From NCBI GenBank assembly GCA_018509705.1, contig GCA_018509705.1_3630.1: DNA of 64,000 nt; one strand, written 5' to 3'. Origin of the DNA: a phage. This document shows positions 1-64,000 of this stretch, in pieces. The notes under the pieces are model-generated. The model was given only the letters and a program-made list of their open reading frames with translations. It had not been told where the DNA came from and did not search any database. The position numbers and the translations under genes are program-made. How positions within the stretch are numbered: the first letter of the stretch is position 1; the number at the start of each line of letters is the position of its first letter.

Positions 1-165
1 ATCTCTCTTAACCATATTTTTGTTTCTACGAGATCCACCCTTCCTGTAGTACATATAGCATTCCTTGCATGTACCTGAGTATCCATCCTTGCTCTTAGAT
101 GATAAAAAGAAATCATCAATAGGTAGAACTCTTTGGCAATCCATACATTTTTTAGTATTACACAT
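1..165 (-). CDS. Cys-rich zinc-ribbon protein, N-terminal part; gene runs off the window start; possible homing-endonuclease-like ORF
   Basis: Minus-strand ATG at 165 after GGGAGGG RBS; open to position 1; CxxC...CKEC pattern like the N-terminus of the HNH protein at 63156-63734. Confidence 0.3.
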   Translation of the reverse strand, partial: MCNTKKCMDCQRVLPIDDFFLSSKSKDGYSGTCKECYMYYRKGGSRRNKNMVKRD

Positions 166-380
166 TCACCCTCCCGTTTCGAATCGCTTGATTCTACGTC
201 TTTCGACTAGTCGTTGAACGTTCATCCTCTCGGATGCTTCGCTGCGGATTATCTAAATTAACACACTGTTACCATACCTTCGATCTCTCTTCGAAGCCTC
301 TATCATGTTACCATGACAGGTTGGTGGTGTCAATAATAAAGATTTCCCCGCAATTAGGGAGGTTTTACGAGAGCTACAAA

Positions 381-809
381 TTAACCCTCATCGAAGCAAA
401 CCATGGTGTACTCAAGCCCTTGATGGTTAAGCTTATCTTGTACATACTCCATGTGACAGTATTTTACAACAGCTCCCTTTTTGCTTCTATCCCACTTGCC
501 AGTGTTCGGATCAAACCGTGGAAAAATGAACTTATGATCCTTCTCTCTGAACTTTGGCTTAATGTTTTCAGGCAGATCACTGTAAATAGCTACTGCTTTA
601 GGCCATAGTCCACCCTCACCTTCCAACTGTGGGGTTGTTCTTCGGAACATAACCACAGAGCTGTGGGGGTCATCAATAATTTTAAGTGGCATCAACTGCA
701 AGAGGAACGACTTGCCAGACCCTGCGGCACCGCCGATTACCAAAATATCTGCATCGTTTTCTAGGATCATCTTCTGCTTTTCAGAACACGGTCCGTAAAT
801 CTTAGACAT
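381..809 (-). CDS. P-loop ATPase fragment resembling a terminase large subunit N-terminal domain, ending right after a Walker-B-like FDEG
   Basis: Walker A GGAAGSGKS preceded by Q-rich motif, C-terminus MVCFDEG then stop; only 142 aa. Confidence 0.4.
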   Translation of the reverse strand: MSKIYGPCSEKQKMILENDADILVIGGAAGSGKSFLLQLMPLKIIDDPHSSVVMFRRTTPQLEGEGGLWPKAVAIYSDLPENIKPKFREKDHKFIFPRFDPNTGKWDRSKKGAVVKYCHMEYVQDKLNHQGLEYTMVCFDEG

Positions 810-1096
810 TAACCTCTCTCCTTTGGAAACAGTGTTCTAATATAGTCTTGCAAAATGATCAATTTAGCTCTATCATTGCTACAAGACAGATTATTATCCC
901 TCATAATGCCAGAATTCACTGCATCTGGCGCACCTTTCTTCAAAGGCATAGCTTTAGCAGGTGGTTTCATGGCACCTTCCGGGGGTTTAACAATCAACCT
1001 TCCTACATCCGGAGGGTCAATCTTGTATTCTCTCTCAACGCTGGTTGCACACCCACATAATAACAAGCACACAATAAACAGTGTAGCAACTCTCAT
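809..1096 (-). CDS. o-spanin-like outer-membrane lipoprotein
   Basis: Signal peptide with lipobox LLLCGC, proline-rich, overlaps upstream gene by 4 nt. Confidence 0.55.
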   Translation of the reverse strand: MRVATLFIVCLLLCGCATSVEREYKIDPPDVGRLIVKPPEGAMKPPAKAMPLKKGAPDAVNSGIMRDNNLSCSNDRAKLIILQDYIRTLFPKERG

Positions 1097-1491
1097 CTAC
1101 CCTCCTGATTAATACTCTCATTATAAATATCTATAAGCTGATCAGGGAGTGTTGACTTCTTACCCTCAGGTGACTGGAGGTAAATAATCTGCTTTTCTTT
1201 ACCTGCCTTCTCAGCCATATTTAATTTATCCTGTAGATCAGAAAGGGATTTTTCAAGGTTTTTAACCTCCTCTGCGTGGCCCATTTTAATTTTGTCGGCC
1301 TGCTTTTGTTGCTGATCAAGGATCCGTTCCCACTTTAACTCTGTTGCTGACACACCTTCTTGGTAGGCATCATTAAGCTTAGAGTTAAACCAATACACGG
1401 CCCCAAGATAAGCTGTACCTATCGCAGCTGCAAAAACTAAACCTTTTATGATCCCTCTATACCTGCTCAGCCATGTTAAAACTGAAATCAT
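1093..1491 (-). CDS. i-spanin-like protein (N-terminal TM helix, coiled coil)
   Basis: TM segment GLVFAAAIGTAYLGAVYWF then charged helical region; overlaps the lipoprotein gene. Confidence 0.55.
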   Translation of the reverse strand: MISVLTWLSRYRGIIKGLVFAAAIGTAYLGAVYWFNSKLNDAYQEGVSATELKWERILDQQQKQADKIKMGHAEEVKNLEKSLSDLQDKLNMAEKAGKEKQIIYLQSPEGKKSTLPDQLIDIYNESINQEGR

Positions 1492-1508
1492 TTTAAGGCT
1501 CCAGAAAC

Positions 1509-1546
1509 GAAAAAACCCCGCAGCTATACAGCTAACGGGGCGGGTT
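1509..1546 (-). terminator. Rho-independent terminator (minus strand)
   Basis: Hairpin CCCCG-N15-CGGGG followed by T-run on minus strand, downstream of gene 1597-1866. Confidence 0.5.
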
Positions 1547-1596
1547 AAAATTGAGTAACCTAAATAGATCGAAACTAACTAAAAGGAGACTAATAC

Positions 1597-1866
1597 TTAT
1601 CGAGGCACTCGGTGGATGATTCTAACAGTAACTGCATTTTCATTCATCAAGTATGCATCTACATCTCTGTAAATATAAAACTTCTGCTCACTATCAACAA
1701 CACAAGCTACCGCCCCTTCAGAGTTGTCTTCAAAAAAGACCACCACTGCATCGCAGCTGAGTTCATGATATGACTCTCGAAGATTTACAGCCAGAGGATT
1801 GAAATCGTCACGAAAATCTACGGTATGGGTTGGATTTACACGCTCTACAATTTTAAGTGTATACAT
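1597..1866 (-). CDS. hypothetical protein
   Basis: ORF with AAGGAA RBS before ATG at 1866; longer track ORF would overlap tRNA-Pro. Confidence 0.45.
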   Translation of the reverse strand: MYTLKIVERVNPTHTVDFRDDFNPLAVNLRESYHELSCDAVVVFFEDNSEGAVACVVDSEQKFYIYRDVDAYLMNENAVTVRIIHRVPR

Positions 1867-1912
1867 TTTAAAGGTTCCTTTTGTTTGTATATGTTTAAAG
1901 TATAACTGAAAG

Positions 1913-1989
1913 TGGTCTCCACGGAGTGATTCGAACACTCGACCTCCTGATCCCAAATCAGGCGCTCTACCAAGCTGAGCTACGCGGAG
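1913..1989 (-). tRNA. tRNA-Pro (anticodon UGG)
   Basis: Cloverleaf readable on minus strand: 7-bp acceptor, T-loop GTTCGAATC, anticodon loop TTTGGGA, CCA encoded. Confidence 0.7.
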
Positions 1990-2000
1990 TATTTATTATT

Positions 2001-2076
2001 TGGTGGCCCTGGGTGGAATTGAACCACCGTCTGGCGATTATGAGTCGCTTGCTTGAACCTTCCAGCTACAGGGCCA
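2001..2076 (-). tRNA. tRNA-Met or Ile2 (anticodon CAU)
   Basis: Minus strand; T-arm GGTGGTTCAATTCCACC, anticodon loop CTCATAA, CCA encoded. Confidence 0.6.
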
Positions 2077-2153
2077 TGGTGCTGATGGCAGGACTTGAAC
2101 CTGCAACCTATTGATTACAAATCAATTGCACTACCAATTGTGCTACATCAGCA
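2077..2153 (-). tRNA. tRNA-Thr (anticodon UGU)
   Basis: Minus strand; D-arm GCACAATTGGTAGTGC, anticodon loop TTTGTAA, T-arm GCAGGTTCAAGTCCTGC, CCA encoded. Confidence 0.65.
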
Positions 2154-2157
2154 AAAA

Positions 2158-2256
2158 GGTGCTAGGTGATGGAATCGAACCACCTATGTATTCAACGACT
2201 ACCTCGTCTATTTTCAGGATTAAAAATCCTCGCCCTTGCCAAAGGGCTTACCTAGC
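2158..2256 (-). tRNA. Aberrant tRNA-like element (good acceptor/D/T arms, irregular anticodon arm, over-long variable region); possible pseudo-tRNA
   Basis: Acceptor GCTAGGT/ACCTAGC pair, T-arm GGTGGTTCGATTCCATC, but anticodon stem does not close canonically and about 30 nt lie between anticodon arm and T-arm. Confidence 0.25.
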
Positions 2257-2354
2257 TCAGTATGTTGACCATGTTGCTAGTCGGCGATGACGACTGTAAC
2301 ATTTGATAATCCGGTTCTGCTTCCGGCTTTCGCTTAATTACAAGGTCAACAATA

Positions 2355-2445
2355 TGGCTGAGGGTAATGGAATCGAACCATCATCAAGTCATCCTCAACG
2401 GGACGGTTTTCAAGACCGCTTGAGCACCATTGCTCCCTACCCTCA
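2355..2445 (-). tRNA. tRNA-Ser (anticodon UGA), type II with long variable arm
   Basis: Minus strand; acceptor TGAGGGT/ACCCTCA, anticodon loop CTTGAAA, long variable arm, T-loop TTCGATT, CCA encoded. Confidence 0.6.
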
Positions 2446-2559
2446 TTTATAAACAATACTGATAATGACACTGATTTTCGAGCAGTTAGTGACTAGTATA
2501 AACGACGATAAATATCAATGCCATTATCTGTATGATTTATGCATTTAAAACTATAAATT

Positions 2560-2646
2560 TGGTGGGGAGTGGTGGAGTCGAACCACCCGAGTCGCAATGA
2601 CAATAGATTTACAGTCTACACCGCTACCCCTACGGGATAACTCCCC
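2560..2646 (-). tRNA. tRNA-Tyr (anticodon GUA), long variable arm
   Basis: Minus strand; acceptor GGGGAGT/ACTCCCC, anticodon loop CTGTAAA, T-arm GGTGGTTCGACTCCACC, CCA encoded. Confidence 0.6.
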
Positions 2647-2650
2647 AATT

Positions 2651-2725
2651 TGGCACCCCGTACTGGACTCGAACCAGTGTCAACGGCTTAGAAGGCCGCT
2701 GCTTTATCCACTAAGCTAACAGGGC
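2651..2725 (-). tRNA. tRNA-Arg (anticodon UCU)
   Basis: Minus strand; D-arm GCTTAGTGGATAAAGC, anticodon stem-loop GCGGC-CTTCTAA-GCCGT, T-arm ACTGGTTCGAGTCCAGT, CCA encoded. Confidence 0.65.
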
Positions 2726-2821
2726 ACTGGGTGGCTTTCTTTTACACCTTAGCCGCCAGAAAAGGTGGGAGACCATGTTTACAATATTACACTGTTAAGC
2801 AAAGTTTGTCAAGAAAATATT

Positions 2822-3160
2822 TTAGCTATTGCTAACAGGTTGTATTTCTGTGGTAAATGGCATAAAAGGTGCTGGTTTTTCAGCCTCTTCTACTACCACC
2901 TCTTCCTCTTCACCAAACATCTCATCATATTCTTCCTGCATTCGGTCTGCCTTATCAAGAACATACTCTGCAATGCTTTGACGAATATTTTGTTTGGTTT
3001 TCGGGTCCAACATCAGCTCTCTTAAAACTTTGTGAGCTTCTGGAACCATCGCTATAAAAGATTCCTTCATATCAAGGATGTTCTTCTCTAGCTGAATGGC
3101 GTTGGACTCCTCTTTCAGAGGTCTGCCTCTACGGCGACGCTTTTTAGTTGTATCCGCCAT
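2822..3160 (-). CDS. hypothetical basic/acidic protein with AT-hook-like RGRP motif
   Basis: ATG at 3160 after GGAGG RBS; KKRRRRGRPLKE N-terminus, acidic C-terminus. Confidence 0.45.
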   Translation of the reverse strand: MADTTKKRRRRGRPLKEESNAIQLEKNILDMKESFIAMVPEAHKVLRELMLDPKTKQNIRQSIAEYVLDKADRMQEEYDEMFGEEEEVVVEEAEKPAPFMPFTTEIQPVSNS

Positions 3161-3504
3161 GTTTCCTCCATTATCACGTGATAGGTGGATTTTATCATAG
3201 CAAATACTGATTGTCAAGTTCGCCGCAGGGTGGTATTCCCTGCGACTTGTCCAGCGTCCTGGACCAGCAAGACCCAACAAGTGGGTTACCAGAGCCCATT
3301 ACCGCACTTTGGCTCGACCTTATTACAGGTTGGCTGGGGTCACATCGTCATGTGCTGGCTGCCCCTACCATTTTAAGTGTGGTGCACTATCAAGCCCTCT
3401 AAGGGGAACTCAGCCTTCTCCGAACCCTGTTTCAAAGCATCCGGAGATAAAGCCATCAAATTCATCTTTAAATTGGATATTCATCATGATACACGAAAAC
3501 AACC

Positions 3505-3747
3505 TCATTGTAAAGCACAAATAAATAAAACATACTTAATTTGTTTGTTATCAGGCTCAGGGTAGAAGTAGAAGATCTTGCTATCACCGATCTGAACACC
3601 ACCATCCCAACAGCATAGCCCATAACCCGTATTCATACAAGCTAAGTCGTTGGCAAAATCTATTGCATCATCCAGTGCACGAAATTCACCTTCATCTTCT
3701 AAATAATCCTCATTCATGGAACGAAAAACGAGCTTAACCTTAAACAT
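3505..3747 (-). CDS. hypothetical small acidic protein
   Basis: ORF track; coding-dense minus-strand context. Confidence 0.35.
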   Translation of the reverse strand: MFKVKLVFRSMNEDYLEDEGEFRALDDAIDFANDLACMNTGYGLCCWDGGVQIGDSKIFYFYPEPDNKQIKYVLFICALQ

Positions 3748-3823
3748 AGCATTACCTGTAGACCTCGTAAGTTAAAATTGCATCACATCATATTGCAGAT
3801 CTTATCAGGTAACACTATTTTTG

Positions 3824-4033
3824 TCAACAGATTCCGGCCTTATCCTTCCTGTCTGCGTATTCTTTAATCGCAACCTCATCTGCATTAGTGACCAGGTCTT
3901 CAAAGTAACTCTCAAGCTCCTCGTCAATGTCAGGAGACCAGCTCTTTTTCCTGTCAGTGTGAATTGCAGACTTGTTGAACTTATTACAGTTCTTTGCTAC
4001 CGGGTTGTTCATTAAGCGCTCCTCAGCGTTCAT
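3824..4033 (-). CDS. hypothetical protein
   Basis: ORF track; overlaps start of next gene by about 10 nt. Confidence 0.35.
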   Translation of the reverse strand: MNAEERLMNNPVAKNCNKFNKSAIHTDRKKSWSPDIDEELESYFEDLVTNADEVAIKEYADRKDKAGIC

Positions 4034-4601
4034 AGTAAATCTTATTTAACATTACCTCATCCTTTGCAGAAAGGATATCAAGATATGCATCACCAAATCT
4101 TCCTGCAACAACCTCTGCATGATACATCACTTCGTTAACATCGTCAAGAGTGATAACCGGATGACCATATCTTTCTGAATATTGTCTCAGGGTGCGATGT
4201 AACGAGTCGTCATCATATGCAGACTTTTTAATATCACAAACACGACGAATAGCCTTGATGTCGAAAAAACCTGTGCGATACCACCCAAGAAAAAGGTTTC
4301 GTGCAGTGTCAACATCTACATTGATACCATCAAGAACCTTATCTACAAGATAGCTGTCATCCTTTGGACCAGCGTCCTTAGTGCGAATGTAGTTGCCATC
4401 TTTTCCAGGCGACATCTCCTTCTCATCCCCAACCTGAATGCCATCATTTGGCGGTGTTAGCCACTTATCCGGATGCTTACGATCACGAGCGTTAGAATGA
4501 TTACGCTGGAAACCGGGCTTCCACTTGAAAGTTTTCTCCATCTGTTCTTCATTCTGATAACGTTTTGCAATCTTTTCACGGTCATCTTTGCGTGAACCCA
4601 T
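4023..4601 (-). CDS. hypothetical protein (192 aa)
   Basis: ORF track; no recognisable motif. Confidence 0.45.
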   Translation of the reverse strand: MGSRKDDREKIAKRYQNEEQMEKTFKWKPGFQRNHSNARDRKHPDKWLTPPNDGIQVGDEKEMSPGKDGNYIRTKDAGPKDDSYLVDKVLDGINVDVDTARNLFLGWYRTGFFDIKAIRRVCDIKKSAYDDDSLHRTLRQYSERYGHPVITLDDVNEVMYHAEVVAGRFGDAYLDILSAKDEVMLNKIYYER

Positions 4602-4699
4602 AGCTGCCTCCTCTTCAAGTTATAGAAAAACTAACTGTATCGCTTTGTAACGAGCTTTTCTATCAAACTGGTGCGATTGCATTACCTGGTATAGTTTAT

Positions 4700-4975
4700 A
4701 TAGCTGTGGAGCGATTTAGGTGCCTTCTTGTCCGTTTCCACACATAAACTTCATCCAAGCTCGCGCGGGAGACTCTCAACCGACTCCTTCCGGCGCTGGC
4801 AAGCTTTCGTCGGTGGTCCACATCAGTGCTCGGCCTTTGGCCTGCGCTATCGCTTCGCTCTCACACATGTTAACAGACCTGCATGTATGCACTTCTGTTA
4901 TTGTGTGCACCAGGGAGGCCCGGCATCTCGCCCCTCGTAGGCGAGTGCCAATGAAGGGCCGACACTACCCATAGT
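4700..4975. other. GC-rich structured island without convincing ORF; candidate stable non-coding RNA next to the tRNA cluster
   Basis: Local GC clearly higher than flanks, many short complementary GC stems, track ORFs here have no RBS and odd composition. Confidence 0.25.
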
Positions 4976-5104
4976 AAGTAATAAATTTAAAACATGGTAC
5001 TTAGGATCTAATATATTCTACATAAGTTAAGTATATGTACTTAGTACCATAAGTACTAGATCTTTTGTTTTTTATTATTTAGTTATTTTAGTTATATTCT
5101 TTAT

Positions 5105-5148
5105 GTGTCCGTATCACGGACAGTTAGTGTCCGTATTACGGACAGTTA
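5105..5148. repeat. Tandem 22-bp direct repeat, each copy an inverted repeat GTCCGT-N3-ACGGAC (operator-like)
   Basis: GTGTCCGTATCACGGACAGTTA followed immediately by GTGTCCGTATTACGGACAGTTA. Confidence 0.6.
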
Positions 5149-5219
5149 CTAACCTCTGTTCCAGAGCGAACATAAAACATACGAATCCTTATAGTACAGA
5201 TATTTAAGTTTTTACTGGT

Positions 5220-5570
5220 CTAACCAGTTGTTGACATTCGAATAACTTCTTCTGGTGGCAAAACTTTGGAAAATGTGCATCTTTTACCTCTCCCTTGTGT
5301 GGATATTTCAACCACTCCCGCACATTCTAAAGTTTTAACGCACGCTGCTGCTTTTGTTTTCTTTATTCCAACATCTGCTGCAATTTTCCTTGTGCTGGGT
5401 GTGAAGCGTGAACTTCCTCCAAGCTTATACCAGTTGTGCAGGTAGCAGTATACGATCTTGTCATACAAGTCAAGAACAACAACCTCCCCAGTTGTGTCAT
5501 TCAAAACTTTTGACATAGATAGTATTTCAAGGGGGACTTTAAGATATAGCAGCTTATCCCCATCTTTCAT
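5220..5570 (-). CDS. putative helix-turn-helix DNA-binding protein
   Basis: Segment TRKIAADVGIKKTKAAACVKTLE resembles an HTH; sits beside the palindromic tandem repeat. Confidence 0.35.
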   Translation of the reverse strand: MKDGDKLLYLKVPLEILSMSKVLNDTTGEVVVLDLYDKIVYCYLHNWYKLGGSSRFTPSTRKIAADVGIKKTKAAACVKTLECAGVVEISTQGRGKRCTFSKVLPPEEVIRMSTTG

Positions 5571-5617
5571 ATCTCCTGATTCTCCTTGTGTGGCAATTTT
5601 CTTTAAAATAGCAGGGA

Positions 5618-6172
5618 TTACTCCCCGCTGTCAATAGCAAAACTCATTGCAATACGGTATGCCTCTTCTAATGGTAAGAGTCTCCCCCACACATCCCAAC
5701 CGACATCAAACTGTCTGCCAAACAACTGTTGTGTGGTTCCGTGAGCATGACCGAACAGTTGGACTGATCCGTGAGGCTTTCTGTTCCACTTTGCAAACTG
5801 GTAATGGCTCATACAGATCAAATTCTTGTTGTGGCGAAGCTCGTAATAATCTACAACCTCATGACCGAACTCTTTCATAATTCTGACAGTCGTCCTTGTG
5901 TCATGGTTACCACGAACAAGAATAATATGTCCGTTCAACATATTTAGAACATCTGGGAGCAATTTGTTGATATTCTTATCATTAGTGCACGCAATATCTC
6001 CCAAGTGAAACACAGTGTCTGCAGGTGACACAACAGAGTTCCACTTGGTGATGATTCCCGCATTCATACTGTCAAGATTGTGATCATACTGAGATCTGTG
6101 TTTTTGACATGAGTCGAACTCCATGACCCGCTGGTGGAGAAAGTGTGTGTCGCTTGTTACAAAGTATTTCAT
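5618..6172 (-). CDS. calcineurin-like metallophosphoesterase (Ser/Thr-phosphatase fold)
   Basis: Motifs SDTH(F), LGDI, GNHD in order; start at MKYF with GAGGA RBS, 7 nt after stop of upstream kinase gene. Confidence 0.7.
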   Translation of the reverse strand: MKYFVTSDTHFLHQRVMEFDSCQKHRSQYDHNLDSMNAGIITKWNSVVSPADTVFHLGDIACTNDKNINKLLPDVLNMLNGHIILVRGNHDTRTTVRIMKEFGHEVVDYYELRHNKNLICMSHYQFAKWNRKPHGSVQLFGHAHGTTQQLFGRQFDVGWDVWGRLLPLEEAYRIAMSFAIDSGE

Positions 6173-6179
6173 ACATTCC

Positions 6180-6590
6180 TCATTTAAGTTTAATGCAGTT
6201 TTTAAGCTGGCGTTCCATACGATCCACAACCCTGTCTGGAACATCATGAATGCTTTTATTACCATGGCGGTTTTCAACCACGATCACGGTATAACTATAC
6301 CCATGACTGATCGCCATGTCAATATATTCTTGCACATATTTTTCTTTTGTAAACGTATTACTTACCACGATACGGTCGTATCCCATACGCATCATATCTT
6401 CTACGTTATCTTTGCACCATTTTGCTGCAAGTGTTACTTTACTTGCATCCCAGTTGTAATTTCCATCATCGTCGTACCAGAACATGTCGTTCTCAAAATG
6501 TGGATACAGACCTTCTAAAGATAGCGCATTTGCCAGTGTTGATTTGCCAGACCCTGGTAGACCACGCACGATATATAGCATTTTAGACAT
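6180..6590 (-). CDS. P-loop kinase, polynucleotide-kinase-like
   Basis: Walker A GLPGSGKST near N-terminus; GGAGG RBS before ATG at 6590; directly upstream of the phosphatase. Confidence 0.55.
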   Translation of the reverse strand: MSKMLYIVRGLPGSGKSTLANALSLEGLYPHFENDMFWYDDDGNYNWDASKVTLAAKWCKDNVEDMMRMGYDRIVVSNTFTKEKYVQEYIDMAISHGYSYTVIVVENRHGNKSIHDVPDRVVDRMERQLKNCIKLK

Positions 6591-6711
6591 AGTAATCCTC
6601 CGTTTTAATTTCAACGATAGTATACCCAACTGTTTTGTTAATTTCAAGTGTTGACACTAGGTTATTTGTGTGGCAGGATAGACTGACAAAATGACAAATG
6701 AGGAATGTATA

Positions 6712-7626
6712 ATGAAGTATTTTAATGCAGACGACCTAGTTGACAAAGGTCTTGTAACCAGCAGATATTACCCAGATCTTGGGTTAAAGATCTATAAATA
6801 TGCCAGAAAAGTATTCTACAACAACTTATGGCATTTGTCTCCTCGATTACTGGAGTGCCGAGGCATTGTTGTCGGTAATGAAGGAAATGTTGTGGCATGG
6901 CCCTTCACAAAAGTGTTTAACTTGGGAGAAAACTCCACCAACCTGCCTGACAATAAGCTTGTGACGGCGGTAGAGAAAAAGAACGGATTCCTTGGTGTGG
7001 TGTCATCTCATAAAGGTGAACTATTGTTCTCAACAACCGGGTCTCTTGATTCTCCATATTGTAACCTTGCAAAGGAAACCATCCAGGAGCAATGCAGTAA
7101 TTTAGATCTTATCAAGAAGGTTATGGGCAATGAAAACATGACATTCATGTTTGAAATTTGTCACCCTTCAGATCCGCATATTGTTCAGGAAGATCATGGT
7201 GCATATTTGATAGGTTGCAGATATAATGATTCTGGAATAATGCTACCAGAAGCAGCTTTAGATGGGATTGCCAAATACCTTGGTGCAAAACGTCCTCACA
7301 CTGTGCGTGAAATTCCGTTCAGTTATGCAAAAGAATTGGCTGCAGAAACAAGAGGTGAAGGGTATATGATTCGTAAGCCTTACTACCCTTATGATCTGCA
7401 GCTGAAGATTAAGTCTCCATACTATCTGGCACGGAAGGCCGTAATGAGGGGTAAAGCTTGGAAGATTTGGGATGATGATATCTTTAAACGTGTTGACGAA
7501 GAGTTTTACGGCATGGTAAACTTCATTCGTAACAACTACACAGAGGATGTATGGAACTGCCTCCTGGAGCAGGAACGCCGTGAGATACTTGATTACTATT
7601 TCCACAACGAGAACTATATGCAATGA
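6712..7626 (+). CDS. RNA ligase (covalent nucleotidyltransferase superfamily)
   Basis: Motif I KKNGF (KxNG), motif IV EGYMIRK, motif V LKIK; AGGAA RBS before ATG 6712 (alternative start 6691). Confidence 0.6.
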   Translation: MKYFNADDLVDKGLVTSRYYPDLGLKIYKYARKVFYNNLWHLSPRLLECRGIVVGNEGNVVAWPFTKVFNLGENSTNLPDNKLVTAVEKKNGFLGVVSSHKGELLFSTTGSLDSPYCNLAKETIQEQCSNLDLIKKVMGNENMTFMFEICHPSDPHIVQEDHGAYLIGCRYNDSGIMLPEAALDGIAKYLGAKRPHTVREIPFSYAKELAAETRGEGYMIRKPYYPYDLQLKIKSPYYLARKAVMRGKAWKIWDDDIFKRVDEEFYGMVNFIRNNYTEDVWNCLLEQERREILDYYFHNENYMQ

Positions 7627-7973
7627 AGAAGTTGATTGTGTGGCTAGATGACTTGAGAGATCCGTCAAATTATGGGCTCCCAGACGCTATTTGGCTAAAG
7701 AATTCCTCCGAGTTTATGGATTTTATTAACGATAATAAAAAGCTCTACAGACGCGTTTCTGAGTGGCATATGGACAACGACCTTGGAGAGGTATTCGAAG
7801 GGTACGATTGCCTATCCATGTTGGAGGAAAAGTTTGTATTTGGTAAGCCTCCTGTAGTTGACAACGTGAAGATTTTCGTGCATACTTCTAACCCATCAGC
7901 GGCTCGTAAATTCATGCTTGCGACTGACTCGTTTAAAAAGTTTGGAATAGAGATTAAACAAAACATCTACTGA
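7623..7973 (+). CDS. small receiver-domain-like protein
   Basis: IVWLDDLRDP ... HMDNDLG ... HTSNP spacing resembles a REC-fold acidic pocket; overlaps stop of RNA ligase. Confidence 0.3.
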   Translation: MKKLIVWLDDLRDPSNYGLPDAIWLKNSSEFMDFINDNKKLYRRVSEWHMDNDLGEVFEGYDCLSMLEEKFVFGKPPVVDNVKIFVHTSNPSAARKFMLATDSFKKFGIEIKQNIY

Positions 7974-7981
7974 GGACACTT

Positions 7982-8743
7982 ATGCGACGACTGATTGTTA
8001 TCTCCGGTGCTGGTTTGAGTGCTGAATCTGGTATTCCCACTTTCCGATCTGGTAGCACTGCAATGTGGGAGAATTTCAGCATCGATGAGGTGTGCAACAT
8101 CCACACCTTTGCCAAGAACTACTATAAGGTGCATGACTTTTACAATGCACGTCGTGTAGCTTTAGGCAGTGTTGAGCCTAACCTTGCACATCTTCGGATC
8201 GCTGAGTGGTATTCCCGCTGGTCTGGTCGTGTGATCAACCTTACCACCAATGTAGATGATTTGCTGGAGCGTGCTGGTGTAAAACATGAAGATATTTTAC
8301 ATGTCCACGGGTATTTGCCAGAAATAGTCTATGAGGACGATGAAGGAAGTGACGTCATTAAGGACATTGGATACTCTGAGGTAGACGCAGGAAAGTATAC
8401 CTGGGTTAAGCCTAATGTGGTGTTCTTCGGAGAAGTAGCTCCGAAGTATACAGACATGTATGACCTGTTGACTTCTCTTACGAGCAATGATATGGTTATC
8501 CTTGTAGGGTGCTCCAACACAGTTATCAATTTTAACTGGGAGCTATTCCCTGCCTGCAATAAGGGAACCAAACTACTGATCGTTAATAAATACGACTCAC
8601 AGCATCTAGAGGAGAATGGCATTTCACGTAGTGATATTTACCAGTATGAGGATCGCGGCATCCCAGTTTGGTTTAACGGTGCGGTTGATGCCTTCTCTGA
8701 TAAAACATTCATTGAGACTGTAGAAAACTTTATGGAACTTTAA
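7982..8743 (+). CDS. Sir2-family (sirtuin-like) NAD-dependent protein
   Basis: ISGAGLSAESGIPTFR matches sirtuin GAGISxxSGIPxFR; TTNVDDLLERAG and HG motifs follow. Confidence 0.7.
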   Translation: MRRLIVISGAGLSAESGIPTFRSGSTAMWENFSIDEVCNIHTFAKNYYKVHDFYNARRVALGSVEPNLAHLRIAEWYSRWSGRVINLTTNVDDLLERAGVKHEDILHVHGYLPEIVYEDDEGSDVIKDIGYSEVDAGKYTWVKPNVVFFGEVAPKYTDMYDLLTSLTSNDMVILVGCSNTVINFNWELFPACNKGTKLLIVNKYDSQHLEENGISRSDIYQYEDRGIPVWFNGAVDAFSDKTFIETVENFMEL

Positions 8744-8756
8744 AAGGAGACCTTTA

Positions 8757-9470
8757 ATGCTGAATACTAAATTAATTGACAACCTGGAAAAACTATCCCA
8801 ACCTGAAAACTACCTTTGGTCTGCCAACTGGGTGGAAAACTGGAACCGTGTGGCAGCTAAAGTGAAAAAATCATACACACCATTCGAATTACAGCTTAGC
8901 TTCATTGAGGAAGAGTTCAATGAAGTTTTGGAAGAGCTGGAGAAAGGTGATGGTGGAGATCACCTGCTAAAAGAGGCCTGCGATCTTCACGTTGTCACAA
9001 GTTATGCAGCTTATCTTGTTAATGACAATCACGAAAAGTGGTCAAACCTGTTTGATAATCCACGAGGTCTTAAGTTCAAGATCGGTGAGTTCTATGACAC
9101 ACTGATCGCTGCGAAAAACACATCCAAGCAAAGAGCGTCAGCTTACCGTTTAGCGGAGTTGTCAACAGCTTTGCTGTTCCAGCTTCGCGGCGATGTGTGC
9201 GGGATGATGCGTAAGGTTCTCAAATCGAATGACAGCAAGTTTGCACGGGTCAACCATCTACGGTATTCACACGGTGCCAGTGCAGATATGCCTGCTGAAC
9301 AACTCATCGAGTTGGAGATTAAAGATCTTGAGCGACGCTTTGATGGTCGATATGAAGGTTTTGTTGCTAAGGAAGAATTCTACAACGGTAATAAAGTTAT
9401 CATATTCCTCGACAGTAAAGGTAAGATTATGAAGCCTTCAAGCTTCAAGGATGTAACAGAATATATTTAA
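8757..9470 (+). CDS. hypothetical protein, possible MazG/HisE-like all-alpha NTP pyrophosphatase
   Basis: FIEEEFNEVLEELEK ... EACDL resembles EExxE...D motif; weak. Confidence 0.3.
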   Translation: MLNTKLIDNLEKLSQPENYLWSANWVENWNRVAAKVKKSYTPFELQLSFIEEEFNEVLEELEKGDGGDHLLKEACDLHVVTSYAAYLVNDNHEKWSNLFDNPRGLKFKIGEFYDTLIAAKNTSKQRASAYRLAELSTALLFQLRGDVCGMMRKVLKSNDSKFARVNHLRYSHGASADMPAEQLIELEIKDLERRFDGRYEGFVAKEEFYNGNKVIIFLDSKGKIMKPSSFKDVTEYI

Positions 9471-9476
9471 TAATAT

Positions 9477-9500
9477 AGCCGGGGCGATCCCGGCTTTACT
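9477..9500 (+). terminator. Rho-independent terminator
   Basis: Hairpin AGCCGGG-GCGAT-CCCGGCT followed by T-rich stretch. Confidence 0.5.
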
Positions 9501-9534
9501 TGTTTCGGAAAGTATGCAAGTGAGGTAGAAAGTT

Positions 9535-9843
9535 ATGTACAAGCACTCCAGAGATCTTGAAAACGATGCTGTGTTTGGGGATCAGATGAAAGAATTGGTT
9601 AAACTTATAGGTAGGATAGAGGATAAGTTTGACACTAAGATCTACATCGACAGCAAAGTATTCAACCACAAAATATGGACAAATCTGTGTGTTGGACTAC
9701 ATGGAGATAAAGATGTGGTAAATTTAGTTGTAATTAAGTTCATAGTGTGGCAGAATAAAACTATAAATTATTACGATCCACACCTGCTTGTTTACCCGAT
9801 AAAAGACCTATTAGAGAAGGAGGACTGCAATGCCGTTATTTAA
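9535..9843 (+). CDS. hypothetical protein
   Basis: ORF track with AGGTAGAAAG upstream. Confidence 0.4.
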   Translation: MYKHSRDLENDAVFGDQMKELVKLIGRIEDKFDTKIYIDSKVFNHKIWTNLCVGLHGDKDVVNLVVIKFIVWQNKTINYYDPHLLVYPIKDLLEKEDCNAVI

Positions 9844-10099
9844 TCTTGCTAAACCTGTAGAAGCACACCAGTTTGACGGAAGCTCTTCATCAGTATCTGA
9901 TCTGCAACGGTGGATTGATACAGGTGTGTTTACATCGTCACCTGTTCGGACCAGAGATCTTCGTCGTATGTGTGAGCTTGTAGAGCCGTTTGGTAACCTA
10001 GTCTTGTACCAGGGTGATTGGCTTGTTGATTTTATGGGTGACTGGTTGGTAATGAGTAAAGAAGAGATGTTTAAAATTTTTAAGGAAGAGGTAGAGTAA
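9830..10099 (+). CDS. hypothetical protein
   Basis: ORF track; overlaps neighbours by a few nt (operon-like). Confidence 0.4.
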   Translation: MPLFNLAKPVEAHQFDGSSSSVSDLQRWIDTGVFTSSPVRTRDLRRMCELVEPFGNLVLYQGDWLVDFMGDWLVMSKEEMFKIFKEEVE

Positions 10100-11364
10100 T
10101 GCATCAATTCAAAACAACACTTTATGCTCGCAATAAAGACGGGTCCATCCAGATGTGGAAAGTAGATACAAGCGGCAACGAGGTTATTGTTGTGTTCGGC
10201 AGGGTTGGTGGCGCTGTACAATCAAAAACCACAAAATGTGAAGCCAAAAACATCGGGCGATCCAACGAAACTACAGCAGAAGAACAAGCTGTTTTAGAGG
10301 CGCAGTCTAAATGGGAAAAGCAAGTCCGGCTGGGTTACAAAGAAAATGTCGAAGACCTTGAGGCCATTGACATTTCACCTATGCTGGCGCAAGATGCTTC
10401 GAAAAAACCACACGCTATTGTGTATCCATGCCACCTGCAACACAAACTTGACGGGAACCGTTGCTTTGTCAAATTCGTAGACGGTGTACCTAAATTCATC
10501 TCTCGCGGTAACAAAGTGTATGAGCCGAAAGGTAACATCCTCCGTGAGCTACAAGACCTGCATGAAGAAACAGGCTTTGATGAATTTGATGGGGAGTTCT
10601 ACATTCACGGTTTACCGTTGCAGAAAATAACCTCCCTCGTTAAGAAATGGCGTAGTCTGGAAGACATTGAGAAAGAAATTGATAAGGATTTCATGGCAGA
10701 CATAAAACGCCGTGAGAAAGCGATCAAGGCCGGAGAGGAGACATGGAAAGACTTCAACAAGGTTGATCATCCGGTTTATGAAGAACCTGTCCGTGATTCT
10801 GATCGGTATGGAGGTTACTGCTCTTATGACCTGAAACTGATGGTGTTCGATGTTCCTGATTGCATCCATCGCTGGGAAGATCGGGCCACAAATCTTCAGG
10901 AAGTTATTGATTATTGTGAAGTTAACCATCTCACAAACGTCGAGGGTGTTCCTTTCAAGATCGCCTACAACGAGGAAGAGGTTCGCAACTCCATCGGACA
11001 GTACATGCAGGAAGGTTATGAAGGATCTATTATTCGTAACTTCTGTGGCACCTACGAATACGGTCAACGCTCTACTGATCTGCTCAAGTGGAAACTGTTC
11101 ACCGATGTTGAAGCAAAAGTGATCGGTGTTGAAAAAGATAAAAACGGGGAAGGTGTTCTTATCTGCGAAGAGAAAGATGGGACACAATGCAAATGCAAAA
11201 TGAAAGGCACTTTTGCCGTAAGGAACTACGAAAAATGCTGCTCATATGTTGGCAAATTTATCACGATAAAATTCCAACAGCGTACGGTGGACGGTGTGCC
11301 TCAATTCCCTGTGGGTATCGCATTCCGCAATCTTAATCCAGAAACTTGGGAGGTGCTGGAATAA
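10099..11364 (+). CDS. ATP-dependent DNA ligase
   Basis: Motif I KLDGNR, EGSIIRN (motif IV-like), C-terminal OB-like VPQFPVGIAFR. Confidence 0.7.
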   Translation: MHQFKTTLYARNKDGSIQMWKVDTSGNEVIVVFGRVGGAVQSKTTKCEAKNIGRSNETTAEEQAVLEAQSKWEKQVRLGYKENVEDLEAIDISPMLAQDASKKPHAIVYPCHLQHKLDGNRCFVKFVDGVPKFISRGNKVYEPKGNILRELQDLHEETGFDEFDGEFYIHGLPLQKITSLVKKWRSLEDIEKEIDKDFMADIKRREKAIKAGEETWKDFNKVDHPVYEEPVRDSDRYGGYCSYDLKLMVFDVPDCIHRWEDRATNLQEVIDYCEVNHLTNVEGVPFKIAYNEEEVRNSIGQYMQEGYEGSIIRNFCGTYEYGQRSTDLLKWKLFTDVEAKVIGVEKDKNGEGVLICEEKDGTQCKCKMKGTFAVRNYEKCCSYVGKFITIKFQQRTVDGVPQFPVGIAFRNLNPETWEVLE

Positions 11365-11487
11365 TGTAGGAAGGTCTAGTAGGTAACGGTAACCAATTGA
11401 ATGATGGTTTTCAATTGGCACCTACATAACCACACTATGCAGTGTTGTTGATCGGGTTAGTTATGAGTAAACTGGAGAGTATGAAAA

Positions 11488-11976
11488 ATGAAACTTGATA
11501 AAAATGTTCAACGAAAAGCTTTCTTGGATATGATCGCATATTCGGAAGGAACAGATAATGGTAGACAACCTACCAAGGATCGGGGGTACGATGTCATAGT
11601 CGGCGGCAAGCTGTTCAGCGATTACAGCAAGCATCCCGGTGTTTACGTTAAGCTAAATGCTAAACTTACCTCCTCCGCTGCTGGGCGTTACCAGGTTTTG
11701 GAGAAGTTTGCTAAACACTACATGAAACAGTTAGGATTACCAGATTTTGGCCCTGCCAGTCAGGACAAGATTGCGTTGCAACTGATCCGTGAGTGCAAGG
11801 CTCTCGCCGACATTGATGAAGGGCGTATTCATCAGGCCATTTATAAATGCCGCAGCCGCTGGGCAAGCTTCCCACCACCGCCAGGGGCTGGAAAGCTGTA
11901 CAATCAGCGAGCAGAAAGTATAGACAAGATGCTGGAGATCTTTAAGAGGGCAGGTGGAGTTGTTACAGATGAGTAA
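11488..11976 (+). CDS. endolysin, lambda R-like lytic transglycosylase/lysozyme
   Basis: RKAFLDMIAYSEGTDNGRQ and GAGRYQ motifs typical of this lysozyme family. Confidence 0.8.
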   Translation: MKLDKNVQRKAFLDMIAYSEGTDNGRQPTKDRGYDVIVGGKLFSDYSKHPGVYVKLNAKLTSSAAGRYQVLEKFAKHYMKQLGLPDFGPASQDKIALQLIRECKALADIDEGRIHQAIYKCRSRWASFPPPPGAGKLYNQRAESIDKMLEIFKRAGGVVTDE

Positions 11977-12649
11977 CGGGATTGACTGGTGGAGTGTCTT
12001 TAGATACGATACAGGCACTGGAAGGTTGTTTTGGAAGTCCCCACCAAAAAACAAACCTCAACTAATGGGAAAGGAGGCTGGATGTACTAACAACGGGTAC
12101 AGGGATATAGTCTATCGTGGCGTGCATTACTACAGGCATAGATTGGTGTGGGAGATGCATTATGGACCAATCCCAGAAGGGTACGAAGTTGATCACATAA
12201 AGCCACTTTTCTATTCCGACGGTGTTGCGGATGATAGGGTAGAAAACCTACAACTGTTAACACCAGAAGAAAATGCAAAAAAGGCGGCAGATGACGGATG
12301 CCTGGCACGCAAGATACCTAAATCCAATACTGGACATTTGGGTGTATATTTTCATGCTAGATCTGGAAGGTATGCTGCTTTTGGTAAGGTAGGTCATTAC
12401 TATAAGAAAGACCTAGGAGAATACGATACCTTAGAAGAGGCCATTGCTGCTCAAAAGTCTTTTGAAAGTGGCACGTTTGTCAGGGAATATCGTGGACAGC
12501 CTTTAGGGAGGGATAAATCTAGAGGTGTCAGATTTGAAGCAGATAGGGGCAAATGGAAAGTAACTTTCAGAGGAAAAACGCTAGGCAGGTTTGACACCAA
12601 AGAGTCTGCTGAAGCGTGTTACGCAAAGGCTCTTACTGAAAGCTTGTAA
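11954..12649 (+). CDS. HNH homing endonuclease with AP2-like DNA-binding region
   Basis: YEVDHIKP ... ENLQLLTPEEN HNH motif; C-terminal basic repeats. Confidence 0.65.
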   Translation: MELLQMSNGIDWWSVFRYDTGTGRLFWKSPPKNKPQLMGKEAGCTNNGYRDIVYRGVHYYRHRLVWEMHYGPIPEGYEVDHIKPLFYSDGVADDRVENLQLLTPEENAKKAADDGCLARKIPKSNTGHLGVYFHARSGRYAAFGKVGHYYKKDLGEYDTLEEAIAAQKSFESGTFVREYRGQPLGRDKSRGVRFEADRGKWKVTFRGKTLGRFDTKESAEACYAKALTESL

Positions 12650-12657
12650 CAGTATCA

Positions 12658-12686
12658 TTGACATAACCACACGGACGTGGTATTGT
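12658..12686 (+). promoter_or_regulatory. sigma70-like promoter
   Basis: TTGACA-17nt-TATTGT upstream of gene 12718. Confidence 0.35.
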
Positions 12687-12717
12687 CACCTCATAAAATG
12701 TTTGAGAGGGTTTAACC

Positions 12718-12924
12718 ATGAAAGATTTTCTGTTGGCAATTTTGTTCATGGCGGCATGTCTGGCCTGTGGTGTAGTGTTTGCAGGTGAAACAGCGTATCT
12801 TGTCGATGTATATCGGGACAATGGTAAACGTATTTGCCTTTATGAGACAAGCCAAGGTGAGCTCTACGAACTTGTGAAACAAGGAGAGGCAGGTTCCTGC
12901 CCTCGTACCCATTTCTTTGAATGA
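12718..12924 (+). CDS. small secreted protein
   Basis: N-terminal signal-peptide-like LLAILFMAACLACG. Confidence 0.4.
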   Translation: MKDFLLAILFMAACLACGVVFAGETAYLVDVYRDNGKRICLYETSQGELYELVKQGEAGSCPRTHFFE

Positions 12925-12933
12925 GGAGGATAC

Positions 12934-13398
12934 GTGGAAGACGGACGTTTAATGAAGTCTGAACGCAGGCTTATTGTGCAACTGATCCCAGAAACAGCTT
13001 GGTATAATAACCTCCGAAACGCTGTAAAGAAGAGTGAGTGGGATAAGATCCGCAAGAAGTGCTATAGAGAAGCCAACTACACCTGTGAGGTGTGCGGCGG
13101 TAAAGGCAGCAAACACCCAGTGGAGTGTCATGAACTTTACACTTTCGAAGAGGGAGTGATCCGGCTTGTCGGACTGATAGCGTTGTGCCCAGATTGTCAC
13201 ACATCGGTGCATCCTGGGTTAGCAAATATTCGTGGAAAGTATGCTCAGGCAGTTAATCAGTTGGCTAAGGTGAATAAGATCACCAGAGGTATGGCAGAGG
13301 CGTATTACCGAGACTGCTTTGCAGAGTGGCGCGAGCTTAGTAAAGTTCCAGAATGGAAGACTGACTTTTCGTGGATAGAGGATTACCTTGATGGCTAA
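12934..13398 (+). CDS. Cys/His-rich putative His-Me-finger nuclease
   Basis: CEVCGG ... ECHELY ... CPDCH arrangement. Confidence 0.35.
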   Translation: MEDGRLMKSERRLIVQLIPETAWYNNLRNAVKKSEWDKIRKKCYREANYTCEVCGGKGSKHPVECHELYTFEEGVIRLVGLIALCPDCHTSVHPGLANIRGKYAQAVNQLAKVNKITRGMAEAYYRDCFAEWRELSKVPEWKTDFSWIEDYLDG

Positions 13399-13681
13399 GA
13401 GATCTGTAAAAGAGAAATTCGATAAGACAGCTTTTGTATTCGATACACCTCTGGACGATATCATCAGAGGTATGCAAGCCTTGTATCGGAAGGCTGAATC
13501 TGAGCAGTTGTCTGAATCAGAACTTTACTGGCTTGGTTGGTGGGAGTTAAACCTGCCTAGAGCTGAAAGTTCTTGTCTGAGAACTGTTAAAACGTGCGCC
13601 CAAGAAAACGCTGCACTTGGAATCTACCACAAAAGGAAAAGATCAACAAAAAGCTCTCCAAGAAAGACTAAAAAGTCTTGA
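13388..13681 (+). CDS. hypothetical protein, basic C-terminus
   Basis: ORF track. Confidence 0.35.
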   Translation: MMAKRSVKEKFDKTAFVFDTPLDDIIRGMQALYRKAESEQLSESELYWLGWWELNLPRAESSCLRTVKTCAQENAALGIYHKRKRSTKSSPRKTKKS

Positions 13682-13707
13682 CAAAAGTGTTATTAATCTG
13701 ATATTAT
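13678..13707 (+). promoter_or_regulatory. sigma70-like promoter
   Basis: TTGACA-18nt-TATTAT, followed by AGGAGAA RBS and ATG 13741. Confidence 0.5.
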
Positions 13708-13740
13708 CGGTCAGATATCTATAAACTAGGAGAACTAGAT

Positions 13741-14049
13741 ATGCTTAAAATTTTTATTGTTGAAGATAAAGATATTGTCCAGTTGTATGCAAACGAGAAT
13801 CATAAAGGTATGATTCTGAAGAAGGCAAGCAACCTTCATGAAAACACAATTCAACCTGGCGATGTAATTAAGATCTGTGGTTATATGATACCAGACTCCT
13901 TGATGAAAATAACCCACCACTGGGGGTCTAATCCGTTCCTTTTTGAAAAGTATTGGGATGTTGAGTCACTTATTGCAGAGAGTGATGATGCATTCCATTA
14001 CAGCATCCAACCATCTTGCAGAATAACTAACAGGAGGGTCTTTGAGTAG
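13741..14049 (+). CDS. hypothetical protein
   Basis: ORF track, good RBS. Confidence 0.45.
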   Translation: MLKIFIVEDKDIVQLYANENHKGMILKKASNLHENTIQPGDVIKICGYMIPDSLMKITHHWGSNPFLFEKYWDVESLIAESDDAFHYSIQPSCRITNRRVFE

Positions 14050-15181
14050 AGAATATCCACTTATTGAGTCCATAGATTGTCTGGCTGATCTTCTTGAACC
14101 TGACGCTATAGTTTATTATGACTTCGATCAGGTTGCATATCAAGCTGCAGCAAGTTGTGAAAAAAGGACAATTGAGGTAACACACAAAGCCTCCGGACGT
14201 AAGAAGATGTTTAAAACACGAACAGAGTTCTGGGGGCGGCAGAAGAACACCGTTGGTGGTTGGTTAAAAGCTGAGAATACCAACCGTGAAGCTGCATGTA
14301 AAAAGGCTGGCAAGGAGTTTATTCCGTGGACACGAGAAGATTTCGATGTCTTGGATATCCAAACCCCTGATCCTGTAGAGAACTGCTTGCACACAATTAA
14401 GTGTAAAGCTAATGCAGTCCTTAATTATCTCGGTATTCCGGAAGATCGGTGCGTGGGGGTACTTGGAGGCACAGGTAATTTCAGACTAGATCTTCCCATG
14501 CCGGAAAGATATAAAGCCAACCGTAACAATACTCTTCGACCACTGCTGCTTGGAGATGCAAGACAGTATCTCCAAAAGCAGTATAATGCTCAAGTGATCA
14601 ACGGTATCGAGGCTGACGACTGGTTAGCTATCCAGCAATTTGAAGGTTGGAATCACTACCAAAAAACAGGTAAGTTCAACAAGTTTATTATCTCTATTGA
14701 TAAGGACCAAAGAACACTACCGGGGCTTGTGTTCGATCCCATGCGAAACGATAAGGGAGATTTTGTAAGAGAAACCCCTATGCTGATCGATAACGGTATG
14801 GGGAACATCTTCATGAAGCCTAATGGAGAGGTTGGTGGTTACGGAATGCTGTTCTTCGGATACCAAATGCTGTGTGGTGACTCTGCTGACAACATCAAGC
14901 CGTATCAGGGACTTATCGGTAAGGGTAAGTTCGGAGATGCCTCAGCATTCTACCTACTGTCTCAGTGCAGCACTCCAAAGGAGATGTGGATGGCTATTAT
15001 TGATCAGTACAAGAAGTGGTTCCCGAAAGGTGTTGTTAAGTATACTGACTTCAATGGTATTGATCGTAGAATTTCCGTAGGTCAATGGATGAGTATAATT
15101 TTTGACTGTTTGTATATGAAGCGAACATTCAATGATCAAACAAAACTTGTTAACGTTCTTAGAAATGTTGGAGCAATTTGA
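14042..15181 (+). CDS. flap endonuclease / 5'-3' exonuclease (FEN family)
   Basis: H3TH-like motif GDSADNIKPYQGLIGKG and acidic clusters typical of this fold. Confidence 0.65.
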   Translation: MSREYPLIESIDCLADLLEPDAIVYYDFDQVAYQAAASCEKRTIEVTHKASGRKKMFKTRTEFWGRQKNTVGGWLKAENTNREAACKKAGKEFIPWTREDFDVLDIQTPDPVENCLHTIKCKANAVLNYLGIPEDRCVGVLGGTGNFRLDLPMPERYKANRNNTLRPLLLGDARQYLQKQYNAQVINGIEADDWLAIQQFEGWNHYQKTGKFNKFIISIDKDQRTLPGLVFDPMRNDKGDFVRETPMLIDNGMGNIFMKPNGEVGGYGMLFFGYQMLCGDSADNIKPYQGLIGKGKFGDASAFYLLSQCSTPKEMWMAIIDQYKKWFPKGVVKYTDFNGIDRRISVGQWMSIIFDCLYMKRTFNDQTKLVNVLRNVGAI

Positions 15182-15513
15182 TGACTAAAAATTCTGTAGA
15201 TAACGCAATTATGGAAGCTGTTTTTGAGGATGATCACACAACAGGGACACTTAAAACAAAAAATACATTCGTTGTTGCCACAGGTATGTGGCGGTTGTAT
15301 GAAGATGACACCATTTCATACATCCTGTACACGGATGATTACGCAGATGACCGTGTATGGTCTGCTGTTTTAAAAGAGGATTGTGAGCTGATTGAGGGCG
15401 AGCGGTTATGCATGTTCACCAGTGTGGAAACAGATGTTAAGCTTTGCTCTCTCGTATTGTTCAAAGATAAGGCTTATGCTCCTGATGAAGGAGAGGAGGA
15501 TGAGGAAGCATGA
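15178..15513 (+). CDS. hypothetical acidic protein
   Basis: ORF track; start overlaps previous stop. Confidence 0.4.
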   Translation: MMTKNSVDNAIMEAVFEDDHTTGTLKTKNTFVVATGMWRLYEDDTISYILYTDDYADDRVWSAVLKEDCELIEGERLCMFTSVETDVKLCSLVLFKDKAYAPDEGEEDEEA

Positions 15514-16139
15514 GAGAGCGTCTATTATCCATAGACCAGTCGTTGACACACACAGCTTGCGTTGTATGGGACGATGGAAAGCCTGTTCATAAGGTTGTGT
15601 TACGAACTCAAAGCTCATCTGCAAAAGAGAAGAAACCAGGGACGGTTTCTTTTGCAACAGCTGCTGAGCGTATTGACTGGATCTGCAAACAGGTCAGATA
15701 TTATATCCACACGCACGGCGTTGACACCGTAGTTATGGAAGGGCTTTCCTTTGGATCACGCGGGGATGCCACACGTGAACTGGCTGGGTTGTTTTACGGT
15801 CTTGAAGTTATGCTTTGGGATGCCTTAGCTGATTGTGAAAATGACGGCCTGTTTAAGGTCCACACAGTGACACCAACAACTGCCAAAAAGTTTGCTCGTA
15901 GTCATCTTCCTGAGGAACTTGCTTTCGAGGAGAAGAAAAAGCTTGACAAAAAGACAGGTAAAGAGCATACTGTGAAGAAACCTGTTACGATGGATAAAAA
16001 GTTGATGGTTAAGGCCTGCGAAGTATCTGAACCTGGGTTCCTAGATGGGGTCAATTTGGTACAAGGTAAGGCCGATCTCGCAGATGCTTATTGGATAGGC
16101 AGGGCGCATCTGGAGGGATTATCGCAAAGCGTAAAATAA
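15510..16139 (+). CDS. RuvC-like Holliday junction resolvase (RNase H fold)
   Basis: N-terminal LSIDQSLTHTACVVWD resembles RuvC motif I; acidic residues downstream. Confidence 0.45.
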   Translation: MRERLLSIDQSLTHTACVVWDDGKPVHKVVLRTQSSSAKEKKPGTVSFATAAERIDWICKQVRYYIHTHGVDTVVMEGLSFGSRGDATRELAGLFYGLEVMLWDALADCENDGLFKVHTVTPTTAKKFARSHLPEELAFEEKKKLDKKTGKEHTVKKPVTMDKKLMVKACEVSEPGFLDGVNLVQGKADLADAYWIGRAHLEGLSQSVK

Positions 16140-16696
16140 GAAAGAAAGCTGTCAAAGCCCCCGTTCATAACGGGTGGTTAAAAGATTCTAAGGACATAGC
16201 CAACTTTCGAAAAGAATTGTCAGAGGAGCAGGATGGTCTTGATCCGATCTTGTGCGAGCCACTTCGTAAGCCTTGTTTGGATCATGACCATCTGACTGGT
16301 CGTTGCAGGGGTGTTTTGTCACAATGCACTAATACCTTTGAGGGGTATGTGCTTAAATACTGGATGAAATACTGTAACGAGTATACAGATTGCAGTTTAT
16401 CAGAGGCGTTGCGCCGGATGGCTGACTATTTGGAGAAAGACTACAGCGACTTCCCGCTCCACAAAAACTACAGAGATGATATGACAAAGTTCTTGAGGAG
16501 ATGCTCTAAAGCTACGATCATTGCACGAGCAGAATCAGATCTCAATATTGTCATTAATCCAGAGTGCACCAAGCATGAGGCTATTGAGTTCTACATGCAA
16601 GAGTTTATAAAGAAAACTGAGGAGAGAGATTTCTATGGGGATGAAAAAGGTATTCAATCCTTGCGACTCAGTCCTGATCAGGATGAAATACCGTAA
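16091..16696 (+). CDS. endonuclease VII-like protein
   Basis: CLDHDHLTGRCRGVLSQCTN matches the endo VII zinc motif; true start uncertain (overlaps upstream gene). Confidence 0.55.
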   Translation: MDRQGASGGIIAKRKIRKKAVKAPVHNGWLKDSKDIANFRKELSEEQDGLDPILCEPLRKPCLDHDHLTGRCRGVLSQCTNTFEGYVLKYWMKYCNEYTDCSLSEALRRMADYLEKDYSDFPLHKNYRDDMTKFLRRCSKATIIARAESDLNIVINPECTKHEAIEFYMQEFIKKTEERDFYGDEKGIQSLRLSPDQDEIP

Positions 16697-16856
16697 CTGG
16701 AAAGGTGTTGTTGCAGATCGCTGCGTTACTGAGCCTAATTTATGGTTTGGCTCTACAGAGTATCATAAAGAAGAGCAGTGGTTGATGCGTGCCTTCGATG
16801 TAGACAAGGGCGAATATCGTGACTTCGCTTTAAAAGACATTCTTCAGTTTTACTAA
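16635..16856 (+). CDS. hypothetical protein
   Basis: ORF track. Confidence 0.35.
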   Translation: MGMKKVFNPCDSVLIRMKYRNWKGVVADRCVTEPNLWFGSTEYHKEEQWLMRAFDVDKGEYRDFALKDILQFY

Positions 16857-16868
16857 GGAATCTTAACG

Positions 16869-17852
16869 ATGATGACAAAGTTAACTCTTGAGCAAATTTT
16901 AACACTAAAGCAACAGGGATACACTAATAGACAAATTGCTCGTGAATTTTTAGGCCGTGAGTCACGTGAGAGCTGGATCCGACTACAGCTTAAACGTGCA
17001 CAAGAGAATATGTCAGAGATTGTAGGAGAAGCAACGGAGCGCTTCCTTGAAGAGCACAAAGGTGCTAAAGTTTGGGTGTATGATACAGAAACATCCCCAA
17101 CAAACGGCTGGTTCTTTGGGCACTATAAGACCAACATTCAAACCTGTGGTATTGAAGTTATGCCCTATATGCTAACTTTCGCAGGTAAGTGGTTAGACAG
17201 CCCTAGTGTGGTTGACTGCGCTCTTCCCGATTACAAAATGTGGGATGAGGATATTCACAATGATCTCGAATTGATTCAGGATTTGTGGTATTATCTGGAT
17301 AAATGTGATGTCGCAGTAGCCCACAATTCAGGTTTTGACTGTGGGTGGGCCAACCAACGATTTGCATTTCACGGGTTGCCTCCAACAAGCCCCTACAAAG
17401 AGGTTGACACCCTTAAAATGATCAAGAAGGCATTCCGTTTGAATGCAAACACTTTGGAGTATGCATGCAAATACTTCCAACTTGCCCGACAGAAACTAAT
17501 TGACCACACATTTGAAATGTGGATCAAGTGTGTTCACGGTGATCTTGAGGCGTTTAAACAGATGCGGGAGTACAATGTTGGTGATATCCTATCTCTGGAA
17601 GGCCTGTATTTGCTGGCTCGACCGTTTGCTAAGCAGCACCCCAACATGTCATTGTACTACCAGGACGAGGAGCCAAAAGTTCGTTGCCCACGCTGTGGTG
17701 GAGAACACCTTCACGAGGAAGAAGCTTTGGCGTATACTCAATTGAGTGCATTTAAAACATACCGCTGCGAAGGTTGTGGATCTGTTGTTCGTGATCGTAA
17801 CAACATCCGTACCAGAGAAGAAATGAAAAACACCCTGATTCAGATAATCTAA
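16869..17852 (+). CDS. DnaQ-like 3'-5' exonuclease with C-terminal zinc ribbon
   Basis: Exo I VYDTETS, exo II HNSGFD, C-terminal CPRCGG ... CEGCG. Confidence 0.5.
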   Translation: MMTKLTLEQILTLKQQGYTNRQIAREFLGRESRESWIRLQLKRAQENMSEIVGEATERFLEEHKGAKVWVYDTETSPTNGWFFGHYKTNIQTCGIEVMPYMLTFAGKWLDSPSVVDCALPDYKMWDEDIHNDLELIQDLWYYLDKCDVAVAHNSGFDCGWANQRFAFHGLPPTSPYKEVDTLKMIKKAFRLNANTLEYACKYFQLARQKLIDHTFEMWIKCVHGDLEAFKQMREYNVGDILSLEGLYLLARPFAKQHPNMSLYYQDEEPKVRCPRCGGEHLHEEEALAYTQLSAFKTYRCEGCGSVVRDRNNIRTREEMKNTLIQII

Positions 17853-17860
17853 CAATTATA

Positions 17861-17888
17861 GGGAGGCTTGCGCCTCCCTTTTCCTTTT
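17861..17888 (+). terminator. Rho-independent terminator
   Basis: GGGAGGCTTGCGCCTCCC hairpin plus T-run. Confidence 0.6.
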
Positions 17889-17897
17889 GGAGGCACT

Positions 17898-18704
17898 TTG
17901 AGCAAGAAAGAGTCCAACGACAAATATTACACAAACCCTGAGTATGCAGAATATCTTGTTGGTAAAGTAAAAGATAAGTATGGGAATTGTGCATACGTTG
18001 AGCCTTCTGCTGGAAGGGGTTCTTTTTCAAAACTATTTTCAGAGATACTGTCGTACGATTTAGTACCAGATCCTGAATTTGAAGGACCAACACCGTGCAT
18101 TCAGGCAAACTTCTTGGAGGTGCATCCCAAGGCAGATGTCTTCATAGGTAACCCACCATTTGGCAAGAATTCATCCTTAGCTTGCAAATTCTTTAACCAT
18201 TGTGCATCATTGCTAGAGATTGGAGGAGCTATAGCCTTCATCTTGCCACGGACATTTGAAAAAATATTTTTTGCAAACAAACTGGACATGTCGATGCATC
18301 TTGTCTACAGCGAAAGGTGCCCTAAGAACTCGTTTTTACTTAATGGCAAACCTTATGACGTGCCATGTGTTTTCCAAATTTGGGAGAAAAAGGCGTGCAA
18401 TAGGGATCCTGTAGAGGTTGGAGAGAATAAGTTATTTTCTTTTAGCACACCAGATGACTACGACTTCTGTGTAAGACGTGTTGGGTATAATGCTGGAAAA
18501 GTACTGGGGGATGATGATCCAAAATCTGAAGAATCTACATATTTCATAAAATCTTTAGTTGACGGTGTTGACAGAGTGTTTGCTGAATGCTATTCTTCTT
18601 TTCAAGAAGAAGCAGGTAAGACTGCTGGAATGAAGAGTATAGGCAAGAAAGAACTACAATACATTTTGGAGACCAGGTATGATCAAAAGCATAGATTTGA
18701 CTAA
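17898..18704 (+). CDS. N6-adenine DNA methyltransferase
   Basis: Motif I EPSAGRGSF and motif IV IGNPPFG; probable TTG start after GGAGG. Confidence 0.6.
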   Translation: MSKKESNDKYYTNPEYAEYLVGKVKDKYGNCAYVEPSAGRGSFSKLFSEILSYDLVPDPEFEGPTPCIQANFLEVHPKADVFIGNPPFGKNSSLACKFFNHCASLLEIGGAIAFILPRTFEKIFFANKLDMSMHLVYSERCPKNSFLLNGKPYDVPCVFQIWEKKACNRDPVEVGENKLFSFSTPDDYDFCVRRVGYNAGKVLGDDDPKSEESTYFIKSLVDGVDRVFAECYSSFQEEAGKTAGMKSIGKKELQYILETRYDQKHRFD

Positions 18705-19137
18705 AGAACTTACTGATGCAAAAGCTTTTGGTGAGACAGCGGTACAAAGGGGGCAGGCGATGGGACTGGCACTACCTTTCGTCTTAAAAGAGCACTTTAC
18801 CGATTTTCAACTTATCAAGGGTGATAAGGGAATGCTTATCCTGGAGCATAAGTTGAGTAAGAAACGCTATAAAGTTGTTTTTAATTCTAAAGCTCCAACA
18901 AAACTGGGATTCAGAACTTACAATCTTAACCCATCCTACACTAAGGGTGTTGGAAGGGTAGAACAACAGCATTTCAGTGCCAGAGCTTCTTTAGCCCCTT
19001 TGATGCTAAATTTCTCAGGGGTGGCTTTAGGATACCTTGATAAGAAAAGAGTTCTTCATGTCCGTTTCACAGACTTTGTAACGCTTTTAGCTAACAACGA
19101 GGTTGATGAAAAGGGACGTGTAAAAACAAACTTCTAA
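18679..19137 (+). CDS. hypothetical protein
   Basis: ORF track; overlaps methyltransferase 3' end. Confidence 0.4.
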   Translation: MIKSIDLTKELTDAKAFGETAVQRGQAMGLALPFVLKEHFTDFQLIKGDKGMLILEHKLSKKRYKVVFNSKAPTKLGFRTYNLNPSYTKGVGRVEQQHFSARASLAPLMLNFSGVALGYLDKKRVLHVRFTDFVTLLANNEVDEKGRVKTNF

Positions 19138-19164
19138 TAACGCATAGTATGATTGGAGGCCACA

Positions 19165-19356
19165 ATGACACTAAAGTTAACAATTCCAGACAGCTTTTCA
19201 GAAAACTTTATCCCAGAAATGATGGGTAAGATGCGATCATTGCTTGATCAGATTGAGGAAGCTGTTTGGGAAGACGATGCTGTAGTGGCTAACGAGCTGG
19301 TAGATAAGTGTAAAAGTATTATTGATGCAGTTGAAGAATACCACGGAGGTTTTTGA
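19165..19356 (+). CDS. hypothetical small acidic protein
   Basis: GGAGG RBS before ATG 19165. Confidence 0.4.
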   Translation: MTLKLTIPDSFSENFIPEMMGKMRSLLDQIEEAVWEDDAVVANELVDKCKSIIDAVEEYHGGF

Positions 19357-19970
19357 TGGATATTATTGTTCTTAACGCCCCACCTAGCAGTGGCAAGGAT
19401 CACATTGCAGATCTCTTGTTGGAAGCTATTCCTAACTCACACCACCGTGAGGTTAAGGAAATGCTCTTCAGTGTGGCAATTAAGGCAGCTGGTGTAACCC
19501 CTCAACTCTGGAGTGCACTTTATGACCGCCACTACAAGGAAGAGCCTTGCCCTTTCTTAATGATGGACGGCAAGCATGTTTCTCCGCGAGAATGGATGAT
19601 CCATTGTAGTGAAAATCTGATTAAACCTATCTTTGGTGAAGATGCTTTCGGTAAAGCCGCAGTCGCATCTTTGAAGAAAGATTTCCCTGAAGGTAAAGGG
19701 GTTGTTGTTTACTCCGATGGTGGATTCAAAGAGGAGCTGGCATGCCTTAGTGAGTACGCATACAGCACAGGTGGAGATCTGTTGTTGTTCCGTATTCACC
19801 GTGTCGGATATGACTGGGGAAATGATTCCAGAACCTATCTAAGTCTGGAAAAGAACGGAATAAAAGGGATTGAGTTTGATGTTGTAAACCCTGAAGGTGC
19901 ACCTTGGGAATGTGCATCGGAGATTGTGTGCAAGTATATTGATGCTAAAGAGGCCCAAGAAGAATGTTAA
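19356..19970 (+). CDS. P-loop nucleotide kinase, possible dNMP kinase
   Basis: N-terminal LNAPPSSGKD P-loop; context with nucleotide-metabolism genes. Confidence 0.4.
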   Translation: MDIIVLNAPPSSGKDHIADLLLEAIPNSHHREVKEMLFSVAIKAAGVTPQLWSALYDRHYKEEPCPFLMMDGKHVSPREWMIHCSENLIKPIFGEDAFGKAAVASLKKDFPEGKGVVVYSDGGFKEELACLSEYAYSTGGDLLLFRIHRVGYDWGNDSRTYLSLEKNGIKGIEFDVVNPEGAPWECASEIVCKYIDAKEAQEEC

Positions 19971-20557
19971 TCGGAATTGATGTAGATTTGACACTGGTAG
20001 ATTCAGGAACAGCATGGTGGGAGTGGTTGGAGCGTTTGTATGGTCCAGCCAGTAAGACAGTCGCTAAACCTTCTAACGGGCTGATGTATTACGATCTGTC
20101 AAAGTATTGGCCTGATCGCCCCAAAGAAAACATCATAGGGCCTTTTGATTTCTGGAGTGACCCGTTCCTTTACGACTTTCTTAAGCCTGAAGAGGGGGCT
20201 ATTGAGGTTATGAAAGATTTGGTGGCTCGTGGTCACAAGCTTGCGTTTATCTCGGTATGCAAGAAAGGTCACCTTGCATCTAAATCAAGGTTCTTAAAGC
20301 GTTGGACCAGTGATTTTATGGATCTGGACGATCACACCCAGGGCCACGGATTCTACGCCACACATTTCAAAGGGAATGTGGCTGTAGATGTTATAATTGA
20401 CGACAGGCATGAATACCTGAACCAATTCGCTTCACGACCTGAAGTTATTAAAATCCTAAAAGATACGCCTTATGAGCAATTCGAGGAGTTAAAGGTCAGT
20501 ATTGACTATACCGCTAATAGCTGGTATAAAATAGGAAAGTTTTTAGAAGGTATTTGA
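19964..20557 (+). CDS. HAD-superfamily hydrolase, likely 5'-deoxynucleotidase
   Basis: N-terminal IGIDVDLTLVD (DxD motif), C-terminal VIIDDR. Confidence 0.55.
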   Translation: MLIGIDVDLTLVDSGTAWWEWLERLYGPASKTVAKPSNGLMYYDLSKYWPDRPKENIIGPFDFWSDPFLYDFLKPEEGAIEVMKDLVARGHKLAFISVCKKGHLASKSRFLKRWTSDFMDLDDHTQGHGFYATHFKGNVAVDVIIDDRHEYLNQFASRPEVIKILKDTPYEQFEELKVSIDYTANSWYKIGKFLEGI

Positions 20558-20558
20558 A

Positions 20559-20759
20559 ATGGGCAGATGTTCTAAAGGTGGCGATCCTGTAGTCAGATAC
20601 GGAGACTGGCTAGAGGTATATAATCTGGAGGGAAAGCTAGTGTATGCTTCCAGGATCACCCAGGATATGTGCTCTGATATGTTTAACAGGTACCTTGCAT
20701 TTAAGGCCAACATAAACCCAGACGAAATTTCCAAAATTAAAACAAGGAGAGCTAAATAA
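20559..20759 (+). CDS. hypothetical small protein
   Basis: ORF track. Confidence 0.35.
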   Translation: MGRCSKGGDPVVRYGDWLEVYNLEGKLVYASRITQDMCSDMFNRYLAFKANINPDEISKIKTRRAK

Positions 20760-21742
20760 TGCTAAAACTGTGCACTGCAAAGATTATTGCTGACAGCATT
20801 TCCGAGAAAGGTAAGTGTATAACCACTTTTGAGCTAGAGTATCCTAGAATCATTCACTCTGAACTCATGACACACCGAGTTTTCAGCAGAAACGCCATGT
20901 CCTCTCGTGCAGTACCTGTTAACAAAATGCTGCAGCAGGTTATGGAAAATCCTGCAATGCCAGTTCGTTTTGGTGTAAACCAGCGAGGTATGGAGGATGG
21001 TGGCGATCACGATCAGAAGATCCGTGTAGAGTATACTGATCTTGAGTTCTCTCCTGAAGAGTTCTGGAAAGAAGCTGCCAAAAATGCAGCCTGGCACGCT
21101 GAGAAGTTTGCTCTTGCTGGATACCATAAGCAGGTGTGTAACCGCTTAGTAGAGCCGTTTCAGCGCATGAAAACAGTTGTAACAAGCACCGAGTGGAATA
21201 ATTTTTTCCACCTCCGTTGCTGGCACGATGCAGATCCTACGATTCAGATGTTGGCTAATTGTATGTGGGAGGCTATGACTAATAGCACTCCTGAAATCCT
21301 TAAACCTGGTCAATGGCACACCCCATATGTAGAGCACATTTATTTGGACGGTGAGTTTAACTATGCTGTACGGGATGCAGAAGGAAAGCTCTGCGTTCTC
21401 AATACTGAAGAAGCTCTATCTATTAGTGCGAGCTGTTGTGCACAAGTATCTTATCGCAATATTGACAGCACGTTTGAAAAGGCAGACAATGTGGCTAAAA
21501 AATTGATTGGTGGGGATCGTATTCATGCAAGCCCTTACGAGCACCAGGCAACACCTATGGATCACGATAACGCAATGGAACGTTTAAACTACTACCTGTC
21601 TTCATGTGAGATCACACAAGACATCAGTACTTGGCAGGAAGGTGTAACCCATCAAGACCGTGATGGTAAATTCTGGTCTGCTAACTTTTGTGGGTGGGTT
21701 CAGCACAGACAACTGCTTAATAACCACTTCGTGAAAGGTTAA
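20759..21742 (+). CDS. thyX: FAD-dependent thymidylate synthase ThyX
   Basis: ThyX signature THRVFSRNAMSSR (RHRxxSxxxxSxR-like). Confidence 0.8.
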   Translation: MLKLCTAKIIADSISEKGKCITTFELEYPRIIHSELMTHRVFSRNAMSSRAVPVNKMLQQVMENPAMPVRFGVNQRGMEDGGDHDQKIRVEYTDLEFSPEEFWKEAAKNAAWHAEKFALAGYHKQVCNRLVEPFQRMKTVVTSTEWNNFFHLRCWHDADPTIQMLANCMWEAMTNSTPEILKPGQWHTPYVEHIYLDGEFNYAVRDAEGKLCVLNTEEALSISASCCAQVSYRNIDSTFEKADNVAKKLIGGDRIHASPYEHQATPMDHDNAMERLNYYLSSCEITQDISTWQEGVTHQDRDGKFWSANFCGWVQHRQLLNNHFVKG

Positions 21743-21771
21743 TCCTATCACAGCGATAGGTAACTTTTGTG

Positions 21772-21800
21772 TTGACTAATAGTATTAGATAATCTATAAT
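21772..21800 (+). promoter_or_regulatory. sigma70-like promoter followed by leader hairpin
   Basis: TTGACT-17nt-TATAAT; hairpin GCTCAC-N8-GTGAGC at 21805-21824 before RBS. Confidence 0.55.
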
Positions 21801-21840
21801 AATGGCTCACTTTGTTAGTGAGCCAGAAATGGAGACAGAT

Positions 21841-22302
21841 ATGAGTAATGTTATGATTCCTAAAAAGACATTTATTTCAGTTACTTTGGATTTCCTATCT
21901 ACCGTTCCCGGGTTTAACGTTCGCACACGAAACGGTCTCCGAGCTGCACTCTTTGCCGTAGGGTTTGATTTAAAAAGTATTGATGTTCTTCGTGGAAAAA
22001 ACGTTCGATGCAAAAATAAGCCAACACATTATCGAAAGGCAGATGTATTTGCTGGTGTTATGCGTGCAGACTTTAGATACCCGCAAATGTATAACGGTGT
22101 AGATATTTTAGATGTAGATAAAGCACCTGGTGAGGCAATGCTTGTTCAAGATCTTCCGTATGATATTCCTGTAGAGGATCGTGTTAATGTAAGAAAGTAT
22201 ACAAAACAATCTGAAAAGGCTGAAGATATTCATATTGTTGATGAACCTTTCAATTTTGAAGATCTGCATCGCCTGGAAAAATTATTCGGTATTGAAAGCT
22301 AA
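21841..22302 (+). CDS. hypothetical protein
   Basis: Start chosen downstream of promoter (GGAGA RBS); longer ORF from 21802 unlikely. Confidence 0.4.
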   Translation: MSNVMIPKKTFISVTLDFLSTVPGFNVRTRNGLRAALFAVGFDLKSIDVLRGKNVRCKNKPTHYRKADVFAGVMRADFRYPQMYNGVDILDVDKAPGEAMLVQDLPYDIPVEDRVNVRKYTKQSEKAEDIHIVDEPFNFEDLHRLEKLFGIES

Positions 22303-22313
22303 GGTGGTGAAGA

Positions 22314-22543
22314 TGAGTCATAACTCCAAGTGGAAGGATCTTGGTTTTGCAAGTCGGGCAGAATATGTTGGTTGGCTTTGGTTCAACGGTCTGACAAACG
22401 ATATTAAAATGTATGATGATGTTTATTATGACGAGTATACAGGTAAAATTATAAATATCTCTGTAGAAGAGGATACCTTTATCCAGCAAGATACTGATAC
22501 CTGCCTTGATAAATACGTTAATGAAGTGGAGGAAGCAAATTGA
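22314..22543 (+). CDS. hypothetical small protein
   Basis: AAGGTGGTGAAG RBS before ATG. Confidence 0.4.
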
Positions 22544-24855
22544 TCACCAAGGTAATTAAAAGTAACGGATGTGAAGTGGCATTCGATCCAGAACGTTTAA
22601 ATAAGGCAGCTATTTTCGGTGACGACGGTAACGGCAATTGGTCACATATTGCACTAGATGCATACAAACGACTGTATGATGGATGTACAACCAAAGAAGT
22701 TAACCAAGCTATCATAGACTCCTGTGTTAGCCGTAAAGACGAAGCACATTCTCGTATGGCTGGTCGTGTTCTTATTGGTCAGATTTATAAAGAGGCTTTT
22801 GGAGGGTTTACAAAGATCCCTTCCTTACCATCATTTTACAATACCATGGTTGAGAAAGGGTATTGGGAGGATATGGGTTATAGCTTTACCGAGCTAAACA
22901 CTTTAGACGCTGTTATTGACCACAGTAAAGATCTCGGTTATGGCTATGCAGTCCTTAAACAGTTTCGCGACAAATACGGGATCAAGGATACTCTTAAAGA
23001 CACCCTGTTTGAATCCCCCCAGATGATGTTTATGGGGATAGCAATGGCTGTCATGAAGAATATGCCGAAAGAACGTCGTATCAACGATGTTGTAAAATTA
23101 TACACTTATCTGTCCGACTTAAAGATCAATGCCCCGACACCGTACTTAAACGGGCTGCGCACAGGTAAGACAGGGTATGCATCTTGTTGTGTAATAAAAG
23201 CTGACGATACAGCAAAATCTATTGGTGTGGCACGTGAAGTTGCGTACACAATGACGGTTAACCAAGCAGGTATCGGCTACTACTTATCCTCAAGATCTGC
23301 AGGCGATGGTGTTCGTGGTAACACTATTAAACATATGGGTAAGATTCCATATTATCGAGGTATTGATGCTGGTGTTAAGGAGAACAGACAACAATCACGT
23401 GGCGGTTCTGCAACAGTATCATTCCTTGCACTGGACCCGCAGATTGATGAGCTAATCCGTTTGAGAAACCCTATGACTGTTGCTTCAAAAAGAATCAACA
23501 CCATGGACTACTCCATCGGTATTAATAGGTCGTTTATCAACCGTGTGGCTAAGAATTTAGATTGGATGCTTGTTTCTTATAAGCACGCTCCTCAACTGCA
23601 TGAGGGTATCTTCACCATGTCTATGGAGGAGTTTGATGCAGAGGTTGATCGTATTGCTAAAGATGACAGTATTCCTAAAACATGGATCCGAGCCAGAGAT
23701 CTTGCTGTTGAACTGATCACGCAGCGTACTGAGGTGGGAAGGCTGTATGTATACTGGACAGATGAGATGAATAGACATACACCTTTTAAAGATGTGATCT
23801 ATTCAAGTAACCTGTGTGCAGAAATAGCCCTCCCTACAAAAGGCTATTCAGATATGCGTAATATCTTCAAGTACGATGCTGATGATGGAGAGGTTGCATT
23901 GTGCTTCCTGTCATCTCTTGTAGCTGGAAGGGTTACTCCAGAGGAGTATGAGGATGTTGCATACTACACGGTGCTTATGATTGACAATGTTATGGAAATC
24001 ATGACATATCCGTATGAAAATATGGAAAGCACAGTTAAAAAACGCAGATCCATCGGGGTTGGCCTTACCAATGTTGCACATTTTATTGCCAGCCACAAGG
24101 TTACTTACGGGTCTCCTGAAAGTAAACAGCTCGTTCACGATCTTGCAGAACTTCACAGCTACAGCTTGCATAAGGCAAGTTTACGGTTGGCAAAAGAGCG
24201 TGGTGTCTGCGAGTGGATGCATAAAACAAAATATCCAGAAGGTTGGTTACCAATCGACACCTATAACAAAGAGGTCGATAGCGTGGTGAAAGATCCTTCT
24301 CTTAAGCAGGATTGGGAAGGGTTACGTAAAGAAATCATTGAAAATGGTGGGCTACGTAATAGCGTTCTTGAAGCATATATGCCTAATGAAAGCTCTTCGC
24401 TGGCAACAAACACCACTAACGGGGTCTATCCTGTCCGTGAGCACATTATCTTTAAAAAGTCGCCACAAGGGCAGGTGCTGTTTATCGTTCCTGACTATGA
24501 TGAGTTGAAAGAGTATTACACTTCGGCTTGGGACGTTGATACTAACGACATGATCGATATGTATGCTGTGATTCAAAAATTCACAGGTCAGGCAATCAGC
24601 GCGGATTTATACATAGACTACACCAAGTTGAAAGATGGTAAAATTTCAATGAAGGAGCAGCTAGGTTACCTTATCCGTGCCACTAAATTCGGGATGAAGA
24701 CATGGTATTATTTAAACTCCCGGGTTGGTGCTGGTGACTCCTTGGCAGAGGAACTTCATGCCAAGAAACAGGCTGAAGATGAAACCAGAAAGAACTATCC
24801 TTTGATTGCAGATAGTTCAGTTGAAGATCAGTATTGCGAAAGTTGTGCACTATAA
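22540..24855 (+). CDS. nrdA: ribonucleotide reductase class Ia alpha subunit
   Basis: 771 aa; active-site region SSNLCAEIALP, ATP-cone-like N-terminus. Confidence 0.9.
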   Translation: MITKVIKSNGCEVAFDPERLNKAAIFGDDGNGNWSHIALDAYKRLYDGCTTKEVNQAIIDSCVSRKDEAHSRMAGRVLIGQIYKEAFGGFTKIPSLPSFYNTMVEKGYWEDMGYSFTELNTLDAVIDHSKDLGYGYAVLKQFRDKYGIKDTLKDTLFESPQMMFMGIAMAVMKNMPKERRINDVVKLYTYLSDLKINAPTPYLNGLRTGKTGYASCCVIKADDTAKSIGVAREVAYTMTVNQAGIGYYLSSRSAGDGVRGNTIKHMGKIPYYRGIDAGVKENRQQSRGGSATVSFLALDPQIDELIRLRNPMTVASKRINTMDYSIGINRSFINRVAKNLDWMLVSYKHAPQLHEGIFTMSMEEFDAEVDRIAKDDSIPKTWIRARDLAVELITQRTEVGRLYVYWTDEMNRHTPFKDVIYSSNLCAEIALPTKGYSDMRNIFKYDADDGEVALCFLSSLVAGRVTPEEYEDVAYYTVLMIDNVMEIMTYPYENMESTVKKRRSIGVGLTNVAHFIASHKVTYGSPESKQLVHDLAELHSYSLHKASLRLAKERGVCEWMHKTKYPEGWLPIDTYNKEVDSVVKDPSLKQDWEGLRKEIIENGGLRNSVLEAYMPNESSSLATNTTNGVYPVREHIIFKKSPQGQVLFIVPDYDELKEYYTSAWDVDTNDMIDMYAVIQKFTGQAISADLYIDYTKLKDGKISMKEQLGYLIRATKFGMKTWYYLNSRVGAGDSLAEELHAKKQAEDETRKNYPLIADSSVEDQYCESCAL

Positions 24856-24859
24856 TTTT

Positions 24860-24883
24860 AAAGGGGCTTCGGCCCCATTTTAG
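24860..24883 (+). terminator. hairpin terminator/attenuator between nrdA and nrdB
   Basis: GGGGCTTCGGCCCC plus T-rich tail. Confidence 0.5.
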
Positions 24884-24894
24884 AGGTTAGAATA

Positions 24895-25983
24895 ATGGCT
24901 GTATTTAATGCTGAGAACACCGCTCATAAAACTGGTGACTATCCGCTGTTTCTAGGACAGCAAATGGGTATGTACGACTCTATCAACAAAAAATATCCAC
25001 AACTGTTTGAACTGTACAAAAAACAAAAAGAACAAGATTGGGCAGAGGATGAAGTGGATTTGTCGCAATCTATTTCAGATTTTGTAACATGCTCAAAGTC
25101 AACTTATGACGTGATGGTGCAGACCTTGATGTGGCAATGGGAGGCTGATAGCGTTGCGGCAAGATCGATCATCTGCCTCTTTTCACCATTCATCACTAAT
25201 AGTGAGCTTTTCACCCTATTGATGAAACAGTCGGAGATTGAAGTTCTTCACGCACTAACTTACTCAGAGATTGTTAGACAATGCCTCCCCAATGCCCGTG
25301 AGATTATAGAAGAGATCCAGGAAAACCAAAACGTTCTGAGCAGATCCGGCGTTATTGTCAAATACATGCAGGAACTCGAGGTTATTGGTGCAAAATACCG
25401 ACTGGATCCTTCTAGTGTTGAAGAAGATGTTGTGCGGAAATGCATTCTTAGAGCGCTTTTTGCACTTTTGGCTCTGGAAAGTATTGAGTTTATTGCAAGT
25501 TTTGCATGCACTTTCGCAGTGGCTGAACAGGGTATCTTTGTTCAGGTGGCGCAGCTTGTTCAAAAAATCATGCTTGACGAAATGCTACATTCGAAAGGTG
25601 ATTTTGCCATCATTGATATCCTGCTTAACGATCCCGCATGGGAGAAAAGCTTCCTTGAGATAAAGGGAGAGTTAAAAGAGATTCTTGATGAAGTACGAAC
25701 CAAGGAGTACGGTTGGAGCGACTATATTTTCAGCGAAGGAAGAGCGATTATAGGTCTTAACTCACCGTTGCTTAAAGAATGGGTTGACTATAACTGTTCA
25801 CCGATTTATGATTACTACGACATCGACAAAGACTTTGTGCCGCCAACAAAGGACCCGCTACCGTTTATGCAGGTGTGGATGAAACCTTCATTGCAACAGA
25901 CGGCGAACCAAGAAATGTCGAACACTGACTACCGCGTCAACACAACTGTTAACGACGCTGAAGAAGAAATTTGGGAGTTTTAA
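24895..25983 (+). CDS. nrdB: ribonucleotide reductase class Ia beta subunit
   Basis: 362 aa ferritin-like pattern with conserved E/H spacing; immediately downstream of nrdA. Confidence 0.85.
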   Translation: MAVFNAENTAHKTGDYPLFLGQQMGMYDSINKKYPQLFELYKKQKEQDWAEDEVDLSQSISDFVTCSKSTYDVMVQTLMWQWEADSVAARSIICLFSPFITNSELFTLLMKQSEIEVLHALTYSEIVRQCLPNAREIIEEIQENQNVLSRSGVIVKYMQELEVIGAKYRLDPSSVEEDVVRKCILRALFALLALESIEFIASFACTFAVAEQGIFVQVAQLVQKIMLDEMLHSKGDFAIIDILLNDPAWEKSFLEIKGELKEILDEVRTKEYGWSDYIFSEGRAIIGLNSPLLKEWVDYNCSPIYDYYDIDKDFVPPTKDPLPFMQVWMKPSLQQTANQEMSNTDYRVNTTVNDAEEEIWEF

Positions 25984-25986
25984 TAT

Positions 25987-26265
25987 ATGAGCTGTGAAAA
26001 ATCTTTTTTCTTTATTATTTACGGTAAAGATAACTGCCCACATTGTGTCAGAGCAAAAGAATTTGCAATCAGCAAAGGTCTGCCTTTTGTATATAAGACA
26101 CTTGGCGAGGGATACACAAAAGAAGAGCTTATTGAGAAGTGTAGCCCAATCGTGCCCAGAACGTTGCCGCAGATCTTCTTAGAAAGCAATCTTGAAAGTG
26201 TCCATATAGGCGGTGCCGACGATTTCATCTCTTTTGTTAAGAATGGTTTTGGAGAGAAAAAGTGA
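25987..26265 (+). CDS. glutaredoxin/NrdH-like redoxin
   Basis: CPHC active site near N-terminus; 92 aa. Confidence 0.7.
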   Translation: MSCEKSFFFIIYGKDNCPHCVRAKEFAISKGLPFVYKTLGEGYTKEELIEKCSPIVPRTLPQIFLESNLESVHIGGADDFISFVKNGFGEKK

Positions 26266-27113
26266 AAGTTGTAAAACGGGACGGTAGAGAAGAGTTCTAT
26301 AACGGAATTAAGGTGATCAAGGCGGCAGAGTCCGCCTTACTTGAGTCTGGACATACTGAAGAAGAAGCTTACCGGATCGCCTGCGCGGTTAATGAAGTTG
26401 TTGCTAACAATCTACCAACCGACCAGTGCACGATCTCTGTAAAAAATATCCATATCCTTGTTGAAGACGCTCTTATGGATATGGGTTTAAAATGTGCAGC
26501 CAGAGAATACATCCAGTATAGGCAGACAAGAGATAATAACAGAGAGGCAGGTGGAAAACTGCTTGCAGATATTAGTGGCTTCTTGGATCGCACTTGTGAT
26601 GAATTTACAAAAGAAAACGCAAATAAGCCTACCAATCATGTACACACTCATCGTGACCTGCTTGCAGGCATTCTTAGCAAACACCTTGCATCAACACAGA
26701 TCCTGCCAGACCGTGTCTCTGAAGAGCACAATAAAGGCTTCATCCATGTGCATGATCTTGACTACTTGATCAGTCCGTTAACAAACTGTTGTTTGGTAAA
26801 TTATCCAGATATGCTGGAAAACGGATTCAACATTGGTAACGCTCATGTCAGTAAGCCGAAGTCAATAGGGGTTGCAACAACAATCCTTAGCCAAATCTCT
26901 AGTGCGGTAGCTAGTGCTCAATATGGTGGTCAGACTATGAGCCATATTGATCATTATCTGGCACAGTATGCTGAAGCAACCTATGAGAAGAACCTTAAAT
27001 TTTGCCAGGAACATTGGTTGCCAGATGCTGAGACTGTTGCAATGCAAATGACAGATAAAGACGTATTTGACAGCATGCAGACTTTGCTCTATCAAATCAA
27101 TACGTTAACTTCT
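26262..27113 (+). CDS. nrdD: anaerobic ribonucleotide reductase NrdD, exon 1 (3' boundary approximate)
   Basis: GTG start overlapping grx stop; ATP-cone N-terminus; frame stops at 27123 inside presumed intron. Confidence 0.7.
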
Positions 27114-27370
27114 GTCAACGGTTAACAAACTGGCCGTTTTAAAACTCTGCTAACCTCAGTATGAGGGGTCAGCTGATCGCTGGCTAACGGGGAACGCTAA
27201 GGCGAAAGCTATGCCAATCCCGTGACTAGCTTCACAAGGAGTGAGGCGGTTGTAACGACTAACCTTTTGGTGTAGGGATTATGGAAGATTCCGAAACGCA
27301 GAGGTCTGATTAAGAATCACACGGTGTGATTTCAGGCAAGAGATAGTCTGGCCTTGTGGAAACATAAGGG
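27114..27370 (+). other. putative ORF-less group I intron in nrdD (boundaries within about 10 nt)
   Basis: About 250 nt GC-richer structured spacer between two in-frame NrdD segments; exon 2 frame opens after stop at 27365-27367. Confidence 0.5.
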
Positions 27371-27679
27371 TGGGGACCGCAAACCCCTTTTATCACATTA
27401 AGTTTAGGTCTGGACACCTCAGTATTTGGTAGAATGATTACCAAAAACTACTTGAAAGTCCACAAAATGGGTCTTGGTGAAGAACGTATCACACCTGTGT
27501 TCCCTAAAGTGCTGTTCTTCCTAGAAGAGGGTGTCAACATGAACCCTGGAGATCCTAACTATGATTTGAAACGATTAGCTTTGGAATGCTCTGCAGAGCG
27601 GATTTATCCTGACTTTGTTTCTGTTCCACTAAATCGTAAAGTGACAGGATCGACAGATGGCAAAGTAACGAGCATGGGT
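27371..27679 (+). CDS. nrdD: NrdD exon 2
   Basis: Encodes WGPQTPFITLSLGLDTS...KVTSMG; ends on T before intron. Confidence 0.6.
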
Positions 27680-28441
27680 AAACTATAACTGCTCATGTAA
27701 AATCTATCTAAACGGGGAAACTCCAGAACGGACAATCCCGTGCTAAACGTAACAGAACTCCTGACCAAGAGGAGTCCTGAAATGAGAAAACAAATTCGTG
27801 ATTTTGAAGGTTATGAAATTGACGAGATGGGCAATGTTTATTGCACCCGCTACGAAAATGAAAGAATTATTCATTCGTGGGAAGAGATAAACACAGGTTA
27901 CCGTCTTGTTAGGATACGCAAGAACAAAAAGACTGTTTGCCTAAGGGTTCACAGACTTGTTGCTGAATCGTTCTTACCAAATCCAGACAATTTACCCTAT
28001 GTTAAGCACAAAGGGGACAACAGGAAAGATAACAGTGTATACAACCTTGAGTGGGGAGCTTGCCCAGACAATACGCAAGAAGGATACAACAACAACTGTT
28101 ATGCTTTTTACACAAAATGCCACGGTGTGAAAGCCACCAACAAATTAACTGGTGAGGTTTTCCACTTTAAAAGTCTGAGATGTTGTGCTGATGTTTTAGG
28201 AGTGGATAGAAAAAGAATATCTGCTATCCTGAAACGTGGTGCGCCTAATAACTATGATTACGAGTTCTGTTACGAAATGCCTAACGACTAACCGTGATGA
28301 ATGTAGCGGTGTAGGGTGTAAGCCGATGACACTCGAAATGGTAGACACACTAAGTGTGAAGATATAGTCTGATCTGCATGGGAACATGCAGCAGCACGTA
28401 AAGGTGCGGGGGTGGACTTGCGAACCACCCTGAACATAATG
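27680..28441 (+). mobile_element. putative group I intron in nrdD carrying an HNH homing endonuclease
   Basis: Splitting ...TSMG | CRSFL...; upstream exon ends in T, intron ends in G (28441). Confidence 0.6.
27740..28291 (+). CDS. HNH homing endonuclease (intron-encoded)
   Basis: IDEMGNVYCTRYE ... HRLVAESF ... VKHKGDNRKDNSVYNLEWG typical of intron HNH endonucleases. Confidence 0.65.
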   Translation: MLNVTELLTKRSPEMRKQIRDFEGYEIDEMGNVYCTRYENERIIHSWEEINTGYRLVRIRKNKKTVCLRVHRLVAESFLPNPDNLPYVKHKGDNRKDNSVYNLEWGACPDNTQEGYNNNCYAFYTKCHGVKATNKLTGEVFHFKSLRCCADVLGVDRKRISAILKRGAPNNYDYEFCYEMPND

Positions 28442-29404
28442 TGTAGAAGTTTCTTATCGAAATATAGCGACCCTGTAACAGGCGAGGAGAAATACCTTGG
28501 CAGATTTAACTTAGGCGTTGTTAGCCTTAACCTGCCAATGATTGCGGCAAAAGCTAAAACGGAAGGTGTTGATTTCTTTGCAGTTCTTGACGAATACCTG
28601 GATCTTGCATACGAGGCTCACCTTGTAAGGGTTAACCGTCTAAAAGGAACAAAGGCAGGGCAGAACCCTATCATGTGGTGTGAAGGCGCTCTTGCTCGCC
28701 TGGATCCTGAAGAGAGTATTGATAAACTCTTCTATGACGGGTACGCTTCCATCAGTATTGGGTATATTGGTGTGTATGAAACCTGTCAGATTTTGGGCAG
28801 GGAGGGTGACAAGGCTTTAGCTCTTGGAATACTACAGCACATGAGAGATGCTTGTGAGCGATACAAGAAGGAAAGTAGACTAGCGTTTAGCTTGTACGGC
28901 ACTCCTTCTGAGAGTCTATGCTATAAAGCTGCAACCTGTCTGGATCGTGAATATCCTGAAGTGTTGAAGCACGAGCATGAATATCTCACCAACAGTTTCC
29001 ATCAGCCAGTATGGATCAATAGCTCTCCTTTTGATAAGTGGGAGTATGAAGAAGGTTTTGCTATGATATCCTCTGGTGGCAACATCGGATACGTAGAGAC
29101 ACCAAATCTGAAAAACAACTTAGATGCTTTGGAAGCTCTTGTTGATTTCGGATATAAACACATTATGTATTTTGGTATCAACCAGCCTGTGGATAAATGT
29201 CTTAAGTGTGGTTTCTCTGGTGAGTTCAGTGCAACAGCTAAAGGGTTCTGCTGCCCTGCGTGCGGATGCCACGATGAACAATATATCTCAGTGATCCGAA
29301 GAGTGTCTGGATACCTTTCCAGTCCTAACTCCCGTCCTTACAATAAAGGTAAGCAAGCGGAAGTTATAGAACGGGTTAAGCACTACGGAAGTTGTGGTTG
29401 CTGA
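28442..29404 (+). CDS. nrdD: NrdD exon 3 (glycyl-radical domain and C-terminal zinc site)
   Basis: RRVSGYLSSP glycyl-radical motif; CLKCG...CPACGC zinc cluster. Confidence 0.75.
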   Translation, partial: CRSFLSKYSDPVTGEEKYLGRFNLGVVSLNLPMIAAKAKTEGVDFFAVLDEYLDLAYEAHLVRVNRLKGTKAGQNPIMWCEGALARLDPEESIDKLFYDGYASISIGYIGVYETCQILGREGDKALALGILQHMRDACERYKKESRLAFSLYGTPSESLCYKAATCLDREYPEVLKHEHEYLTNSFHQPVWINSSPFDKWEYEEGFAMISSGGNIGYVETPNLKNNLDALEALVDFGYKHIMYFGINQPVDKCLKCGFSGEFSATAKGFCCPACGCHDEQYISVIRRVSGYLSSPNSRPYNKGKQAEVIERVKHYGSCGC

Positions 29405-29470
29405 TACTTGACAAAAGCCACAAGGATGTGGCACCCTTAGTTCAAAGACGAGAACTAAGAGGATTCAGCA

Positions 29471-30631
29471 GTGAGAAAACTTACAACCGAAGATTTTATA
29501 GAGGGGGCGAAAGCAGTTCATGGTGATAAATATGATTATTCCAAAGTCAAATATGTGGGTGCACACACCAAGATTGTAATTATATGCCCTGAGCATGGAG
29601 AATTTAAGAAAACTCTTGGAGATCACCTCCGTAAAAAACAGGGTTGCCCAAAATGTCAGATTGAAGCAGAAAGAGCGGCTTCTGCTGAAAAATTTAAAGC
29701 GGAGGCCGAGGCTAAGTATAATTATAAATATGATTACTCTAAGGTAGAGTATGTAAATGCTAAAACTAAAGTTGTGATTGTTTGTCCTGTTCACGGCGAG
29801 TTTGAGCAAAAGCCTGATAACCATCTCCGCGAGGGGGGTTGCCGTAAGTGTGGAGGAACTGAGAGAAAGACTACTGAAGAGTGGATCGCTGAGGCAAAAG
29901 CGCTTCATGGCGATAAGTATGATTACTCTCTTGTAAATTATAAAACCGGTAATGATAAAGTGGAGATAATCTGTAATACATGTGGTGCTCACTTCCCACA
30001 AAGACCTCATGACCATGCACCAAGTGGAAAAGGTTGCCCCGAGTGCGGGAAGAAGAAGGTGGCCGAGGTTAGTAGGAAGACGCAGAGAAAGAAAGCATCT
30101 GAGGTAGCTAAAAGGTTTGAGGCAAGAGCCAGAGCTATCCATAAAGATAAATACGATTATTCCAGGGTGGAATATGTTAATAGGGAGACAGAGGTCACTA
30201 TCATCTGTCCGATTCACGGGGAGTTCACACAAAAACCGTTTGTCCACATCAACCAAAAAGCTGGCTGTCAAAAATGTGCTAAAGTCGGCTTCTTATCTCA
30301 TGAACATGGTAGCCTTTATATCATGGTTGACGATCTGGAAGTACCAACTATGATGAAAATTGGTGTGAGTGTCCGGGTAGATGAACGAAGAAAAGATGTG
30401 TTAAAAAGAGCTAAAAAAGCTGGTGCTAGATTCTCTGATCTACATGTTATAAAAACTTGGGAAGGAACAACAGACGACATGCAAACTTTAGAAAAAGCTA
30501 TGCACCAAGCCTTGAGCCAATACAAAATCAACTTCACAGAGAAGTTTGATGGCTGTCGAGAGTTCTTCTACTACAGACCGGAGGTGTTCAGCATAGTGGA
30601 AGCAGCGTATAAAGAGATCTGCGGTAAATGA
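29471..30631 (+). CDS. free-standing homing-endonuclease-like protein: four zinc-ribbon repeats plus C-terminal T5orf172/GIY-YIG-like domain
   Basis: Four repeats of HGDKYDYS-x-V-x-Y...CPxHGEF...GCxxC; C-terminal LYIMVDD...KIGVSVR. Confidence 0.55.
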   Translation: MRKLTTEDFIEGAKAVHGDKYDYSKVKYVGAHTKIVIICPEHGEFKKTLGDHLRKKQGCPKCQIEAERAASAEKFKAEAEAKYNYKYDYSKVEYVNAKTKVVIVCPVHGEFEQKPDNHLREGGCRKCGGTERKTTEEWIAEAKALHGDKYDYSLVNYKTGNDKVEIICNTCGAHFPQRPHDHAPSGKGCPECGKKKVAEVSRKTQRKKASEVAKRFEARARAIHKDKYDYSRVEYVNRETEVTIICPIHGEFTQKPFVHINQKAGCQKCAKVGFLSHEHGSLYIMVDDLEVPTMMKIGVSVRVDERRKDVLKRAKKAGARFSDLHVIKTWEGTTDDMQTLEKAMHQALSQYKINFTEKFDGCREFFYYRPEVFSIVEAAYKEICGK

Positions 30632-30683
30632 TCGTAGAAAGATACACACATCTTAAACATGCTATAAACTAAGGAGGTACAGT

Positions 30684-30800
30684 ATGTCTAAAGGTATTTC
30701 TAAAATTTGCAAGTGTGGTTGTCGTTGCAATCTTCGTTGGTGCAAGGCACTAGATGATTTTATTTGGCATTGCCCTAAATGTGATACGGAGTATCTATGA
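30684..30800 (+). CDS. small zinc-ribbon protein (38 aa)
   Basis: Strong AAGGAGG RBS; CKCGCRC...CPKCD; stop overlaps nrdG start. Confidence 0.35.
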   Translation: MSKGISKICKCGCRCNLRWCKALDDFIWHCPKCDTEYL

Positions 30801-31270
30801 ACATTGTCGGATACACAGAAATATCTTACACAGAAGGGCCAGGTATTAGAACTGCCTTGTGGGTATCTGGGTGCCCACACGCTTGCCCTGGTTGCTTTAA
30901 TCAGGCATTTTGGTCAAAAGATAAGGGGAGGGAGTTCACTGAAGAAGATTTGCAAAAAATCTTGTCAGATTTAGATAACCCGTCTGTGTGCGGTATCTCT
31001 CTGCTGGGTGGAGAACCCTTAGCATACTATAATGAGCCAGATATTATTAGCCTGATGGAGAAAATTAAGGAAAAATTTGGTGACAAGAAAACTATTCTTG
31101 TATATACTGGGTTCACATTTAACCATATCTCTAGTGATGTTCTTAAACTGGCTGATATCATCATTGACGGTAAGTATGTAAAAGATTTACCAACCAAGAA
31201 ACCGTTCCGAGGCAGTGATAATCAAAGAATGTTTAAAAAAGTATCAGGCGGTTGGGTTCAGGTAGACTAG
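30797..31270 (+). CDS. nrdG: anaerobic RNR activating enzyme (radical SAM)
   Basis: N-terminal GPGIRTALWVSGCPHACPGCFN cluster. Confidence 0.8.
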   Translation: MNIVGYTEISYTEGPGIRTALWVSGCPHACPGCFNQAFWSKDKGREFTEEDLQKILSDLDNPSVCGISLLGGEPLAYYNEPDIISLMEKIKEKFGDKKTILVYTGFTFNHISSDVLKLADIIIDGKYVKDLPTKKPFRGSDNQRMFKKVSGGWVQVD

Positions 31271-31273
31271 TTG

Positions 31274-31303
31274 TTGACAAAGCTTTGTTTAGATAGGTAT
31301 AAT
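31274..31303 (+). promoter_or_regulatory. sigma70-like promoter
   Basis: TTGACA-18nt-TATAAT. Confidence 0.55.
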
Positions 31304-31335
31304 TATCGTAAAATGAAAGCAGAGGAGGTGCCAAA

Positions 31336-31449
31336 TGGCTAAAAAAGCCTTGAAGAAGGCGTACAAGAAAGAGATTGCGCTTGAGCTTAAGAAAAAACAC
31401 AAGCGTGAAAAGAAACATCATGAGGATGAAGAGGGGGTGCAACAGTGAC
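31336..31449 (+). CDS. small lysine-rich protein (37 aa)
   Basis: GAGGAGG RBS then ATG; MAKKALKKAYKKEIALELKKKHKREKKHHEDEEGVQQ. Confidence 0.3.
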
Positions 31450-31795
31450 ACAAGAACGTATCGATTTGGCTAATAAGTTTGTAGATCTCATTTTGCCACG
31501 GTTAGTTACTCAACATGCAGACGCTATTTCTACTAATCTTGATGGCTTACGCCTAATGCTGAATCGCACAGATGATCCTCGTATTCGAGCTGATTTAGAA
31601 GCCTCTGCCAACAAACTGGAAAAGTTCTTGCAAGTAGATACGCAAGAAGCCTTACACAAGATTATGGTGGAAGGTTTCTCTAAAGAATTTACCATTAAAG
31701 AGCTTAAGGAGCTGATCCACCAAGAAGAGATGAATATCCGAGTTCAGGCTGTTGCAAGCAGCATGGAAGCGGCTATTGAAAAACTGTTGCAGTAA
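31445..31795 (+). CDS. hypothetical protein
   Basis: ORF track. Confidence 0.4.
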   Translation: MTQERIDLANKFVDLILPRLVTQHADAISTNLDGLRLMLNRTDDPRIRADLEASANKLEKFLQVDTQEALHKIMVEGFSKEFTIKELKELIHQEEMNIRVQAVASSMEAAIEKLLQ

Positions 31796-31833
31796 AAGTA
31801 CTTGGCACATCTCAATCTGAAAGGAGTACCAAC

Positions 31834-32622
31834 ATGGGTCGAGCTAAAGAAACAAAACGCATGCGTGATGAAGCTAGAGAGGCTCGCAAATCTGATCGCC
31901 TGCGTAAGGCTGCTGAGAAATTTGCTGACGAACGAGAGCACACCGCTCCAGCTCTCCGACCGATGAATAAAAAGCAGCAAAAGTATCTTGATTATCTAGG
32001 GTCGCGTAAGATTATTATTGTAAACGGTGTGTTTGGATCCGGTAAGACATTCATGGCATCTGCATATGCAGGTGATCTTCTGCGTAAGAATGAGATTGAT
32101 AAGATCATTGTTGCACGTCCTTATGTACAGACCGGAAAATCAAGCGGATACAAACCGGGAACGTCAATGCAGAAGCTTTGGCCTTACCTTCGCAGTATGA
32201 TGGACACTATTTGTCGTCGTGTTGGCAAAGGTGCTTTTGCCGCAATGCTGGGAGATGGTCAGAACAGCCGTATCGAGATTTGTGAAGTTGAAAGCATTCG
32301 TGGTCGTAGTTTCGATGAGCGATGCTTTGTCCTGATTGACGAGGCACAGCAAACTAACCCTGAAGAAATGTTGTCAATTATCACAAGGATCTCTGATCAG
32401 GCCACACTTGTAATTATGGGAGATAATAGCCAACGCGACATCCCTGGTAAATCTGGCCTTGCATGGGTGACGGATTTCTTTACTCGTCATCCAGATCCTG
32501 AGGTTGGAATGATCAGCTTTGATAGTCCAGACGATGTCGTTCGTTCTGGGTTGGGTCGTCAGATTGCACTCAATCTTATTGAGGATCGTGCAAATCATAT
32601 TTGGACCCCTGTTTCCGAGTAA
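31834..32622 (+). CDS. phoH: PhoH-like ATPase
   Basis: Walker A GVFGSGKTF, Walker B VLIDEAQ, PhoH-like C-terminal region. Confidence 0.8.
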   Translation: MGRAKETKRMRDEAREARKSDRLRKAAEKFADEREHTAPALRPMNKKQQKYLDYLGSRKIIIVNGVFGSGKTFMASAYAGDLLRKNEIDKIIVARPYVQTGKSSGYKPGTSMQKLWPYLRSMMDTICRRVGKGAFAAMLGDGQNSRIEICEVESIRGRSFDERCFVLIDEAQQTNPEEMLSIITRISDQATLVIMGDNSQRDIPGKSGLAWVTDFFTRHPDPEVGMISFDSPDDVVRSGLGRQIALNLIEDRANHIWTPVSE

Positions 32623-32666
32623 TACAGAAGGGTGGTTATTCCACCCTTAAATGTCTAAAACAGTTG

Positions 32667-32695
32667 TTGACAAACAGGTGAGCTTTAGATACTAT
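32667..32695 (+). promoter_or_regulatory. sigma70-like promoter
   Basis: TTGACA-17nt-TACTAT then AAGGAGA RBS. Confidence 0.5.
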
Positions 32696-32725
32696 TATTG
32701 GACAAAACAAGGAGAAGGGCACAGT

Positions 32726-33037
32726 ATGGCTACAATACAAGAGAGACTGAATAAAATATACTGCCTGTTTGTCTATAACGGTGAGACAATTTTGGCAAAT
32801 AAAGGATCCAAGAATGTGTGGACCAAGGATAGTGGTGGTAATATAATCAACTTAGCGTTGCTACGTGAGCGCCGACACAGATTCTTTACCGAGTCTCGGA
32901 TTATTGAAAGCAGCACCTGCTACAGAACAGGCGATAAAGTGATTGTTGACAATGATACGTGGTATGTGGTAGACTGGCAATCATTGAGCTGTGATGCTTC
33001 TGACAATCGTAAGTATTCCATAGTGATTGCTAAATAA
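32726..33037 (+). CDS. hypothetical protein
   Basis: Start placed after promoter/RBS. Confidence 0.45.
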   Translation: MATIQERLNKIYCLFVYNGETILANKGSKNVWTKDSGGNIINLALLRERRHRFFTESRIIESSTCYRTGDKVIVDNDTWYVVDWQSLSCDASDNRKYSIVIAK

Positions 33038-33097
33038 AGGTAAATGTGAATCAGGTTTAAATAAACAGCTTTCAACTTCCAATATTAAGGATTTCTC

Positions 33098-34147
33098 ATG
33101 AATTTAACATATCGCAGCACCATGGTACACGGCATGAAAGAAAAACAGAACGGTTTCGAACCTATGAGTAATAAAATGTTCGGTATGCCGGGTGGTATTA
33201 TGGAAACATACAGCTACCCAACACCAGTTGTTGACCACGTTCTTTATATCGACGATTTGGAAGACTTACAAGATCATATGTCTCGTCTGCAGACGATCCG
33301 TATGGCTCAGCCGGAAGAAAGCATTCGGGTGATCATCAATAGCCCTGGGGGTTGCGTGCACATTGCAATGGCTTATCTGCAGGCATTCCGCGAGTCTCAG
33401 GCAAGCGTTGTTGCACATGCTGAAGGGATGTGCTGCTCTGCTGGAACAATCTTATGGCTTGGTTGCAAAGAACGTACTGTGGCTCCGGACACAGAATTTA
33501 TGTTCCACTACTATCAAGGTGGCACTTATGGTAACGGTGTGAACATGAATACTCAGGTCAGCTACTGGAAAAAACGTTTTGAACGCCTGATCGAAAAATA
33601 CTACGGTGGGGTGCTGACAGAAGATGAGATCGCATCCATCACAGCTGGCGGTGAAGTGTGGTTAGATGGAGAAGAGCTGGCATCTAGAACTGGTGCTATC
33701 ATTCTGGACGATGAAAACATTCAGCGCATTCAGAATGGACAGAAACCGAAAAAGCTTTTGGCAAAAAGTGATGAAGAAGGTGTGCTAGGCGAAGCAGGCC
33801 TGCCAGAGATTCACCAATGCACATCTCTGGACGAGCTGGTTCATGCTGTTGAGTCTGCAAAAGCAAATGGTATGAAAGATGATGTTCACACTGTGTTCCT
33901 GAATCTGCAGATGGAAAGTGGCGAGACCGTCCGGATCGCCCTGGGTGAAATTACTTCAGAAGATCTGCAGCGATTCTCTGTCGTCGAACTTCAGGATATT
34001 CTGTCTCAATTGAAGACTACTCTGAACGGCGGTGAAGAGGTTAAGGTGAAAGACAAGACCCGCAAGCGTCTGATGGACAATATCATTAAAACAGCAAAAG
34101 AGCTCAATGAAAAAATCCTGGGTGCAGGAATTGTCGAAGAAGCTTAA
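33098..34147 (+). CDS. ClpP-fold serine peptidase with long acidic helical C-terminal extension
   Basis: INSPGG, catalytic-Ser context GMCCSAGT, FMFHYYQGG. Confidence 0.5.
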   Translation: MNLTYRSTMVHGMKEKQNGFEPMSNKMFGMPGGIMETYSYPTPVVDHVLYIDDLEDLQDHMSRLQTIRMAQPEESIRVIINSPGGCVHIAMAYLQAFRESQASVVAHAEGMCCSAGTILWLGCKERTVAPDTEFMFHYYQGGTYGNGVNMNTQVSYWKKRFERLIEKYYGGVLTEDEIASITAGGEVWLDGEELASRTGAIILDDENIQRIQNGQKPKKLLAKSDEEGVLGEAGLPEIHQCTSLDELVHAVESAKANGMKDDVHTVFLNLQMESGETVRIALGEITSEDLQRFSVVELQDILSQLKTTLNGGEEVKVKDKTRKRLMDNIIKTAKELNEKILGAGIVEEA

Positions 34148-34159
34148 ACATTAATTCTA

Positions 34160-34184
34160 AAGCCCTCTTCGGAGGGCTTTTATG
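34160..34184 (+). terminator. Rho-independent terminator
   Basis: AAGCCCTC-TTCG-GAGGGCTT plus TTTAT. Confidence 0.6.
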
Positions 34185-34198
34185 ATCTGGAGATTTGC

Positions 34199-34732
34199 AT
34201 GACTTGTGCTAGAAAACCTGATGAACAACGTAACGCATACGATGAGTATGTGACACCGGAGTGGTGTGCAGAAGGGCTGTATGACCTTATTCCGTTCCCA
34301 GAGGGCTGGACCTACTTAGAGCCTTGCAGGAATAGTGCCTCAGGTGTGTTCTACTCCCGTATGCCGTTAGGATCTGCATGGGGAGAAATCCAAGAAGGTG
34401 TTGACTATCTGAATACAGAATACAACCATGTTGACTGTATTATCACCAACCCACCATACAGTTTGGCTCGTGAGTTTGTAGACAAGGCGTTGAAAGATGC
34501 TGACGTAGTTATTATGCTTTTGCGTCTTAATTTTCTGGAAAGCAAAGCCAGATTTGAATGGTGGCTTGATAATGCACCTACCACTGTGATCACAATATCT
34601 AAGCGTCCATCTTTTCAATCAAATGGCAGAACTGACGGGCAAGCATATGCATATTTTGTGTGGGATAAGAAAAACCGTTTAGGCTTGCCGCCATTTATGT
34701 GGTTGGCACCACCAGAGGTAGACCTGAAATGA
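34199..34732 (+). CDS. DNA methyltransferase (N6-adenine or N4-cytosine)
   Basis: Catalytic motif ITNPPY. Confidence 0.55.
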   Translation: MTCARKPDEQRNAYDEYVTPEWCAEGLYDLIPFPEGWTYLEPCRNSASGVFYSRMPLGSAWGEIQEGVDYLNTEYNHVDCIITNPPYSLAREFVDKALKDADVVIMLLRLNFLESKARFEWWLDNAPTTVITISKRPSFQSNGRTDGQAYAYFVWDKKNRLGLPPFMWLAPPEVDLK

Positions 34733-35013
34733 AAATGAGTGCTAAGGACAAATTACACCAGTTAGCGCTAAAACGTCCTGTAACGCTCCCTGACGAGCTT
34801 AACTCCATTTATGATGCGATTGTAGGGGAGATACAAAATAAAGCGTTAGCAGGCTTTCTGGGGTGCGGATTTTCGATAAATCTACCCTCGCATCTCTCAG
34901 ATTACTTCCCGCACATTGTTGGAGATTTAAGGGCAGGAGGTCTGCAGGTAGATGTTGTTGGCATCTCCCCAGAGAAAAATAATACGGTTGCCTACTTGAC
35001 AGTAACCTGGTAG
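34729..35013 (+). CDS. hypothetical protein
   Basis: ATG overlapping methyltransferase stop. Confidence 0.4.
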   Translation: MKMSAKDKLHQLALKRPVTLPDELNSIYDAIVGEIQNKALAGFLGCGFSINLPSHLSDYFPHIVGDLRAGGLQVDVVGISPEKNNTVAYLTVTW

Positions 35014-35050
35014 TTGTGTATTGTTGTTTTCAACAAGAGGGGGGTCATTT

Positions 35051-35290
35051 ATGTACAAGTCATTTTCAATCTACTCAAGACAGGCGAAACACTACACAGA
35101 GATCCTGATCACTCAGAAAAAATCTGTGGAAGGTGAGTGGGAATATCACCATAAAATGTTGCGTCCAGACTGGGTTTTTGATAGACTTATTGCTATGATC
35201 CCTCTCGGAGAAGTATACCCTCTGACAGCCCATCGCGATGCTTGGGATTTAATTGATTACATAGATTCATTTAAGGAGCCTAGATTATGA
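35051..35290 (+). CDS. hypothetical protein
   Basis: GAGGGGGG RBS then ATG 35051. Confidence 0.4.
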   Translation: MYKSFSIYSRQAKHYTEILITQKKSVEGEWEYHHKMLRPDWVFDRLIAMIPLGEVYPLTAHRDAWDLIDYIDSFKEPRL

Positions 35291-35688
35291 AGATTGAGAT
35301 TACTAAAGAAGGTAAGAAAGTGTCCGGCAACTATGCAACAGTAATTCGGGATTTAATGTTTGAAGCCACCAAGATCGGTACATCTAAAGTTGGTCAAACT
35401 GTTAGTGTGCAAAGTAATATCGCCACAGGAGAGAAGGTATTCATTGTGGTCAAAGGGCAGGATCCTGTGGAAGGAACAGTGGGCCGAGGAGGTTACCTGT
35501 GCATTTCTGAAGAGCCTCGTATGCTAGTGGCTGACTCCGCTACTATAGGTGGGAAACGTGTGTGCGAGGCGGATGAGGTAATGATTATCCAGCCTGTTGA
35601 CCCAGATGATCCAGCAACTTGGATGGTAGGAAATGAAATCTTCTCTTTAGAAGAGTTATCCTTCCCAGCCCCGCGCTCTGTTCAGTAA
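35287..35688 (+). CDS. small acidic protein, family-A paralogue
   Basis: MKIEIT... start, acidic tail; resembles other family-A members. Confidence 0.45.
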   Translation: MKIEITKEGKKVSGNYATVIRDLMFEATKIGTSKVGQTVSVQSNIATGEKVFIVVKGQDPVEGTVGRGGYLCISEEPRMLVADSATIGGKRVCEADEVMIIQPVDPDDPATWMVGNEIFSLEELSFPAPRSVQ

Positions 35689-35727
35689 TAATTTATCTTA
35701 CCAGGGACGGTAGAAGCAGGAGGTAGC

Positions 35728-35961
35728 ATGAAAGTTAAATTTCTTACAGATTTAGGGTACCCTTCCTTGGTTGACTGTGTTGGTAAAATTGTGGAAGCAA
35801 AACGGCTATCTGCAAACGAGAATGTTGTCCTGGTTAAAGGGAAGGATTTACTAGCTGCAGGTGCAGAGTCTGGCAGGATCTCTCCTGATTATATGTATTA
35901 CCTATCTTTAAGTAATCTGCCAGAGCGAGGCGGTAAAGGCCTTGAAGTTGTGGAGGAGTGA
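35728..35961 (+). CDS. small acidic protein, family-A paralogue
   Basis: MKVKFLTD...KGKDLLAAGAESG; close to 39392 and 39609 members. Confidence 0.5.
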   Translation: MKVKFLTDLGYPSLVDCVGKIVEAKRLSANENVVLVKGKDLLAAGAESGRISPDYMYYLSLSNLPERGGKGLEVVEE

Positions 35962-36491
35962 CAGGTATGCTTCTGATTAACTGGGAAGACCTCTATGGGG
36001 ACAAAGACCCTGTTGCGTTTGTTGATCGTAGGTGGAGATACACTGAAGAACAACTGGCGGCAAAAAATTTAACTGCAAAACGCAGAAAGATCATCCAGTG
36101 CAAGTACAAATACGCACAGTTTGCTGCAAAAGTGTCTCCACAAATCGAGAGCTTTGTGCTTAAATTGTATGACGAGTACCTCAAATTCAAATTGGATTTT
36201 GTACAGGTGTACCGTGCACAGGTACGACCAGATACCAACATATGTAGATGGAAGGTTGTTTGTGACGGTAAAGATTTGCCGCTCAGCTTGACAATTGAGT
36301 GGCGTTATGGGTATCATGAGTGTGGTCTGTATGATATTTGGGATGTCATTGTAGATCCTGCTAAGCATCTGAACACAGAGGAGCTGGAATATATCAATAA
36401 GGTTATTCTCGATATGTTTTTCAGCTACACCCATGAAAACTCTGAGAAAGAACGGGATAATTTTCTTGACACCCTCAGCTGCCATTTGTAG
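35958..36491 (+). CDS. hypothetical protein (177 aa)
   Basis: ORF track. Confidence 0.45.
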   Translation: MTGMLLINWEDLYGDKDPVAFVDRRWRYTEEQLAAKNLTAKRRKIIQCKYKYAQFAAKVSPQIESFVLKLYDEYLKFKLDFVQVYRAQVRPDTNICRWKVVCDGKDLPLSLTIEWRYGYHECGLYDIWDVIVDPAKHLNTEELEYINKVILDMFFSYTHENSEKERDNFLDTLSCHL

Positions 36492-36521
36492 TATACAATT
36501 TAACCTACAAAGGGAGGACCA

Positions 36522-36758
36522 ATGAGTATAAATGTTGTGCTAATAGGTTACCTGGTAATGTCCGTTATAACAGCGGTATTCTTGACAGGTGTATGCATCG
36601 TGTCCAGACGAAGGGTGAAGTTTGATGATTTTATCACCATCATCACTGCTGCACCTTTTTGGCCTGTTGTTATCTTCATCGTGATAATGTGCCTGGTTGA
36701 TTACTACAAGAATATCCGTAAGGAGAAAAAGGAGGGTAGGGATGGAGACCGCACCTAA
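36522..36758 (+). CDS. small membrane protein (two TM helices)
   Basis: Hydrophobic segments VLIGYLVMSVITAVFLTGVCIV and AAPFWPVVIFIVIMCLV. Confidence 0.45.
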   Translation: MSINVVLIGYLVMSVITAVFLTGVCIVSRRRVKFDDFITIITAAPFWPVVIFIVIMCLVDYYKNIRKEKKEGRDGDRT

Positions 36759-36894
36759 AACTGTTTATACTGTTCTTAAAGAGATTGCGTTCTACGCAGA
36801 TCTTAGCCAGGCACCTTTATGGGAAAAGAGCATGTATTTAAAATGGTGCGTTAATTTAGGGAGGCCTTCCAGTGTTTCAAGCCATGTTTATTGA
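36742..36894 (+). CDS. hypothetical small protein
   Basis: ATG inside track ORF 36697-36894. Confidence 0.3.
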   Translation: METAPKTVYTVLKEIAFYADLSQAPLWEKSMYLKWCVNLGRPSSVSSHVY

Positions 36895-36977
36895 GATGCT
36901 ATCTGGGGTATTGTTACTGGTAGCCATCTTAGGTGGTGCAGTTCTGATGTATAACTATCTTGAAAAAGGAGACAGCA

Positions 36978-37163
36978 ATGGTAAAAAATAAATCTTTAGA
37001 GCAGGCTGAAAACCTTCTCCACGAGCTGGTAAAGGAGTGGAAAGTTGAATACTCAGATTTTAATGCACGAGAGGGTGAAGATTATTGGCCTACTGAGCGC
37101 TCCGAGGGTGAATGGTATCAAGATTTTATAGAGTGGTTATATCAGACGTGCGATGAGGGGTGA
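36978..37163 (+). CDS. hypothetical small acidic protein
   Basis: AAGGAGA RBS then ATG 36978. Confidence 0.4.
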   Translation: MVKNKSLEQAENLLHELVKEWKVEYSDFNAREGEDYWPTERSEGEWYQDFIEWLYQTCDEG

Positions 37164-37633
37164 CGATGTTTGTTAAATATGTAAAAACGTGCCTCAACAG
37201 CCTTGGCAGAGAGCATTGGTACACCTTGCTTGAAAAAGGAGAAATTTTAACAAAATCTGGAAAGATAACTTTGATACCTCTTGATAGTAAAGGTAAAGAC
37301 CCGTCACGACTTGTTATAGATGATTACGTTACAGGTGTGACGTTCGAGGTCTCTGTGGAGAGGTTAATACGCAGAGCTGGCGGCCCTTATGACCGAAGAG
37401 AGTATGTTTTCGATTCCGTTACAGAGATGGGGGAGCATCCGTCTTTAATGTTCAGGATGGTAATCAGAGATATGAGGTCATCTATAGATAGGATCGTAAA
37501 GGACATTAAGGAACCTTTTAGAGTAAAAGTTAAGAAGTTTTTCGATTCTAAGATTAACATACTCGCCGTTGCACTAGGTGTAGTTCAACTTCTGTTAATT
37601 TTGCACTATTTTGAACTACTATTTAAGTGGTAG
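37160..37633 (+). CDS. hypothetical protein with C-terminal TM helix
   Basis: ORF track; C-terminus ILAVALGVVQLLLILHYF. Confidence 0.4.
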   Translation: MTMFVKYVKTCLNSLGREHWYTLLEKGEILTKSGKITLIPLDSKGKDPSRLVIDDYVTGVTFEVSVERLIRRAGGPYDRREYVFDSVTEMGEHPSLMFRMVIRDMRSSIDRIVKDIKEPFRVKVKKFFDSKINILAVALGVVQLLLILHYFELLFKW

Positions 37634-37692
37634 TTGAGATATGGCACAAAGGATGTGCCATAGTGAAATAAACTAAGAAAGAGGTAGAGAGA

Positions 37693-38040
37693 ATGCCAAA
37701 GATTAAAACGTTATTACTGTGGGTAGCTGTTTTAGCTTTTATAGGGTACTGGACTTGGGAAACTGAATTAAAAGATATCGGATATACCAGTCTTGAGAGC
37801 AAGGCGTGCATTGGCATAACCGATGCGTTCAGGCAAAATGCTATGGATCACGAATGTGTTGATGCAGATATAGATGAGAAACTGTCTAAGGACAAAGATT
37901 TTTACCATGGGCATGCTTTACTTGATAGTGGTGACACTGTAGAGTTCTGGTCGTGGTTTCGTGAAGATGGAACAATAAAAACAGCAGTAAAGATCTCTAA
38001 CAAAGAGTTAATGCTGTTGCAGCAAAAGGAGGCTCAATGA
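37693..38040 (+). CDS. hypothetical protein with N-terminal TM/signal segment
   Basis: MPKIKTLLLWVAVLAFIGYW. Confidence 0.4.
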   Translation: MPKIKTLLLWVAVLAFIGYWTWETELKDIGYTSLESKACIGITDAFRQNAMDHECVDADIDEKLSKDKDFYHGHALLDSGDTVEFWSWFREDGTIKTAVKISNKELMLLQQKEAQ

Positions 38041-38324
38041 TCTGGATATCCTATGCTGATGGCACCATGCTGTATACTGCAGGTACCAGATATGAAGTTC
38101 AGGAGAACGATAAAAAATTTATCGTAAAAACATTTGACAAGGACGACAACCTTTTGCTAGAATTGACTTCCAAAGTTGGAGAGGTATCCAATATCCAGTT
38201 GGATTGTGGTCATAAAGATAATCCACTCAAAAAACCTGGAGTAGGTAAGGCTTCAGAAGAACGTCTGTCTCGTATTGCAGAAAGCGTTTCTCCCCAAAAA
38301 TCTAAGAAGAGGACTAGAAAATGA
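38037..38324 (+). CDS. hypothetical protein
   Basis: ORF track. Confidence 0.4.
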   Translation: MIWISYADGTMLYTAGTRYEVQENDKKFIVKTFDKDDNLLLELTSKVGEVSNIQLDCGHKDNPLKKPGVGKASEERLSRIAESVSPQKSKKRTRK

Positions 38325-38515
38325 AAAACTTACGTTTTAACACTTATTACTACAACACATTGAATGATTTGTATTATATTGTTCGAAGTAAAAGTCCTGA
38401 AACAGTCCTATTCTGCCGCGAACCTTTCAAAGGGGAGGAAGTAGAGTCTGAGATGAATGTTAGCCAGATCACCTCTTTGTTGCTCTCAGGCGCAATGGAA
38501 GAAGCAATATTCTAA
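38321..38515 (+). CDS. hypothetical small protein
   Basis: ORF track. Confidence 0.35.
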   Translation: MKNLRFNTYYYNTLNDLYYIVRSKSPETVLFCREPFKGEEVESEMNVSQITSLLLSGAMEEAIF

Positions 38516-38533
38516 ACCAGGCGGGAGGGTTTT

Positions 38534-38719
38534 ATGAAGCACTATTGCCTGTCTGGTAGAATGGGTGCAGATTGTGATTGGGTTTTCTTAAAACTTGTCA
38601 GCATTCGAGAGTTCATCCCAGAGGAAGAGCAAGAAAGCGAGCTGATGTCATGGATCAACCACTACGGTAACACTTTTCGGCATGTTAAGGTAGAAGAGTT
38701 GCCAAGCGAGGCTGATTGA
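38534..38719 (+). CDS. hypothetical small protein
   Basis: GGGAGGG RBS. Confidence 0.4.
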   Translation: MKHYCLSGRMGADCDWVFLKLVSIREFIPEEEQESELMSWINHYGNTFRHVKVEELPSEAD

Positions 38720-38721
38720 CT

Positions 38722-38811
38722 ATGATTGCATCAATATTAACGTTTATGGGTGGCGTGGCATTCGGATTCATTGTTTGCCTGTTTATAGTGATTATGTCTA
38801 TGCGAGGCTGA
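38722..38811 (+). CDS. micro-ORF, 29-aa hydrophobic peptide
   Basis: MIASILTFMGGVAFGFIVCLFIVIMSMRG; packed between flanking genes. Confidence 0.3.
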   Translation: MIASILTFMGGVAFGFIVCLFIVIMSMRG

Positions 38812-38814
38812 ATT

Positions 38815-39111
38815 ATGAAACTTTTTGAGTGGTTTAAAAAGTTTAAATATAAAGCTGTAGCCATCGTGCCGTGGTCCATTCAGTGGGTTGATGAAGGTGG
38901 TCTACCGATACCTGGTGACAAAGATACTGGGTACTGGATTATGATGGAGAACGGGTTTGGAAAGCGAAAGTATACGTGCACAAACTCTACTCGATCTGCA
39001 CTTAATAGAGTACCTGGTTACAAACTTATGGTTGTGTGGAAAATGTCAGGCGTGCCTCCAGCCAATGCTCAATTTCTTACTGACAATCCGACCACGGTAG
39101 AGGGAGATTGA
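38815..39111 (+). CDS. hypothetical protein
   Basis: ORF track. Confidence 0.4.
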   Translation: MKLFEWFKKFKYKAVAIVPWSIQWVDEGGLPIPGDKDTGYWIMMENGFGKRKYTCTNSTRSALNRVPGYKLMVVWKMSGVPPANAQFLTDNPTTVEGD

Positions 39112-39395
39112 TAATGAAAAAGATTAACAGTAGTGAAGTAGAGTTTAAACTTGTCGGAAAAGGCACTTACTGGGAAGTTCGTCAAAAGGTATATTTGTTC
39201 GGTCTTATTCCCTACTGGTCTAAATTCTACTGGGGAGCTAACGAGTTGGGAAGATACGCCACCAAATCAATGGCACTTATTGGTATAGCAGAGTACATTG
39301 CAGCCCGAGACAGGGTTGGAACCACTTATTACTACACTGCTGACGATATTCGTAACAGTGTTTACGTCCCACAACCGCCTGAGGGAGACCGTTGA
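39108..39395 (+). CDS. hypothetical protein
   Basis: ORF track. Confidence 0.4.
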   Translation: MIMKKINSSEVEFKLVGKGTYWEVRQKVYLFGLIPYWSKFYWGANELGRYATKSMALIGIAEYIAARDRVGTTYYYTADDIRNSVYVPQPPEGDR

Positions 39396-39619
39396 TGAAA
39401 GTTAAAGTTTTAGATTCAAGCTTCTATATTGGTCAGGAGCCCTTAGTGGGGAAAGTGTTTACCGCTATCCCTAACGAAGATTATCCTGACCTTTTAAAAA
39501 TAAAAGGTGCAGATCTTATTGCCGCTGGTGCATCTCAGGACTGCTTTGACAGTCAGTGGACCTACAACTTTGCCCTTGGTGAGGATGTAGAGATAGTGGA
39601 GGACGATCATGAAGGTTAA
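39392..39619 (+). CDS. small acidic protein, family-A paralogue
   Basis: MKVKVLDSSFYIGQEPLVGKV...GADLIAAGA. Confidence 0.5.
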   Translation: MMKVKVLDSSFYIGQEPLVGKVFTAIPNEDYPDLLKIKGADLIAAGASQDCFDSQWTYNFALGEDVEIVEDDHEG

Positions 39620-39863
39620 AATTCTTGATTCTAACGTCTACTTGGGACAATCCTTCCTGAAGGGAAAGGTCGTTCCTGCGGTATACTTTGAAGGGTTGCC
39701 GTGGGATGATCCTGTGCGGCAACATCACAGTTATGTAGGCCACAACGTGGTGTTTATCTTGGGATCAGACCTGATCGCTGCTGGTGCACCGGAATATTAT
39801 TTCGGGGAAGAGTCCTATTATGCCTTTGGGGCAGGGTCAGATGCAGATATTGTAGAGCTGTGA
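39609..39863 (+). CDS. small acidic protein, family-A paralogue
   Basis: MKVKILDSNVYLGQSFLKGKV...GSDLIAAGA. Confidence 0.5.
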   Translation: MKVKILDSNVYLGQSFLKGKVVPAVYFEGLPWDDPVRQHHSYVGHNVVFILGSDLIAAGAPEYYFGEESYYAFGAGSDADIVEL

Positions 39864-40274
39864 TTGGTAACCGTTGTGAAAAATAAACTGTTCAAAGTTA
39901 CAATGAAAATTCGCGGAGCTTGGAGCGTAAAGCAAGGGCGTATCCCAGAATTTGAGAAAGACTTCTACGTAGTCTCCACCTCGGAGGAGGCTGCATGCTG
40001 GCAGGCTGGCTATGCCTATGCAAGAACCTGGTACGAAGGATACCAGACCGGGGGATATGACGGAGAAATTATCAGCAAAGGTGTGGAAGAAATTAATGTG
40101 TTGACAAGTGAAAAAGTTTTTGTTATAGTGCACCCAGATTCTAGAGTGAAGCATTACTGGAATGCCAGAACAAAAACTTGGACACCGTTTGCAGATTCTG
40201 CTACACCACTTTTAAACCAGAAAGCTCTTGACTCTGTCCCGAGCTATGGGGTTGTTGAAGAAAAGCTAAACTGA
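39864..40274 (+). CDS. hypothetical protein, family-B paralogue
   Basis: Shares ...HYWNARTKTWTP... with 42081-42476; non-ATG start likely. Confidence 0.45.
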   Translation: MVTVVKNKLFKVTMKIRGAWSVKQGRIPEFEKDFYVVSTSEEAACWQAGYAYARTWYEGYQTGGYDGEIISKGVEEINVLTSEKVFVIVHPDSRVKHYWNARTKTWTPFADSATPLLNQKALDSVPSYGVVEEKLN

Positions 40275-40291
40275 AACGGTGAGGTACTAAC

Positions 40292-40582
40292 ATGATGGAT
40301 TTAGTTCTAGACACTGATAACACCGGAGCGTTTAAAAAGGATGGTGTAACAAGCGTTGACCAATCATTCCCTGCCAAGATTGACTCAAAATGGACCTACA
40401 AGTTTGATGGAGAGATCTTCGCAAATGATGAGAAGGTTGTAGATGCTGCAGCCATTTTGAACGCTCTAGGGTACGACCCTGTGAATTCTTTGATCAAGGA
40501 TCCTGTTGAGTTTGCAGAGTATGTTCGAAAAATGGCAGATCTTGCTGTGGATATTTTAAAAACTATCGACAACAATCTGTAA
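40292..40582 (+). CDS. hypothetical small acidic protein
   Basis: ORF track. Confidence 0.4.
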   Translation: MMDLVLDTDNTGAFKKDGVTSVDQSFPAKIDSKWTYKFDGEIFANDEKVVDAAAILNALGYDPVNSLIKDPVEFAEYVRKMADLAVDILKTIDNNL

Positions 40583-40588
40583 AAACTG

Positions 40589-40617
40589 TTGACACAACGC
40601 TTCAGATTTAGTATCAT
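40589..40617 (+). promoter_or_regulatory. sigma70-like promoter followed by leader hairpin 40626-40646
   Basis: TTGACA-17nt-TATCAT then AGAGGG-TTTGGTT-CCCTCT hairpin. Confidence 0.5.
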
Positions 40618-40664
40618 TGTTTTCAAAGAGGGTTTGGTTCCCTCTTCTTTAAAAGGAACACGTT

Positions 40665-40982
40665 ATGCAAATTGAAATCACTGGCAACGTAGAAATCACT
40701 GAAGGTATGGTGTCTTTCATTTCCCACAAAATGTCTAAGCTGGAGCGTTTGCATCCCTCTGCCAACTATGCACGTGTGAGTGTAAAAGTTGAAAATGATC
40801 ACCAGGAAGTTATGGCGTTCATTTTTGACAATTCTGGAAAAGAAGTTATTGCCAAAGCTAAAGGCAGTGATGCTTACGAGGCAACTGACCGTATGGTAGA
40901 TGTTGCAGCACGTCAACTGGCTAAATGCGGTGGAAAGAAAGGTAAGGGGAAAGGCAAAGTAAAGATTGACTTTAGAGAATGA
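40665..40982 (+). CDS. ribosome hibernation factor homologue (HPF/RaiA/YfiA fold) with Gly/Lys-rich tail
   Basis: MQIEITGNVEITEGM...KLERL...YEATDRMVDVAARQLAK matches HPF/YfiA pattern. Confidence 0.55.
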   Translation: MQIEITGNVEITEGMVSFISHKMSKLERLHPSANYARVSVKVENDHQEVMAFIFDNSGKEVIAKAKGSDAYEATDRMVDVAARQLAKCGGKKGKGKGKVKIDFRE

Positions 40983-40991
40983 GGTGCTACA

Positions 40992-41093
40992 ATGGGTGTG
41001 ATCAAGAAATTAGTCCCAAATGTAGAGATTGCATGCTTTGAAATTATGTTTGCAATCGCAGTTGTAGTTAATGTGTTAGGTTACGGCTATTAA
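40992..41093 (+). CDS. micro-ORF, 33-aa hydrophobic peptide
   Basis: GAGGTG RBS; MGVIKKLVPNVEIACFEIMFAIAVVVNVLGYGY. Confidence 0.3.
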   Translation: MGVIKKLVPNVEIACFEIMFAIAVVVNVLGYGY

Positions 41094-41119
41094 TATCAAA
41101 TAATTGAGGAGACCTCTAA

Positions 41120-41389
41120 ATGAAAATTAAATTATTCAAAACTGAGCTGGCAGACAAAAACTGTGGACTGGTTGAAGGTATGATTGTCGAAGCACAACCA
41201 GTTGACTATATGAAGGTGGTTCGTGATGCCCTGGGTGAAGGTTTTGATCTGATGGAGCCAGCTCTGCGAGAAGATGTTATCGAGATGGCTAAAAAGCACA
41301 CACCTGAAGGCATGGTGGTGTTTGTTGCACCGGGTAACGGAGAAGAGTTGATTGTAACTCCGGATGTGTATGAGATTGTAGAGGAATAA
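41120..41389 (+). CDS. small acidic protein, family-A-like
   Basis: MKIKLFKTEL..., ends EIVEE. Confidence 0.45.
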   Translation: MKIKLFKTELADKNCGLVEGMIVEAQPVDYMKVVRDALGEGFDLMEPALREDVIEMAKKHTPEGMVVFVAPGNGEELIVTPDVYEIVEE

Positions 41390-41480
41390 TCCTGCTTGGA
41401 TTAGCATACTTCCTCGATAAGGAAGGTTTGTAATTATTTGTGGGAAAGGAATCCCAATCTCTTACCAGAGGTGATACTAT

Positions 41481-41744
41481 ATGATTGTTTATTTTAAAAC
41501 TTCAGGTGGATACCCTGATTCTCAAAGCTTGATCGGAAAAACGTGCACAGCATACTCACCTCTTGATGAGGAGGTAGGCGATATTCTACGAAATATGTAT
41601 CGGATTGATCCTCAAGAAGCTTTTGATCAAAACCTTGTATTTGTCAAGGGCTCAGACATGAAGTCTTTGGGAGCATTCCCTGAAGCAGATGATGATGCCG
41701 TTTATTCGTTCATGACCCCTTTTGAAGCTATGGTTGTTGGGTGA
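41481..41744 (+). CDS. small acidic protein, family-A-like
   Basis: ...LVFVKGSDMKSLGA... Confidence 0.45.
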   Translation: MIVYFKTSGGYPDSQSLIGKTCTAYSPLDEEVGDILRNMYRIDPQEAFDQNLVFVKGSDMKSLGAFPEADDDAVYSFMTPFEAMVVG

Positions 41745-41748
41745 TAAT

Positions 41749-42081
41749 ATGAAAGTACGCTTTATTGGTGAAACAATTCCTGTGCATCTCCGGTCGCCTG
41801 AGGATTCTGCAGATCTTGCATCTCAAAAGGCGAGAGGTTATGATAAGAAAGTAACCTCAACTGATGTAGTGCTTGAGGCTACTAGTCTACCTGACCCTGC
41901 TGCATTCTTTAATCATTATGGGTACTATTTCAGCAATCTGATGAATATCGGTGAGCTTGTGTTTATTAGTGGTGGAGAGATTGTTAGCAAGCTTGGCGGC
42001 GATCCGGATGTCTTTCATGAAACCTGTCCTTTTGCATTTGTGGTAGGTTCAGATGTGGAAGTTATTGAGGAGGTGCGGTAA
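41749..42081 (+). CDS. small acidic protein, family-A-like
   Basis: MKVRFIGE..., ends VIEEVR. Confidence 0.45.
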   Translation: MKVRFIGETIPVHLRSPEDSADLASQKARGYDKKVTSTDVVLEATSLPDPAAFFNHYGYYFSNLMNIGELVFISGGEIVSKLGGDPDVFHETCPFAFVVGSDVEVIEEVR

Positions 42082-42476
42082 TGGTAAGCCTATACCGTGT
42101 TGAGTATAGCTCAGATACTGTATACAACGTAAGAAGCAAAGATCGCAGCGACAGAGTGCAAGAAATGTATGTTCTTGCCGACAGTCCGTTATCTGCAGCG
42201 TTCAAGGCAGGGGCTCTTGCATCTCGTTGGAAATTTGAAGGCGGATCTTTCTATGAAGAAACCCTTGAAGATTCTGTTGTTATTTCTTCTGTAGAGGTTT
42301 CAGATGACTACGAAGGGAAAAAGTTCGTAATGCGGCACCCACACAGCAACATTGCGTACTACTGGGATGTTCTGAACAACGAGTGGACCCCAGATCTTCA
42401 GAAGGCTACTGTGCTAACACCGTTTTTGGCAGATAAGTTCCCACCAGAAGGTAATTTATCCGCACTGTTTCAGTAA
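42081..42476 (+). CDS. hypothetical protein, family-B paralogue
   Basis: Shares ...YYWDVLNNEWTP... with 39864-40274. Confidence 0.45.
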   Translation: MVSLYRVEYSSDTVYNVRSKDRSDRVQEMYVLADSPLSAAFKAGALASRWKFEGGSFYEETLEDSVVISSVEVSDDYEGKKFVMRHPHSNIAYYWDVLNNEWTPDLQKATVLTPFLADKFPPEGNLSALFQ

Positions 42477-42494
42477 TTTTCTTGCACACAGGTG

Positions 42495-42525
42495 TTGACA
42501 ACGCCAACCCTGTGTGAAATAATAC
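42495..42525 (+). promoter_or_regulatory. sigma70-like promoter with -35 embedded in inverted repeat
   Basis: CACACAGG-tgTTGACAacgccaac-CCTGTGTG then AATAAT. Confidence 0.45.
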
Positions 42526-42555
42526 CTTCATCTTAACAAGACAGGAGACCGATTG

Positions 42556-42813
42556 ATGAAGATTAAATTGAAAAACCTTGAAACGGCAGAGATTCAGGAC
42601 GGTGTTGATTTCCGTTCTAAAGATGGTGACATCTTAGAGGTAAATATTCCAACCTACGAGCTGATTAAAGGTTTTGGCAACGTTCAGGAAGAGGATATTA
42701 CAGAAATTCTTATGATGTTGATTCTTGACGGAACTGTGTTTGTAGGTGAAGGTGAGAACGCTATTGCAATCCCAGGCCATTTTTATGAAGTAGTTGACGA
42801 AGAGGTGCTGTAA
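42556..42813 (+). CDS. small acidic protein, family-A-like
   Basis: MKIKLKNL..., ends EVVDEEVL. Confidence 0.45.
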   Translation: MKIKLKNLETAEIQDGVDFRSKDGDILEVNIPTYELIKGFGNVQEEDITEILMMLILDGTVFVGEGENAIAIPGHFYEVVDEEVL

Positions 42814-43164
42814 ATGAAAGTAGAAATTACTGGTTTTGATGTTAATGTGGTTCCGGAAGATATTTTAGCTAAACTTCCGGAAGGTTTTGGTAACGGTGTT
42901 GTGGTGGATGCTGTTCCTCCTACTAAAGACATTCTGCTGCAGTATGGTGTAGCAGAGGAAGATGTCGATAAAGTTCTTACAATGATGGCAATCAATCGTG
43001 TTGTCGTTGTTAAAGGTCTCGATAATTTTGAGAGTGATCCACTGATTATTCGTGGAGATGACTACAAAATCATCGATAATGAAGGCCAAGAGTTCTATGA
43101 GCCTTGTGCAGAAGATATTCTTAACTTATTACTGGAAGCAGGCACCGAAGAGGAGGACGAATAA
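42814..43164 (+). CDS. small acidic protein, family-A-like
   Basis: MKVEITGFD..., tail TEEEDE. Confidence 0.45.
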   Translation: MKVEITGFDVNVVPEDILAKLPEGFGNGVVVDAVPPTKDILLQYGVAEEDVDKVLTMMAINRVVVVKGLDNFESDPLIIRGDDYKIIDNEGQEFYEPCAEDILNLLLEAGTEEEDE

Positions 43165-43493
43165 TGAAGATTGACCCGTTACTGAAGGCTCGTGCAGAAA
43201 AAGCGTACACCATTAAGTTGACCAACTTGGTTCCTACTTGTCATCCGGATGTAGGTTGGCCCGAAGGTTTGGTGGAGGGAACTGTAACAGCTGCATACCT
43301 TCCTAACATCAAATACCTCATGGAAATCTTGGAGCTGGATGAGGAAACGGCAGAAGAGTTCCAGTTGGACATGAAACAAAGTGGGACTCTGGTTATTCAC
43401 GGGTGGTACAATACTAAAGATGCAGAAGACCCTCTGGTAACTTCTAATCTGGCATATGAAATCTTAGGGCCTTTGAACCTGGAGGAAGACTAA
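43164..43493 (+). CDS. small acidic protein, family-A-like
   Basis: MKIDPLLK..., tail LNLEED. Confidence 0.4.
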   Translation: MKIDPLLKARAEKAYTIKLTNLVPTCHPDVGWPEGLVEGTVTAAYLPNIKYLMEILELDEETAEEFQLDMKQSGTLVIHGWYNTKDAEDPLVTSNLAYEILGPLNLEED

Positions 43494-43780
43494 TGAAAGA
43501 TCTGGTTAAGATTAAGATTAAAGATACCAATGGAGAACTCAGCCATTTTGGAATTAATGATGGTGACGAGCTGATCGCACACCTGCCTACCAAGGAGGTT
43601 GTAAGCAAAGCAGTTGCCGGAGAAGAAGCTGCAATGCAGGCTGCAGGTGTGGATGAAAACTATGTAGCTATGTGCATGTGCCGAGATCAGGTTGTTCTGT
43701 ATAAAGCGTATCGACCAAACGGAGCCACGGAGTGGCTTGTATTCCGACCCGAAGGATATGAAATCTTAGAGGCACTATGA
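43493..43780 (+). CDS. small protein, family-A-like
   Basis: MKDLVKIKIKD... Confidence 0.4.
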   Translation: MKDLVKIKIKDTNGELSHFGINDGDELIAHLPTKEVVSKAVAGEEAAMQAAGVDENYVAMCMCRDQVVLYKAYRPNGATEWLVFRPEGYEILEAL

Positions 43781-43869
43781 TAAATCTTGCCAAGGTTGCA
43801 ACGGCACTGTTAATTATTTGCTGGTCAGTAACCTTAACACTGTGTCTTGTATTTCAGTGAGGTGCTTGT

Positions 43870-44133
43870 ATGAACATCCTGATGTGGGTTATAGCAGTGG
43901 CGTTTGTTGCATGTTTTTGCTGCTGGGTTGCGGTGAGGATTTCTGTAGCTACCCTTCGGAAGTTGGGGTTCTCAGAATGGGATATTAATATCCTTTCTTT
44001 TCGCAATGAAACAATCTCAGCCGCCCTGCTTTGTAAGAAATTTAAGTGGGAACCTTGTGAGGTCATGAGCTATCTAAGAACAGGCGATATCCCTGAAAGA
44101 TTTAAAAAAGTTCTTGACGGCAAGGATAAATGA
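43870..44133 (+). CDS. small membrane protein
   Basis: N-terminal TM MNILMWVIAVAFVACFCCWVAV. Confidence 0.4.
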   Translation: MNILMWVIAVAFVACFCCWVAVRISVATLRKLGFSEWDINILSFRNETISAALLCKKFKWEPCEVMSYLRTGDIPERFKKVLDGKDK

Positions 44134-44289
44134 CAGTATAGTGACTAACAAGAGGTGAGGGGTGACTGATTTTACTGAAGCTTTAATGACGGCCTTGTCT
44201 GTTTTAGCGCTATCGGTGTGTTTTGGGGCGTTATTCACATCTCTGGTTAAAGTTTTACATACAGTATTATTACCCAAGGAGCGCAGTAA

Positions 44290-44540
44290 TGACGAAGATT
44301 GACTTGAATGCTGGTGATCATGTTGTTGTCAAATGCGTTGGAGATTATCTTGGATTCACAATCGGCAATACTTACGAGGCGGTAGTGGCGAAGGTTTATC
44401 ATGATAAAGTCCTCAGTCTTGTATTTGACTGTGATGATGACGGAGATGACCGTTACGTCTGTGAGGTGCTGGCTCGTGACGATAGTGAAGACCAGAAATT
44501 CCTGGTTATTGAACTGAACGGTATTTTTGTAGAACGTTAA
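44290..44540 (+). CDS. hypothetical small acidic protein
   Basis: AAGGAG RBS then ATG 44290. Confidence 0.4.
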
Positions 44541-44568
44541 TTTAAAACAACATAAGGAGACTCTTACT

Positions 44569-44874
44569 ATGGCTAAATCTAAAGTTGAACTGTTCACCTC
44601 TCTTCCTTCTGACACTGCAGAACGTGATCGCCTTCGCAAAACAATTGAAGAACTGGTGGAACTCCAGCTTCAGATTAAAGATTTGAAAGATGCCATCAAG
44701 GATATCATTCTTGTTGAGAAGCAGGATCATCTGTATTCTCCTAAATTCATCAAATCTCTGGTGGCTACCGAGTTCGATATTCGCTATGAGGCTGAAAAAC
44801 GTCGCGCTAAAATCGAAGAAGAGGTTGAGCACATGTCTGAGGCAGACATTCTGTTCAAACGCTCTGTAGAATAA
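44569..44874 (+). CDS. hypothetical coiled-coil protein
   Basis: AAGGAGA RBS; charged heptad-like sequence. Confidence 0.45.
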   Translation: MAKSKVELFTSLPSDTAERDRLRKTIEELVELQLQIKDLKDAIKDIILVEKQDHLYSPKFIKSLVATEFDIRYEAEKRRAKIEEEVEHMSEADILFKRSVE

Positions 44875-44880
44875 TGACAA

Positions 44881-44907
44881 AGAGGGGGGCTTGGGCCCCT
44901 CTTTTTA
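44881..44907 (+). terminator. Rho-independent terminator
   Basis: GAGGGGGGC-TTG-GGCCCCTCT then TTTTT. Confidence 0.65.
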
Positions 44908-44929
44908 CTATCTATGAAGGAGATTTGAG

Positions 44930-45256
44930 ATGGGTATACCGATTACTGTAAAAGAGCTAAATGAACGTGATGCAGGTGGTCTATGGCCTGCACGAAAAAT
45001 CCGCTGCGTCTATATGAAAGAGAATCTTGAACATCTTGATCAACAGATAAAGGTCGGCGATATTTTCGAGGTCTTCTATTCCAATCGGCGCAACTGGGAA
45101 ACCATTCAGCCTTCTGGTTTTGTTCTTGCCAAACTTGACACTGGAGAAGTGATTATCCCTGGGTTGGATATTGTCTTCGAAATTATCCAGGAGTGGGATC
45201 CGGATAAGATTAGATACGAAGAATTATTCGGTAAAGGTATTATCAAACCTGTGTGA
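44930..45256 (+). CDS. hypothetical protein
   Basis: ORF track; GAAGGAG RBS. Confidence 0.45.
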   Translation: MGIPITVKELNERDAGGLWPARKIRCVYMKENLEHLDQQIKVGDIFEVFYSNRRNWETIQPSGFVLAKLDTGEVIIPGLDIVFEIIQEWDPDKIRYEELFGKGIIKPV

Positions 45257-45274
45257 GGTGGATTATGTCTACAA

Positions 45275-45564
45275 AGGCGGCTAAATACTCCTATATGCCA
45301 TCAACCTCTGCAGAGGTAGACTTTAGTTTCGATGTGTTTCCACTGTTTGAGGTGGTTCTGGCATACCCAACAATACTATCTACTCCTGAATCACTTGTGC
45401 CTGTTAAGTTGCAGAACGCTATGCATTCTATGCACTACAACAATAAATGTAGGCACAGATGGTGTCAGGACGAGGAGAGAGATTTGGATAGTTTGAGAGA
45501 TTTTGACAGTCACCTTTTGACACCTTTCAGCTACTCCAACCTTGATAAGCCTTCATGGGTATAG
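45275..45564 (+). CDS. hypothetical protein
   Basis: ORF track (start at ATG 45275). Confidence 0.4.
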
Positions 45565-45588
45565 CAAAATATCAAATTTAAGACACCT

Positions 45589-45616
45589 AGGACGCTCTGT
45601 GGCGTCCTTTTCTTTA
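45589..45616 (+). terminator. Rho-independent terminator
   Basis: AGGACGC-TCTGTG-GCGTCCT then TTTCTTT. Confidence 0.65.
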
Positions 45617-45777
45617 TATGGTGCACGATTGCATACCTTGGACAAATAATCTCGTTACAGAGCGTTTAAGGACGGTCTACAAACAAATCTCTCTTTCGAG
45701 CGTAGCGAGAACGCACGTCCGTTTTGACCCAAATCACCATACGCTCGGATTTTAACCAAACCCTCGCGGCGTTTCTG

Positions 45778-45806
45778 TTGACACATTACCGCTCCAGTGA
45801 TAGTAT
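45778..45806 (+). promoter_or_regulatory. sigma70-like promoter
   Basis: TTGACA-17nt-TAGTAT. Confidence 0.45.
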
Positions 45807-45838
45807 CCACACATAGTTTGTAGAATATGGAGTACACA

Positions 45839-45928
45839 ATGAGAACATTGTCCGAAGTTTTAGTGGTGATCCTGATGATTATTACGTCCATAGCGGCTGT
45901 TGCCGGAATACTCACGGGTGGAACATGA
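45839..45928 (+). CDS. micro-ORF, 29-aa hydrophobic peptide
   Basis: TGGAG RBS; MRTLSEVLVVILMIITSIAAVAGILTGGT; stop overlaps next ATG. Confidence 0.3.
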   Translation: MRTLSEVLVVILMIITSIAAVAGILTGGT

Positions 45929-46137
45929 TCAACACACATGCATCTGAAGAGACATCCGAAGGAGTGACCATATGTCCCTTGGCTGATCCAGTGAAAGAGG
46001 AAAACTTCGATTCTGAAGATTCTCCATCTTCGCTCCAGGTAGATCCTGAGGCTGATGATCTAACGTGGGAAGACATCGTAGACATCTGGTTCTCTATTAT
46101 GCCTGAGCACGAAGAGTTCAGGGGTGGTAGACTATGA
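45925..46137 (+). CDS. hypothetical small acidic protein
   Basis: ORF track. Confidence 0.35.
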   Translation: MINTHASEETSEGVTICPLADPVKEENFDSEDSPSSLQVDPEADDLTWEDIVDIWFSIMPEHEEFRGGRL

Positions 46138-46258
46138 AGCACCGAGCCCACACAGGTTCCTCATGCTAAAGCATGGCCTGAAGAGGCAAACGTGCATAAT
46201 TCCAGTGCATTGGAACGTATAAAACCCAGTTCACACTCTCATTTCCAGAGGAGATTTC

Positions 46259-46474
46259 ATGAAGATAGAAATATTTGGTGGAGCTGACAACACTCGTGGC
46301 CTGATTTACCTTGAGTTCGATGAATCATACCTGCCAGAGGTGTTAAATATGGACTCTGTTGCTGATGCTTTGGGAGTAAGTCCTAAAGATCTCTACTCTG
46401 GTGCTGAGATTGATGGTTGGGAGGAGACCATGAACATTGATTTCAGTGAAGTAGGTGATGAACCACTGGACTGA
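46259..46474 (+). CDS. small acidic protein, family-A-like; last plus-strand gene before the non-coding hub
   Basis: MKIEIFGG..., GGAGA RBS. Confidence 0.4.
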   Translation: MKIEIFGGADNTRGLIYLEFDESYLPEVLNMDSVADALGVSPKDLYSGAEIDGWEETMNIDFSEVGDEPLD

Positions 46475-47235
46475 CACACAATTAGCTACCCGGCTAAAGT
46501 GCTGGGAGCACCTATAACACATCTTTCAACTAAATTTCCCACCACCACAATCACTTACCTCCCACACATGACTGTTTGCTTGTTTAGTGAGCAGTCATGC
46601 CTTGACATTCTTGCCTATCCTGATAAAATTAAGTTCTTCTCTTTTCTTTTACCGAGTAATTCGGGTTTTCTGTTCTCTTCGGTTTGAAGGGGGTATGGAG
46701 ATACACCTGAGTGAACAGGGTGAACAACCGAACCATTGGCTATGGCATTAGCATGGCGAAGCGGACGGGTGACGAAAGAGGGGCCGGAGGACACCAGTCA
46801 CTGCCATATGATATATGGGTGATAACCTGAAGAATCTGAATAAGTGTTTAAGTACCAGTCAGAGGAAAAGGTGAATGGTAGCTGAAGGGGAGGGGGGTTT
46901 CTTGTATCTTTAATTTGTATATTATGTATACACTTGTAAACCAATTTCATCTGAATCTGTTTACCACACAAAGTGGATAGAGACAAATATTACCTATTAA
47001 ACTTGAATTATTTATAGAAAATACCACAACACCACTTAAGTCTTTGATTTTACACACAAATCCTGCAGATATTCAACCTCCATATTTAACATACTTGTAA
47101 CATATTCCATACTCTACCTGCCTGATCAATTTCCCCAACTACATCCCCCATATTTTCCCTGTCTGTACTACCCCTGCCCCGCCGGGAGTCCCGTCATATC
47201 TGGCTTTCCAGCAAATATCACACCCACAAATATCA

Positions 47236-47290
47236 TTGCCTGAAGAGGGTTTCATCCCATAATACCTGCCTTGCCTGAAGAGGGTTTCAT
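47236..47290. repeat. 20-bp direct repeat x2 (TTGCCTGAAGAGGGTTTCAT), 15-bp spacer
   Basis: Copies at 47236-47255 and 47271-47290. Confidence 0.7.
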
Positions 47291-47957
47291 ACGCCACGTA
47301 AATTTTTTAATTGACCCCTCCCCGCCGCCGGAAAGGTTGGCTTTTCTCGCACAGACCTGAAGAGTCAGCCAGAAATATCTGAATAGGCCCAATTCTACCC
47401 CGATTTTGACCTGACCTACAGGAGCGCTGCCCTGTCAGGAGCCGTAGCGACTGGAGTGCTGCCAGGCGGACGAAATGGGAATACTTCTCATTCTTATAAC
47501 AATTCTCAAATATCGAGGCAGTGAGGCAAATTAATAGGCCAGGCCGTTCACACAGTGGCACAACATTTGCAACCTATCCTGTGGGGATGAATGAGAATAC
47601 CTATCATTGTGAGAACCATTATCATTACGGGCAATTTAACATAATACCCATTATGCGCACCACTGGCGATACATACAGGGATTGATAACATGGGTTACTG
47701 TTTACGCACATAACAATTATATTTCTTACCATTTGTGTGGGATATAGTTAGCAGCCGATAGATTAGATATTAACCTGCAGACTTCTGACCGTCCAGACGT
47801 CTAAACGCCCACACACCAAGGATTATACATACACTCCTGAATGTAAACAGGGCCGCAAAAATGCTACCATACAAGCTTGTAAATTTTTCATGCAGCACTT
47901 GACAAAGAGGAGAAAAACTTGTCTGACATAATGTGACCTAACTGACACAACATGACA

Positions 47958-48048
47958 CTTTTACACACCTATTAGTTTACACACTGGATTGTTTACATTC
48001 CTGATTGTTCACATGCTAACCATTTACATGATTGACTGTTTACACACC
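47958..48048. repeat. Iteron array: six TTTACA/TTCACA-centred repeats with 15-16 bp periodicity
   Basis: Motif recurs at about 47961, 47977, 47993, 48008, 48024, 48040. Confidence 0.6.
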
Positions 48049-48057
48049 GATAATCAG

Positions 48058-48307
48058 CCATGCCATTCGTTTGCATGACAATAATTATACATGACAATAA
48101 TCGCACTGATTATAATTAGCATGACATAATATAAAAGCAGGGCAACTATTAGCAGATCTATAGTTGCCTTGCTTGTCATGTCATGATTAACTAAATACAA
48201 GGCAACTATGATCTGATTAATAGTTTGCAGACAAACTATCACGGGGGTGATGGTTACTGCTTTTATATTATGTCGCGACTCCGTCGCGCCATGCCATTCG
48301 TTTGCAT
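48058..48307. repeat. Composite element: perfect 19-bp direct repeats flanking a 212-bp AT-rich core full of inverted repeats
   Basis: CCATGCCATTCGTTTGCAT at 48058-48076 and 48289-48307; inner palindromes GGCAACTAT-N11-ATAGTTGCC and ACATAATATAAAAGCAG/CTGCTTTTATATTATGT. Confidence 0.6.
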
Positions 48308-48921
48308 AGTTGCCTTATTGTTACAGATAAAATAATTGTATTGTTAATTATTTCTTATCTTTCTATTAGTCATCTAATGATTTCAGTTAATATAGTAACG
48401 TACAGTAAACATTAGACGACTAAAGATTTCTCTGCTTATGGTAACCTAACGTGACAATTCCAGACTGTTTACGAAAAATGTTGACACCTGGGCCGATTTA
48501 TGTTATGCAGTTTACACGAATAATTATTTTATGCAGGTATTGACTATTCCGTTATTCTATGGTTGGAATAAATGCTTAGCAGGCTATAGAATGGCGAGCG
48601 TACGTAAATTCTGAGATCTGGCGGCTATAGTTATACTCGATTTTTCACGTAGAAAACGCTTTTGTAGTTATGTAAGTGTATGACTTATAAAGATTTTTAG
48701 TTGTTGACAAGCTATTGAAGATATGCATCAGGTTAAATTTTGTGCAAATGCTGCATTATGTGCAATTTTGGAAGGAAAAACGTGTAAAAATGGCCCTGCT
48801 ACCACACAATGAAAAATTATGCAATAGTTATTTTATATGTATGTTTGTACAGTGGGGTTAATTGCTGGCTTGTTGATTATTCCATTTGCCAGGCGGGGCC
48901 ATTTGTGGTAGGAAAAGAGGA

Positions 48922-48950
48922 GACAAAAAGAAAGGGGCTTTAAGCCCCTG
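48922..48950 (-). terminator. Rho-independent terminator closing the minus-strand early block
   Basis: AGGGGCTTTAAGCCCCT hairpin followed by T-run on minus strand. Confidence 0.6.
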
Positions 48951-48968
48951 ACCGTGCACCTTGTTGTA

Positions 48969-49233
48969 TTATTTGTTGCTCATCCAGTTTTCCCAAGCTG
49001 CCTGATAATCTGCCTCACTACGGCGGATCTCTTCTTGCTCTTCAAGGCGGATCTCTTCTTCCAGGTACCCCAAGATGTCAGCCTTTTTGGTCTGGCGTAA
49101 CATCCAATCATCTTTTTTACGAGTGAAGATCTTATAAGCTTTCTCGCAAACCTCTTTTTTGCTACCTTTCTGGACTTCAAGAATTCTGTAGGCCATGTAC
49201 TGAACTAATTTAAGCTGATCCAGACGTTTCATG
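48969..49233 (-). CDS. hypothetical protein
   Basis: AAGAGGA RBS before ATG 49233. Confidence 0.45.
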
Positions 49234-49293
49234 ATGTTTTCCTCTTTATGTGGTCCTGGTTTAGTGGGCCTTTTGGCCCGTGTCATTATCTTA

Positions 49294-49566
49294 TTACTTA
49301 TGGCGGCAGAATTCAAGTGTTTTTAATTGATAATCTTCCTCAGCCTGGAGTACGACCGCCTCGATCATTTCGTTGGCATTGTTAAAGCCATAACCTTTAG
49401 CGAACTCATCCGCGCCACCTTCGTGATCATGTTCTGCGTTCATCGCTTCCACAAAATGGAATTCCAAATTGTTGAGGTAGGGGCTTGATGTGCCGTCTTC
49501 TTTTTCGATGAGATCCCAAATAGCATTAAAACGTGATTCGACTTCTTGATTAATCCAGCTTGACAT
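49294..49566 (-). CDS. hypothetical acidic protein
   Basis: ORF track; leader hairpin GGGCAAAAGTGCCC upstream. Confidence 0.45.
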   Translation of the reverse strand: MSSWINQEVESRFNAIWDLIEKEDGTSSPYLNNLEFHFVEAMNAEHDHEGGADEFAKGYGFNNANEMIEAVVLQAEEDYQLKTLEFCRHK

Positions 49567-49777
49567 AGTGTTTTCCTCTCTCCTGGTTATTGTGTGGGCA
49601 CTTTTGCCCCTTCAAGATAAATGTTACCCCACCCCATGGCAGATGTCAACGGTTTTTATAGTTCTTATATGACAGGCAGGCCCGGTGATTGTCTCCACCC
49701 GTCGCCAGGTGCCTGCCGTGAAACAAGTATAACAAAAAACAGGACCATTGCAAGCCCTGTTTTGTAGTTTATAAGGA

Positions 49778-49969
49778 TTATATTTTTTCGCCTATGTAGT
49801 CCGGTCGGTTTTTCTCTGTCATGCGCTTGAGCAATTCTTGCATGTTGCTTATGGCTTGCAGTGTATCCCCTTCCAGACTTGAATCAACATAATCAGGATC
49901 GTCTATAACCTTTCTATGATTATGATAACGCAGTACCGCCAATACCTTTCTAACTTGTTCGATATTCAT
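49778..49969 (-). CDS. hypothetical small protein
   Basis: ORF track. Confidence 0.4.
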   Translation of the reverse strand: MNIEQVRKVLAVLRYHNHRKVIDDPDYVDSSLEGDTLQAISNMQELLKRMTEKNRPDYIGEKI

Positions 49970-49981
49970 TTTTATCGCTCT

Positions 49982-50115
49982 TTAAAACAAGGTGCCAACC
50001 GTTCCCAATAGATCACTGACTACCAGGACAATACTGATCAGCACATACCTAACCATAAGGGGAAAGAGCGCCAGCGATCCAGCCACAATCCCCAAGGTGA
50101 TGATTATCTTTCTCA
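49982..50115 (-). CDS. micro-ORF, 44-aa hydrophobic peptide
   Basis: MRKIIITLGIVAGSLALFPLMV...; start next to upstream stop. Confidence 0.3.
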
Positions 50116-50118
50116 TGG

Positions 50119-50403
50119 TTAACGGTTTACGTAAGCTTTACCGTTTACGGTGATGGGCAGATCTTCCAGGTCTGGATCTTCCTTAAGGTCGCGAGCAAGC
50201 TCACCGCACCGGATACCCTCGAATCCGTAGTACTCTGTTGTGCCGTCATTAAAAGTTTTAGCGGCAAGGCATAAGCGATAAGTAACCCAGATTTGATTGA
50301 CGGCATGGATATCCGTTAGATTAACCTCTTTTGCCAGCTCTTTAGCCATTACAGGCGCATTAAGTCCAACAACCAGGGCAACTACTGCGATCATCTTTTT
50401 CAT
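50119..50403 (-). CDS. small secreted/periplasmic protein
   Basis: Signal peptide MKKMIAVVALVVGLNAPVMA; two Cys in mature part. Confidence 0.45.
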   Translation of the reverse strand: MKKMIAVVALVVGLNAPVMAKELAKEVNLTDIHAVNQIWVTYRLCLAAKTFNDGTTEYYGFEGIRCGELARDLKEDPDLEDLPITVNGKAYVNR

Positions 50404-50494
50404 TGTGTCTAGCCTCTTTCTGCTACGTTTAAGGCGGCGGTAACCGCCTGTTTATGATTTATTGGTTAATTTTCAGGTATCGCTATAAATTAAA

Positions 50495-50719
50495 CTATGC
50501 TGTACGCTCAACTATAACAACGGTTTGAGGGATCTCACCTTCCACCACTATCAAGGCCTTTTTCTGCGTGATGGATATCTTTACCCGTTGCAGCGTGGCG
50601 GTGAAGTCTTTCATTTCGTCACGTGGTGTTTTAGTGCAATGCCAGATCTCAGGCTTACCTATTTGCAAGCCGCGTAAAAATTCTGTTTTACCTGTCTTAT
50701 TCGTGATCATTTGATTCAC
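50495..50719 (-). CDS. hypothetical small protein
   Basis: ORF track. Confidence 0.4.
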   Translation of the reverse strand: MNQMITNKTGKTEFLRGLQIGKPEIWHCTKTPRDEMKDFTATLQRVKISITQKKALIVVEGEIPQTVVIVERTA

Positions 50720-50720
50720 C

Positions 50721-50825
50721 TTAACCGATACCGTGGGAAGATAGGATCATGTTAGCCATAGTTGCAACCACTCCAACCGATAATGCCAGGCCAACTACTA
50801 CAACCGTGAAAATTTTCTCTAACAT
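50721..50825 (-). CDS. micro-ORF, 34-aa hydrophobic peptide
   Basis: GAGGGTAG RBS; MLEKIFTVVVVGLALSVGVVATMANMILSSHGIG. Confidence 0.3.
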   Translation of the reverse strand: MLEKIFTVVVVGLALSVGVVATMANMILSSHGIG

Positions 50826-50908
50826 GATTCTACCCTCATTAATGGGCGTTGCCTTATTGCCCCGCCCTACGAAATACAGTCTATCAAGTAATAAACTATT
50901 GTCAAGAT

Positions 50909-51046
50909 TTATTTTACTTCCCAAACGGAAAATTCACTACCTGGCGGAATCATCTTTTTAATCTTGTTTGCTGCTGCTACCAGATCCACGGCTTGTACTG
51001 TAATAATATAACCAATTGTCGAGGCTGTTGCGTTGAAAGTTTTCAT
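50909..51046 (-). CDS. micro-ORF, 45-aa peptide
   Basis: Downstream of leader hairpin GGCGGGAAGTATTCCCGCG; RBS GAGGGT. Confidence 0.3.
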   Translation of the reverse strand: MKTFNATASTIGYIITVQAVDLVAAANKIKKMIPPGSEFSVWEVK

Positions 51047-51129
51047 TAAATTACCCTCATTAATGGCGGGAAGTATTCCCGCGCTATGTAGTACACTTTA
51101 CCAGATTGTTGACTGTTGTCAAACTATTT

Positions 51130-51307
51130 TAACGATAATCATCATATGCTTTATTGACCTGGCGAATATAACATTCAAAAGCTAGATCAATAGATTTATA
51201 TTCACGGATATATTCACCATAGGAAACCACATACATTTCTATAGCTTCCTCATATGCGAGGAGAATAGAATCTAAGCCTACGATCTCAGTCTTTGCAATA
51301 ATAGCCA
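51130..51307 (-). CDS. hypothetical small protein (59 aa)
   Basis: MAIIAKTEIVGLDSILLAYEEAIEMYVVSYGEYIREYKSIDLAFE...; below track length cutoff. Confidence 0.35.
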
Positions 51308-51383
51308 TGATTTTTATCCTCTTTGTGGTTGGTGGGGCTTGTTGCCCCCTTTGATTTATATTCTACAGTCTTATAAGGTCATG

Positions 51384-51617
51384 TCAACTATTTTCAAAAA
51401 ATTTTTCTGCTGTAATATTTTTCCCGGTAGGGTTCGCTACTTTCAAAATTTTATCATGCACTGGACGCCCAAAAGAATAAGCGCCGTACACAGTGCACCA
51501 ATAATCGCCGTCAGGCTGTACTATTACAGCCGCATAGGGTACGCCTTTTTCGTTTTTGCTGACAAAATAGATCACGTTGCCATTAATAGCCTCGGCGCGT
51601 TTAATTTGTTCCATCAT
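51384..51617 (-). CDS. hypothetical small protein
   Basis: ORF track. Confidence 0.4.
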   Translation of the reverse strand: MMEQIKRAEAINGNVIYFVSKNEKGVPYAAVIVQPDGDYWCTVYGAYSFGRPVHDKILKVANPTGKNITAEKFFENS

Positions 51618-51673
51618 GATGATTTGCCTCTCTTTATTTTCATAATTGGGGGGCCTTTTCGGCCCCGCCAGGT

Positions 51674-51958
51674 TTATTTATTGATAGCGTGCAGCGGGAA
51701 AGGTACGCCAGGTTGATAGATAACTTTTACAACCTCATCAGAGCAAAAGAAATTACAAAATTCACCCTGATAAGCCTCATCCTCTTTTAATTCTTCATCA
51801 ACATACTGGAAAAAGTAGTCAATGCTTGGATAATCCTGACCGGGATTATATTCAACCATGGTTAATAACAATTCTTGATCATTCCGTATGATATGCATAC
51901 CAGCTTTTAAGTATTTGGCTTCCATTTCTACTACATCGCCAACGGTAACAATAGCCAT
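51674..51958 (-). CDS. hypothetical acidic protein
   Basis: ORF track. Confidence 0.4.
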   Translation of the reverse strand: MAIVTVGDVVEMEAKYLKAGMHIIRNDQELLLTMVEYNPGQDYPSIDYFFQYVDEELKEDEAYQGEFCNFFCSDEVVKVIYQPGVPFPLHAINK

Positions 51959-52164
51959 GGTTTTAACTCCTATCTATCCGGTTAATGATTGGAGGCCTCA
52001 CCGCCCCCCGACACCCTTTATTATCCATATTGTAGGACTTGATGCAAGTACTTCTTTAAAAATTTTTTAAGCGCCTTGGGGGCCGCTGTAACGCCAAAAT
52101 AATAAAGGCTATGCAACCGCATAGCCTTTATGTGATTATATCGCTGCAGGCCCTGCCAGGGGCC

Positions 52165-52515
52165 TTATTTTGCATTCTTTCCTATATTGCCGCTACGGTA
52201 CCAGCGTTTACGGTGAAAATGGTAATAATCACCATCGGCATTAAACATCAGATGATTTTCAATAACCAGCTTACGAAGGTGGGCCGGATCTTGTTCCATT
52301 CTTGCCAGATTCTGGCGGCTGTTACGTAAGCGGATAAATTCTATATTCAGGCCGTTGATTGCAGCATGGATGTCAAAGTAACCACCTTTGAGACGTTCAC
52401 GCATGGCGTTAAGCTCAACACAATATACAGATTTCTCACAAATCAAGGTATTAGCCAGGGCGCGGACCTGGGCAAGAGGGTTAAGCTCATTAAGGTAATA
52501 TAGTTTTACTTTCAT
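52165..52515 (-). CDS. hypothetical protein
   Basis: ORF track. Confidence 0.4.
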   Translation of the reverse strand: MKVKLYYLNELNPLAQVRALANTLICEKSVYCVELNAMRERLKGGYFDIHAAINGLNIEFIRLRNSRQNLARMEQDPAHLRKLVIENHLMFNADGDYYHFHRKRWYRSGNIGKNAK

Positions 52516-52532
52516 AAAATCACCTGCTGAAA

Positions 52533-52853
52533 TTAGTTTGAGAAAACATCGTTCACAATAGCGATCACAATGCCGCCCACCTTGTCACGGTCAACAATGC
52601 ACAAATCACCATAGATCATGTGGTAGTCTGGATGATCTTTGACGGAATAGTCGATAAGTGTTTTCTTGTCATCCAGCTTACTAACTTCCATTCTCATAAC
52701 GATATGAGAATCATCAAAGGCATTATTCCGAAAAGTCATAACCTGACCGCCAGGGCACCCGGTGATTTCCACCTCCACGCCGTCTACGATCTGACCATCA
52801 AAGAAATAAAGATTATTAGCCTGGATAAACATGATCATTACTCCTTTTTGCAC
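52533..52853 (-). CDS. hypothetical protein
   Basis: ORF track; AAAAGGAG RBS. Confidence 0.4.
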   Translation of the reverse strand: MQKGVMIMFIQANNLYFFDGQIVDGVEVEITGCPGGQVMTFRNNAFDDSHIVMRMEVSKLDDKKTLIDYSVKDHPDYHMIYGDLCIVDRDKVGGIVIAIVNDVFSN

Positions 52854-52876
52854 TGATTATTTTAACAGGGTTTAAA

Positions 52877-52920
52877 TTTACTTTATTGATGGCCCTGGAG
52901 TCAAGGCCATCTAAAAATAA
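52877..52920 (-). promoter_or_regulatory. 44-bp conserved palindromic terminator-promoter element, copy 1 of 3
   Basis: Minus strand TTATTTTTAGATGGCC-TTGACTCCAG-GGCCATCAATAAAGTAAA directly after upstream stop; TTGACx hexamer in loop. Confidence 0.5.
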
Positions 52921-52923
52921 ATT

Positions 52924-53124
52924 TTACAGGCCTACAATCTCTTTAATTCGTTTTACTGCTGCCTCAGCGCCTTGAGGGTAAAAATTATGGTAACCAATCA
53001 CGCGAGTGATACTAATCGCCGTTTGATGATCTTCATAATCACCTTTAAAGATTTCTTGACCGTCAATCAGCACGGCAATTTTTTCTTCTTTTTTGAAGTT
53101 AATAACGCGGATATTGTTGCTCAT
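52924..53124 (-). CDS. hypothetical small protein
   Basis: ORF track; leader hairpin GGGGAGTGTCTCCCC upstream. Confidence 0.4.
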   Translation of the reverse strand: MSNNIRVINFKKEEKIAVLIDGQEIFKGDYEDHQTAISITRVIGYHNFYPQGAEAAVKRIKEIVGL

Positions 53125-53220
53125 TTTGTTTCTCCTTTTGGAACTTTGTCTATGCGGTGGGGAGTGTCTCCCCGTTGATTGTTATTATCCATATTCTGGA
53201 TCGGATTGCAACACTCAGGG

Positions 53221-53261
53221 AGAAAAAAATTTGAAAAGTTAGGCCCCCATGATCGGGGGCC
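53221..53261 (-). terminator. Rho-independent terminator (minus)
   Basis: GGCCCCCGATCATGGGGGCC hairpin followed by T-rich run on minus strand. Confidence 0.5.
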
Positions 53262-53265
53262 GTTC

Positions 53266-53385
53266 TTAGTTACTTACAGCGATAAAGTACATCCCTACGC
53301 CTAGCAATATTTCAAGGGCGATAATCTCAAGCCATACCATAACGCGGCGCACCTTATCGGTGCATGGCTTATCCTTGGTTGTCAT
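53266..53385 (-). CDS. micro-ORF, 39-aa membrane peptide
   Basis: Strong AAGGGGGAG RBS; MTTKDKPCTDKVRRVMVWLEIIALEILLGVGMYFIAVSN. Confidence 0.35.
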   Translation of the reverse strand: MTTKDKPCTDKVRRVMVWLEIIALEILLGVGMYFIAVSN

Positions 53386-53604
53386 CGTCTCCCCCTTTCC
53401 TTCTGGTAGTAGTGACGCGATCTACAATGGCCCCCAGGAGTCCTATCACGACACACACCACAAGAAAAATTATCTCCGCTGTTGTTCGATCCATTGTTAT
53501 AAAATTCCTCAAGATCAGGCCTGAAAATAAAGCGTTCGTTATTGAATCCATCCCGCCAGGCGGCTGGCTTCAAATCTTCACTAAAGGGGTTAATTAACGT
53601 GGCA

Positions 53605-54009
53605 TTATTTAAACGGCTGGTCCACATATTTTCTATTCCTCTCAAATAGGCGATCCGCCTCAGTTAAACAAATCTCATGGGCGTGATCTCTGGTTTTAGC
53701 TTCATCGAAAACCTGTTGTGCAAGGCTGCAACGTAGGGAGACTGGAAGATCACTATAATAGGCGTTGACAAACGTTTGAGCGTCGTACAGGTCTGAAAAT
53801 ACTTTACCCTTTCTATTATTCCCCTTGTCAACAATTGCAAGGATAACCAATACAATAGTTGCAACCACCCCCAGGAAAATAGATATAATAAACCATAAAA
53901 AGGCGGATCTTCCCATCTTGCCAGCGATCCAGGCGTTAAACAAGGCAACCAATACAGCCAAAATAATAAATTCCATTCTATGTACCTCTTTTACAGTTCT
54001 GATTAACAA
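53605..54009 (-). CDS. membrane protein (two TM helices)
   Basis: MEFIILAVLVALFNAWIAG and FLWFIISIFLGVVATIVLVILAIV. Confidence 0.45.
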   Translation of the reverse strand: MLIRTVKEVHRMEFIILAVLVALFNAWIAGKMGRSAFLWFIISIFLGVVATIVLVILAIVDKGNNRKGKVFSDLYDAQTFVNAYYSDLPVSLRCSLAQQVFDEAKTRDHAHEICLTEADRLFERNRKYVDQPFK

Positions 54010-54040
54010 TAAGGCGGCAAATATGCCGCCTGCTACCTGA

Positions 54041-54421
54041 TTAAAAATTATCGCCGTAAATCTTTCCGCTTTCTACCCATACCACCACGCGAGGCATACT
54101 ATCCCACACGTCTTGTTTTAGATTGAGCGCGTGCAATTCTTCGGTGGTGCTCATACCGGGCACGGGCTGATTGTATACTGCAAAACGACCGCCTGCATAA
54201 TCATAGGCCAGGGTTAAATCACACTGGATCATCTTTTTGATCATGGCATTAAGCATGGCGTTAGCCGCATATTGATCACGTTTTAAAGGCAACTCTTTGA
54301 TTAGTTTGCGATAGTTTTCGATATGGTCGCACACTGTTTCACGAGGAAGATCTTTCATATCTTCACGGAATGTAACCAGGTTAAACATAACGGTGTCAAT
54401 AGCCTTGGTAGTGTTTTTCAT
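54041..54421 (-). CDS. hypothetical protein
   Basis: ORF track. Confidence 0.45.
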   Translation of the reverse strand: MKNTTKAIDTVMFNLVTFREDMKDLPRETVCDHIENYRKLIKELPLKRDQYAANAMLNAMIKKMIQCDLTLAYDYAGGRFAVYNQPVPGMSTTEELHALNLKQDVWDSMPRVVVWVESGKIYGDNF

Positions 54422-54511
54422 GATGTTATCCTCTTTGTTTTGTGTTGGGGCAAACGTCTTGCCACCTTGAGTTTTAATATAGCAGGTTTTTAGGTTATTG
54501 CAACACTTTAT

Positions 54512-54889
54512 TTATGAAAAAGTCATCTCACCATATTCATCGACATCAAACCGCCAATCATTGGCCTCGATAAGGCCGATCAGGTTTTCTGCGGTGAACT
54601 GTTCTAGATAGGCCTCCTCCAGGTCTACGTAAACCTTGCGGGATAGCTCCCGTACCGTCTCGGTGATCAGTTCTTCCAGGTCTTCCACTTTGTTTTCTTG
54701 TTTGGCGGTCAGATCTAGCCAAGTGGTATCAATGTACCCGCTTACAGTGTTTTCATGGCTGTAATGGCTGTACTTGTCGCGTTCAACACTGGCTGATAAC
54801 TCGCCATCGTGCATTGTGCCGAACAAGTGACGAATTGATCGGAACTTGGTCAGGGCCTTTACTTTACGCAAAAATTTTTCTAAATCCAC
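54512..54889 (-). CDS. hypothetical acidic protein
   Basis: ORF track. Confidence 0.45.
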   Translation of the reverse strand: MDLEKFLRKVKALTKFRSIRHLFGTMHDGELSASVERDKYSHYSHENTVSGYIDTTWLDLTAKQENKVEDLEELITETVRELSRKVYVDLEEAYLEQFTAENLIGLIEANDWRFDVDEYGEMTFS

Positions 54890-54946
54890 GTTTTCAGCAC
54901 TGATTGACGCGCCGTCACCCTGGCACCAAAAGCCTGACCAATGTAC

Positions 54947-55135
54947 TTAGGTATCTTCAAGGCCATACTCTGGAAAAACATATTCTTTATAGTATTCAAT
55001 TACACTTTCTGCAAAAAAGTTATCCCCGCTGTGTTCTTCTCTTTCGCGGACCATTTCAACGGCTTTTTCTTTTTGTTCGTCGGTCAGCACGTCGAAAGAT
55101 AAATTGTAACCTGCGGTAATGTTAACGGTGGTCAT
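54947..55135 (-). CDS. hypothetical small acidic protein
   Basis: ORF track; AGGAGAA RBS. Confidence 0.4.
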   Translation of the reverse strand: MTTVNITAGYNLSFDVLTDEQKEKAVEMVREREEHSGDNFFAESVIEYYKEYVFPEYGLEDT

Positions 55136-55163
55136 GATATTTTCTCCTATTTTCTTTGTTAGT

Positions 55164-55220
55164 GGCGGGAAGTTTTCCCGCCTGTGTGTTTAAGTATACT
55201 TATTGAGGCTTACTTGTCAA
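55164..55220 (-). promoter_or_regulatory. promoter (TTGACA-16-TATACT) followed by conserved leader hairpin GGCGGGAAAACTTCCCGCC
   Basis: Read on minus strand; hairpin at 55164-55182. Confidence 0.5.
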
Positions 55221-55470
55221 CACTATTTTTTAAATTATTGTGGCGCAAAATGTTTAAAATCTCCTCAACGTCATCAACACGGCGGCAATTTTTAAACGCT
55301 ACCAATTGCCCCATGATTTTAATCACTGGGCGGCCTTGCCAGTGCCCCTGAAGAAAGCGCGCCCTGACTTTATCGGTGGAACTATCACGCCACCAAATAG
55401 CCTTGTTGTTGCAGTAGTAAAAATTATTCAGGATAACATCAACTTTATCAAAATTTTTTAATTTACGCAT
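55210..55470 (-). CDS. hypothetical protein
   Basis: ORF track; TTGACA-16-TATACT about 40 nt upstream. Confidence 0.4.
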   Translation of the reverse strand: MRKLKNFDKVDVILNNFYYCNNKAIWWRDSSTDKVRARFLQGHWQGRPVIKIMGQLVAFKNCRRVDDVEEILNILRHNNLKNSVDK

Positions 55471-55651
55471 GGCGTTTACTCCTTTCTCTCTTTGATGTGG
55501 TTAGTATAGCTAACCTGTTGACGATGTCAATGATATTTTTAACGCCATGAAACGGCCCTGGGCGATGTTTTCAGGTTAAAGGGGGCGATTGCATAGGTGG
55601 GGGCCTTTTTGGCGCTTACAGGGCCAACCAGGGGCGCTATTCGTAGGATAG

Positions 55652-55681
55652 AAATAAAAAGCCCCGCACAATGGCGGGGCG
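55652..55681 (-). terminator. Rho-independent terminator (minus)
   Basis: GCCCCGCCATTGTGCGGGGC hairpin plus T-run on minus strand. Confidence 0.6.
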
Positions 55682-55688
55682 TTGGTTG

Positions 55689-55886
55689 TTATTTGTCTTT
55701 ATGGCGGTATCGTTCTGCCTGTCGTTCACGTTCCAAAAGTAGGCCGGGCAATTTACGATCATAATGATTACGCCAGATCTTCCCAAACCTTTTTGGCTTA
55801 TTCAGTTTATTGTTACGCTGGCGGCGTTCTGGCAGCTCTTCGGAATCATGAGGGCGCTTTACAATTTTCTCGAAATTAATTTTCAT
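55689..55886 (-). CDS. hypothetical small basic protein
   Basis: Lys/Arg-rich; start uncertain. Confidence 0.3.
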   Translation of the reverse strand: MKINFEKIVKRPHDSEELPERRQRNNKLNKPKRFGKIWRNHYDRKLPGLLLERERQAERYRHKDK

Positions 55887-56229
55887 ATATTCCCCCCTTG
55901 CTAACTTCAATATTGGCCTGAATAGCCCGGATACGGCGCTTTATAACTTCCTGATCTGTGTGGTCGTATCCCCAAAAGTCTACAATTTTTGCGCCCCCCG
56001 CCTCCAGGCGGTATAGTGTTTCCTGCATTTTGTAAGCCGGGATCGGTCGCGGTGTTACTTGGTCACCTTCTTTATTTTTATACTTTATAATATAATCTTC
56101 GTTATCGTTGAATGCCCAAAATGGATATTCTGCAAGGGCGGTACTTCCTCTTTCCTTTTTATCCTGGATCTTATTTACAATTAAAGCCGTAGCAATAGCG
56201 CCAATAATAAAACTTGCCCCGCTGATCAT
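55876..56229 (-). CDS. membrane-anchored protein
   Basis: N-terminal TM ISGASFIIGAIATALIV. Confidence 0.45.
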   Translation of the reverse strand: MISGASFIIGAIATALIVNKIQDKKERGSTALAEYPFWAFNDNEDYIIKYKNKEGDQVTPRPIPAYKMQETLYRLEAGGAKIVDFWGYDHTDQEVIKRRIRAIQANIEVSKGGIYEN

Positions 56230-56303
56230 GTACTTTCTCCTTTCATGGTGTTAATAAATTATCTTTATAGATGGCCCTGCAACCAGGACCACCGAAAAAA
56301 TAA

Positions 56304-56549
56304 CTATTTCACAATGCCTACAAAACAGATCCCGCCTTCACCTATATAAGCAATATCGGTCACTTTATAACTTGTCAAGATCTGCTTATTTAGTTCATTA
56401 ATAAAATCGGTCATTGCGTTGGTGTAGTTGTCTTCCGTGTCTAAGGCATAATCCCAGGTGTACACCTTTTTACGTCCGAAGCCTTTTACCATGATACGGG
56501 CGCTTTTGGTGTTGGTAGGGGCATAATATTTGGTGATTAGTGCTGCCAT
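56304..56549 (-). CDS. hypothetical small protein
   Basis: ORF track; AGGAGTTAAAACC then ATG. Confidence 0.45.
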   Translation of the reverse strand: MAALITKYYAPTNTKSARIMVKGFGRKKVYTWDYALDTEDNYTNAMTDFINELNKQILTSYKVTDIAYIGEGGICFVGIVK

Positions 56550-56592
56550 GGTTTTAACTCCTATGCATTAGTTCAGTGTTAACAGTATAAAG

Positions 56593-56636
56593 TTTACTTT
56601 ATTGATGGCCCTGGTGTCAAGGCCATCTAAAAATAA
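56593..56636 (-). promoter_or_regulatory. 44-bp conserved palindromic terminator-promoter element, copy 2 of 3
   Basis: Identical to copy 3; directly after stop of gene 56639-56980. Confidence 0.5.
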
Positions 56637-56638
56637 GC

Positions 56639-56980
56639 TTACTCGTTTTCTTCCAGCTCCGCAAGCTCTTCTTTTGCTTCTTCTAACTCTGTCTGTAATT
56701 CCTGGTATTCTTCATCGTCCTCAATATCCAGGCTGTCGATGTAGTCGCTAAATCCGCAGCGGTAAGCGATAGGATCTAGCTCCTTGAGGATACGCGACGG
56801 AAGAAAAGAAATGTTTCCGATCATAATTTCGCCGTAGATCTCGTCTAACCATTCATCATAGTTTTCGTCGTACTTGTCCTCGTCGATTTCAAAGTTATCG
56901 ATCTTATTCTCAAGGTCTGCGATCTGTTTTTTCAGTTCAGCGATCTGCATAGCTTTTTCTGAGGCGGTCATAGTAGTCAT
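56639..56980 (-). CDS. hypothetical acidic coiled-coil protein
   Basis: ORF track. Confidence 0.45.
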   Translation of the reverse strand: MTTMTASEKAMQIAELKKQIADLENKIDNFEIDEDKYDENYDEWLDEIYGEIMIGNISFLPSRILKELDPIAYRCGFSDYIDSLDIEDDEEYQELQTELEEAKEELAELEENE

Positions 56981-57006
56981 GGTGTTTTTCTCCTTTTGTG
57001 TGTTCT

Positions 57007-57059
57007 GGGAAGTTTTCCCGTTTATGTGCTTATTATATCGATTTAAGTTAGCTTGTCAA
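57007..57059 (-). promoter_or_regulatory. promoter (TTGACA-16-TATAAT) followed by leader hairpin GGGAAAACTTCCC
   Basis: Read on minus strand. Confidence 0.55.
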
Positions 57060-57112
57060 TTAAAAGTTTAAGAAAAATTTTGCGACACCGTTGGCGCTAC
57101 CCATCAACATTT

Positions 57113-57180
57113 GCGCCAGGATGTACCCAATGATGCAAACGATGATGGTTACCTTTGTGTGCTGGCGTGTAGTGCTCATC
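57113..57180 (-). CDS. micro-ORF, hydrophobic peptide (boundaries approximate)
   Basis: AAGGAGG RBS; MSTTRQHTKVTIIVCIIGYILAQMLMGSANG... Confidence 0.3.
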
Positions 57181-57213
57181 TTTAAGCCTCCTTTTCCGCT
57201 CAACTGTGGTTAG

Positions 57214-57257
57214 TTTACTTTATTGATGGCCCTGGTGTCAAGGCCATCTAAAAATAA
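57214..57257 (-). promoter_or_regulatory. 44-bp conserved palindromic terminator-promoter element, copy 3 of 3
   Basis: TTATTTTTAGATGGCC-TTGACACCAG-GGCCATCAATAAAGTAAA after stop of gene 57260-57655. Confidence 0.5.
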
Positions 57258-57259
57258 AC

Positions 57260-57655
57260 TCAATAAGTTTTTAGTACTTTCCCGTCCAATCTGTCAAGCT
57301 GGATCTCGATAGCTGCAGAAAACCTATTGTAAACCACATCGCCCAGGGAGTCCAGCCAATCTATGACGTTATATACCTGCTCTTTATTCTTGCAAGTCCG
57401 GATCCGTTTCATTACGTAAGACGGATCAATATTAGCGCTCTCGTTGTTGTGGTCCTGCGCCTGGCCTGCTGCGCTAGTTATAGATTTTACAACCACCTGA
57501 AAGGGCTTTAAGGTGCCTTTTGCGTTCATCTCACGCGCTTTTGCGGCGCGGTTGTTATATGTTACACAACGGCGGCAAATGTTGACCAAATGCATATCAA
57601 TAATTTTTTCATCGTTTGCCAGTTCGTTCATGATGCGGCGTACGTTCTTGTTCAT
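57260..57655 (-). CDS. hypothetical protein
   Basis: ORF track; AAAGGAAAAAG RBS. Confidence 0.45.
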   Translation of the reverse strand: MNKNVRRIMNELANDEKIIDMHLVNICRRCVTYNNRAAKAREMNAKGTLKPFQVVVKSITSAAGQAQDHNNESANIDPSYVMKRIRTCKNKEQVYNVIDWLDSLGDVVYNRFSAAIEIQLDRLDGKVLKTY

Positions 57656-57675
57656 GATCTTTTTCCTTTGTGCTG

Positions 57676-57731
57676 GCGGGAAACATTCCCGCCTTTTGTG
57701 TCTAGTTTACTTAAATTTTGCAGCGTGTCAA
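57676..57731 (-). promoter_or_regulatory. promoter (TTGACA-16-TAAACT) followed by leader hairpin GGCGGGAATGTTTCCCGCC
   Basis: Read on minus strand. Confidence 0.5.
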
Positions 57732-57737
57732 TGATTT

Positions 57738-58136
57738 TTATTCGTGGGCGCATGTTACAATGTGTTTTTTATAGCCCAGGTGGTCAGCAAGTGCCGACAA
57801 AAACTCTTCTTCGTAGATCCAGCCGTCGGCAGTGATCCCCATAGCATTTAATGCGCTCTCAAGTGCTGCGTTAGCTTTATCGTAACCGTGACCGCTCGCC
57901 TTGCCGCCAGTATAACCGTACTTATTGTTCTTGTTGTCGTGAATCCAAAACACGCAGTAGTGAGTGTTCCCGCTGGCGGCGGCATAATACCGGATCTCAG
58001 CTACTTCGTGCAAATTATTGTCATCGTCCAGGCCCACCAGATTATAAGCCTTGTAAAATCCACGATCACGGCGGCAGTTCTTGACATCAGAAAAAGAAAA
58101 GTCCGCATTATCAAAATTAAAGGTAGTGGTTTTCAT
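57738..58136 (-). CDS. hypothetical protein
   Basis: ORF track. Confidence 0.45.
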   Translation of the reverse strand: MKTTTFNFDNADFSFSDVKNCRRDRGFYKAYNLVGLDDDNNLHEVAEIRYYAAASGNTHYCVFWIHDNKNNKYGYTGGKASGHGYDKANAALESALNAMGITADGWIYEEEFLSALADHLGYKKHIVTCAHE

Positions 58137-58200
58137 GATTTTATCCTCTTAGTGTCTTTTGTGTTTTTAGTGTATTTGGTGTCGGACTATATGTCAATAC

Positions 58201-58398
58201 TTATTTTTTATTAAACCAGTGGTTGATCTGTCCTTTTGTCAGGGCGCAACGATTAAGCTGTTGCCGGGTATAGCTCTGACCGCGACGGAATTTATAAAGG
58301 CCTTGCCCGTTGTTGATGGTTACGTCCACCTGGCAAACCATTTGATCGGTGACCACCTGGCGAGTGTTGCGACGTACTTTGATCCCGTATGCGTTCAT
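58201..58398 (-). CDS. hypothetical small basic protein
   Basis: AGAGGA RBS before ATG 58398. Confidence 0.4.
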   Translation of the reverse strand: MNAYGIKVRRNTRQVVTDQMVCQVDVTINNGQGLYKFRRGQSYTRQQLNRCALTKGQINHWFNKK

Positions 58399-58481
58399 AA
58401 ATTTATCCTCTTTACTGGTTAGTGCGGTGTTGTTCACCTTGTAGGGTAATAATACCATGATTAACCTTGTTGTCAACGATT

Positions 58482-58622
58482 ATTTTAAATTATTTTTATG
58501 ATAGAATCCACCTGCCGCCCCCGCCAGGTTAACCACCATTTTTTCGTACTCTTCTTTATGTTCCCGCGCTTCTGTATCATTAATCACTACATTTCCCAGG
58601 TGAGTAGCATTACCTTTCATTT
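58482..58622 (-). CDS. hypothetical small protein (46 aa)
   Basis: Strong GAGGAGG RBS; MKGNATHLGNVVINDTEAREHKEEYEKMVVNLAGAAGGFYHK... Confidence 0.35.
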
Positions 58623-58759
58623 TTGTACCTCCTCTTCAATTGTTTACCCTACAGCATGGGCCTACCAGGTTTGCAAGATTTCACCCTCTCCCACCTGGTC
58701 AGTTAGGTCCTGCCAGGTTGCAACGGTTAGCGCATCAGGTTAGAAAAATTTTTTGAAAA

Positions 58760-59030
58760 GGTGTTGACAGCGGCCCCGCCAGGGGGCACAATATACCTAT
58801 CGAAAGGACGGCAGGCACCGGTGACGGGGGAGACAACCACCGGGGATGGGCGCTGCATAAAATGAGAACGGTTATCATTATCATTTAAAAATTTATGCAA
58901 AAAATCCTTGCCTTCTTTGTCCTGTGTGATACTATAATAACAAGCCGGGGCAACAGGGGCCGGGAGACAATCACCGGGCCTGCCCGTTATTCTGCAAACG
59001 AGAATGATTATCATTCAAAATTCTAAATGA
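58760..59030 (+). ncRNA. two tandem homologous GC-rich structured units, each behind a promoter-like sequence; candidate small RNAs
   Basis: Unit 1 ...GGGGGAGACAACCACCGGGGA...AAATGAGAACGGTTATCATTATCATTT; unit 2 ...GGCCGGGAGACAATCACCGGGCC...AAACGAGAATGATTATCATTCAAAATT; TTGACA and TTGCCT-16-TACTAT upstream. Confidence 0.25.
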
Positions 59031-59224
59031 GAACTCCTCGCATTTAATAAATTTAATTAGCATGCTAATTACCCTCCGTAACAATTTCCTATAAAACAGT
59101 ATCCCATAAAATATTCCCATATAGAAATTTTAAAAATCCATTTCTGAAAACGAAAAATCGATTTCGTCCCCAAAAATTTCAGGTCGAGAGCTGGAACGAT
59201 TTCCAGAAAATCCGATTCAGAAAA

Positions 59225-59315
59225 CGAAAAACAGATCGAGTACTTGGAAATTTATCGAGAAAAATTTTCAGAAAATTCAATCTTTGAAACGAAAAACAGA
59301 TCGAGTACTTGGAAA
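59225..59315. repeat. perfect 26-bp direct repeat x2 inside an AT-rich GAAAA-repeat tract
   Basis: CGAAAAACAGATCGAGTACTTGGAAA at 59225-59250 and 59290-59315. Confidence 0.65.
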
Positions 59316-59620
59316 GCTGTACCGCAACTTCAAGATAGTGGCTGGATTATTGCCATAAAAGGCCAAGGGCGAGTGGGAAAGTTCTGGTAGAAGGGTGTGA
59401 GCATACGCGGAAAATCTGGAATGGTAGCCCGGAATATGACGCAAACGATAGGATGAGTGGTTCAGCTCATCGTGTCTACCCTGAAAAATCCATTTTAGTT
59501 TTCGATCCGTTTTCTGATTTTCTAAGAATTTTAAAATATCTGGCCTGGTGAAATATCAAAAAGGAGGAAATCCATTTTAGAAATCCCCCTTATACTTGAT
59601 ATGCCAGAAATTTTCAAGTA

Positions 59621-59950
59621 TCAGCTATCTTTGTTTTTAGGTTTATACATGCGGAGAGGTATAGTCTTTGTAACATTCCACTTCCTCAACCCTTCCCAGC
59701 TCCAATTGTGGGCGTGGTATCCGGTTATGCATGCACTGCTAGAGTGATCGTAAGCATAAGAGAACGCTAAGCGCACCAGGTGAGGCCAGTCCTTCCACGG
59801 TTGTGGCCCGTAAGCTTTTCTCCAACACCGACACAAACTAAATGTCTCAAGGATAGGAAGGATAACAAACCCATACACTGTAACCAAAATAGTCAGTGCA
59901 ATGATTGTCAGGAACACATACCCTGCAGTTGAAATGATGATCTCTGTCAT
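59621..59950 (-). CDS. membrane protein
   Basis: N-terminal TM IIISTAGYVFLTIIALTILVTVYGFVILPIL. Confidence 0.45.
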   Translation of the reverse strand: MTEIIISTAGYVFLTIIALTILVTVYGFVILPILETFSLCRCWRKAYGPQPWKDWPHLVRLAFSYAYDHSSSACITGYHAHNWSWEGLRKWNVTKTIPLRMYKPKNKDS

Positions 59951-60210
59951 TTGTCGTCCCCTTTCTTACGGATATAAATGTGAGAACCTGCCTGTATATA
60001 AATTTCTCGACCATCTTCTGCAAAGATGTGGAATACACGATCACCTTCGTACTCGATACGAGATATCTTCATGATTGTCTTTCCACCTGGGATGCGGATC
60101 TCGTCTCCCACAGCGATGTTCCATGCAGATTTAAGCTTAAACATCCGCACCCTCCTTTGGGAACTCGAATTCTGGCATAGCCATATACGCCACAACAGGG
60201 TTGTAATCAA
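59947..60210 (-). CDS. hypothetical small protein
   Basis: ORF track; overlaps neighbours by 4 nt. Confidence 0.4.
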   Translation of the reverse strand: MITTLLWRIWLCQNSSSQRRVRMFKLKSAWNIAVGDEIRIPGGKTIMKISRIEYEGDRVFHIFAEDGREIYIQAGSHIYIRKKGDDK

Positions 60211-60382
60211 AGTAGAAATGACCGTTAATTATCCCAGTTTTGTGAGCATAGTCACCAGATCCTGCAAGAACAACCTCGCAAACTCCGAAATCCACCTTGC
60301 CATTCTCATCTGCCATGGCTACAATATACTTTCCTAGAGGCATGTTTTTAACGCCGTCTACAAATGTCCACCCTTTGTTCAT
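60137..60382 (-). CDS. hypothetical small protein
   Basis: ORF track. Confidence 0.35.
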   Translation of the reverse strand: MNKGWTFVDGVKNMPLGKYIVAMADENGKVDFGVCEVVLAGSGDYAHKTGIINGHFYFDYNPVVAYMAMPEFEFPKEGADV

Positions 60383-60403
60383 AACTTTATCTCCTGGACT
60401 TTC

Positions 60404-60736
60404 TTAAGGTAACCAGTAAACAATTTCGCCTTTCAGTTCCATGTCGTTACCGACATAGATTTTCCAGCCATCCATTTTAGCCACTGCAGGAGTGAAGTCC
60501 GTAGAACCACTAACCTCTTTCCAAGTCCCGTAGTCAGGTTGCCAGATATAGAATCCACCTTCCTTGTCCCATGCTCCATATACCACATCGAGCAGGTTGC
60601 CCATTGCAACAATAGTGGGCCGTGGGAATAATACATCTACAGATGCGCCACAATTTCGGGTAGATTTTAAATTACAATCCCAAAAGATGTCTGCCAGTGT
60701 AGCGGCAATAGCTTTACGTCTTTCTAATGTTACCAT
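60404..60736 (-). CDS. hypothetical protein
   Basis: ORF track. Confidence 0.45.
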   Translation of the reverse strand: MVTLERRKAIAATLADIFWDCNLKSTRNCGASVDVLFPRPTIVAMGNLLDVVYGAWDKEGGFYIWQPDYGTWKEVSGSTDFTPAVAKMDGWKIYVGNDMELKGEIVYWLP

Positions 60737-60743
60737 ATCATAC

Positions 60744-60935
60744 TCACTTGTTGTTAATAAGTTCTAAAACTTTCTGTCTTACTTTGTCAAGGTCTGTTGA
60801 TTCAAAAACTGTGCGATATTCCCAACTTTGCCCATAGGAGTGACTGCAATCCCCGTAGCACCATTGCTCAATTTGATAGTATTCAAGGAACGGGTGCTGT
60901 CTAACTATGATACCATCCCGGTTAAAAATTACCAT
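60744..60935 (-). CDS. hypothetical small protein
   Basis: ORF track. Confidence 0.4.
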   Translation of the reverse strand: MVIFNRDGIIVRQHPFLEYYQIEQWCYGDCSHSYGQSWEYRTVFESTDLDKVRQKVLELINNK

Positions 60936-60998
60936 AATACATCGCTCTCTGTTAGTTTATGCGTATATTATACACTGCAGTTTTCAGATGTCAACCTC

Positions 60999-61250
60999 TT
61001 ACAGATTGCTCCAGTACAATCGGCATTTACATTTTGGGCAATGAGGTTCTTTTATGTAATAACCGTCAGTCTTTGGAACACTTTTTGGTGCAGTTTTAAT
61101 ATTGTACCTGGTAAAACATCGGAAGCAGGTTACCTCTCCGATCTGTTGATCGTTAATCCACTCGCCAGAGTAAAGCTCTTTCTTGTTTCTCATAATTCTC
61201 TTCAAAATCCTCTGCAATCTTATACCAAAATCTCCAGCCAGAAAGCACAC
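60999..61250 (-). CDS. small zinc-ribbon protein
   Basis: CFRCF ... CPKCKC pairs. Confidence 0.4.
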   Translation of the reverse strand: MCFLAGDFGIRLQRILKRIMRNKKELYSGEWINDQQIGEVTCFRCFTRYNIKTAPKSVPKTDGYYIKEPHCPKCKCRLYWSNL

Positions 61251-61444
61251 GGGAACACTTTGAGGATTGAATCTTTACTTGGCTCGGAAGTTCTTTTTCC
61301 GTATGGTAGGTAGAAATACCCTCCTGCAGATTCGAATATAGCTCCTTCGGTTGTATCTACCACAGCAAGAATTAAGATTTTAGTCTCCACAGTGCTCCCC
61401 TCTCTTAGTTGTTGTGGTGACTATACCATCTCAAAAACCAGCTG

Positions 61445-61942
61445 TCAACACTTTTTGTACTCCACCACGATAATATCCATATCAAAAGTGGCAAGGTTAA
61501 TAACGTCCTCTACGTGCTCCCACTTCAAACCGCCTATGCCGCACCCGATCTTAGGGATGTAGAATGGTAAAGTCGATCCACTGAATACCTCATTGACTAG
61601 CTCAAAGCCTTTCAGGATTGAGAAATATTCAGCATTAGGTCCTGGGTAGAACTGAGTATACAGATTGATTCCGTAGACAATACCTCTCGGAGATAAGTGC
61701 TCCCATCGGGAGAACGCACCCAGTTTACTTAGGCAACCATGTCTGGTCTCTTTGTCAGCTGCCAATGCTTGAGGGAACTCACGGGTAATCTGTTTTGCTA
61801 TCCCCTTGCCCATTGTGTGGAAGCAGTTACAACCGTGGATCAGGTGACCAGCACCACTCTTAAAAAGGGAGATTAAATCTCCCTCTACAGTATCAATAAT
61901 CACGGTATTCCAGCTCCTCTTCTGCAATTTCCAAAAACTCAT
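61445..61942 (-). CDS. macro domain protein of the TARG1/OARD1 type (predicted ADP-ribose hydrolase)
   Basis: GDLISLF, HGCNCFHTMGKGIA, IPKIGCGIGGLKWEHV line up with TARG1 motifs GDLF, HCISEDCRMGAGIA, MPRIGCGLDRLQWENV. Confidence 0.65.
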   Translation of the reverse strand: MSFWKLQKRSWNTVIIDTVEGDLISLFKSGAGHLIHGCNCFHTMGKGIAKQITREFPQALAADKETRHGCLSKLGAFSRWEHLSPRGIVYGINLYTQFYPGPNAEYFSILKGFELVNEVFSGSTLPFYIPKIGCGIGGLKWEHVEDVINLATFDMDIIVVEYKKC

Positions 61943-62318
61943 CCCAACCCTGTGGCATATTTGAGTTGCCGAAGTGGCTTTCGTAGTAGAGATTTTTACC
62001 ACTTGGAAGGTAGAAATCTGTTACCTCATAGAATCCACAATCGTCGCACTCACCTTCTTCAAACTTGGCCTCAACCTTAATACCGAGGAAGGTGAAAAGT
62101 TTATGGATATCTTCAGTTTCGAACTCCCAGTGAATGTTGTTTTCCGCATCGGTGTAGAACTGGATCAGCAGACCATTGTCCAGTTTACCAAAATACTCTG
62201 TGAAGTAACTTCCTTCCCAGAAATCTTTATGACAAATAATATCCATGCGTTTGCCCATAATAATGGTGTGAGCGTTTTGGGCATCGTCACGAATCAGTTT
62301 TGGCATTTCATAGATCAT
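61893..62318 (-). CDS. hypothetical acidic protein
   Basis: ORF track. Confidence 0.4.
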   Translation of the reverse strand: MIYEMPKLIRDDAQNAHTIIMGKRMDIICHKDFWEGSYFTEYFGKLDNGLLIQFYTDAENNIHWEFETEDIHKLFTFLGIKVEAKFEEGECDDCGFYEVTDFYLPSGKNLYYESHFGNSNMPQGWDEFLEIAEEELEYRDY

Positions 62319-62383
62319 CTTAGTTCTCCGGGTTCAACAGGTGGTGCTACAGGAAGATCATAAAACATGGCTATCACAGTCTC

Positions 62384-62581
62384 TTACACAGGAATTGCTT
62401 CAAATAGACCGTTATCTATACCGTCCTTCAGATAGAGATTATATTCTATATCGGTATCTGTATAAAGGGCAGCATCCAGCATTCTATCTGTGAGTCCATC
62501 CATCGGGTGGAGAAACCACCACCCACGCCAGTCAAAGTAACAGCCTGGTGCATCTTCTCTTACACGGATTCGATAAATCAT
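62384..62581 (-). CDS. hypothetical small protein
   Basis: ORF track. Confidence 0.35.
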   Translation of the reverse strand: MIYRIRVREDAPGCYFDWRGWWFLHPMDGLTDRMLDAALYTDTDIEYNLYLKDGIDNGLFEAIPV

Positions 62582-62677
62582 GGGCAGTGGCCTCCTGTTA
62601 GTTATACATCCCAGTTTTCTTCGTTCATCACGTCCTCCCGTTCTATGAAGTTATAATTGCACACCTTTCAACCTGTG

Positions 62678-63094
62678 TCAACAGAAAACTTCAACAAATT
62701 CTTCCACAGTTTTAATGTCGTGGGAAAAAGGTTTACGGCTATAACGGGCAATAGCACTATCAACCACCGCCCGGTACTCCAAATCTTCAGAATATTTCAT
62801 GAAGCATTGCAGCGTCTCTGGGCAGATAGCTAAATAGCTCCACCACCCCTCTTCAGATTGGTAGTCGAATCCCATACTCTCCAACCATGAAGCATATACG
62901 CCTGCACCCTCAAGCCAGTGAGTATTTTCATCCAGAAACTTGTTAATAGACATGTGAGCTTCTAAGCATTTATCCAGCTCTTTTCCGTTAACCAGCCACG
63001 CACTGACCATGGCGCATCCAAGGTCTACAGATTGAGTTGACAGGTTGTATTGGTCATAGTTCTCAGGTTTAACAATGATATCTTCTAATGTCAT
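62678..63094 (-). CDS. hypothetical protein
   Basis: ORF track. Confidence 0.45.
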   Translation of the reverse strand: MTLEDIIVKPENYDQYNLSTQSVDLGCAMVSAWLVNGKELDKCLEAHMSINKFLDENTHWLEGAGVYASWLESMGFDYQSEEGWWSYLAICPETLQCFMKYSEDLEYRAVVDSAIARYSRKPFSHDIKTVEEFVEVFC

Positions 63095-63155
63095 TTTTCA
63101 GATCTCCTTATACAAAAAGCCCCACCCTTTCGGGCAGGGCTATGTTAGTTATGTG

Positions 63156-63734
63156 TTAAAAGTATTCATAGAAGTATCCATCTGGAGCTGGAATTTTTTC
63201 ATGAATGTAGTAACCAATATATATTCCAGTTTCTCTGCTACAAGAGTTGTGGGATACCCATTCTTTAAGAACGTTACCATTCATGTCCAACCTCCTTACA
63301 TTTTTGCACCGTCTACCGCTGGTGCTTCTATGTAACAGAATATCCTCTGTCTGCTTGTCTTTATTTTCTCCCCAAGTCGTTAAACGGATATTATCAAAAG
63401 AGTACCCTTTGAAATCATCTATCCTGTCGCAAGAAGGCTTTTTCCTTTTGTCGTATCCGCTGGCTACCCACTGATCATACAACTCTTTGTAACCGTTTAG
63501 GTATAGCCACTCCTTAAACTCTTTTTTGGTGTAAGTCGGAGGAGGGTGACCTCTTTGCTTGCTGTTGCACTTTTGAGCCTTGTACAACACACGTATTACA
63601 CCTTTTTCTGAAGAGTCTTTAGCAAATTGGTCAGCCTCCCTGCTGGCCTTCTTGCAACACTCTTTGCACGTTGATTTGTTACTGGTGTAGAAGTCGGAGG
63701 CCTCCTTGTCCTCTCCACAACGTTTGCATTTCAT
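63156..63734 (-). CDS. HNH homing endonuclease with N-terminal zinc ribbon
   Basis: MKCKRCG...CKECC then SCDRIDDFKGYSFDNIRLTTWGEN HNH core. Confidence 0.6.
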   Translation of the reverse strand: MKCKRCGEDKEASDFYTSNKSTCKECCKKASREADQFAKDSSEKGVIRVLYKAQKCNSKQRGHPPPTYTKKEFKEWLYLNGYKELYDQWVASGYDKRKKPSCDRIDDFKGYSFDNIRLTTWGENKDKQTEDILLHRSTSGRRCKNVRRLDMNGNVLKEWVSHNSCSRETGIYIGYYIHEKIPAPDGYFYEYF

Positions 63735-63742
63735 AACTGACC

Positions 63743-64000
63743 TCAGAAAGGGATCGAGTCATCGAACTCATACTGTGCTGGATTCTGGCCCATCGGGTCA
63801 TCTTCCTCGTCATTTACAGGAGGAGCGTCTACAGTGTTTTGCTGTGGAGCGGCTTCCTGTTTGGCAGTTTGAGGTTCTTGATGGTCAGTTGACCCAGCCC
63901 CGTTCTTGATCCAATCGTACAACGGCTCAGCCAGATTAGTCAAGACATCTTTTGCTTCTGTAGTAATTGCCACTGCAAAATCATCAACTTTCGTTTTCTT
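63743..64000 (-). CDS. ssb: single-stranded DNA-binding protein, C-terminal part (gene starts beyond window end)
   Basis: Gln/Pro-rich linker ending in acidic tail EFDDSIPF, like bacterial SSB DDDIPF. Confidence 0.5.
   Translation of the reverse strand, partial: KKTKVDDFAVAITTEAKDVLTNLAEPLYDWIKNGAGSTDHQEPQTAKQEAAPQQNTVDAPPVNDEEDDPMGQNPAQYEFDDSIPF

Follow-up and report, generated by a model that had tools for sequence, protein, structure and literature searches.

What do the many small genes on the plus strand of an rV5-like coliphage encode, and how are they related to each other? The window, i.e. the whole stretch of 64,000 nucleotides analysed here, belongs to the genus Vequintavirus and shares 98% identity with the phages HdK5 and Bas57. 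A sequence-only reading had placed at least 11 small acidic paralogues in one tandem array between positions 35287 and 46474, and the run of small plus-strand genes is indeed present there. Based on profile searches and composition-preserving shuffles, we assigned twelve of these genes, located between 35.7 and 43.8 kb, to three paralogue families, which are marked by a GxDLIxAGA core (family A, five genes), a helical insert (family C, five genes) and a YW...WTP motif (family B, two genes). Thus, the proposed paralogy holds, but it is spread over three families instead of one.

Membership of the three families

Family A comprises A1 (35728..35961, 77 aa), A2 (39395..39619, 74 aa from its ATG; the ORF list starts at the TTG at 39392), A3 (39609..39863, 84 aa, strands 2 and 3 being separated by an insertion), A4 (41481..41744, 87 aa, with a helical-looking insertion at the same site) and A5 (41749..42081, 110 aa from its ATG instead of the listed TTG at 41722, with N-terminal and internal insertions), all of which are encoded on the plus strand, as are the members of the other two families. 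The genes for A2 and A3 overlap by 11 nt. We define the family by two features, a core G-x-(D/E)-L-(I/L)-x-x-G-A that follows strand 3 and a Y-x-F within strand 4, and all five proteins show them; the core is exact in A1 to A3, whose shared G-x-D-L-(I/L)-A-A-G-A bears out the common core noticed from the sequence, and relaxed in A4 (GSDMKSLGA) and A5 (GGEIVSKLGG). The kinship of A1, A2 and A3 is evident from blastp (E 1e-14 to 9e-7) and from their common assignment to phrog_5009, while A4 and A5 were detected with a profile seeded with these three sequences (E 7.6e-6 and 3.4e-4, respectively) and A4 additionally matches phrog_5009 (E 1e-4). A1 is closer to a homologue from an E. coli lambdoid prophage (P0032, 43% identity) than to its own paralogues.

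Family C consists of C1 (41120..41389, 89 aa), C2 (42556..42813, 85 aa), which is the most variable member, C3 (42814..43164, 116 aa, whose C-terminal extension is acidic; also supported by blastp), C4 (43164..43493, 109 aa) and C5 (43493..43780, 95 aa). In the rV5 reference record, C5 is split by a frameshift into gp148 and gp149.

The membership of A and C was assessed by leave-one-out hmmsearch, in which the profile was built without the tested sequence and run over 1603 six-frame ORFs. Each left-out member was the top match outside the training set, with E-values of 3e-5 (A1), 4e-13 (A2), 1e-13 (A3), 2.7e-5 (A4) and 8.4e-5 (A5) in family A, where the next match had E > 0.2, and of 1.2e-3 (C1), 3e-6 (C2), 1.5e-4 (C3) and 4e-4 (C5) in family C; C4 has the weakest membership (E 0.065), yet it was also ranked first. 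The similarity exceeds what composition would give, as Smith-Waterman Z-scores against 300 shuffles reached up to 24 in family A and 4-8 in family C. Two ORFs that had been counted as members are not detectable as such, i.e. 35287..35688 (plus strand, 133 aa, phrog_5748) and 46259..46474 (plus strand, 71 aa, phrog_12108); their profile match was confined to residues 1-7 ('MKIEI..'), and neither they nor ORF 40292 matched the family C profile.

Family B contains B1 (39876..40274, 132 aa from a GTG instead of the listed TTG at 39864) and B2 (42081..42476, 131 aa), which is 96-100% conserved across the genus. The GTG start codon of B1 corresponds to an ATG in phage Aya. The two proteins, whose kinship had been proposed before, are 28% identical over 119 aa (blastp E 2e-8), similar over their full length, both in phrog_7379 and share the motif H-P-x-S...Y-W...W-T-P; an alignment of seven family B sequences has 33 invariant columns. 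We also considered family B as a ubiquitin-conjugating E2 or UEV-like family and rejected this assignment: B2 alone matched E2 at E 0.4-0.8, which was not reproduced, and no E2 similarity was obtained with the B profile, B1, a distant B2 orthologue, Pfam or PADLOC.

An A-A-B sub-module occurs twice, at 39395-40274 and 41481-42476, and together with the three paralogue families this bears out repeated duplication and divergence. Since the paralogues are only 25-40% identical to one another, these duplications are old.

In PHROGs, the same proteins are present as full-length matches (E 1e-32 to 1e-75) to entries to which no function is given; A is split into three families (phrog_5009 for A1 to A3, phrog_13920 and phrog_13661 for A4 and A5), and C1 to C5 into five (phrog_11868, 12359, 12155, 12457 and 12794). 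The union of five A genes, the union of five C genes and the predicted folds are absent from PHROGs. Sequence searches of Pfam, NCBIfam, PADLOC and the PDB placed the A, B and C proteins in no enzyme family or other known family, and we found no literature on these genes.

Predicted folds and a possible relationship between A and C

Each A and C protein is a small, acidic and soluble single domain for which an SH3-like five-stranded beta-barrel is predicted. The AlphaFold models, made on A2 (pLDDT 93) and C2 (pLDDT 87), have this barrel in common with SH3 domains, the KOW domains of Spt5/NusG, PsaE and Tudor-like domains; they differ from these in a conserved capped helix (G-x-D-L-I-x-A-G-A) that follows strand 3 in A, in an insert of two helices separating strands 2 and 3 in C and in being standalone acidic phage proteins. 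The conservation of GxDLIxAGA could be purely structural, reflecting helix caps. No A or C member matched any Pfam model at E ≤ 1, those for SH3 and KOW included. Among viral predicted structures, the only significant neighbour of the C2 model was A0A6M5CA15 of Vibrio phage Vc1 (Foldseek E 1.3e-4, TM 0.73, 30% identity, 86 aa), an uncharacterised protein from an unrelated host.

A single ancestor for all ten A and C proteins, which comes close to the one array of the sequence-only reading, seems to us slightly more probable than not. Both models fall into the same fold class, the long A members carry their insert at the same loop as C, and A and C genes are interleaved on the genome. The families have in common the start M-K-(V/I)-K, G-x-(V/I)-V-x-A in strand 2 and E-(I/V)-V-E in the last strand, although the start motif is also found in unrelated neighbours including HPF. 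A full-length profile-profile alignment keeps equivalent strands in register (hhalign P 4.5e-4 global, 2.5e-3 local and 1.3e-2 for a broad A against a shallower C alignment); reversed controls gave P 0.5 and the real score was reached by 1-2 of 100 column shuffles. However, a pairwise signal between A and C is absent, a broad A profile of 74 sequences finds no C member, and small barrels with alternating hydrophobic strands may converge. Taken together, the evidence for homology of A and C is suggestive.

Conservation, turnover and genomic context

All paralogues are present as 1:1 orthologues throughout the genus (rV5, FV3, Aya and phiWec189). In a distant relative, whose ClpP is 69% identical, all ten A and C genes and B2 are kept 1:1 at 35-81% identity, while an unrelated gene takes the place of B1. 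Pairwise dN/dS values of the orthologues against Aya, rV5 and FV3 range from 0.0 to 0.3; the one exception is C2, with 0.53 in a comparison where dS is very low. The host-driven diversifying selection that had been proposed is mostly not borne out by these old duplications, 1:1 orthologues and low ratios. From this we conclude that the A, B and C genes are real genes under purifying selection and that the block represents three old paralogue families, individually maintained as accessory genes of the genus Vequintavirus.

The locus is not one of fast turnover; signs of turnover are local. In phiWec189, C2 is a replacement allele of 52% identity between flanks that are 99-100% identical, which diverges in the loop and the helical insert and conserves the terminal strands. 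Aya carries divergent alleles of A1 to A3 with raised dS. Two metagenomic genomes harbor a rare A2::A3 chimera, i.e. one gene from the collapsed pair. As B1 can be replaced and the A2-A3 pair can collapse, the modules are not strictly obligatory.

Beyond the genus, family A is a mobile accessory domain that recurs in numerous phage lineages, frequently in more than one copy. Clustered at 50% identity, its sequences fall into about 90 groups, and the phages that carry it include those of Proteus, Klebsiella, Aeromonas, Pseudomonas and Pantoea, among others. In E. coli lambdoid prophages the homologue lies between Q and the lysis genes, and both there and in Proteus phage ZX7 it is located just upstream of lysis and packaging genes. 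Proteus phage RS51pmB has two copies, and the single polypeptides P0096, P0097, P0123, P0138 and P0155 each contain two or three A domains. In a contig of an unrelated phage (L007), two A genes independently stand in tandem with the identical 11-nt overlap, followed with start/stop overlap by an HTH_3 gene. The Seunavirus phages PVP-SE1 and 4MG have other genes at the syntenic site.

In virulent phages, small early genes for host takeover or accessory roles are found clustered, as in the host-takeover module of SPO1 and the hyperplastic regions of T4. The block resembles these clusters in its dense small genes, strong host-type promoters, strong ribosome-binding sites and a content that varies between related genera; in contrast, it shares no homology with them, and two or three paralogue families dominate here and are stably inherited in the genus.

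Two sigma-70-type promoters on the plus strand correspond to annotated rV5 promoters, one (40589..40617, P144) ahead of the gene for a ribosome hibernation factor and one (42495..42523, P150, TTGACA-17-AATAAT with TG) ahead of C2 to C5; the promoters are also backed by the rV5 paper (PMC3606486). The unit begun at 42495 continues through C2 to C5 and three small genes to a predicted transcriptional regulator (44569-44874, phrog_639) and ends at an intrinsic terminator (44884..44900, plus strand). The layouts of this unit and of the L007 locus recall acr-aca operons.

Possible functions of the paralogues

We tentatively favour a reading in which these proteins are non-enzymatic binding modules, transcribed by the host polymerase and each specialised on a partner of its own. 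The genes appear to sit in a long rightward unit that also holds replication and nucleotide-metabolism genes, and unmodified host RNA polymerase would transcribe them from sigma-70-type promoters. Each paralogue would bind a different protein of the host or the phage, with variable loops and inserts setting the specificity. A-type domains may work as pairs or as multimers, and the tandem genes would then be accounted for. A-A-B may form a complex, but B is not obligatory for the A2-A3 pair. Heterodimerisation is proposed from gene order and fused forms only.

The alternative put forward from the sequence, that the proteins are DNA mimics or anti-restriction or anti-defence inhibitors that diversify as phage and host immunity compete in an arms race, is unlikely in our view. 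Ocr and ArdA are acidic DNA-mimic anti-restriction proteins, and the small size, negative charge and early-promoter expression of the paralogues are alike. The products are strongly acidic as had been claimed (pI 4.05-5.4; A2, C2 and C3 carry a net charge of about -10 to -20), but this does not discriminate them, as about half of the unrelated neighbours have a pI below 5. The Glu/Asp-rich tails are also present, but in six of the ten A and C genes they are the Shine-Dalgarno sequence of the downstream gene read in frame; acidity is thus partly imposed by overlapping ribosome-binding sites, and the tails are for the most part a side effect of translational coupling and not evidence of DNA mimicry. 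The sigma-70 promoters, the cassette-like C2 allele, the mosaic A1 to A3 alleles of Aya and, in layout only, the acr-aca-like arrangements with an HTH or phrog_639 regulator would fit an arms race, whereas the low dN/dS values and the 1:1 orthologues over deep divergence speak against it. Furthermore, the predicted SH3-like barrel is unlike Ocr, ArdA and other known mimics, and no Pfam or NCBIfam match places the proteins in the Ocr or ArdA families. Finally, the BASEL study found Vequintavirinae to be exceptionally susceptible to RM systems and without effective protection (PMC8594841), a phenotype of the phages and not of individual genes, and this group-wide restriction sensitivity argues against anti-restriction DNA mimics. 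We therefore disfavour DNA mimicry and inhibition of host defence; the role is probably protein binding, and a role against non-RM defences is possible.

Nucleic-acid-binding regulators of the KOW, Tudor or Sm kind that modulate host transcription or translation would agree with the ribosome hibernation factor encoded nearby, but we consider them improbable. Least probable of all are virion or assembly accessory proteins not directed at the host (chaperones, decoration or scaffolding parts): a gene of the same block (37166-37633) belongs to phrog_7821, annotated as virion structural protein, likewise in rV5, and the A homologues of lambdoid prophages and ZX7 lie near packaging genes, but the A, B and C genes belong to the replication and metabolism transcription unit driven by sigma-70 promoters and lie a long way from the morphogenesis genes, and none is annotated as structural in the records examined, including that of rV5, whose virion proteome was published.

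The rV5-like phages are among the commonest coliphage isolates and are used in typing and biocontrol, and twelve genes of an 8-kb block labelled 'hypothetical' in more than 100 genomes are now reduced to three families, two of which have a confidently predicted fold. The result is a small and well-defined set of genes to take into interaction and deletion screens. A more far-reaching and doubtful proposal unites A and C in a single, hitherto undescribed superfamily of phage inhibitors or adaptors with an SH3-like fold that would act as hetero-oligomers, each paralogue neutralising or redirecting its own host factor or its own non-RM defence system. If this were true, the tandem genes, fused repeats and A-A-B modules would reflect hetero-oligomers, and the cassette-type replacement of C2 would be a visible trace of host counter-selection.

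Family membership and gene neighbourhood

The sequence-only reading had taken the small acidic genes as a single family of at least 11 members, but profiles and shuffles instead give twelve genes in three families. These are family A with A1 (starting at 35728), A2 (39392/39395), A3 (39609), A4 (41481) and A5 (41722/41749), family B with B1 (39864/39876) and B2 (42081), and family C with C1 (41120), C2 (42553/42556), C3 (42814), C4 (43164) and C5 (43493). In an all-vs-all comparison of 38 plus-strand genes from the 32.6-46.5 kb interval, A2 and A3 were 41% identical (E 1e-14), A1 and A2 31% (E 9e-7), and B1 and B2 28% over 119 aa (E 2e-8), with weaker links involving A4, A5, C2, C3 and C5. When searched against 1603 ORFs from all six frames of the window and of two outgroup loci, a three-member A profile matched A4 (E 7.6e-6), A5 (E 3.4e-4) and nothing else. 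Leave-one-out profiles regained all left-out members of family A (E ≤ 8e-5) as well as C1, C2, C3 and C5 (E 3e-6 to 1.2e-3); C4 reached only E 0.065, yet was the top non-training match. PHROGs already unites A1-A3 (phrog_5009) and B1-B2 (phrog_7379) and holds all other members in separate families. The motifs quoted in the earlier reading are present in the alignments exactly as written, and its duplicated A-A-B module is real in both gene orders, A2-A3-B1 and A4-A5-B2.

Membership of the genes at 35287, 46259, 40292 and 45925 was rejected, since iterative searches and hhalign confined their similarity to the first seven residues. The gene after B1 (40292-40582, plus strand) encodes 'DSKWTYKF', and the 27 nt concerned share 78% identity with the strand-4 region of A2 (39546-39572, 'DSQWTYNF'); it may represent an A-gene remnant fused to a helical tail, and shows the highest dN/dS of the block in comparison to rV5 (0.46).

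Family B was found in vequintaviruses only, and a search for distant relatives in IMG/VR returned just near-identical vequintavirus copies. B2 alone weakly resembles ubiquitin-conjugating enzymes (E 0.4-0.8); this was not reproduced by the B profile, B1, a 39%-identical B2 orthologue, Pfam or PADLOC, and the E2/UEV-like lead was therefore discarded as unsupported.

The 35-47 kb region matches many Vequintavirus genomes over its full length with 97.5-98.1% identity, including HdK5, pangalan and the BASEL phage MaxTheCat/Bas57, and 116 records in total cover at least 80% of it; nearly all genes of the block are annotated as 'hypothetical protein' in the matching Vequintavirus records. Genes for a ClpP-like protease and an adenine methyltransferase lie upstream. 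At the syntenic site after these two, the Seunavirus phages PVP-SE1 and 4MG carry other genes, none of which matched families A, B or C in a profile search. The ClpP-like protease (33098-34147, plus strand) is, with 349 aa, well above the usual ClpP length; its C-terminal ~150 residues are kept only in Vequintavirinae, and more distant phages align over residues ~40-200 only.

Among the paralogues, in the middle of the array, lies a ribosome hibernation factor gene (HPF; 40665-40982, plus strand; Pfam Ribosomal_S30AE, E 1.8e-12), which has its own sigma-70-type promoter and is 56% conserved in L017, a deep metagenomic relative. The sigma-70-type promoters ahead of HPF (40589) and C2 (42495) correspond to the annotated P144 and P150 of rV5. 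After C5, the C2-C5 unit takes in three further small genes and a 'transcriptional regulator' gene (phrog_639) before it ends at the 44884 terminator. The ~2.5 kb at 46500-49000, the 'non-coding' box of the rV5 paper (PMC3606486), lack a convincing ORF as well as any match to tRNAs or Rfam; they harbor two perfect 20-nt direct repeats (47236/47271 and 48057/48288), a perfect 18-nt inverted repeat (48123/48257), GCAACTAT-type palindromes and the sign change of the GC skew of the window, and may be an origin or regulatory region.

Elsewhere in the window, a cluster of seven tRNA genes (1913-2725) includes, according to ARAGORN, an unusual tRNA of 99 nt whose anticodon has four bases (atcc; 2158-2256, minus strand); its Rfam score is only 35.5 bits. 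GenBank also holds 18 'Campylobacter phage' records (MG0656xx, host Campylobacter jejuni, 135-143 kb) whose identity to rV5-like coliphages is about 95% or higher; their host attribution looks doubtful.

Relationship of families A and C, and the acidic tails

The AlphaFold models of A and C proteins are SH3-like five-stranded barrels, and the long A members (A3, A4, A5) carry insertions at the loop where C has its helices. Profile-profile comparison of A and C by hhalign gained strength with added diversity and paired corresponding strands along the entire alignment (P 4.5e-4 global, 2.5e-3 local; reversed control P 0.5), the real score being attained by 1-2 of 100 column shuffles. No C member was detected among all ORFs by a broad A profile of 74 sequences, and Foldseek in BFVD linked C2 to one Vibrio phage ORF only, with no C-A link. 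Since pairwise shuffles, the broad A profile and hhalign leave the A-C similarity suggestive, we did not unite the two in a single family; regarding common ancestry, we lean slightly in its favor.

Searching 1.84 billion representative proteins with the family A profile (cutoff E ≤ 1e-3) matched 90 clusters. The majority of the homologues are standalone 63-80 aa proteins, some have additional modules fused to them (e.g. DUF3310 in P0150), and P0096, P0097, P0123, P0138 and P0155 contain two or three A domains per chain; the distant homologues are all metagenomic singletons. Members also occur in cultured phages of Proteus, Klebsiella, Aeromonas, Pseudomonas, Pantoea, Morganella, Citrobacter and Iodobacter, with two copies in Proteus phage RS51pmB. 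E. coli lambdoid prophages carry one A gene between the Q antiterminator and the holin, whose product is 43% identical to A1 and thereby closer to it than A1's own paralogues. An unrelated phage contig (L007) encodes a tandem A-A pair with an 11-nt overlap identical to that of A2/A3, directly followed by an HTH regulator gene. The recurrence of tandem genes, together with the fused multi-domain forms, suggests that A domains may act in pairs or multimers.

The Glu/Asp-rich tails described in the earlier reading largely follow from translational coupling. The Shine-Dalgarno sequence of the following gene, which starts at -11 to +5 nt, falls within the last codons of A1, A2, A5, C2, C3 and C4, and GGAGG or GAGGA read in frame gives Glu, Asp or Gly codons at these six C-termini; the 'HEG-stop' end of A2, for instance, is the A3 start ATGAAGGTTAA read out of frame. 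Acidity is also common in the neighborhood, as about half of the unrelated genes of the block have a pI below 5. The final strand E-(I/V)-V-E, which is also found in C1, where no gene follows closely, and in distant homologues, is by contrast a family trait.

Conservation and local exchange

In L017, whose ClpP is only 69% identical, A1, A2, A3, C1, A4, A5, B2 and C2-C5 have 1:1 orthologues in the same order with 35-81% identity. An unrelated 106-aa gene without PHROG match (8004-8324 of L017) stands in place of B1, and B2 and C2 are separated by an inserted PF27050 (Phage_P22_Y8K6) gene (10389-10685). From this we conclude that the paralogue duplications are older than the divergence of L017 and that each copy was kept, which favors non-redundant functions over rapid birth-and-death turnover. 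Orthologue comparisons with Aya, rV5, FV3 and Bas57 gave dN/dS values of 0.0-0.3 across the three families and no sign of gene-wide positive selection; C2 was highest (0.17-0.53, the value of 0.53 being obtained at very low dS). The proposed host-driven diversifying selection is mostly unsupported, with local exceptions at C2, at A1-A3 of Aya, in an A2-A3 fusion and at C5 of rV5. The C2 allele of phiWec189 is 52% identical, flanked by B2 (100%) and C3 (99%), and its differences cluster in the loop and the helical insert. For A1-A3, the alleles of Aya are divergent and their dS is raised, pointing to import of alleles and not to positive selection. Two independent metagenomic genomes have a single 70-aa gene in place of A2 and A3, a fusion whose crossover lies within the shared GCNGCTGGTGCA encoding AAGA. 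The rV5 reference record shows C5 interrupted by a frameshift.

The acidic 71-aa ORF at 46259-46474 (plus strand), which belongs to none of the families, is 86% identical in L017 (14173-14388) compared to 69% for ClpP and 56% for HPF, suggesting strong constraint or recent transfer. P0093 (98 aa, on a 657-nt ENA contig) begins with a DUF7399 segment (Pfam E 2.9e-11) and continues as the C-terminal half of C4; it represents a recombinant or else a chimeric assembly.

Possible function

Clusters of small accessory phage genes are an ordinary kind of feature, this phage group is well sampled, and the families were already catalogued without function. New here are the grouping into three families, the predicted fold, the 1:1 conservation over deep divergence, the wide spread of family A with recurrent multiplicity, and the ribosome-binding-site origin of the tails; the structural and evolutionary description is well supported. 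Families A, B and C had no significant match in Pfam, NCBIfam, PADLOC or the PDB sequences of solved structures, and literature searches (locus tag, accession, 'paralog') turned up no work on the genes of the block. Of the DNA mimicry suggested earlier, an Ocr-like anti-restriction type is disfavored by the exceptional RM susceptibility of the Vequintavirinae, which seemingly lack effective protection (BASEL study, PMC8594841). A role against non-RM defense systems is possible, though with low probability. In the best, still tentative, reading, the A and C proteins would be non-enzymatic SH3-like binding modules, each specialized paralogue of which would bind a different protein partner.

Follow-up and report, generated by a model that had tools for sequence, protein, structure and literature searches.

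The HPF gene of the rV5-like coliphages is not a discovery of the present study, being already in GenBank and in the literature (Mizuno et al. 2019). In the rV5 record (NC_011041), it is ORF 144, annotated with similarity to a Klebsiella sigma-54 modulation protein, and the promoter in front of it is designated P144. Kropinski et al. (2013, PMC3606486) described the 33 sigma-70-type promoters of rV5, a block of small ORFs and an adjacent 2.6-kb noncoding region, features that also appear in the DNA analyzed here. According to Mizuno et al. (2019, PMC6375957), rV5 and five of its relatives carry HPF, and in their tree the E. coli phage copies fall among the gammaproteobacterial HPFs. In the same study, rV5 HPF was expressed from pBAD24 in E. 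coli and was found by mass spectrometry in the crude extract and not in purified 70S/100S ribosomes, and the levels of 100S particles were unchanged by its expression. The cells were harvested at an OD of 1, and a cushion of 0.5 M NH4Cl was used to pellet the ribosomes ahead of gradient separation; the authors themselves suggested that the phase of growth or the wash with salt might account for the loss. Mathieu et al. (2020, PMC6969025) noted hpf again in five new phages of the rV5 type, and our literature search found no functional study of a phage HPF later than that of Mizuno et al. Because the annotation is as old as the rV5 genome record and a test of the product was published in 2019, the value of re-examining the gene is limited. 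It shares the real interest of all phage genes that act on the translation machinery, and it bears on a small question, namely how large virulent coliphages handle idle ribosomes.

The window, that is, the whole 64,000-nucleotide stretch of DNA analyzed here, comes from an rV5-like coliphage (genus Vequintavirus) that has 99.7% DNA identity over 2 kb to Escherichia phage WalterGehring. The ORF given in the preliminary description (Table 1) matched exactly in position, strand, ATG start, length of 105 aa and quoted sequence. Its product is identical at 104 of 105 residues (99%) to the rV5 protein (ABI79209, YP_002003641; the "HPF" of Mizuno et al. 2019), the sole difference being G104 to R. The position of the gene, promoter P144 and the neighboring genes are also the same, and there is essentially no difference from rV5 in this gene. 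The window represents another isolate of the same phage group. By tblastn, the protein was found at at least 90% identity in 119 GenBank phage records, many of which name it "ribosome hibernation factor", "hpf", "RaiA" or "sigma 54 modulation factor". The MT88400x and OR0625xx records mislabel the gene as "ATP-dependent protease La type I". Also among the matches at this identity were all of the 18 unannotated "Campylobacter phage" records of the MG0656xx series, with C. jejuni given as the host. Two of them shared 98.2% identity over 2 kb with the rV5-like E. coli phage studied here, and the records are probably mislabeled or contaminant genomes.

Table 1. Coordinates of the HPF gene, its parts and the adjacent features in the window
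Feature	Coordinates	Strand	Description
HPF-family gene	40665..40982	+	105 aa plus stop, ATG start; orthologue of rV5 ORF 144/gp139
S30AE domain part	40665..40931	+	Pfam match over residues 3 to 88; AlphaFold2 secondary structure; rmsd of 0.9 to 1.1 Å to 4hei_A and 6h4n_x
Gly/Lys-rich tail, residues 90 to 105	40932..40979	+	Net charge +5; residues 93 to 105 predicted to be disordered; distal part variable or truncated in relatives
Sigma-70-type promoter, TTGACA-17 nt-TATCAT	40589..40617	+	Consensus match; P144 of the rV5 record (NC_011041)
Stem of 7 bp with 7-nt loop (AAGAGGG-N7-CCCTCTT)	40626..40646	+	At predicted 5' end of the transcript; lineage specific
Shine-Dalgarno-like AAGGAA	40653..40658	+	Read from the sequence; ends 6 nt 5' of the ATG; equivalent RBS annotated in phage Murica
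Second promoter-like site, TTGACT-16-TACAAT with TG	40966..40993	+	Overlaps the 3' end and stop codon of the HPF gene; precedes ORF 40992-41093
Hydrophobic 33-aa ORF directly 3' of the HPF gene	40992-41093	+	ORF 145 as annotated in rV5

The 105-residue protein passed the cutoffs of Pfam PF02482 (Ribosomal_S30AE; 48.3 bits against a cutoff of 23.7) and of the NCBIfam HPF/YfiA family model TIGR00741 (45.9 bits against 40.9). The best NCBIfam model was the E. coli-type HPF equivalog NF007780, at 55.8 bits and below its cutoff of 125, and the RaiA/YfiA equivalog NF007654 gave 17.6 bits, also below its cutoff (158). Against the solved structures, phmmer returned E. coli HPF (2rql/6h4n) as the best match over residues 1 to 89, with E values of 5e-12 to 2e-11, and YfiA chains as much weaker matches. 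No second Pfam domain was found in the protein, nor the C-terminal dimerization domain of the long HPFs, the chain ending at residue 105 in a disordered tail.

[quoted passage not shown] An AlphaFold2 model was built with 18 homologues (mean pLDDT of 84, and about 90 in the domain) and reproduced the pattern, with predicted strands at residues 2 to 7, 33 to 43, 46 to 55 and 60 to 67 and predicted helices at residues 13 to 29 and 70 to 89, the end of the tail being disordered (Table 1). When the model was compared with the PDB by Foldseek, the top 37 matches were all HPF, YfiA or pY, the best being V. cholerae HPF (4hei_A, rmsd of 0.9 Å) and E. coli HPF in the 100S ribosome (6h4n_x, 1.1 Å), and the TM score to HPFs was about 0.8. 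Since the model relies on the alignment, this fold match confirms the homology rather than being independent of it. The phage protein is a true member of the HPF/YfiA (S30AE) family, as had been claimed, with the curated thresholds, the full-length similarity to solved HPFs and the predicted fold all in agreement. Judged from its equivalog score, it is a diverged offshoot of the gammaproteobacterial short HPF and not an equivalog, and its origin is most likely a gammaproteobacterial short HPF that became fixed in the rV5-like coliphages.

The homologues were sought in two ways. A word-indexed search returned five close relatives only, and an exhaustive HMMER search reached the cellular homologues, with 22 at an E value of 1e-3 or less among 1.84 billion representatives. 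The phage proteins formed a distinct clade, to which no relative among these representatives was closer than about 45% identity. Among the phage records outside Vequintavirus, the gene was not found, save for a handful of other matches to the E. coli HPF query. The search of the representatives also returned a protein of 1,160 aa (P0006) with eight separate matches to the HPF query, the best over residues 35 to 81, which suggests a tandem array of S30AE-like repeats.

A sister lineage was found in contigs of 44 to 137 kb (L001 to L004), including E. coli assembly GCA_012894635.1, that are rV5-like and syntenic with the window. Their proteins are 29 to 87% identical to those of the window, and the DNA matches over about a third of the region. 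The lineage had no representative in the phage collection searched and is apparently uncultured or undescribed; its HPF (P0004) was found only in metagenome and assembly contigs of 124 to 137 kb. This HPF occupies the syntenic position and is 64% identical to that of the window, in the upper middle of the range for the neighboring genes. The gene has thus been retained in synteny in both phage lineages. Between them, pS was 0.78, meaning that synonymous sites are saturated, and pN in the domain was 0.22, giving a pN/pS of about 0.28; because of the saturation, we report pN and pS and not a dN/dS ratio. With synonymous sites saturated and a pN of only 0.22, the HPF gene is under strong purifying selection.

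These data bear on whether the gene might be a dispensable passenger, a host gene recently captured and without a role in infection. It does sit among many small accessory genes, and its near absence from phage records beyond Vequintavirus, described above, would suit such an origin. Nevertheless, its position is shared by two lineages between which synonymous sites have reached saturation, it was present in all 119 of the related records found, and it has a strong promoter of its own. The identity to enterobacterial HPF is only about 41 to 44%, and the capture from the host was therefore not recent. We regard a passenger gene as very improbable.

Positions that contact the ribosome were taken from a 2025 cryo-EM preprint on Gram-negative hibernating ribosomes and were tabulated in the phage protein, in the sister lineage and in 17 bacterial homologues. 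Eight of the 10 most conserved contact positions are kept (K22, K25, E43, D69, Y71, D75, R83 and K87), and these eight and R28, all nearly invariant among the homologues, are kept in both phage lineages. Four contact positions are altered relative to E. coli HPF, whose K80, K89, T53 and Y30 are represented in the phage protein by V80, G89, F52 and L29. A minority of the 17 bacterial homologues share the change of K80 to V, of K89 to a nonbasic residue and of Y30 to L, and F at position 53 was seen in none of the 17. The pattern fits a protein in which ribosome binding persists, though it may have changed in affinity or detail, and does not fit a relic.

The last helix is broken by C88-G89-G90 and is followed by KKGKGKGKVKIDFRE. 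The Gly/Lys-rich tail noted in the preliminary description is present (GGKKGKGKGKVKIDFRE, net charge of +5); counted over residues 89 to 105, the net charge is likewise +5, and the pI of the whole protein is 9.0. The proximal tail lysines are kept in all relatives. The distal tail is altered by 1-nt indels in a purine run, which give proteins of 101 aa in APECc02 and 99 aa in Murica, and in the sister lineage the tail has a different sequence that is still basic. Because the distal part is not conserved, a specific YfiA-like role for it is unlikely. It is plausible that the proximal lysines bind rRNA nonspecifically.

Vacant ribosomes, to which HPF-type factors bind, are few in growing cells, and washing at high salt is the usual way of stripping loosely bound factors. 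The negative result for ribosome association is not decisive, because the use of exponential-phase cells and of a 0.5 M NH4Cl wash could explain the loss of the protein (Mizuno et al. 2019, PMC6375957); the purifying selection on the contact residues is a further reason not to regard it as final. Taken at face value, the negative test would point instead to a neofunctionalized HPF fold that does not bind ribosomes stably and acts on another RNA, serves as a decoy for a defense sensor or toxin, or sequesters a small molecule. The changes at K80, K89, T53 and Y30 and the distinctness of the phage clade are consistent with such a shift. For the sequestering of a small molecule there is a precedent in the Acb4 anti-CBASS sponges, which share a distantly related dsRBD-like fold and show that phages do co-opt folds of this type. 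As a candidate identity for the protein itself, an Acb4-like sponge was rejected, the fold matches to 9e4w being weak (E value of about 1e-2, TM of 0.48 to 0.51) and far inferior to those to HPF. Loss of ribosome binding is also difficult to reconcile with purifying selection on the very residues through which the family contacts rRNA, and the growth phase and salt wash already offer an explanation for the negative test. We therefore consider neofunctionalization unlikely.

The preliminary description had assigned the gene its own promoter and leader hairpin. The promoter is real by consensus, matching at 11 of 12 positions and lying 48 nt upstream of the ORF, and it coincides with the annotated P144 of rV5. 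The window has 18 near-consensus sigma-70 promoters (at least 11/12), whereas simulations matched for composition gave 1.5 +/- 1.1, and these promoters are oriented as the gene blocks are. Ahead of HPF in sister-lineage contig L001, the extended -35 box AAACTGTTGACACA is conserved, including its upstream extension AAACTG.

The hairpin exists, with a stem of 7 bp that alone has a predicted energy of -9.9 kcal/mol, but it is weak and unconserved. The 61-nt leader folds no better than its shuffles (z = -0.33). In the subclade of V18, Murica and A6-1, an uncompensated stem mismatch reduces the stability to -5.0 kcal/mol, and in L001 the hairpin is absent, an insertion of about 26 nt in the window lying in that region of the alignment. 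With the leader folding no better than shuffles and the stem showing neither conservation nor covariation, a conserved regulatory leader was rejected. A terminator was rejected as well, since the hairpin fell outside the terminator definition used in the scan, and an Rfam search at the hairpin returned no family. The stem lies 1 to 3 nt from the expected transcript start and a similar 5' stem follows at least one other strong promoter (at position 21772); it may stabilize the mRNA.

The gene belongs to a long plus-strand unit that starts with thymidylate synthase, ribonucleotide reductases, PhoH and a ClpP-like protease and continues with about 50 small genes. It corresponds to unit 82-163 of rV5, and the late structural genes are separate from that unit (Kropinski et al. 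2013, PMC3606486). Our literature search found no Vequintavirus transcriptome data, and from the genomic context it is a reasonable inference that HPF is expressed early or in the middle of infection by the host polymerase. The action "late in infection" envisaged in the preliminary description was not borne out, as the gene has a host-type sigma-70 promoter and lies in the nucleotide-metabolism and small-gene unit, not in the late structural unit.

Several observations were made on the surrounding DNA. The 33-aa ORF that follows HPF is not conserved, the sister lineage having just 84 nt at that place, which is too little room for it. An 89-aa ORF two genes downstream (41120-41389, plus strand) is labeled "sigma 54 modulation factor" in several GenBank records (APECc02 gp082, A6-1 and the MN850xxx series) and was considered as a second HPF gene. 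It was rejected as such, having no Pfam match and no similarity to HPF, and for the same reasons the label seems to be misplaced. Many of the small acidic proteins encoded on the plus strand at 39392-43780 share MK(V/I)K-type N termini and Y(E/K)I(V/L)(E/D)-type C termini; they gave no Pfam matches, and their shared termini suggest a paralogous family. At 46475-48940, between the ends of the convergent plus- and minus-strand blocks of small genes, about 2.4 kb contain no ORF longer than 84 aa. The GC content falls there to 0.34 to 0.36, and there are many short direct and inverted repeats with a CTGTTTACAC-like motif and a near-palindrome at 48135-48174. This stretch corresponds to the "non-coding" region 104013-106618 of rV5 (Kropinski et al. 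2013, PMC3606486) and could be an origin, a promoter cluster or a source of noncoding RNAs. On the minus strand at 1913-2725, seven tRNAs were called, namely those for Pro, Met, Thr, Ser, Tyr and Arg and an odd 99-nt call (2158-2256) to which ARAGORN assigned a 4-base anticodon (atcc) and which scored only 35.5 bits with the Rfam tRNA model.

We next considered what the protein might do during infection. The preliminary description had suggested that it could silence host ribosomes or protect them for use by the phage. The explanation that we prefer, and that we hold to be about evenly balanced between right and wrong, is that it occupies the decoding channel of idle ribosomes independently of RMF in early or mid infection. 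Unmodified host RNA polymerase would transcribe the gene from the near-consensus sigma-70 promoter at that stage. From the family membership, the predicted fold and the contact residues kept under purifying selection, we infer that the folded domain would bind the 30S decoding channel (A and P sites) of vacant 30S or 70S ribosomes in the manner of cellular HPF/YfiA, and the bound ribosomes would be held idle and protected. The flexible polybasic tail may add nonspecific rRNA contacts along the mRNA/E-site channel. A phage-encoded RMF partner was rejected, as a tblastn search of 50,697 phage records with the RMF of E. coli as the query gave nothing, even at an E value of 1 or less. Since there is no phage RMF in these records and no dimerization domain in the protein, hibernating 70S particles would be expected, with 100S dimers formed only with host RMF. 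Structures of 70S ribosomes that carry HPF in the absence of RMF are on record (2025 cryo-EM preprint on Gram-negative hibernating ribosomes). Against this explanation stand the association test already cited, which is the sole experiment and was negative, the NF007780 score far below the cutoff, and the changes at contact positions K80, K89, T53 and Y30. The benefit to the phage is also not obvious, because a factor that blocks initiation would hit phage translation as well.

In an alternative reading, the protein competes against hibernation, either by taking the same site as the host factors or by using its tail to occlude the RMF site as that of YfiA does, so that host RMF and HPF would not lock ribosomes into 100S particles and the ribosomes of starved or stressed hosts would stay quickly available for phage mRNAs. 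The idea was stated explicitly by Mizuno et al. (2019, PMC6375957), who saw no increase in 100S on expression; they reported no decrease either. The phage protein has about 10 more tail residues than E. coli HPF, and the longer tail of YfiA runs toward the RMF site (2025 cryo-EM preprint). The lack of an RMF among the phage records is also compatible with competition. The phage tail is, however, unrelated to that of YfiA in sequence and opposite in charge (+5 compared with about -3), APECc02 and Murica have lost its distal half, which is different in the sister lineage, and the equivalog scores place the protein far nearer to HPF than to RaiA. We consider competition against hibernation possible but rather unlikely. 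It also requires ribosome binding and differs from RMF-independent occupation of idle ribosomes only in the consequence.

A further and doubtful suggestion is that the protein is not a promoter of hibernation, but an early-expressed, RMF-independent occupant of the decoding site with a polybasic tail, whose real task would be to shield ribosomes during takeover. If so, it might block the formation of 100S particles by host RMF and HPF in starved cells, or exclude defense toxins that act at the A site or cleave 16S rRNA, and it would then be a ribosome-directed counterdefense or antidormancy factor.

Among the known systems other than rV5, the long HPFs of Firmicutes, Thermus and others have a homologous N-terminal domain. 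The phage protein is without their C-terminal dimerization domain, and self-sufficient formation of 100S particles is therefore not expected of it. Two other large myoviruses, Cronobacter phage GAP32 and the Xanthomonas jumbo phage XaC1, also encode an S30AE domain (phrog_8990). These are separate acquisitions. The rV5-type protein has its own PHROG (12469) and matches phrog_8990 only at 1.5e-6, and the HPF of GAP32 has a different place in the published tree (Mizuno et al. 2019, PMC6375957).

E. coli YfiA/RaiA (protein Y; 1n3g, 4v8i) has the same fold and the same expected binding site and also carries a C-terminal extension, but it is only about 25% identical to the phage protein. The two tails are comparable in reach and unrelated in sequence, that of YfiA being acidic and that of the phage protein polybasic. 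Because of the equivalog scores, the RefSeq product name "RaiA" fits the phage protein less well than "HPF". E. coli short HPF (YhbH; 2rql, 6h4n, 6y69) has 41 to 44% identity to the phage protein over residues 1 to 87 or 89. It resembles the phage protein in length class and fold and likewise has no C-terminal dimerization domain. Its N terminus is almost identical (MQ(I/L)xITGN(N)VEITE), and the eight kept contact residues listed above are common to both. The phage protein differs at the four altered contact positions and in its Gly/Lys-rich extension, the E. coli protein having a pI of 6.5. Whereas E. coli HPF is under the regulation of its host, the phage HPF is expressed from a phage sigma-70 promoter and without a cognate RMF.

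Follow-up and report, generated by a model that had tools for sequence, protein, structure and literature searches.

The region between positions 46475 and 48968 of the window (the whole 64-kb stretch of phage DNA analysed; the region is called the hub below) is very probably the genome-terminus, or concatemer-junction, region of a Vequintavirus with T7-type, exact-end packaging, as judged by comparison with related genomes. By its sequence the phage is a Vequintavirus (rV5-like), i.e. an E. coli phage; 122 phage records match the hub region at 80–99%, all of them of Vequintavirus type and, with one exception, above 90%. Phages of the rV5 type belong to the E. coli phages that are isolated most frequently (PMC8594841), and relatives have been called potentially therapeutic (PMC7471380). 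Boundaries and conservation were studied in an alignment of 14 phages (the window's phage and 13 others), and the comparison across genera extends to KPP-1 and A73, which were reached via a flanking protein and a published position of the terminal repeat.

The direct terminal repeat and its boundaries

A single collapsed copy of a 459-bp direct terminal repeat (DTR) lies on the plus strand at 47465–47923, where the exact end repeats of relatives map. Specifically, the records of Gotham, HdK5 and ECP2309 carry an exact 459-bp repeat at both ends that is collinear with this segment and has identical boundary sequence, the DTR region being ~94–96% identical to the relatives' repeats. Eight records, which go back to no fewer than five separate sources, begin precisely at one boundary or the other, those of EdH4, HdK5, Gotham, ECP2309 and bov11CS3/bov25_3 at 47465 and those of Pr121LW and EcoIv14a_Aya at 47923. 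EdH4 and HdK5 have been described with 458-bp terminal redundancies (PMC6563267), and Gotham with the 'same specific start sequence' in all virions (PMC7471380); SRA reads of Gotham are deposited under BioProject PRJNA646048. By homology to sequenced virion ends, the packaged linear chromosome very probably starts at 47465 and ends at 47923, each virion DNA carrying the 459 bp twice, once at either end. The first-pass annotation had suggested a terminase-binding site or genome termini somewhere in this region. This suggestion points the right way, the virion ends of close relatives mapping inside the hub between 47464 and 47465 and between 47923 and 47924. The DTR itself had been missed because the window carries only one copy of it.

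The Klebsiella phage KPP-1, which belongs to another genus of the same subfamily, has a 514-bp DTR that was assigned to the T7 type by twofold coverage and PhageTerm (PMC9862379). Its DTR sits likewise in a gap between converging gene blocks, and both of its mapped boundaries align with those of the window, as does a central block. This block, ATTACGGGCAATTTAACATAATACCCATTATGCGCACCA at 47624–47662, is matched in KPP-1 within the phage's own DTR (E = 3e-4) and in A73 (E = 5e-4). A73, the ends of which are unmapped, has a gap of ~2.1 kb in which both boundary motifs and the central block recur. In a distant blastn search the DTR region and the conserved left-arm unit described below had no match outside Vequintavirus.

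Two plus-strand motifs mark the boundaries (a slash stands for the cut). The left one, GTGCTGCCA/GGCGGAC at 47456–47471 with the cut between 47464 and 47465, is kept in the 14 phages but for a single substitution, in rV5; its counterparts are GGTGCTA/GACGGAC at the mapped boundary of KPP-1 and CTGCTGCCAGGCACGGCGAC in A73. The right one, CTTGACAAAGAGGAGAAAAACTTGTC/ at 47898–47923 with the cut between 47923 and 47924, is also kept in the 14 phages, single substitutions being found in Alma and FFH2, and it is comparable at the mapped KPP-1 boundary and in A73. Together the two motifs have three single-base substitutions across 14 phages, and the sequence immediately outside varies. Just outside the left boundary there is a variable 32-bp indel (47416–47447), missing in 6 of the 13 other phages.

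Sequence elements on both sides of the repeat

A credible gene is absent from the hub, which extends from the stop of a plus-strand gene block at 46474 to the stop of a minus-strand block at 48969. The longest mechanical ORF between the two flanking stops has 84 aa, the coding test found no third-codon-position bias in 23 hub ORFs, and the majority of these ORFs are disrupted in relatives. Variable sites in the hub are spread evenly across codon positions; the counts at positions 1/2/3 in two hub-flanking genes are 4/2/20 and 6/2/34. The ORF-free stretch of about 2.4 kb noticed at first reading stands, and the hub is non-coding. ORF layout and the relatives' annotation also agree on the convergence of two transcription blocks on the hub that had been claimed with it. 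In the relatives' records the hub is blank or inconsistently annotated, and the rV5 paper labelled it 'non-coding'. About 1 kb on each side of the DTR is free of genes because both outermost blocks run towards the ends and stop short. Pfam and PHROGs gave no function or recognisable domain for the five small proteins bordering the hub, and the labels 'DNA translocase FtsK' and 'Rel homology domain' that some records attach to such proteins are not supported by either. The 64-kb window encodes enzymes of nucleotide metabolism and replication; no terminase gene was found within it.

The left arm contains a near-consensus sigma-70 promoter on the plus strand (46602–46629; TTGACA, 16-nt spacer, TG-n-TAAAAT; 11 of 12 matches plus the TG) that points towards the DTR. 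Its hexamers are invariant in all 14 phages, the sole change being one spacer base in rV5. The promoter scan returned 12 sites where 9.1 are expected; none but the one at 46602 is conspicuous, and the right arm has no convincing promoter. A nearly invariant, purine-rich unit follows on the plus strand (46636–46915), ending in GGGGAGGGGGG and a T-rich tail. It is 98–100% identical in the 14-phage alignment and 96.6–98.9% identical in 119 records, which exceeds the conservation of the flanking genes, and the conservation stops past the G4-5AG6 run and the T-rich tail. The unit was matched neither in the host nor by anything outside the genus. The run of ~270 nearly invariant bases behind an invariant promoter suggests some non-coding transcript or DNA signal. 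The left part had been described as GC-richer and possibly coding for structured RNA. The first point is correct only marginally (44% GC against a window average of 42.5%); the second is not supported in that form, as left-arm RNA folding is not significant against shuffled sequences (z = −0.68; minus strand −0.33) and an Rfam scan of 45500–50000 at E ≤ 1 returned a single chance snoRNA match, outside the hub. In the predicted left-arm fold the pyrimidine 5′ end pairs with the purine 3′ end.

There are four paired G-runs in 64 kb and three of them are in the left arm of the hub: G4AG6 on the plus strand at 46887–46897 (G5AG6 in the other 13 phages), one on the minus strand at 47171–47180 (CCCCTGCCCC on the plus strand) and another on the minus strand at 47315–47323 (CCCCTCCCC on the plus strand), which is complementary to 46887–46895. 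The repeat search also found a plus-strand cluster at 47213–47290, on the side of the unique sequence of the right genome end. It consists of two copies of AAATATCA (47213 and 47228) and the perfect 20-bp direct repeat TTGCCTGAAGAGGGTTTCAT at 47236–47255 and 47271–47290, this pair being exactly where the first-pass annotation had placed it. To the left of the KPP-1 DTR there is a weak collinear match to AAATATCA..TTGCC (78% over 32 nt, E = 0.17).

On the other side of the DTR, four TGAC(A/C) motifs with ~10-bp spacing, variable between phages, start on the plus strand from the first base past the right cut (47924–47957). They are followed on the same strand by six (T)GTTTACA repeats (47958–48048) that start at 47960, 47976, 47992, 48008, 48023 and 48039, i.e. 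at spacings of 16, 16, 16, 15 and 16 bp, the array beginning 37 bp from the cut. The six TTTACA-centred iterons reported earlier are exact in position and, like the two other repeat features noticed at first reading, non-random: TTYACA occurs 6 times in 96 bp where 0.076 is expected (Bonferroni-corrected p ~3e-7), and no 96-bp window outside the hub holds more than two in the 64 kb scanned. Note that only this local cluster of the looser motif is significant; the exact 8-mers GTTTACAC and TGTTTACA are not enriched window-wide. The copy number of GTTTACA differs between phages by whole units of 15–16 bp, with 2–9 strict matches and about five extra copies in rV5 and Murica. The repeat motifs beside the DTR are not common to KPP-1 or A73. 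Tandem Repeats Finder returned nothing because the repeats are too divergent.

Beyond the array lies an element bounded by two plus-strand copies of the perfect direct repeat GCCATGCCATTCGTTTGCAT, at 48057–48076 and 48288–48307. It had been described as a 250-bp element (48058–48307); perfect direct repeats around a core of inverted repeats are indeed present, with the correction that the repeats are 20 bp rather than 19 bp and start at 48057. Nested inverted repeats fill the space between the copies and form a large branched hairpin or cruciform at 48123–48274 (z = −11.7 as DNA and −10 as RNA), with a perfect 18-bp stem base (48123–48140 paired with 48257–48274) and a structured interior of 116 nt. 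Within it are two operator-like palindromes 60 bp apart, GGCAACTAT-N10-ATAGTTGCC at 48141–48168 and GGCAACTAT-N10-ATAGTTTGC at 48201–48228, and further half-sites are found at 48232–48239 and 48306–48314. A small GC hairpin with the motif TCGCGCCA (48275–48291, plus strand) stands directly 3′ of the large hairpin, and this 3′ flank is common to the window, KPP-1 and A73. Homologues of the hairpin in position and stem base are present in KPP-1 (z = −11.7) and A73 (z = −5.9). At 8 of 18 stem positions both sides have changed among the three genera with pairing kept, i.e. the changes are compensatory, and the distance between hairpin and DTR end is 199, 311 and 218 bp, respectively. Further to the right follow an AT-rich spacer (48308–48930, 34% GC; the right arm is generally AT-rich, 34–37%) with only weak promoter-like matches and, on the minus strand, an intrinsic terminator ending the minus-strand gene block (48933–48949), which is also annotated in Alma, Gotham and HdK5.

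Competing explanations of the hub

Three readings would take the hub away from genome termini or give parts of it another nature, and each of them is very improbable. Headful packaging, with no fixed ends and a hub unrelated to termini, was inferred with PhageTerm for the Vequintavirus BpE1AUH, assembled from a phage-cocktail metagenome (PMC13211470), but three separate reports of a 458–459-bp or 514-bp repeat in the subfamily speak against it, as do the eight records opened at exactly two common positions. The second reading is that of unrecognised small protein genes. Various depositors have annotated ORFs of 35–68 aa in the hub, and the short ORFs 46711–46830 and 48302–48415 are intact in 13 of 13 relatives; the annotated ORFs nevertheless vary from record to record, most are broken in relatives, their codon positions vary evenly, unlike those of the flanking genes, and in 46711–46830 we read four of the five substitutions in the 14-phage alignment as non-synonymous. 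A small inserted element, proposed for the palindromic core at first reading, would make the 231-bp unit 48057–48307 mobile and its direct repeats target-site duplications. The flanking repeats are perfect, and in FV3 a clean 'empty site' is seen: one direct-repeat copy is kept and the 231-bp unit with the hairpin is missing, at 105.8–106.0 kb of that genome. FV3 is the single lacking genome out of ~120, though, and it fits repeat-mediated deletion or a cloning artefact; if its assembly is correct, it argues against an essential role of the hairpin element. Moreover, the inverted-repeat arms stop 46 and 13 bp short of the direct repeats instead of abutting them, and a target duplication of 20 bp would be very long. 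No copy was found in 5,426 E. coli genomes or elsewhere in the phage collection, the element occurring once per genome and always here. Two other genera have homologues of it with compensatory changes, which makes the element ancestral. We have rejected a MITE-like mobile element, which is largely refuted by arm placement, the single locus and the cross-genus homologues; going by these homologues, the palindromic core is a structured element conserved across the subfamily (three genera) and is not mobile.

Two further readings concern what the hub does besides, or instead of, forming ends, and we regard both as possible though rather doubtful. According to one, the hub is a replication origin in which an initiator, of the phage or of the host, binds to the GTTTACA repeats, and the hairpin and AT-rich DNA serve unwinding or priming. 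The repeats, palindromes and AT-rich stretch do stand in typical origin order, repeated sites peculiar to each genus occupy this place, two loose matches to the DnaA box (TTTTACACA) are found at 47048 and 47959, and the cumulative GC skew peaks at ~47 kb. The skew is uninformative on this point, however, because its turn coincides with the switch of transcription direction, as the rV5 authors noted. Matches to DnaA and IHF sites number 9 each in 64 kb, no more than expected by chance, a GATC scan was uninformative, no initiator gene was identified and the small proteins at the hub border are without a recognisable domain, while the position of the GTTTACA array 37 bp from the mapped cut fits a packaging signal equally. 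Origin and terminus functions of the hub could coexist. The other reading is a non-coding transcript of ~270 nt from the promoter at 46602–46629, which would work as a small RNA, serve as primer in an R-loop (the RNA being G-rich and its template C-rich) or aid end processing through transcription into the junction. The promoter and the conservation of the bases behind it favour such a transcript, as do the concentration of paired G-runs in the left arm and the pairing of the 5′ pyrimidine with the 3′ purine end. Against it are folding no better than that of shuffled sequences, the blank Rfam result and the lack of the unit in the hubs of KPP-1 and A73; the invariance of the sequence precludes a covariation test, and a literature search for Vequintavirus transcriptomics found nothing relevant. 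Protein-binding DNA would explain the conservation equally.

Possible course of end formation and likeness to known systems

If the hub is the terminus region, end formation may proceed by analogy with T7/T3-type phages. Replication would join genomes head to tail in concatemers that have a single repeat at each junction. Cuts by terminase would fall at the conserved motifs of the left boundary, GTGCTGCCA/GGCGGAC, and the right one, ..GAGGAGAAAAACTTGTC/TGACA, and DNA synthesis would duplicate the repeat, so that each packaged genome has two copies. Least certain are the parts of the flanking elements. The four TGACA and six GTTTACA motifs beside the right cut, and AAATATCA..TTGCC with the 20-bp pair on the opposite side, may be binding arrays for a sequence-specific phage protein. 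Of the candidate binders we put the terminase recognition subunit first, at somewhat less than even confidence, and a replication initiator as the alternative. The large hairpin, which lies 200 bp in from the left end, could act in cis, through its structure, in end processing or in the priming of replication. One may go further and imagine the hub as a composite module, for end processing as well as replication, that relies on host RNA polymerase, a speculation to which we give little credence. Here the 46602 promoter would drive a G-rich untranslated transcript towards the junction, this transcript would form an R-loop at G5AG6 that primes synthesis across the DTR, or would stall there to recruit terminase, and the hairpin on the other side would be a fold-back or structure-specific site for repeat duplication.

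A short exact terminal repeat and, probably, fixed ends are shared with phages of the T7/T3 type, and KPP-1 was typed 'T7-like' by PhageTerm. Dunn and Studier are said to have described in 1983 that the T7 repeat is flanked on both sides by short-repeat arrays, SRL and SRR, of obscure role. The T7 promoter phiOR fires into the junction and assists end processing. The junction-facing promoter of the hub is, in contrast, of the host sigma-70 type, and to our knowledge rV5-like phages are without an RNA polymerase of their own. Unlike T7, this is a myovirus of 137 kb, its repeat is 459 bp as compared to 160 bp, ~1 kb of gene-free DNA stands on each side, and no sequence similarity to T7 signals is seen. 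In both, the repeat needs duplicating while concatemers are cleaved, and a hairpin intermediate has been reported in T7 (PMC4281155). The several short repeats within ~130 bp of the predicted terminase cut also resemble the cosB R-sites of lambda and pacL/pacR of SPP1. These R-sites and boxes are terminase recognition arrays beside the cut, and several repeats so close to a cut fit a multimeric recognition subunit. The ends of the present phage are nevertheless long direct repeats, neither cohesive nor headful, and the hub array is a candidate site only. The small terminase has been described as taking part in DNA recognition (PMC13595956). Direct repeats at sub-helical spacing beside AT-rich DNA recall iteron-type origins (lambda ori, plasmid oriV), from which the hub differs in that its repeats are short (core of ~7–8 bp), vary in number and are 37 bp from a packaging cut, and in that an initiator gene was neither adjacent to the hub nor identified elsewhere.

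The closest likeness is to the terminal repeats of EdH4, HdK5, Gotham and KPP-1, with homologous sequence and identical or aligned boundaries; the window is another member of this group. The terminus itself is already known for the genus and in this respect the finding is largely ordinary. Reports on Vequintavirinae terminal repeats give the repeat length only; boundary motifs, arrays, hairpin and left-arm unit were not found described in them, and the layout of the flanking cis elements is undescribed in the literature searched. Most rV5-like genomes have been deposited with an arbitrary start, and their hub either lacks annotation or carries spurious small ORFs. With the ends placed at 47465 and 47923, annotation gains the correct genome start and a reason not to call genes here. 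If the composite module were true, it would be the counterpart, run by host polymerase, that large myoviruses have to the phiOR/concatemer-junction system of T7, and would offer a tractable model of the making of exact terminal repeats. The conserved cis elements, namely both boundary motifs, the repeat arrays to either side, the covarying hairpin and the invariant promoter-led unit, can be mutated directly in studies of end formation and replication initiation, and they matter for engineering or rebooting rV5-like phages.

A non-coding region between converging gene blocks

Both terminal gene blocks are transcribed towards a gene-free stretch, the hub (46475–48968), and between the plus-block stop at 46474 and the minus-block stop at 48969 the longest ORF that can be called mechanically has 84 amino acids. 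We aligned the hub from 14 phages and examined each of the 23 hub ORFs that reach 30 amino acids. The majority were broken in relatives and none of the 23 showed a third-codon-position bias of variable sites, unlike the two flanking genes (4/2/20 and 6/2/34 variable sites at codon positions 1/2/3). Small ORFs annotated in the hub by depositors vary among records. Because most ORFs are interrupted, the codon-position bias of the flanking genes is missing and depositor calls are inconsistent, the hub is non-coding, which agrees with the first-pass annotation. The gene-free region was already drawn, as a grey 'non-coding' box, in the 2013 rV5 genome paper, according to which the GC/AT-skew turns at this position merely follow the switch in transcription direction (PMC3606486).

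Deposited genomes of 122 phages match 46400–49000 at 80–99% identity (121 of them above 90%), and every one belongs to the genus Vequintavirus of rV5-like myoviruses. Among the matching records, 18 or 19 (GenBank MG0656xx) are labelled 'Campylobacter phage' with Campylobacter jejuni as host; they are about 83–94% identical over 46400–49000, and the 87-aa protein adjoining the hub recurs in several of them at 100% identity. The labels are almost certainly wrong, and these genomes look like those of rV5-like coliphages that were mislabelled or entered as contaminants. Many Danish wastewater-phage records name the 87-aa protein itself (48969–49232, minus strand) 'DNA translocase FtsK'. Pfam finds no domain in it and its PHROG has no assigned function, and the name looks like a propagated over-annotation. 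Eight of 13 relatives carry an extra 565 bp at 48957, absent from the window, nomo, Alma, Gotham, HdK5 and FV3, which encodes a 139-aa minus-strand gene (PHROG 12277, of no assigned function; 3280–3699 in the rV5 sequence, L016). It is annotated with a 'Rel homology domain' in Murica and Pr121LW; Pfam gives no support for this domain in the protein.

Elsewhere in the window, seven tRNA-like genes (Pro, Met, Thr, Ser, Tyr, Arg) are clustered at 1913–2725 on the minus strand. One of them, called by ARAGORN at 2158–2256, is 99 nt long and has a four-base anticodon (atcc); it could be a pseudo-tRNA, a tRNA with an intron or one resembling a frameshift suppressor. Plus-block genes encode homologues of a Sir2-family NAD-dependent deacetylase (7982–8743, plus strand) and of an RNA ligase/tail-fibre attachment catalyst (6691–7626, plus strand), with DNA ligase, exonuclease, thymidylate synthase and aerobic and anaerobic ribonucleotide reductases as neighbours.

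Chromosome ends and their boundary motifs

Terminal redundancies of 458 bp have been reported for the vequintaviruses EdH4 and HdK5 by Korf et al. (PMC6563267), and the records of these phages and of Gotham start 435 bp upstream of window position 47900. An exact 459-bp repeat stands at both record ends in Gotham (annotated there as repeat_region at 1–459 and 136567–137025), HdK5 and ECP2309; repeats and unique flanks are collinear with window 47465–47923 and the boundary sequence is identical. Moreover, the bov11CS3 and bov25_3 records begin at 47465, and those of Pr121LW and EcoIv14a_Aya begin at 47923 in reverse orientation, Pr121LW being a single-copy record cut exactly at 47923|47924. Homology to these sequenced ends places the ends of the virion chromosome at 47465 and 47923, with the intervening 459 bp as a direct terminal repeat (DTR), in line with the earlier pointer to a terminase binding site and genome termini. 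The DTR is present once in the window, as expected since assembly collapses the two ends, and with one copy only it was invisible to a reader of the raw sequence. Headful packaging instead of fixed ends, inferred in one paper for a Vequintavirus whose genome was assembled from the metagenome of a phage cocktail (PMC13211470), is a weak alternative, outweighed by the exact 459-bp end repeats and by records opening at the same two positions. The hub is very probably a short-DTR, T7-type terminus region.

In Klebsiella phage KPP-1 (genus Mydovirus) a 514-bp DTR at 116,316–116,829 was identified by twofold coverage and PhageTerm and typed T7-like (PMC9862379). Gene blocks converge on a gap of about 1.8 kb, in the middle of which this DTR lies. 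Global alignment of the window and KPP-1 DTRs with their flanks gave three anchors: the left boundary (GTGCTGCCA|GGCGGAC in the window, GGTGCTA|GACGGAC in KPP-1), a central block at window 47624–47662 (E = 3e-4) and the right boundary (TTGTAAATTT..CTTGACAAAGAGGAGAAAAACTTGTC| and TTGTAAATTT..GCTTGACAAGGAGAGAGAATTGTGT|, respectively). A third lineage, the unclassified Vequintavirinae phage A73, was reached via a flanking protein. Its gap measures about 2.1 kb and holds the left motif CTGCTGCCAGGC, the central block (E = 5e-4) and, as right-boundary feature, a purine run followed by TTTTGTC|TAGCA; the gene numbering of A73 wraps within this gap. The position of the A73 DTR is predicted from these motifs. 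Within the predicted repeat, near its right boundary, A73 has a 58-bp direct repeat (6255–6312 and 6358–6415 of its sequence, L022; 98% identical, 103 bp apart) with no counterpart in the window. Sequence comparison indicates that the terminus layout is a subfamily trait. Both boundary motifs are kept in 14 Vequintavirus phages with three single-base substitutions in total, and the most variable hub DNA lies immediately outside the boundaries (a 32-bp indel at 47416–47447 and divergence from a few bases past 47923).

Elements flanking the terminal repeat

The left arm (46475–47464), on the side of the chromosome's right end, carries a near-consensus sigma-70 promoter with extended −10 at 46602–46629, which faces the DTR and whose two hexamers are invariant in 14 of 14 phages. 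The roughly 270 bp that follow the promoter are 98–100% identical in the 14-phage alignment and 96.6–98.9% in 119 genomes, as compared to 92–98% for the flanking genes. Conservation stops just past GGGG(G)AGGGGGG and a T-rich tail (46887–46915). Structured RNA had been proposed for this part. In the predicted fold a pyrimidine 5' end pairs with a purine 3' end; its stability is no better than that of shuffles (z = −0.68; minus strand −0.33) and Rfam has no match, which does not favour the proposal. Being invariant, the sequence offers no covariation. The unit has no similarity to the host and no counterpart in KPP-1 and A73. Three of the four paired G-runs in 64 kb are in the left arm (46887, plus; 47171 and 47315, minus). 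Nearer the DTR, two copies of AAATATCA stand beside the previously noted 20-bp direct repeat pair, which is indeed perfect (47236–47255 and 47271–47290), and a weak collinear match is found left of the KPP-1 DTR (E = 0.17).

Right of the DTR, on the side of the chromosome's left end, four TGAC(A/C) motifs with about 10-bp spacing start directly at the cut 47923|47924. They are followed by six TTYACA-centred (GTTTACA) units starting at 47960, 47976, 47992, 48008, 48023 and 48039, an array that begins 37 bp from the mapped cut. These are the iterons of the first-pass annotation, and their clustering is non-random (0.076 expected in 96 bp; corrected p ~3e-7); elsewhere in the 64 kb, beyond the hub, 96-bp windows contain two TTYACA at most. 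Among phages the array varies by whole 14–16-bp units, with about five additional units in rV5 and Murica. The strict GTTTACA motif occurs 2–9 times, some array is present in every compared phage, and identity in this zone drops to ~82%.

Further right, a perfect direct repeat (48057–48076 and 48288–48307) encloses nested inverted repeats, as had been described, except that it is 20 bp long and not 19. Between its copies, 48123–48274 folds as one long branched hairpin (z = −11.7 as DNA and −10 as RNA vs shuffled sequence). Large hairpins share this relative position in KPP-1 (z = −11.7) and A73 (z = −5.9), with 199, 311 and, from the predicted end, 218 bp between DTR end and stem base in the window, KPP-1 and A73, respectively. 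Homology is recognisable between their stem bases (GACATAATATAAAAGCAG, GACACAATAACACGGGAG and GACACTATAAAACGAG), 8 of 18 stem positions are altered on both sides with pairing kept, and the 3' flank G(C/G)TCGCGCCA is common to all three. Given these homologous stems, compensatory changes and shared flank in three lineages, the element is ancestral and structure-constrained. The alternative of a small inserted element was rejected: the inverted arms and the direct repeats are not adjacent, homologues occur in KPP-1 and A73, and no copy was found in 5,426 E. coli genomes. FV3, alone among about 120 genomes, lacks precisely one 231-bp unit and has one copy of the direct repeat left; the element may be dispensable, or the palindrome may have been lost from the 2012 FV3 assembly. 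Six relatives have a 29-bp GC-rich double mini-hairpin (GCCAGGTGACCTTTGGTCACCCCTTCGGGTG) inserted at 48114, just outside the left arm of the large hairpin, and rV5 and LL12 have a 33-bp insert at 48175 in its apical region; both leave the stem untouched.

The hairpin unit also contains two operator-like palindromes, GGCAACTAT-N10-ATAGTT(G/T)(C/G)C, 60 bp apart, plus half-sites, and the equivalent zone of KPP-1 has four copies of its own palindromic site, ATGATAA-N3-TTATCAT. GATC is scarcer in the hub than its density across the window (352 in 64 kb) predicts, with 4 sites vs ~14, and two of these four sit in the spacers of the operator-like palindromes. The last 620 bp before the terminator (48949–48933) are AT-rich (34% GC) and show only weak promoter-like matches.

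Possible roles in end formation

If the T7/T3 paradigm applies (PMC4281155, PMC13595956), concatemers would carry one repeat per junction, terminase would cut at the two conserved boundary motifs, and the DTR would be duplicated through DNA synthesis. The genus-specific arrays flanking the DTR could be binding sites for a sequence-specific phage protein. We tentatively favour the terminase recognition subunit, since the array starts 37 bp from the mapped cut, no phage has lost it and it co-varies with lineage. Binding by a replication initiator is somewhat less likely and could coexist with the terminase role. The hairpin could be a structure-dependent cis element for end duplication or priming, and the promoter-led left-arm unit may yield a transcript, prime synthesis through an R-loop or serve as a signal at the DNA level.

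The terminal repeat was already known for the genus: two short papers give its length alone, and GenBank records carry it as a feature. Neither the conserved boundary motifs nor the array that varies by whole units, the covarying hairpin close to the terminus or the invariant promoter-led unit turned up in the literature searched. There is a modest chance that these flanking elements will reveal how large myoviruses make exact terminal repeats with host RNA polymerase.
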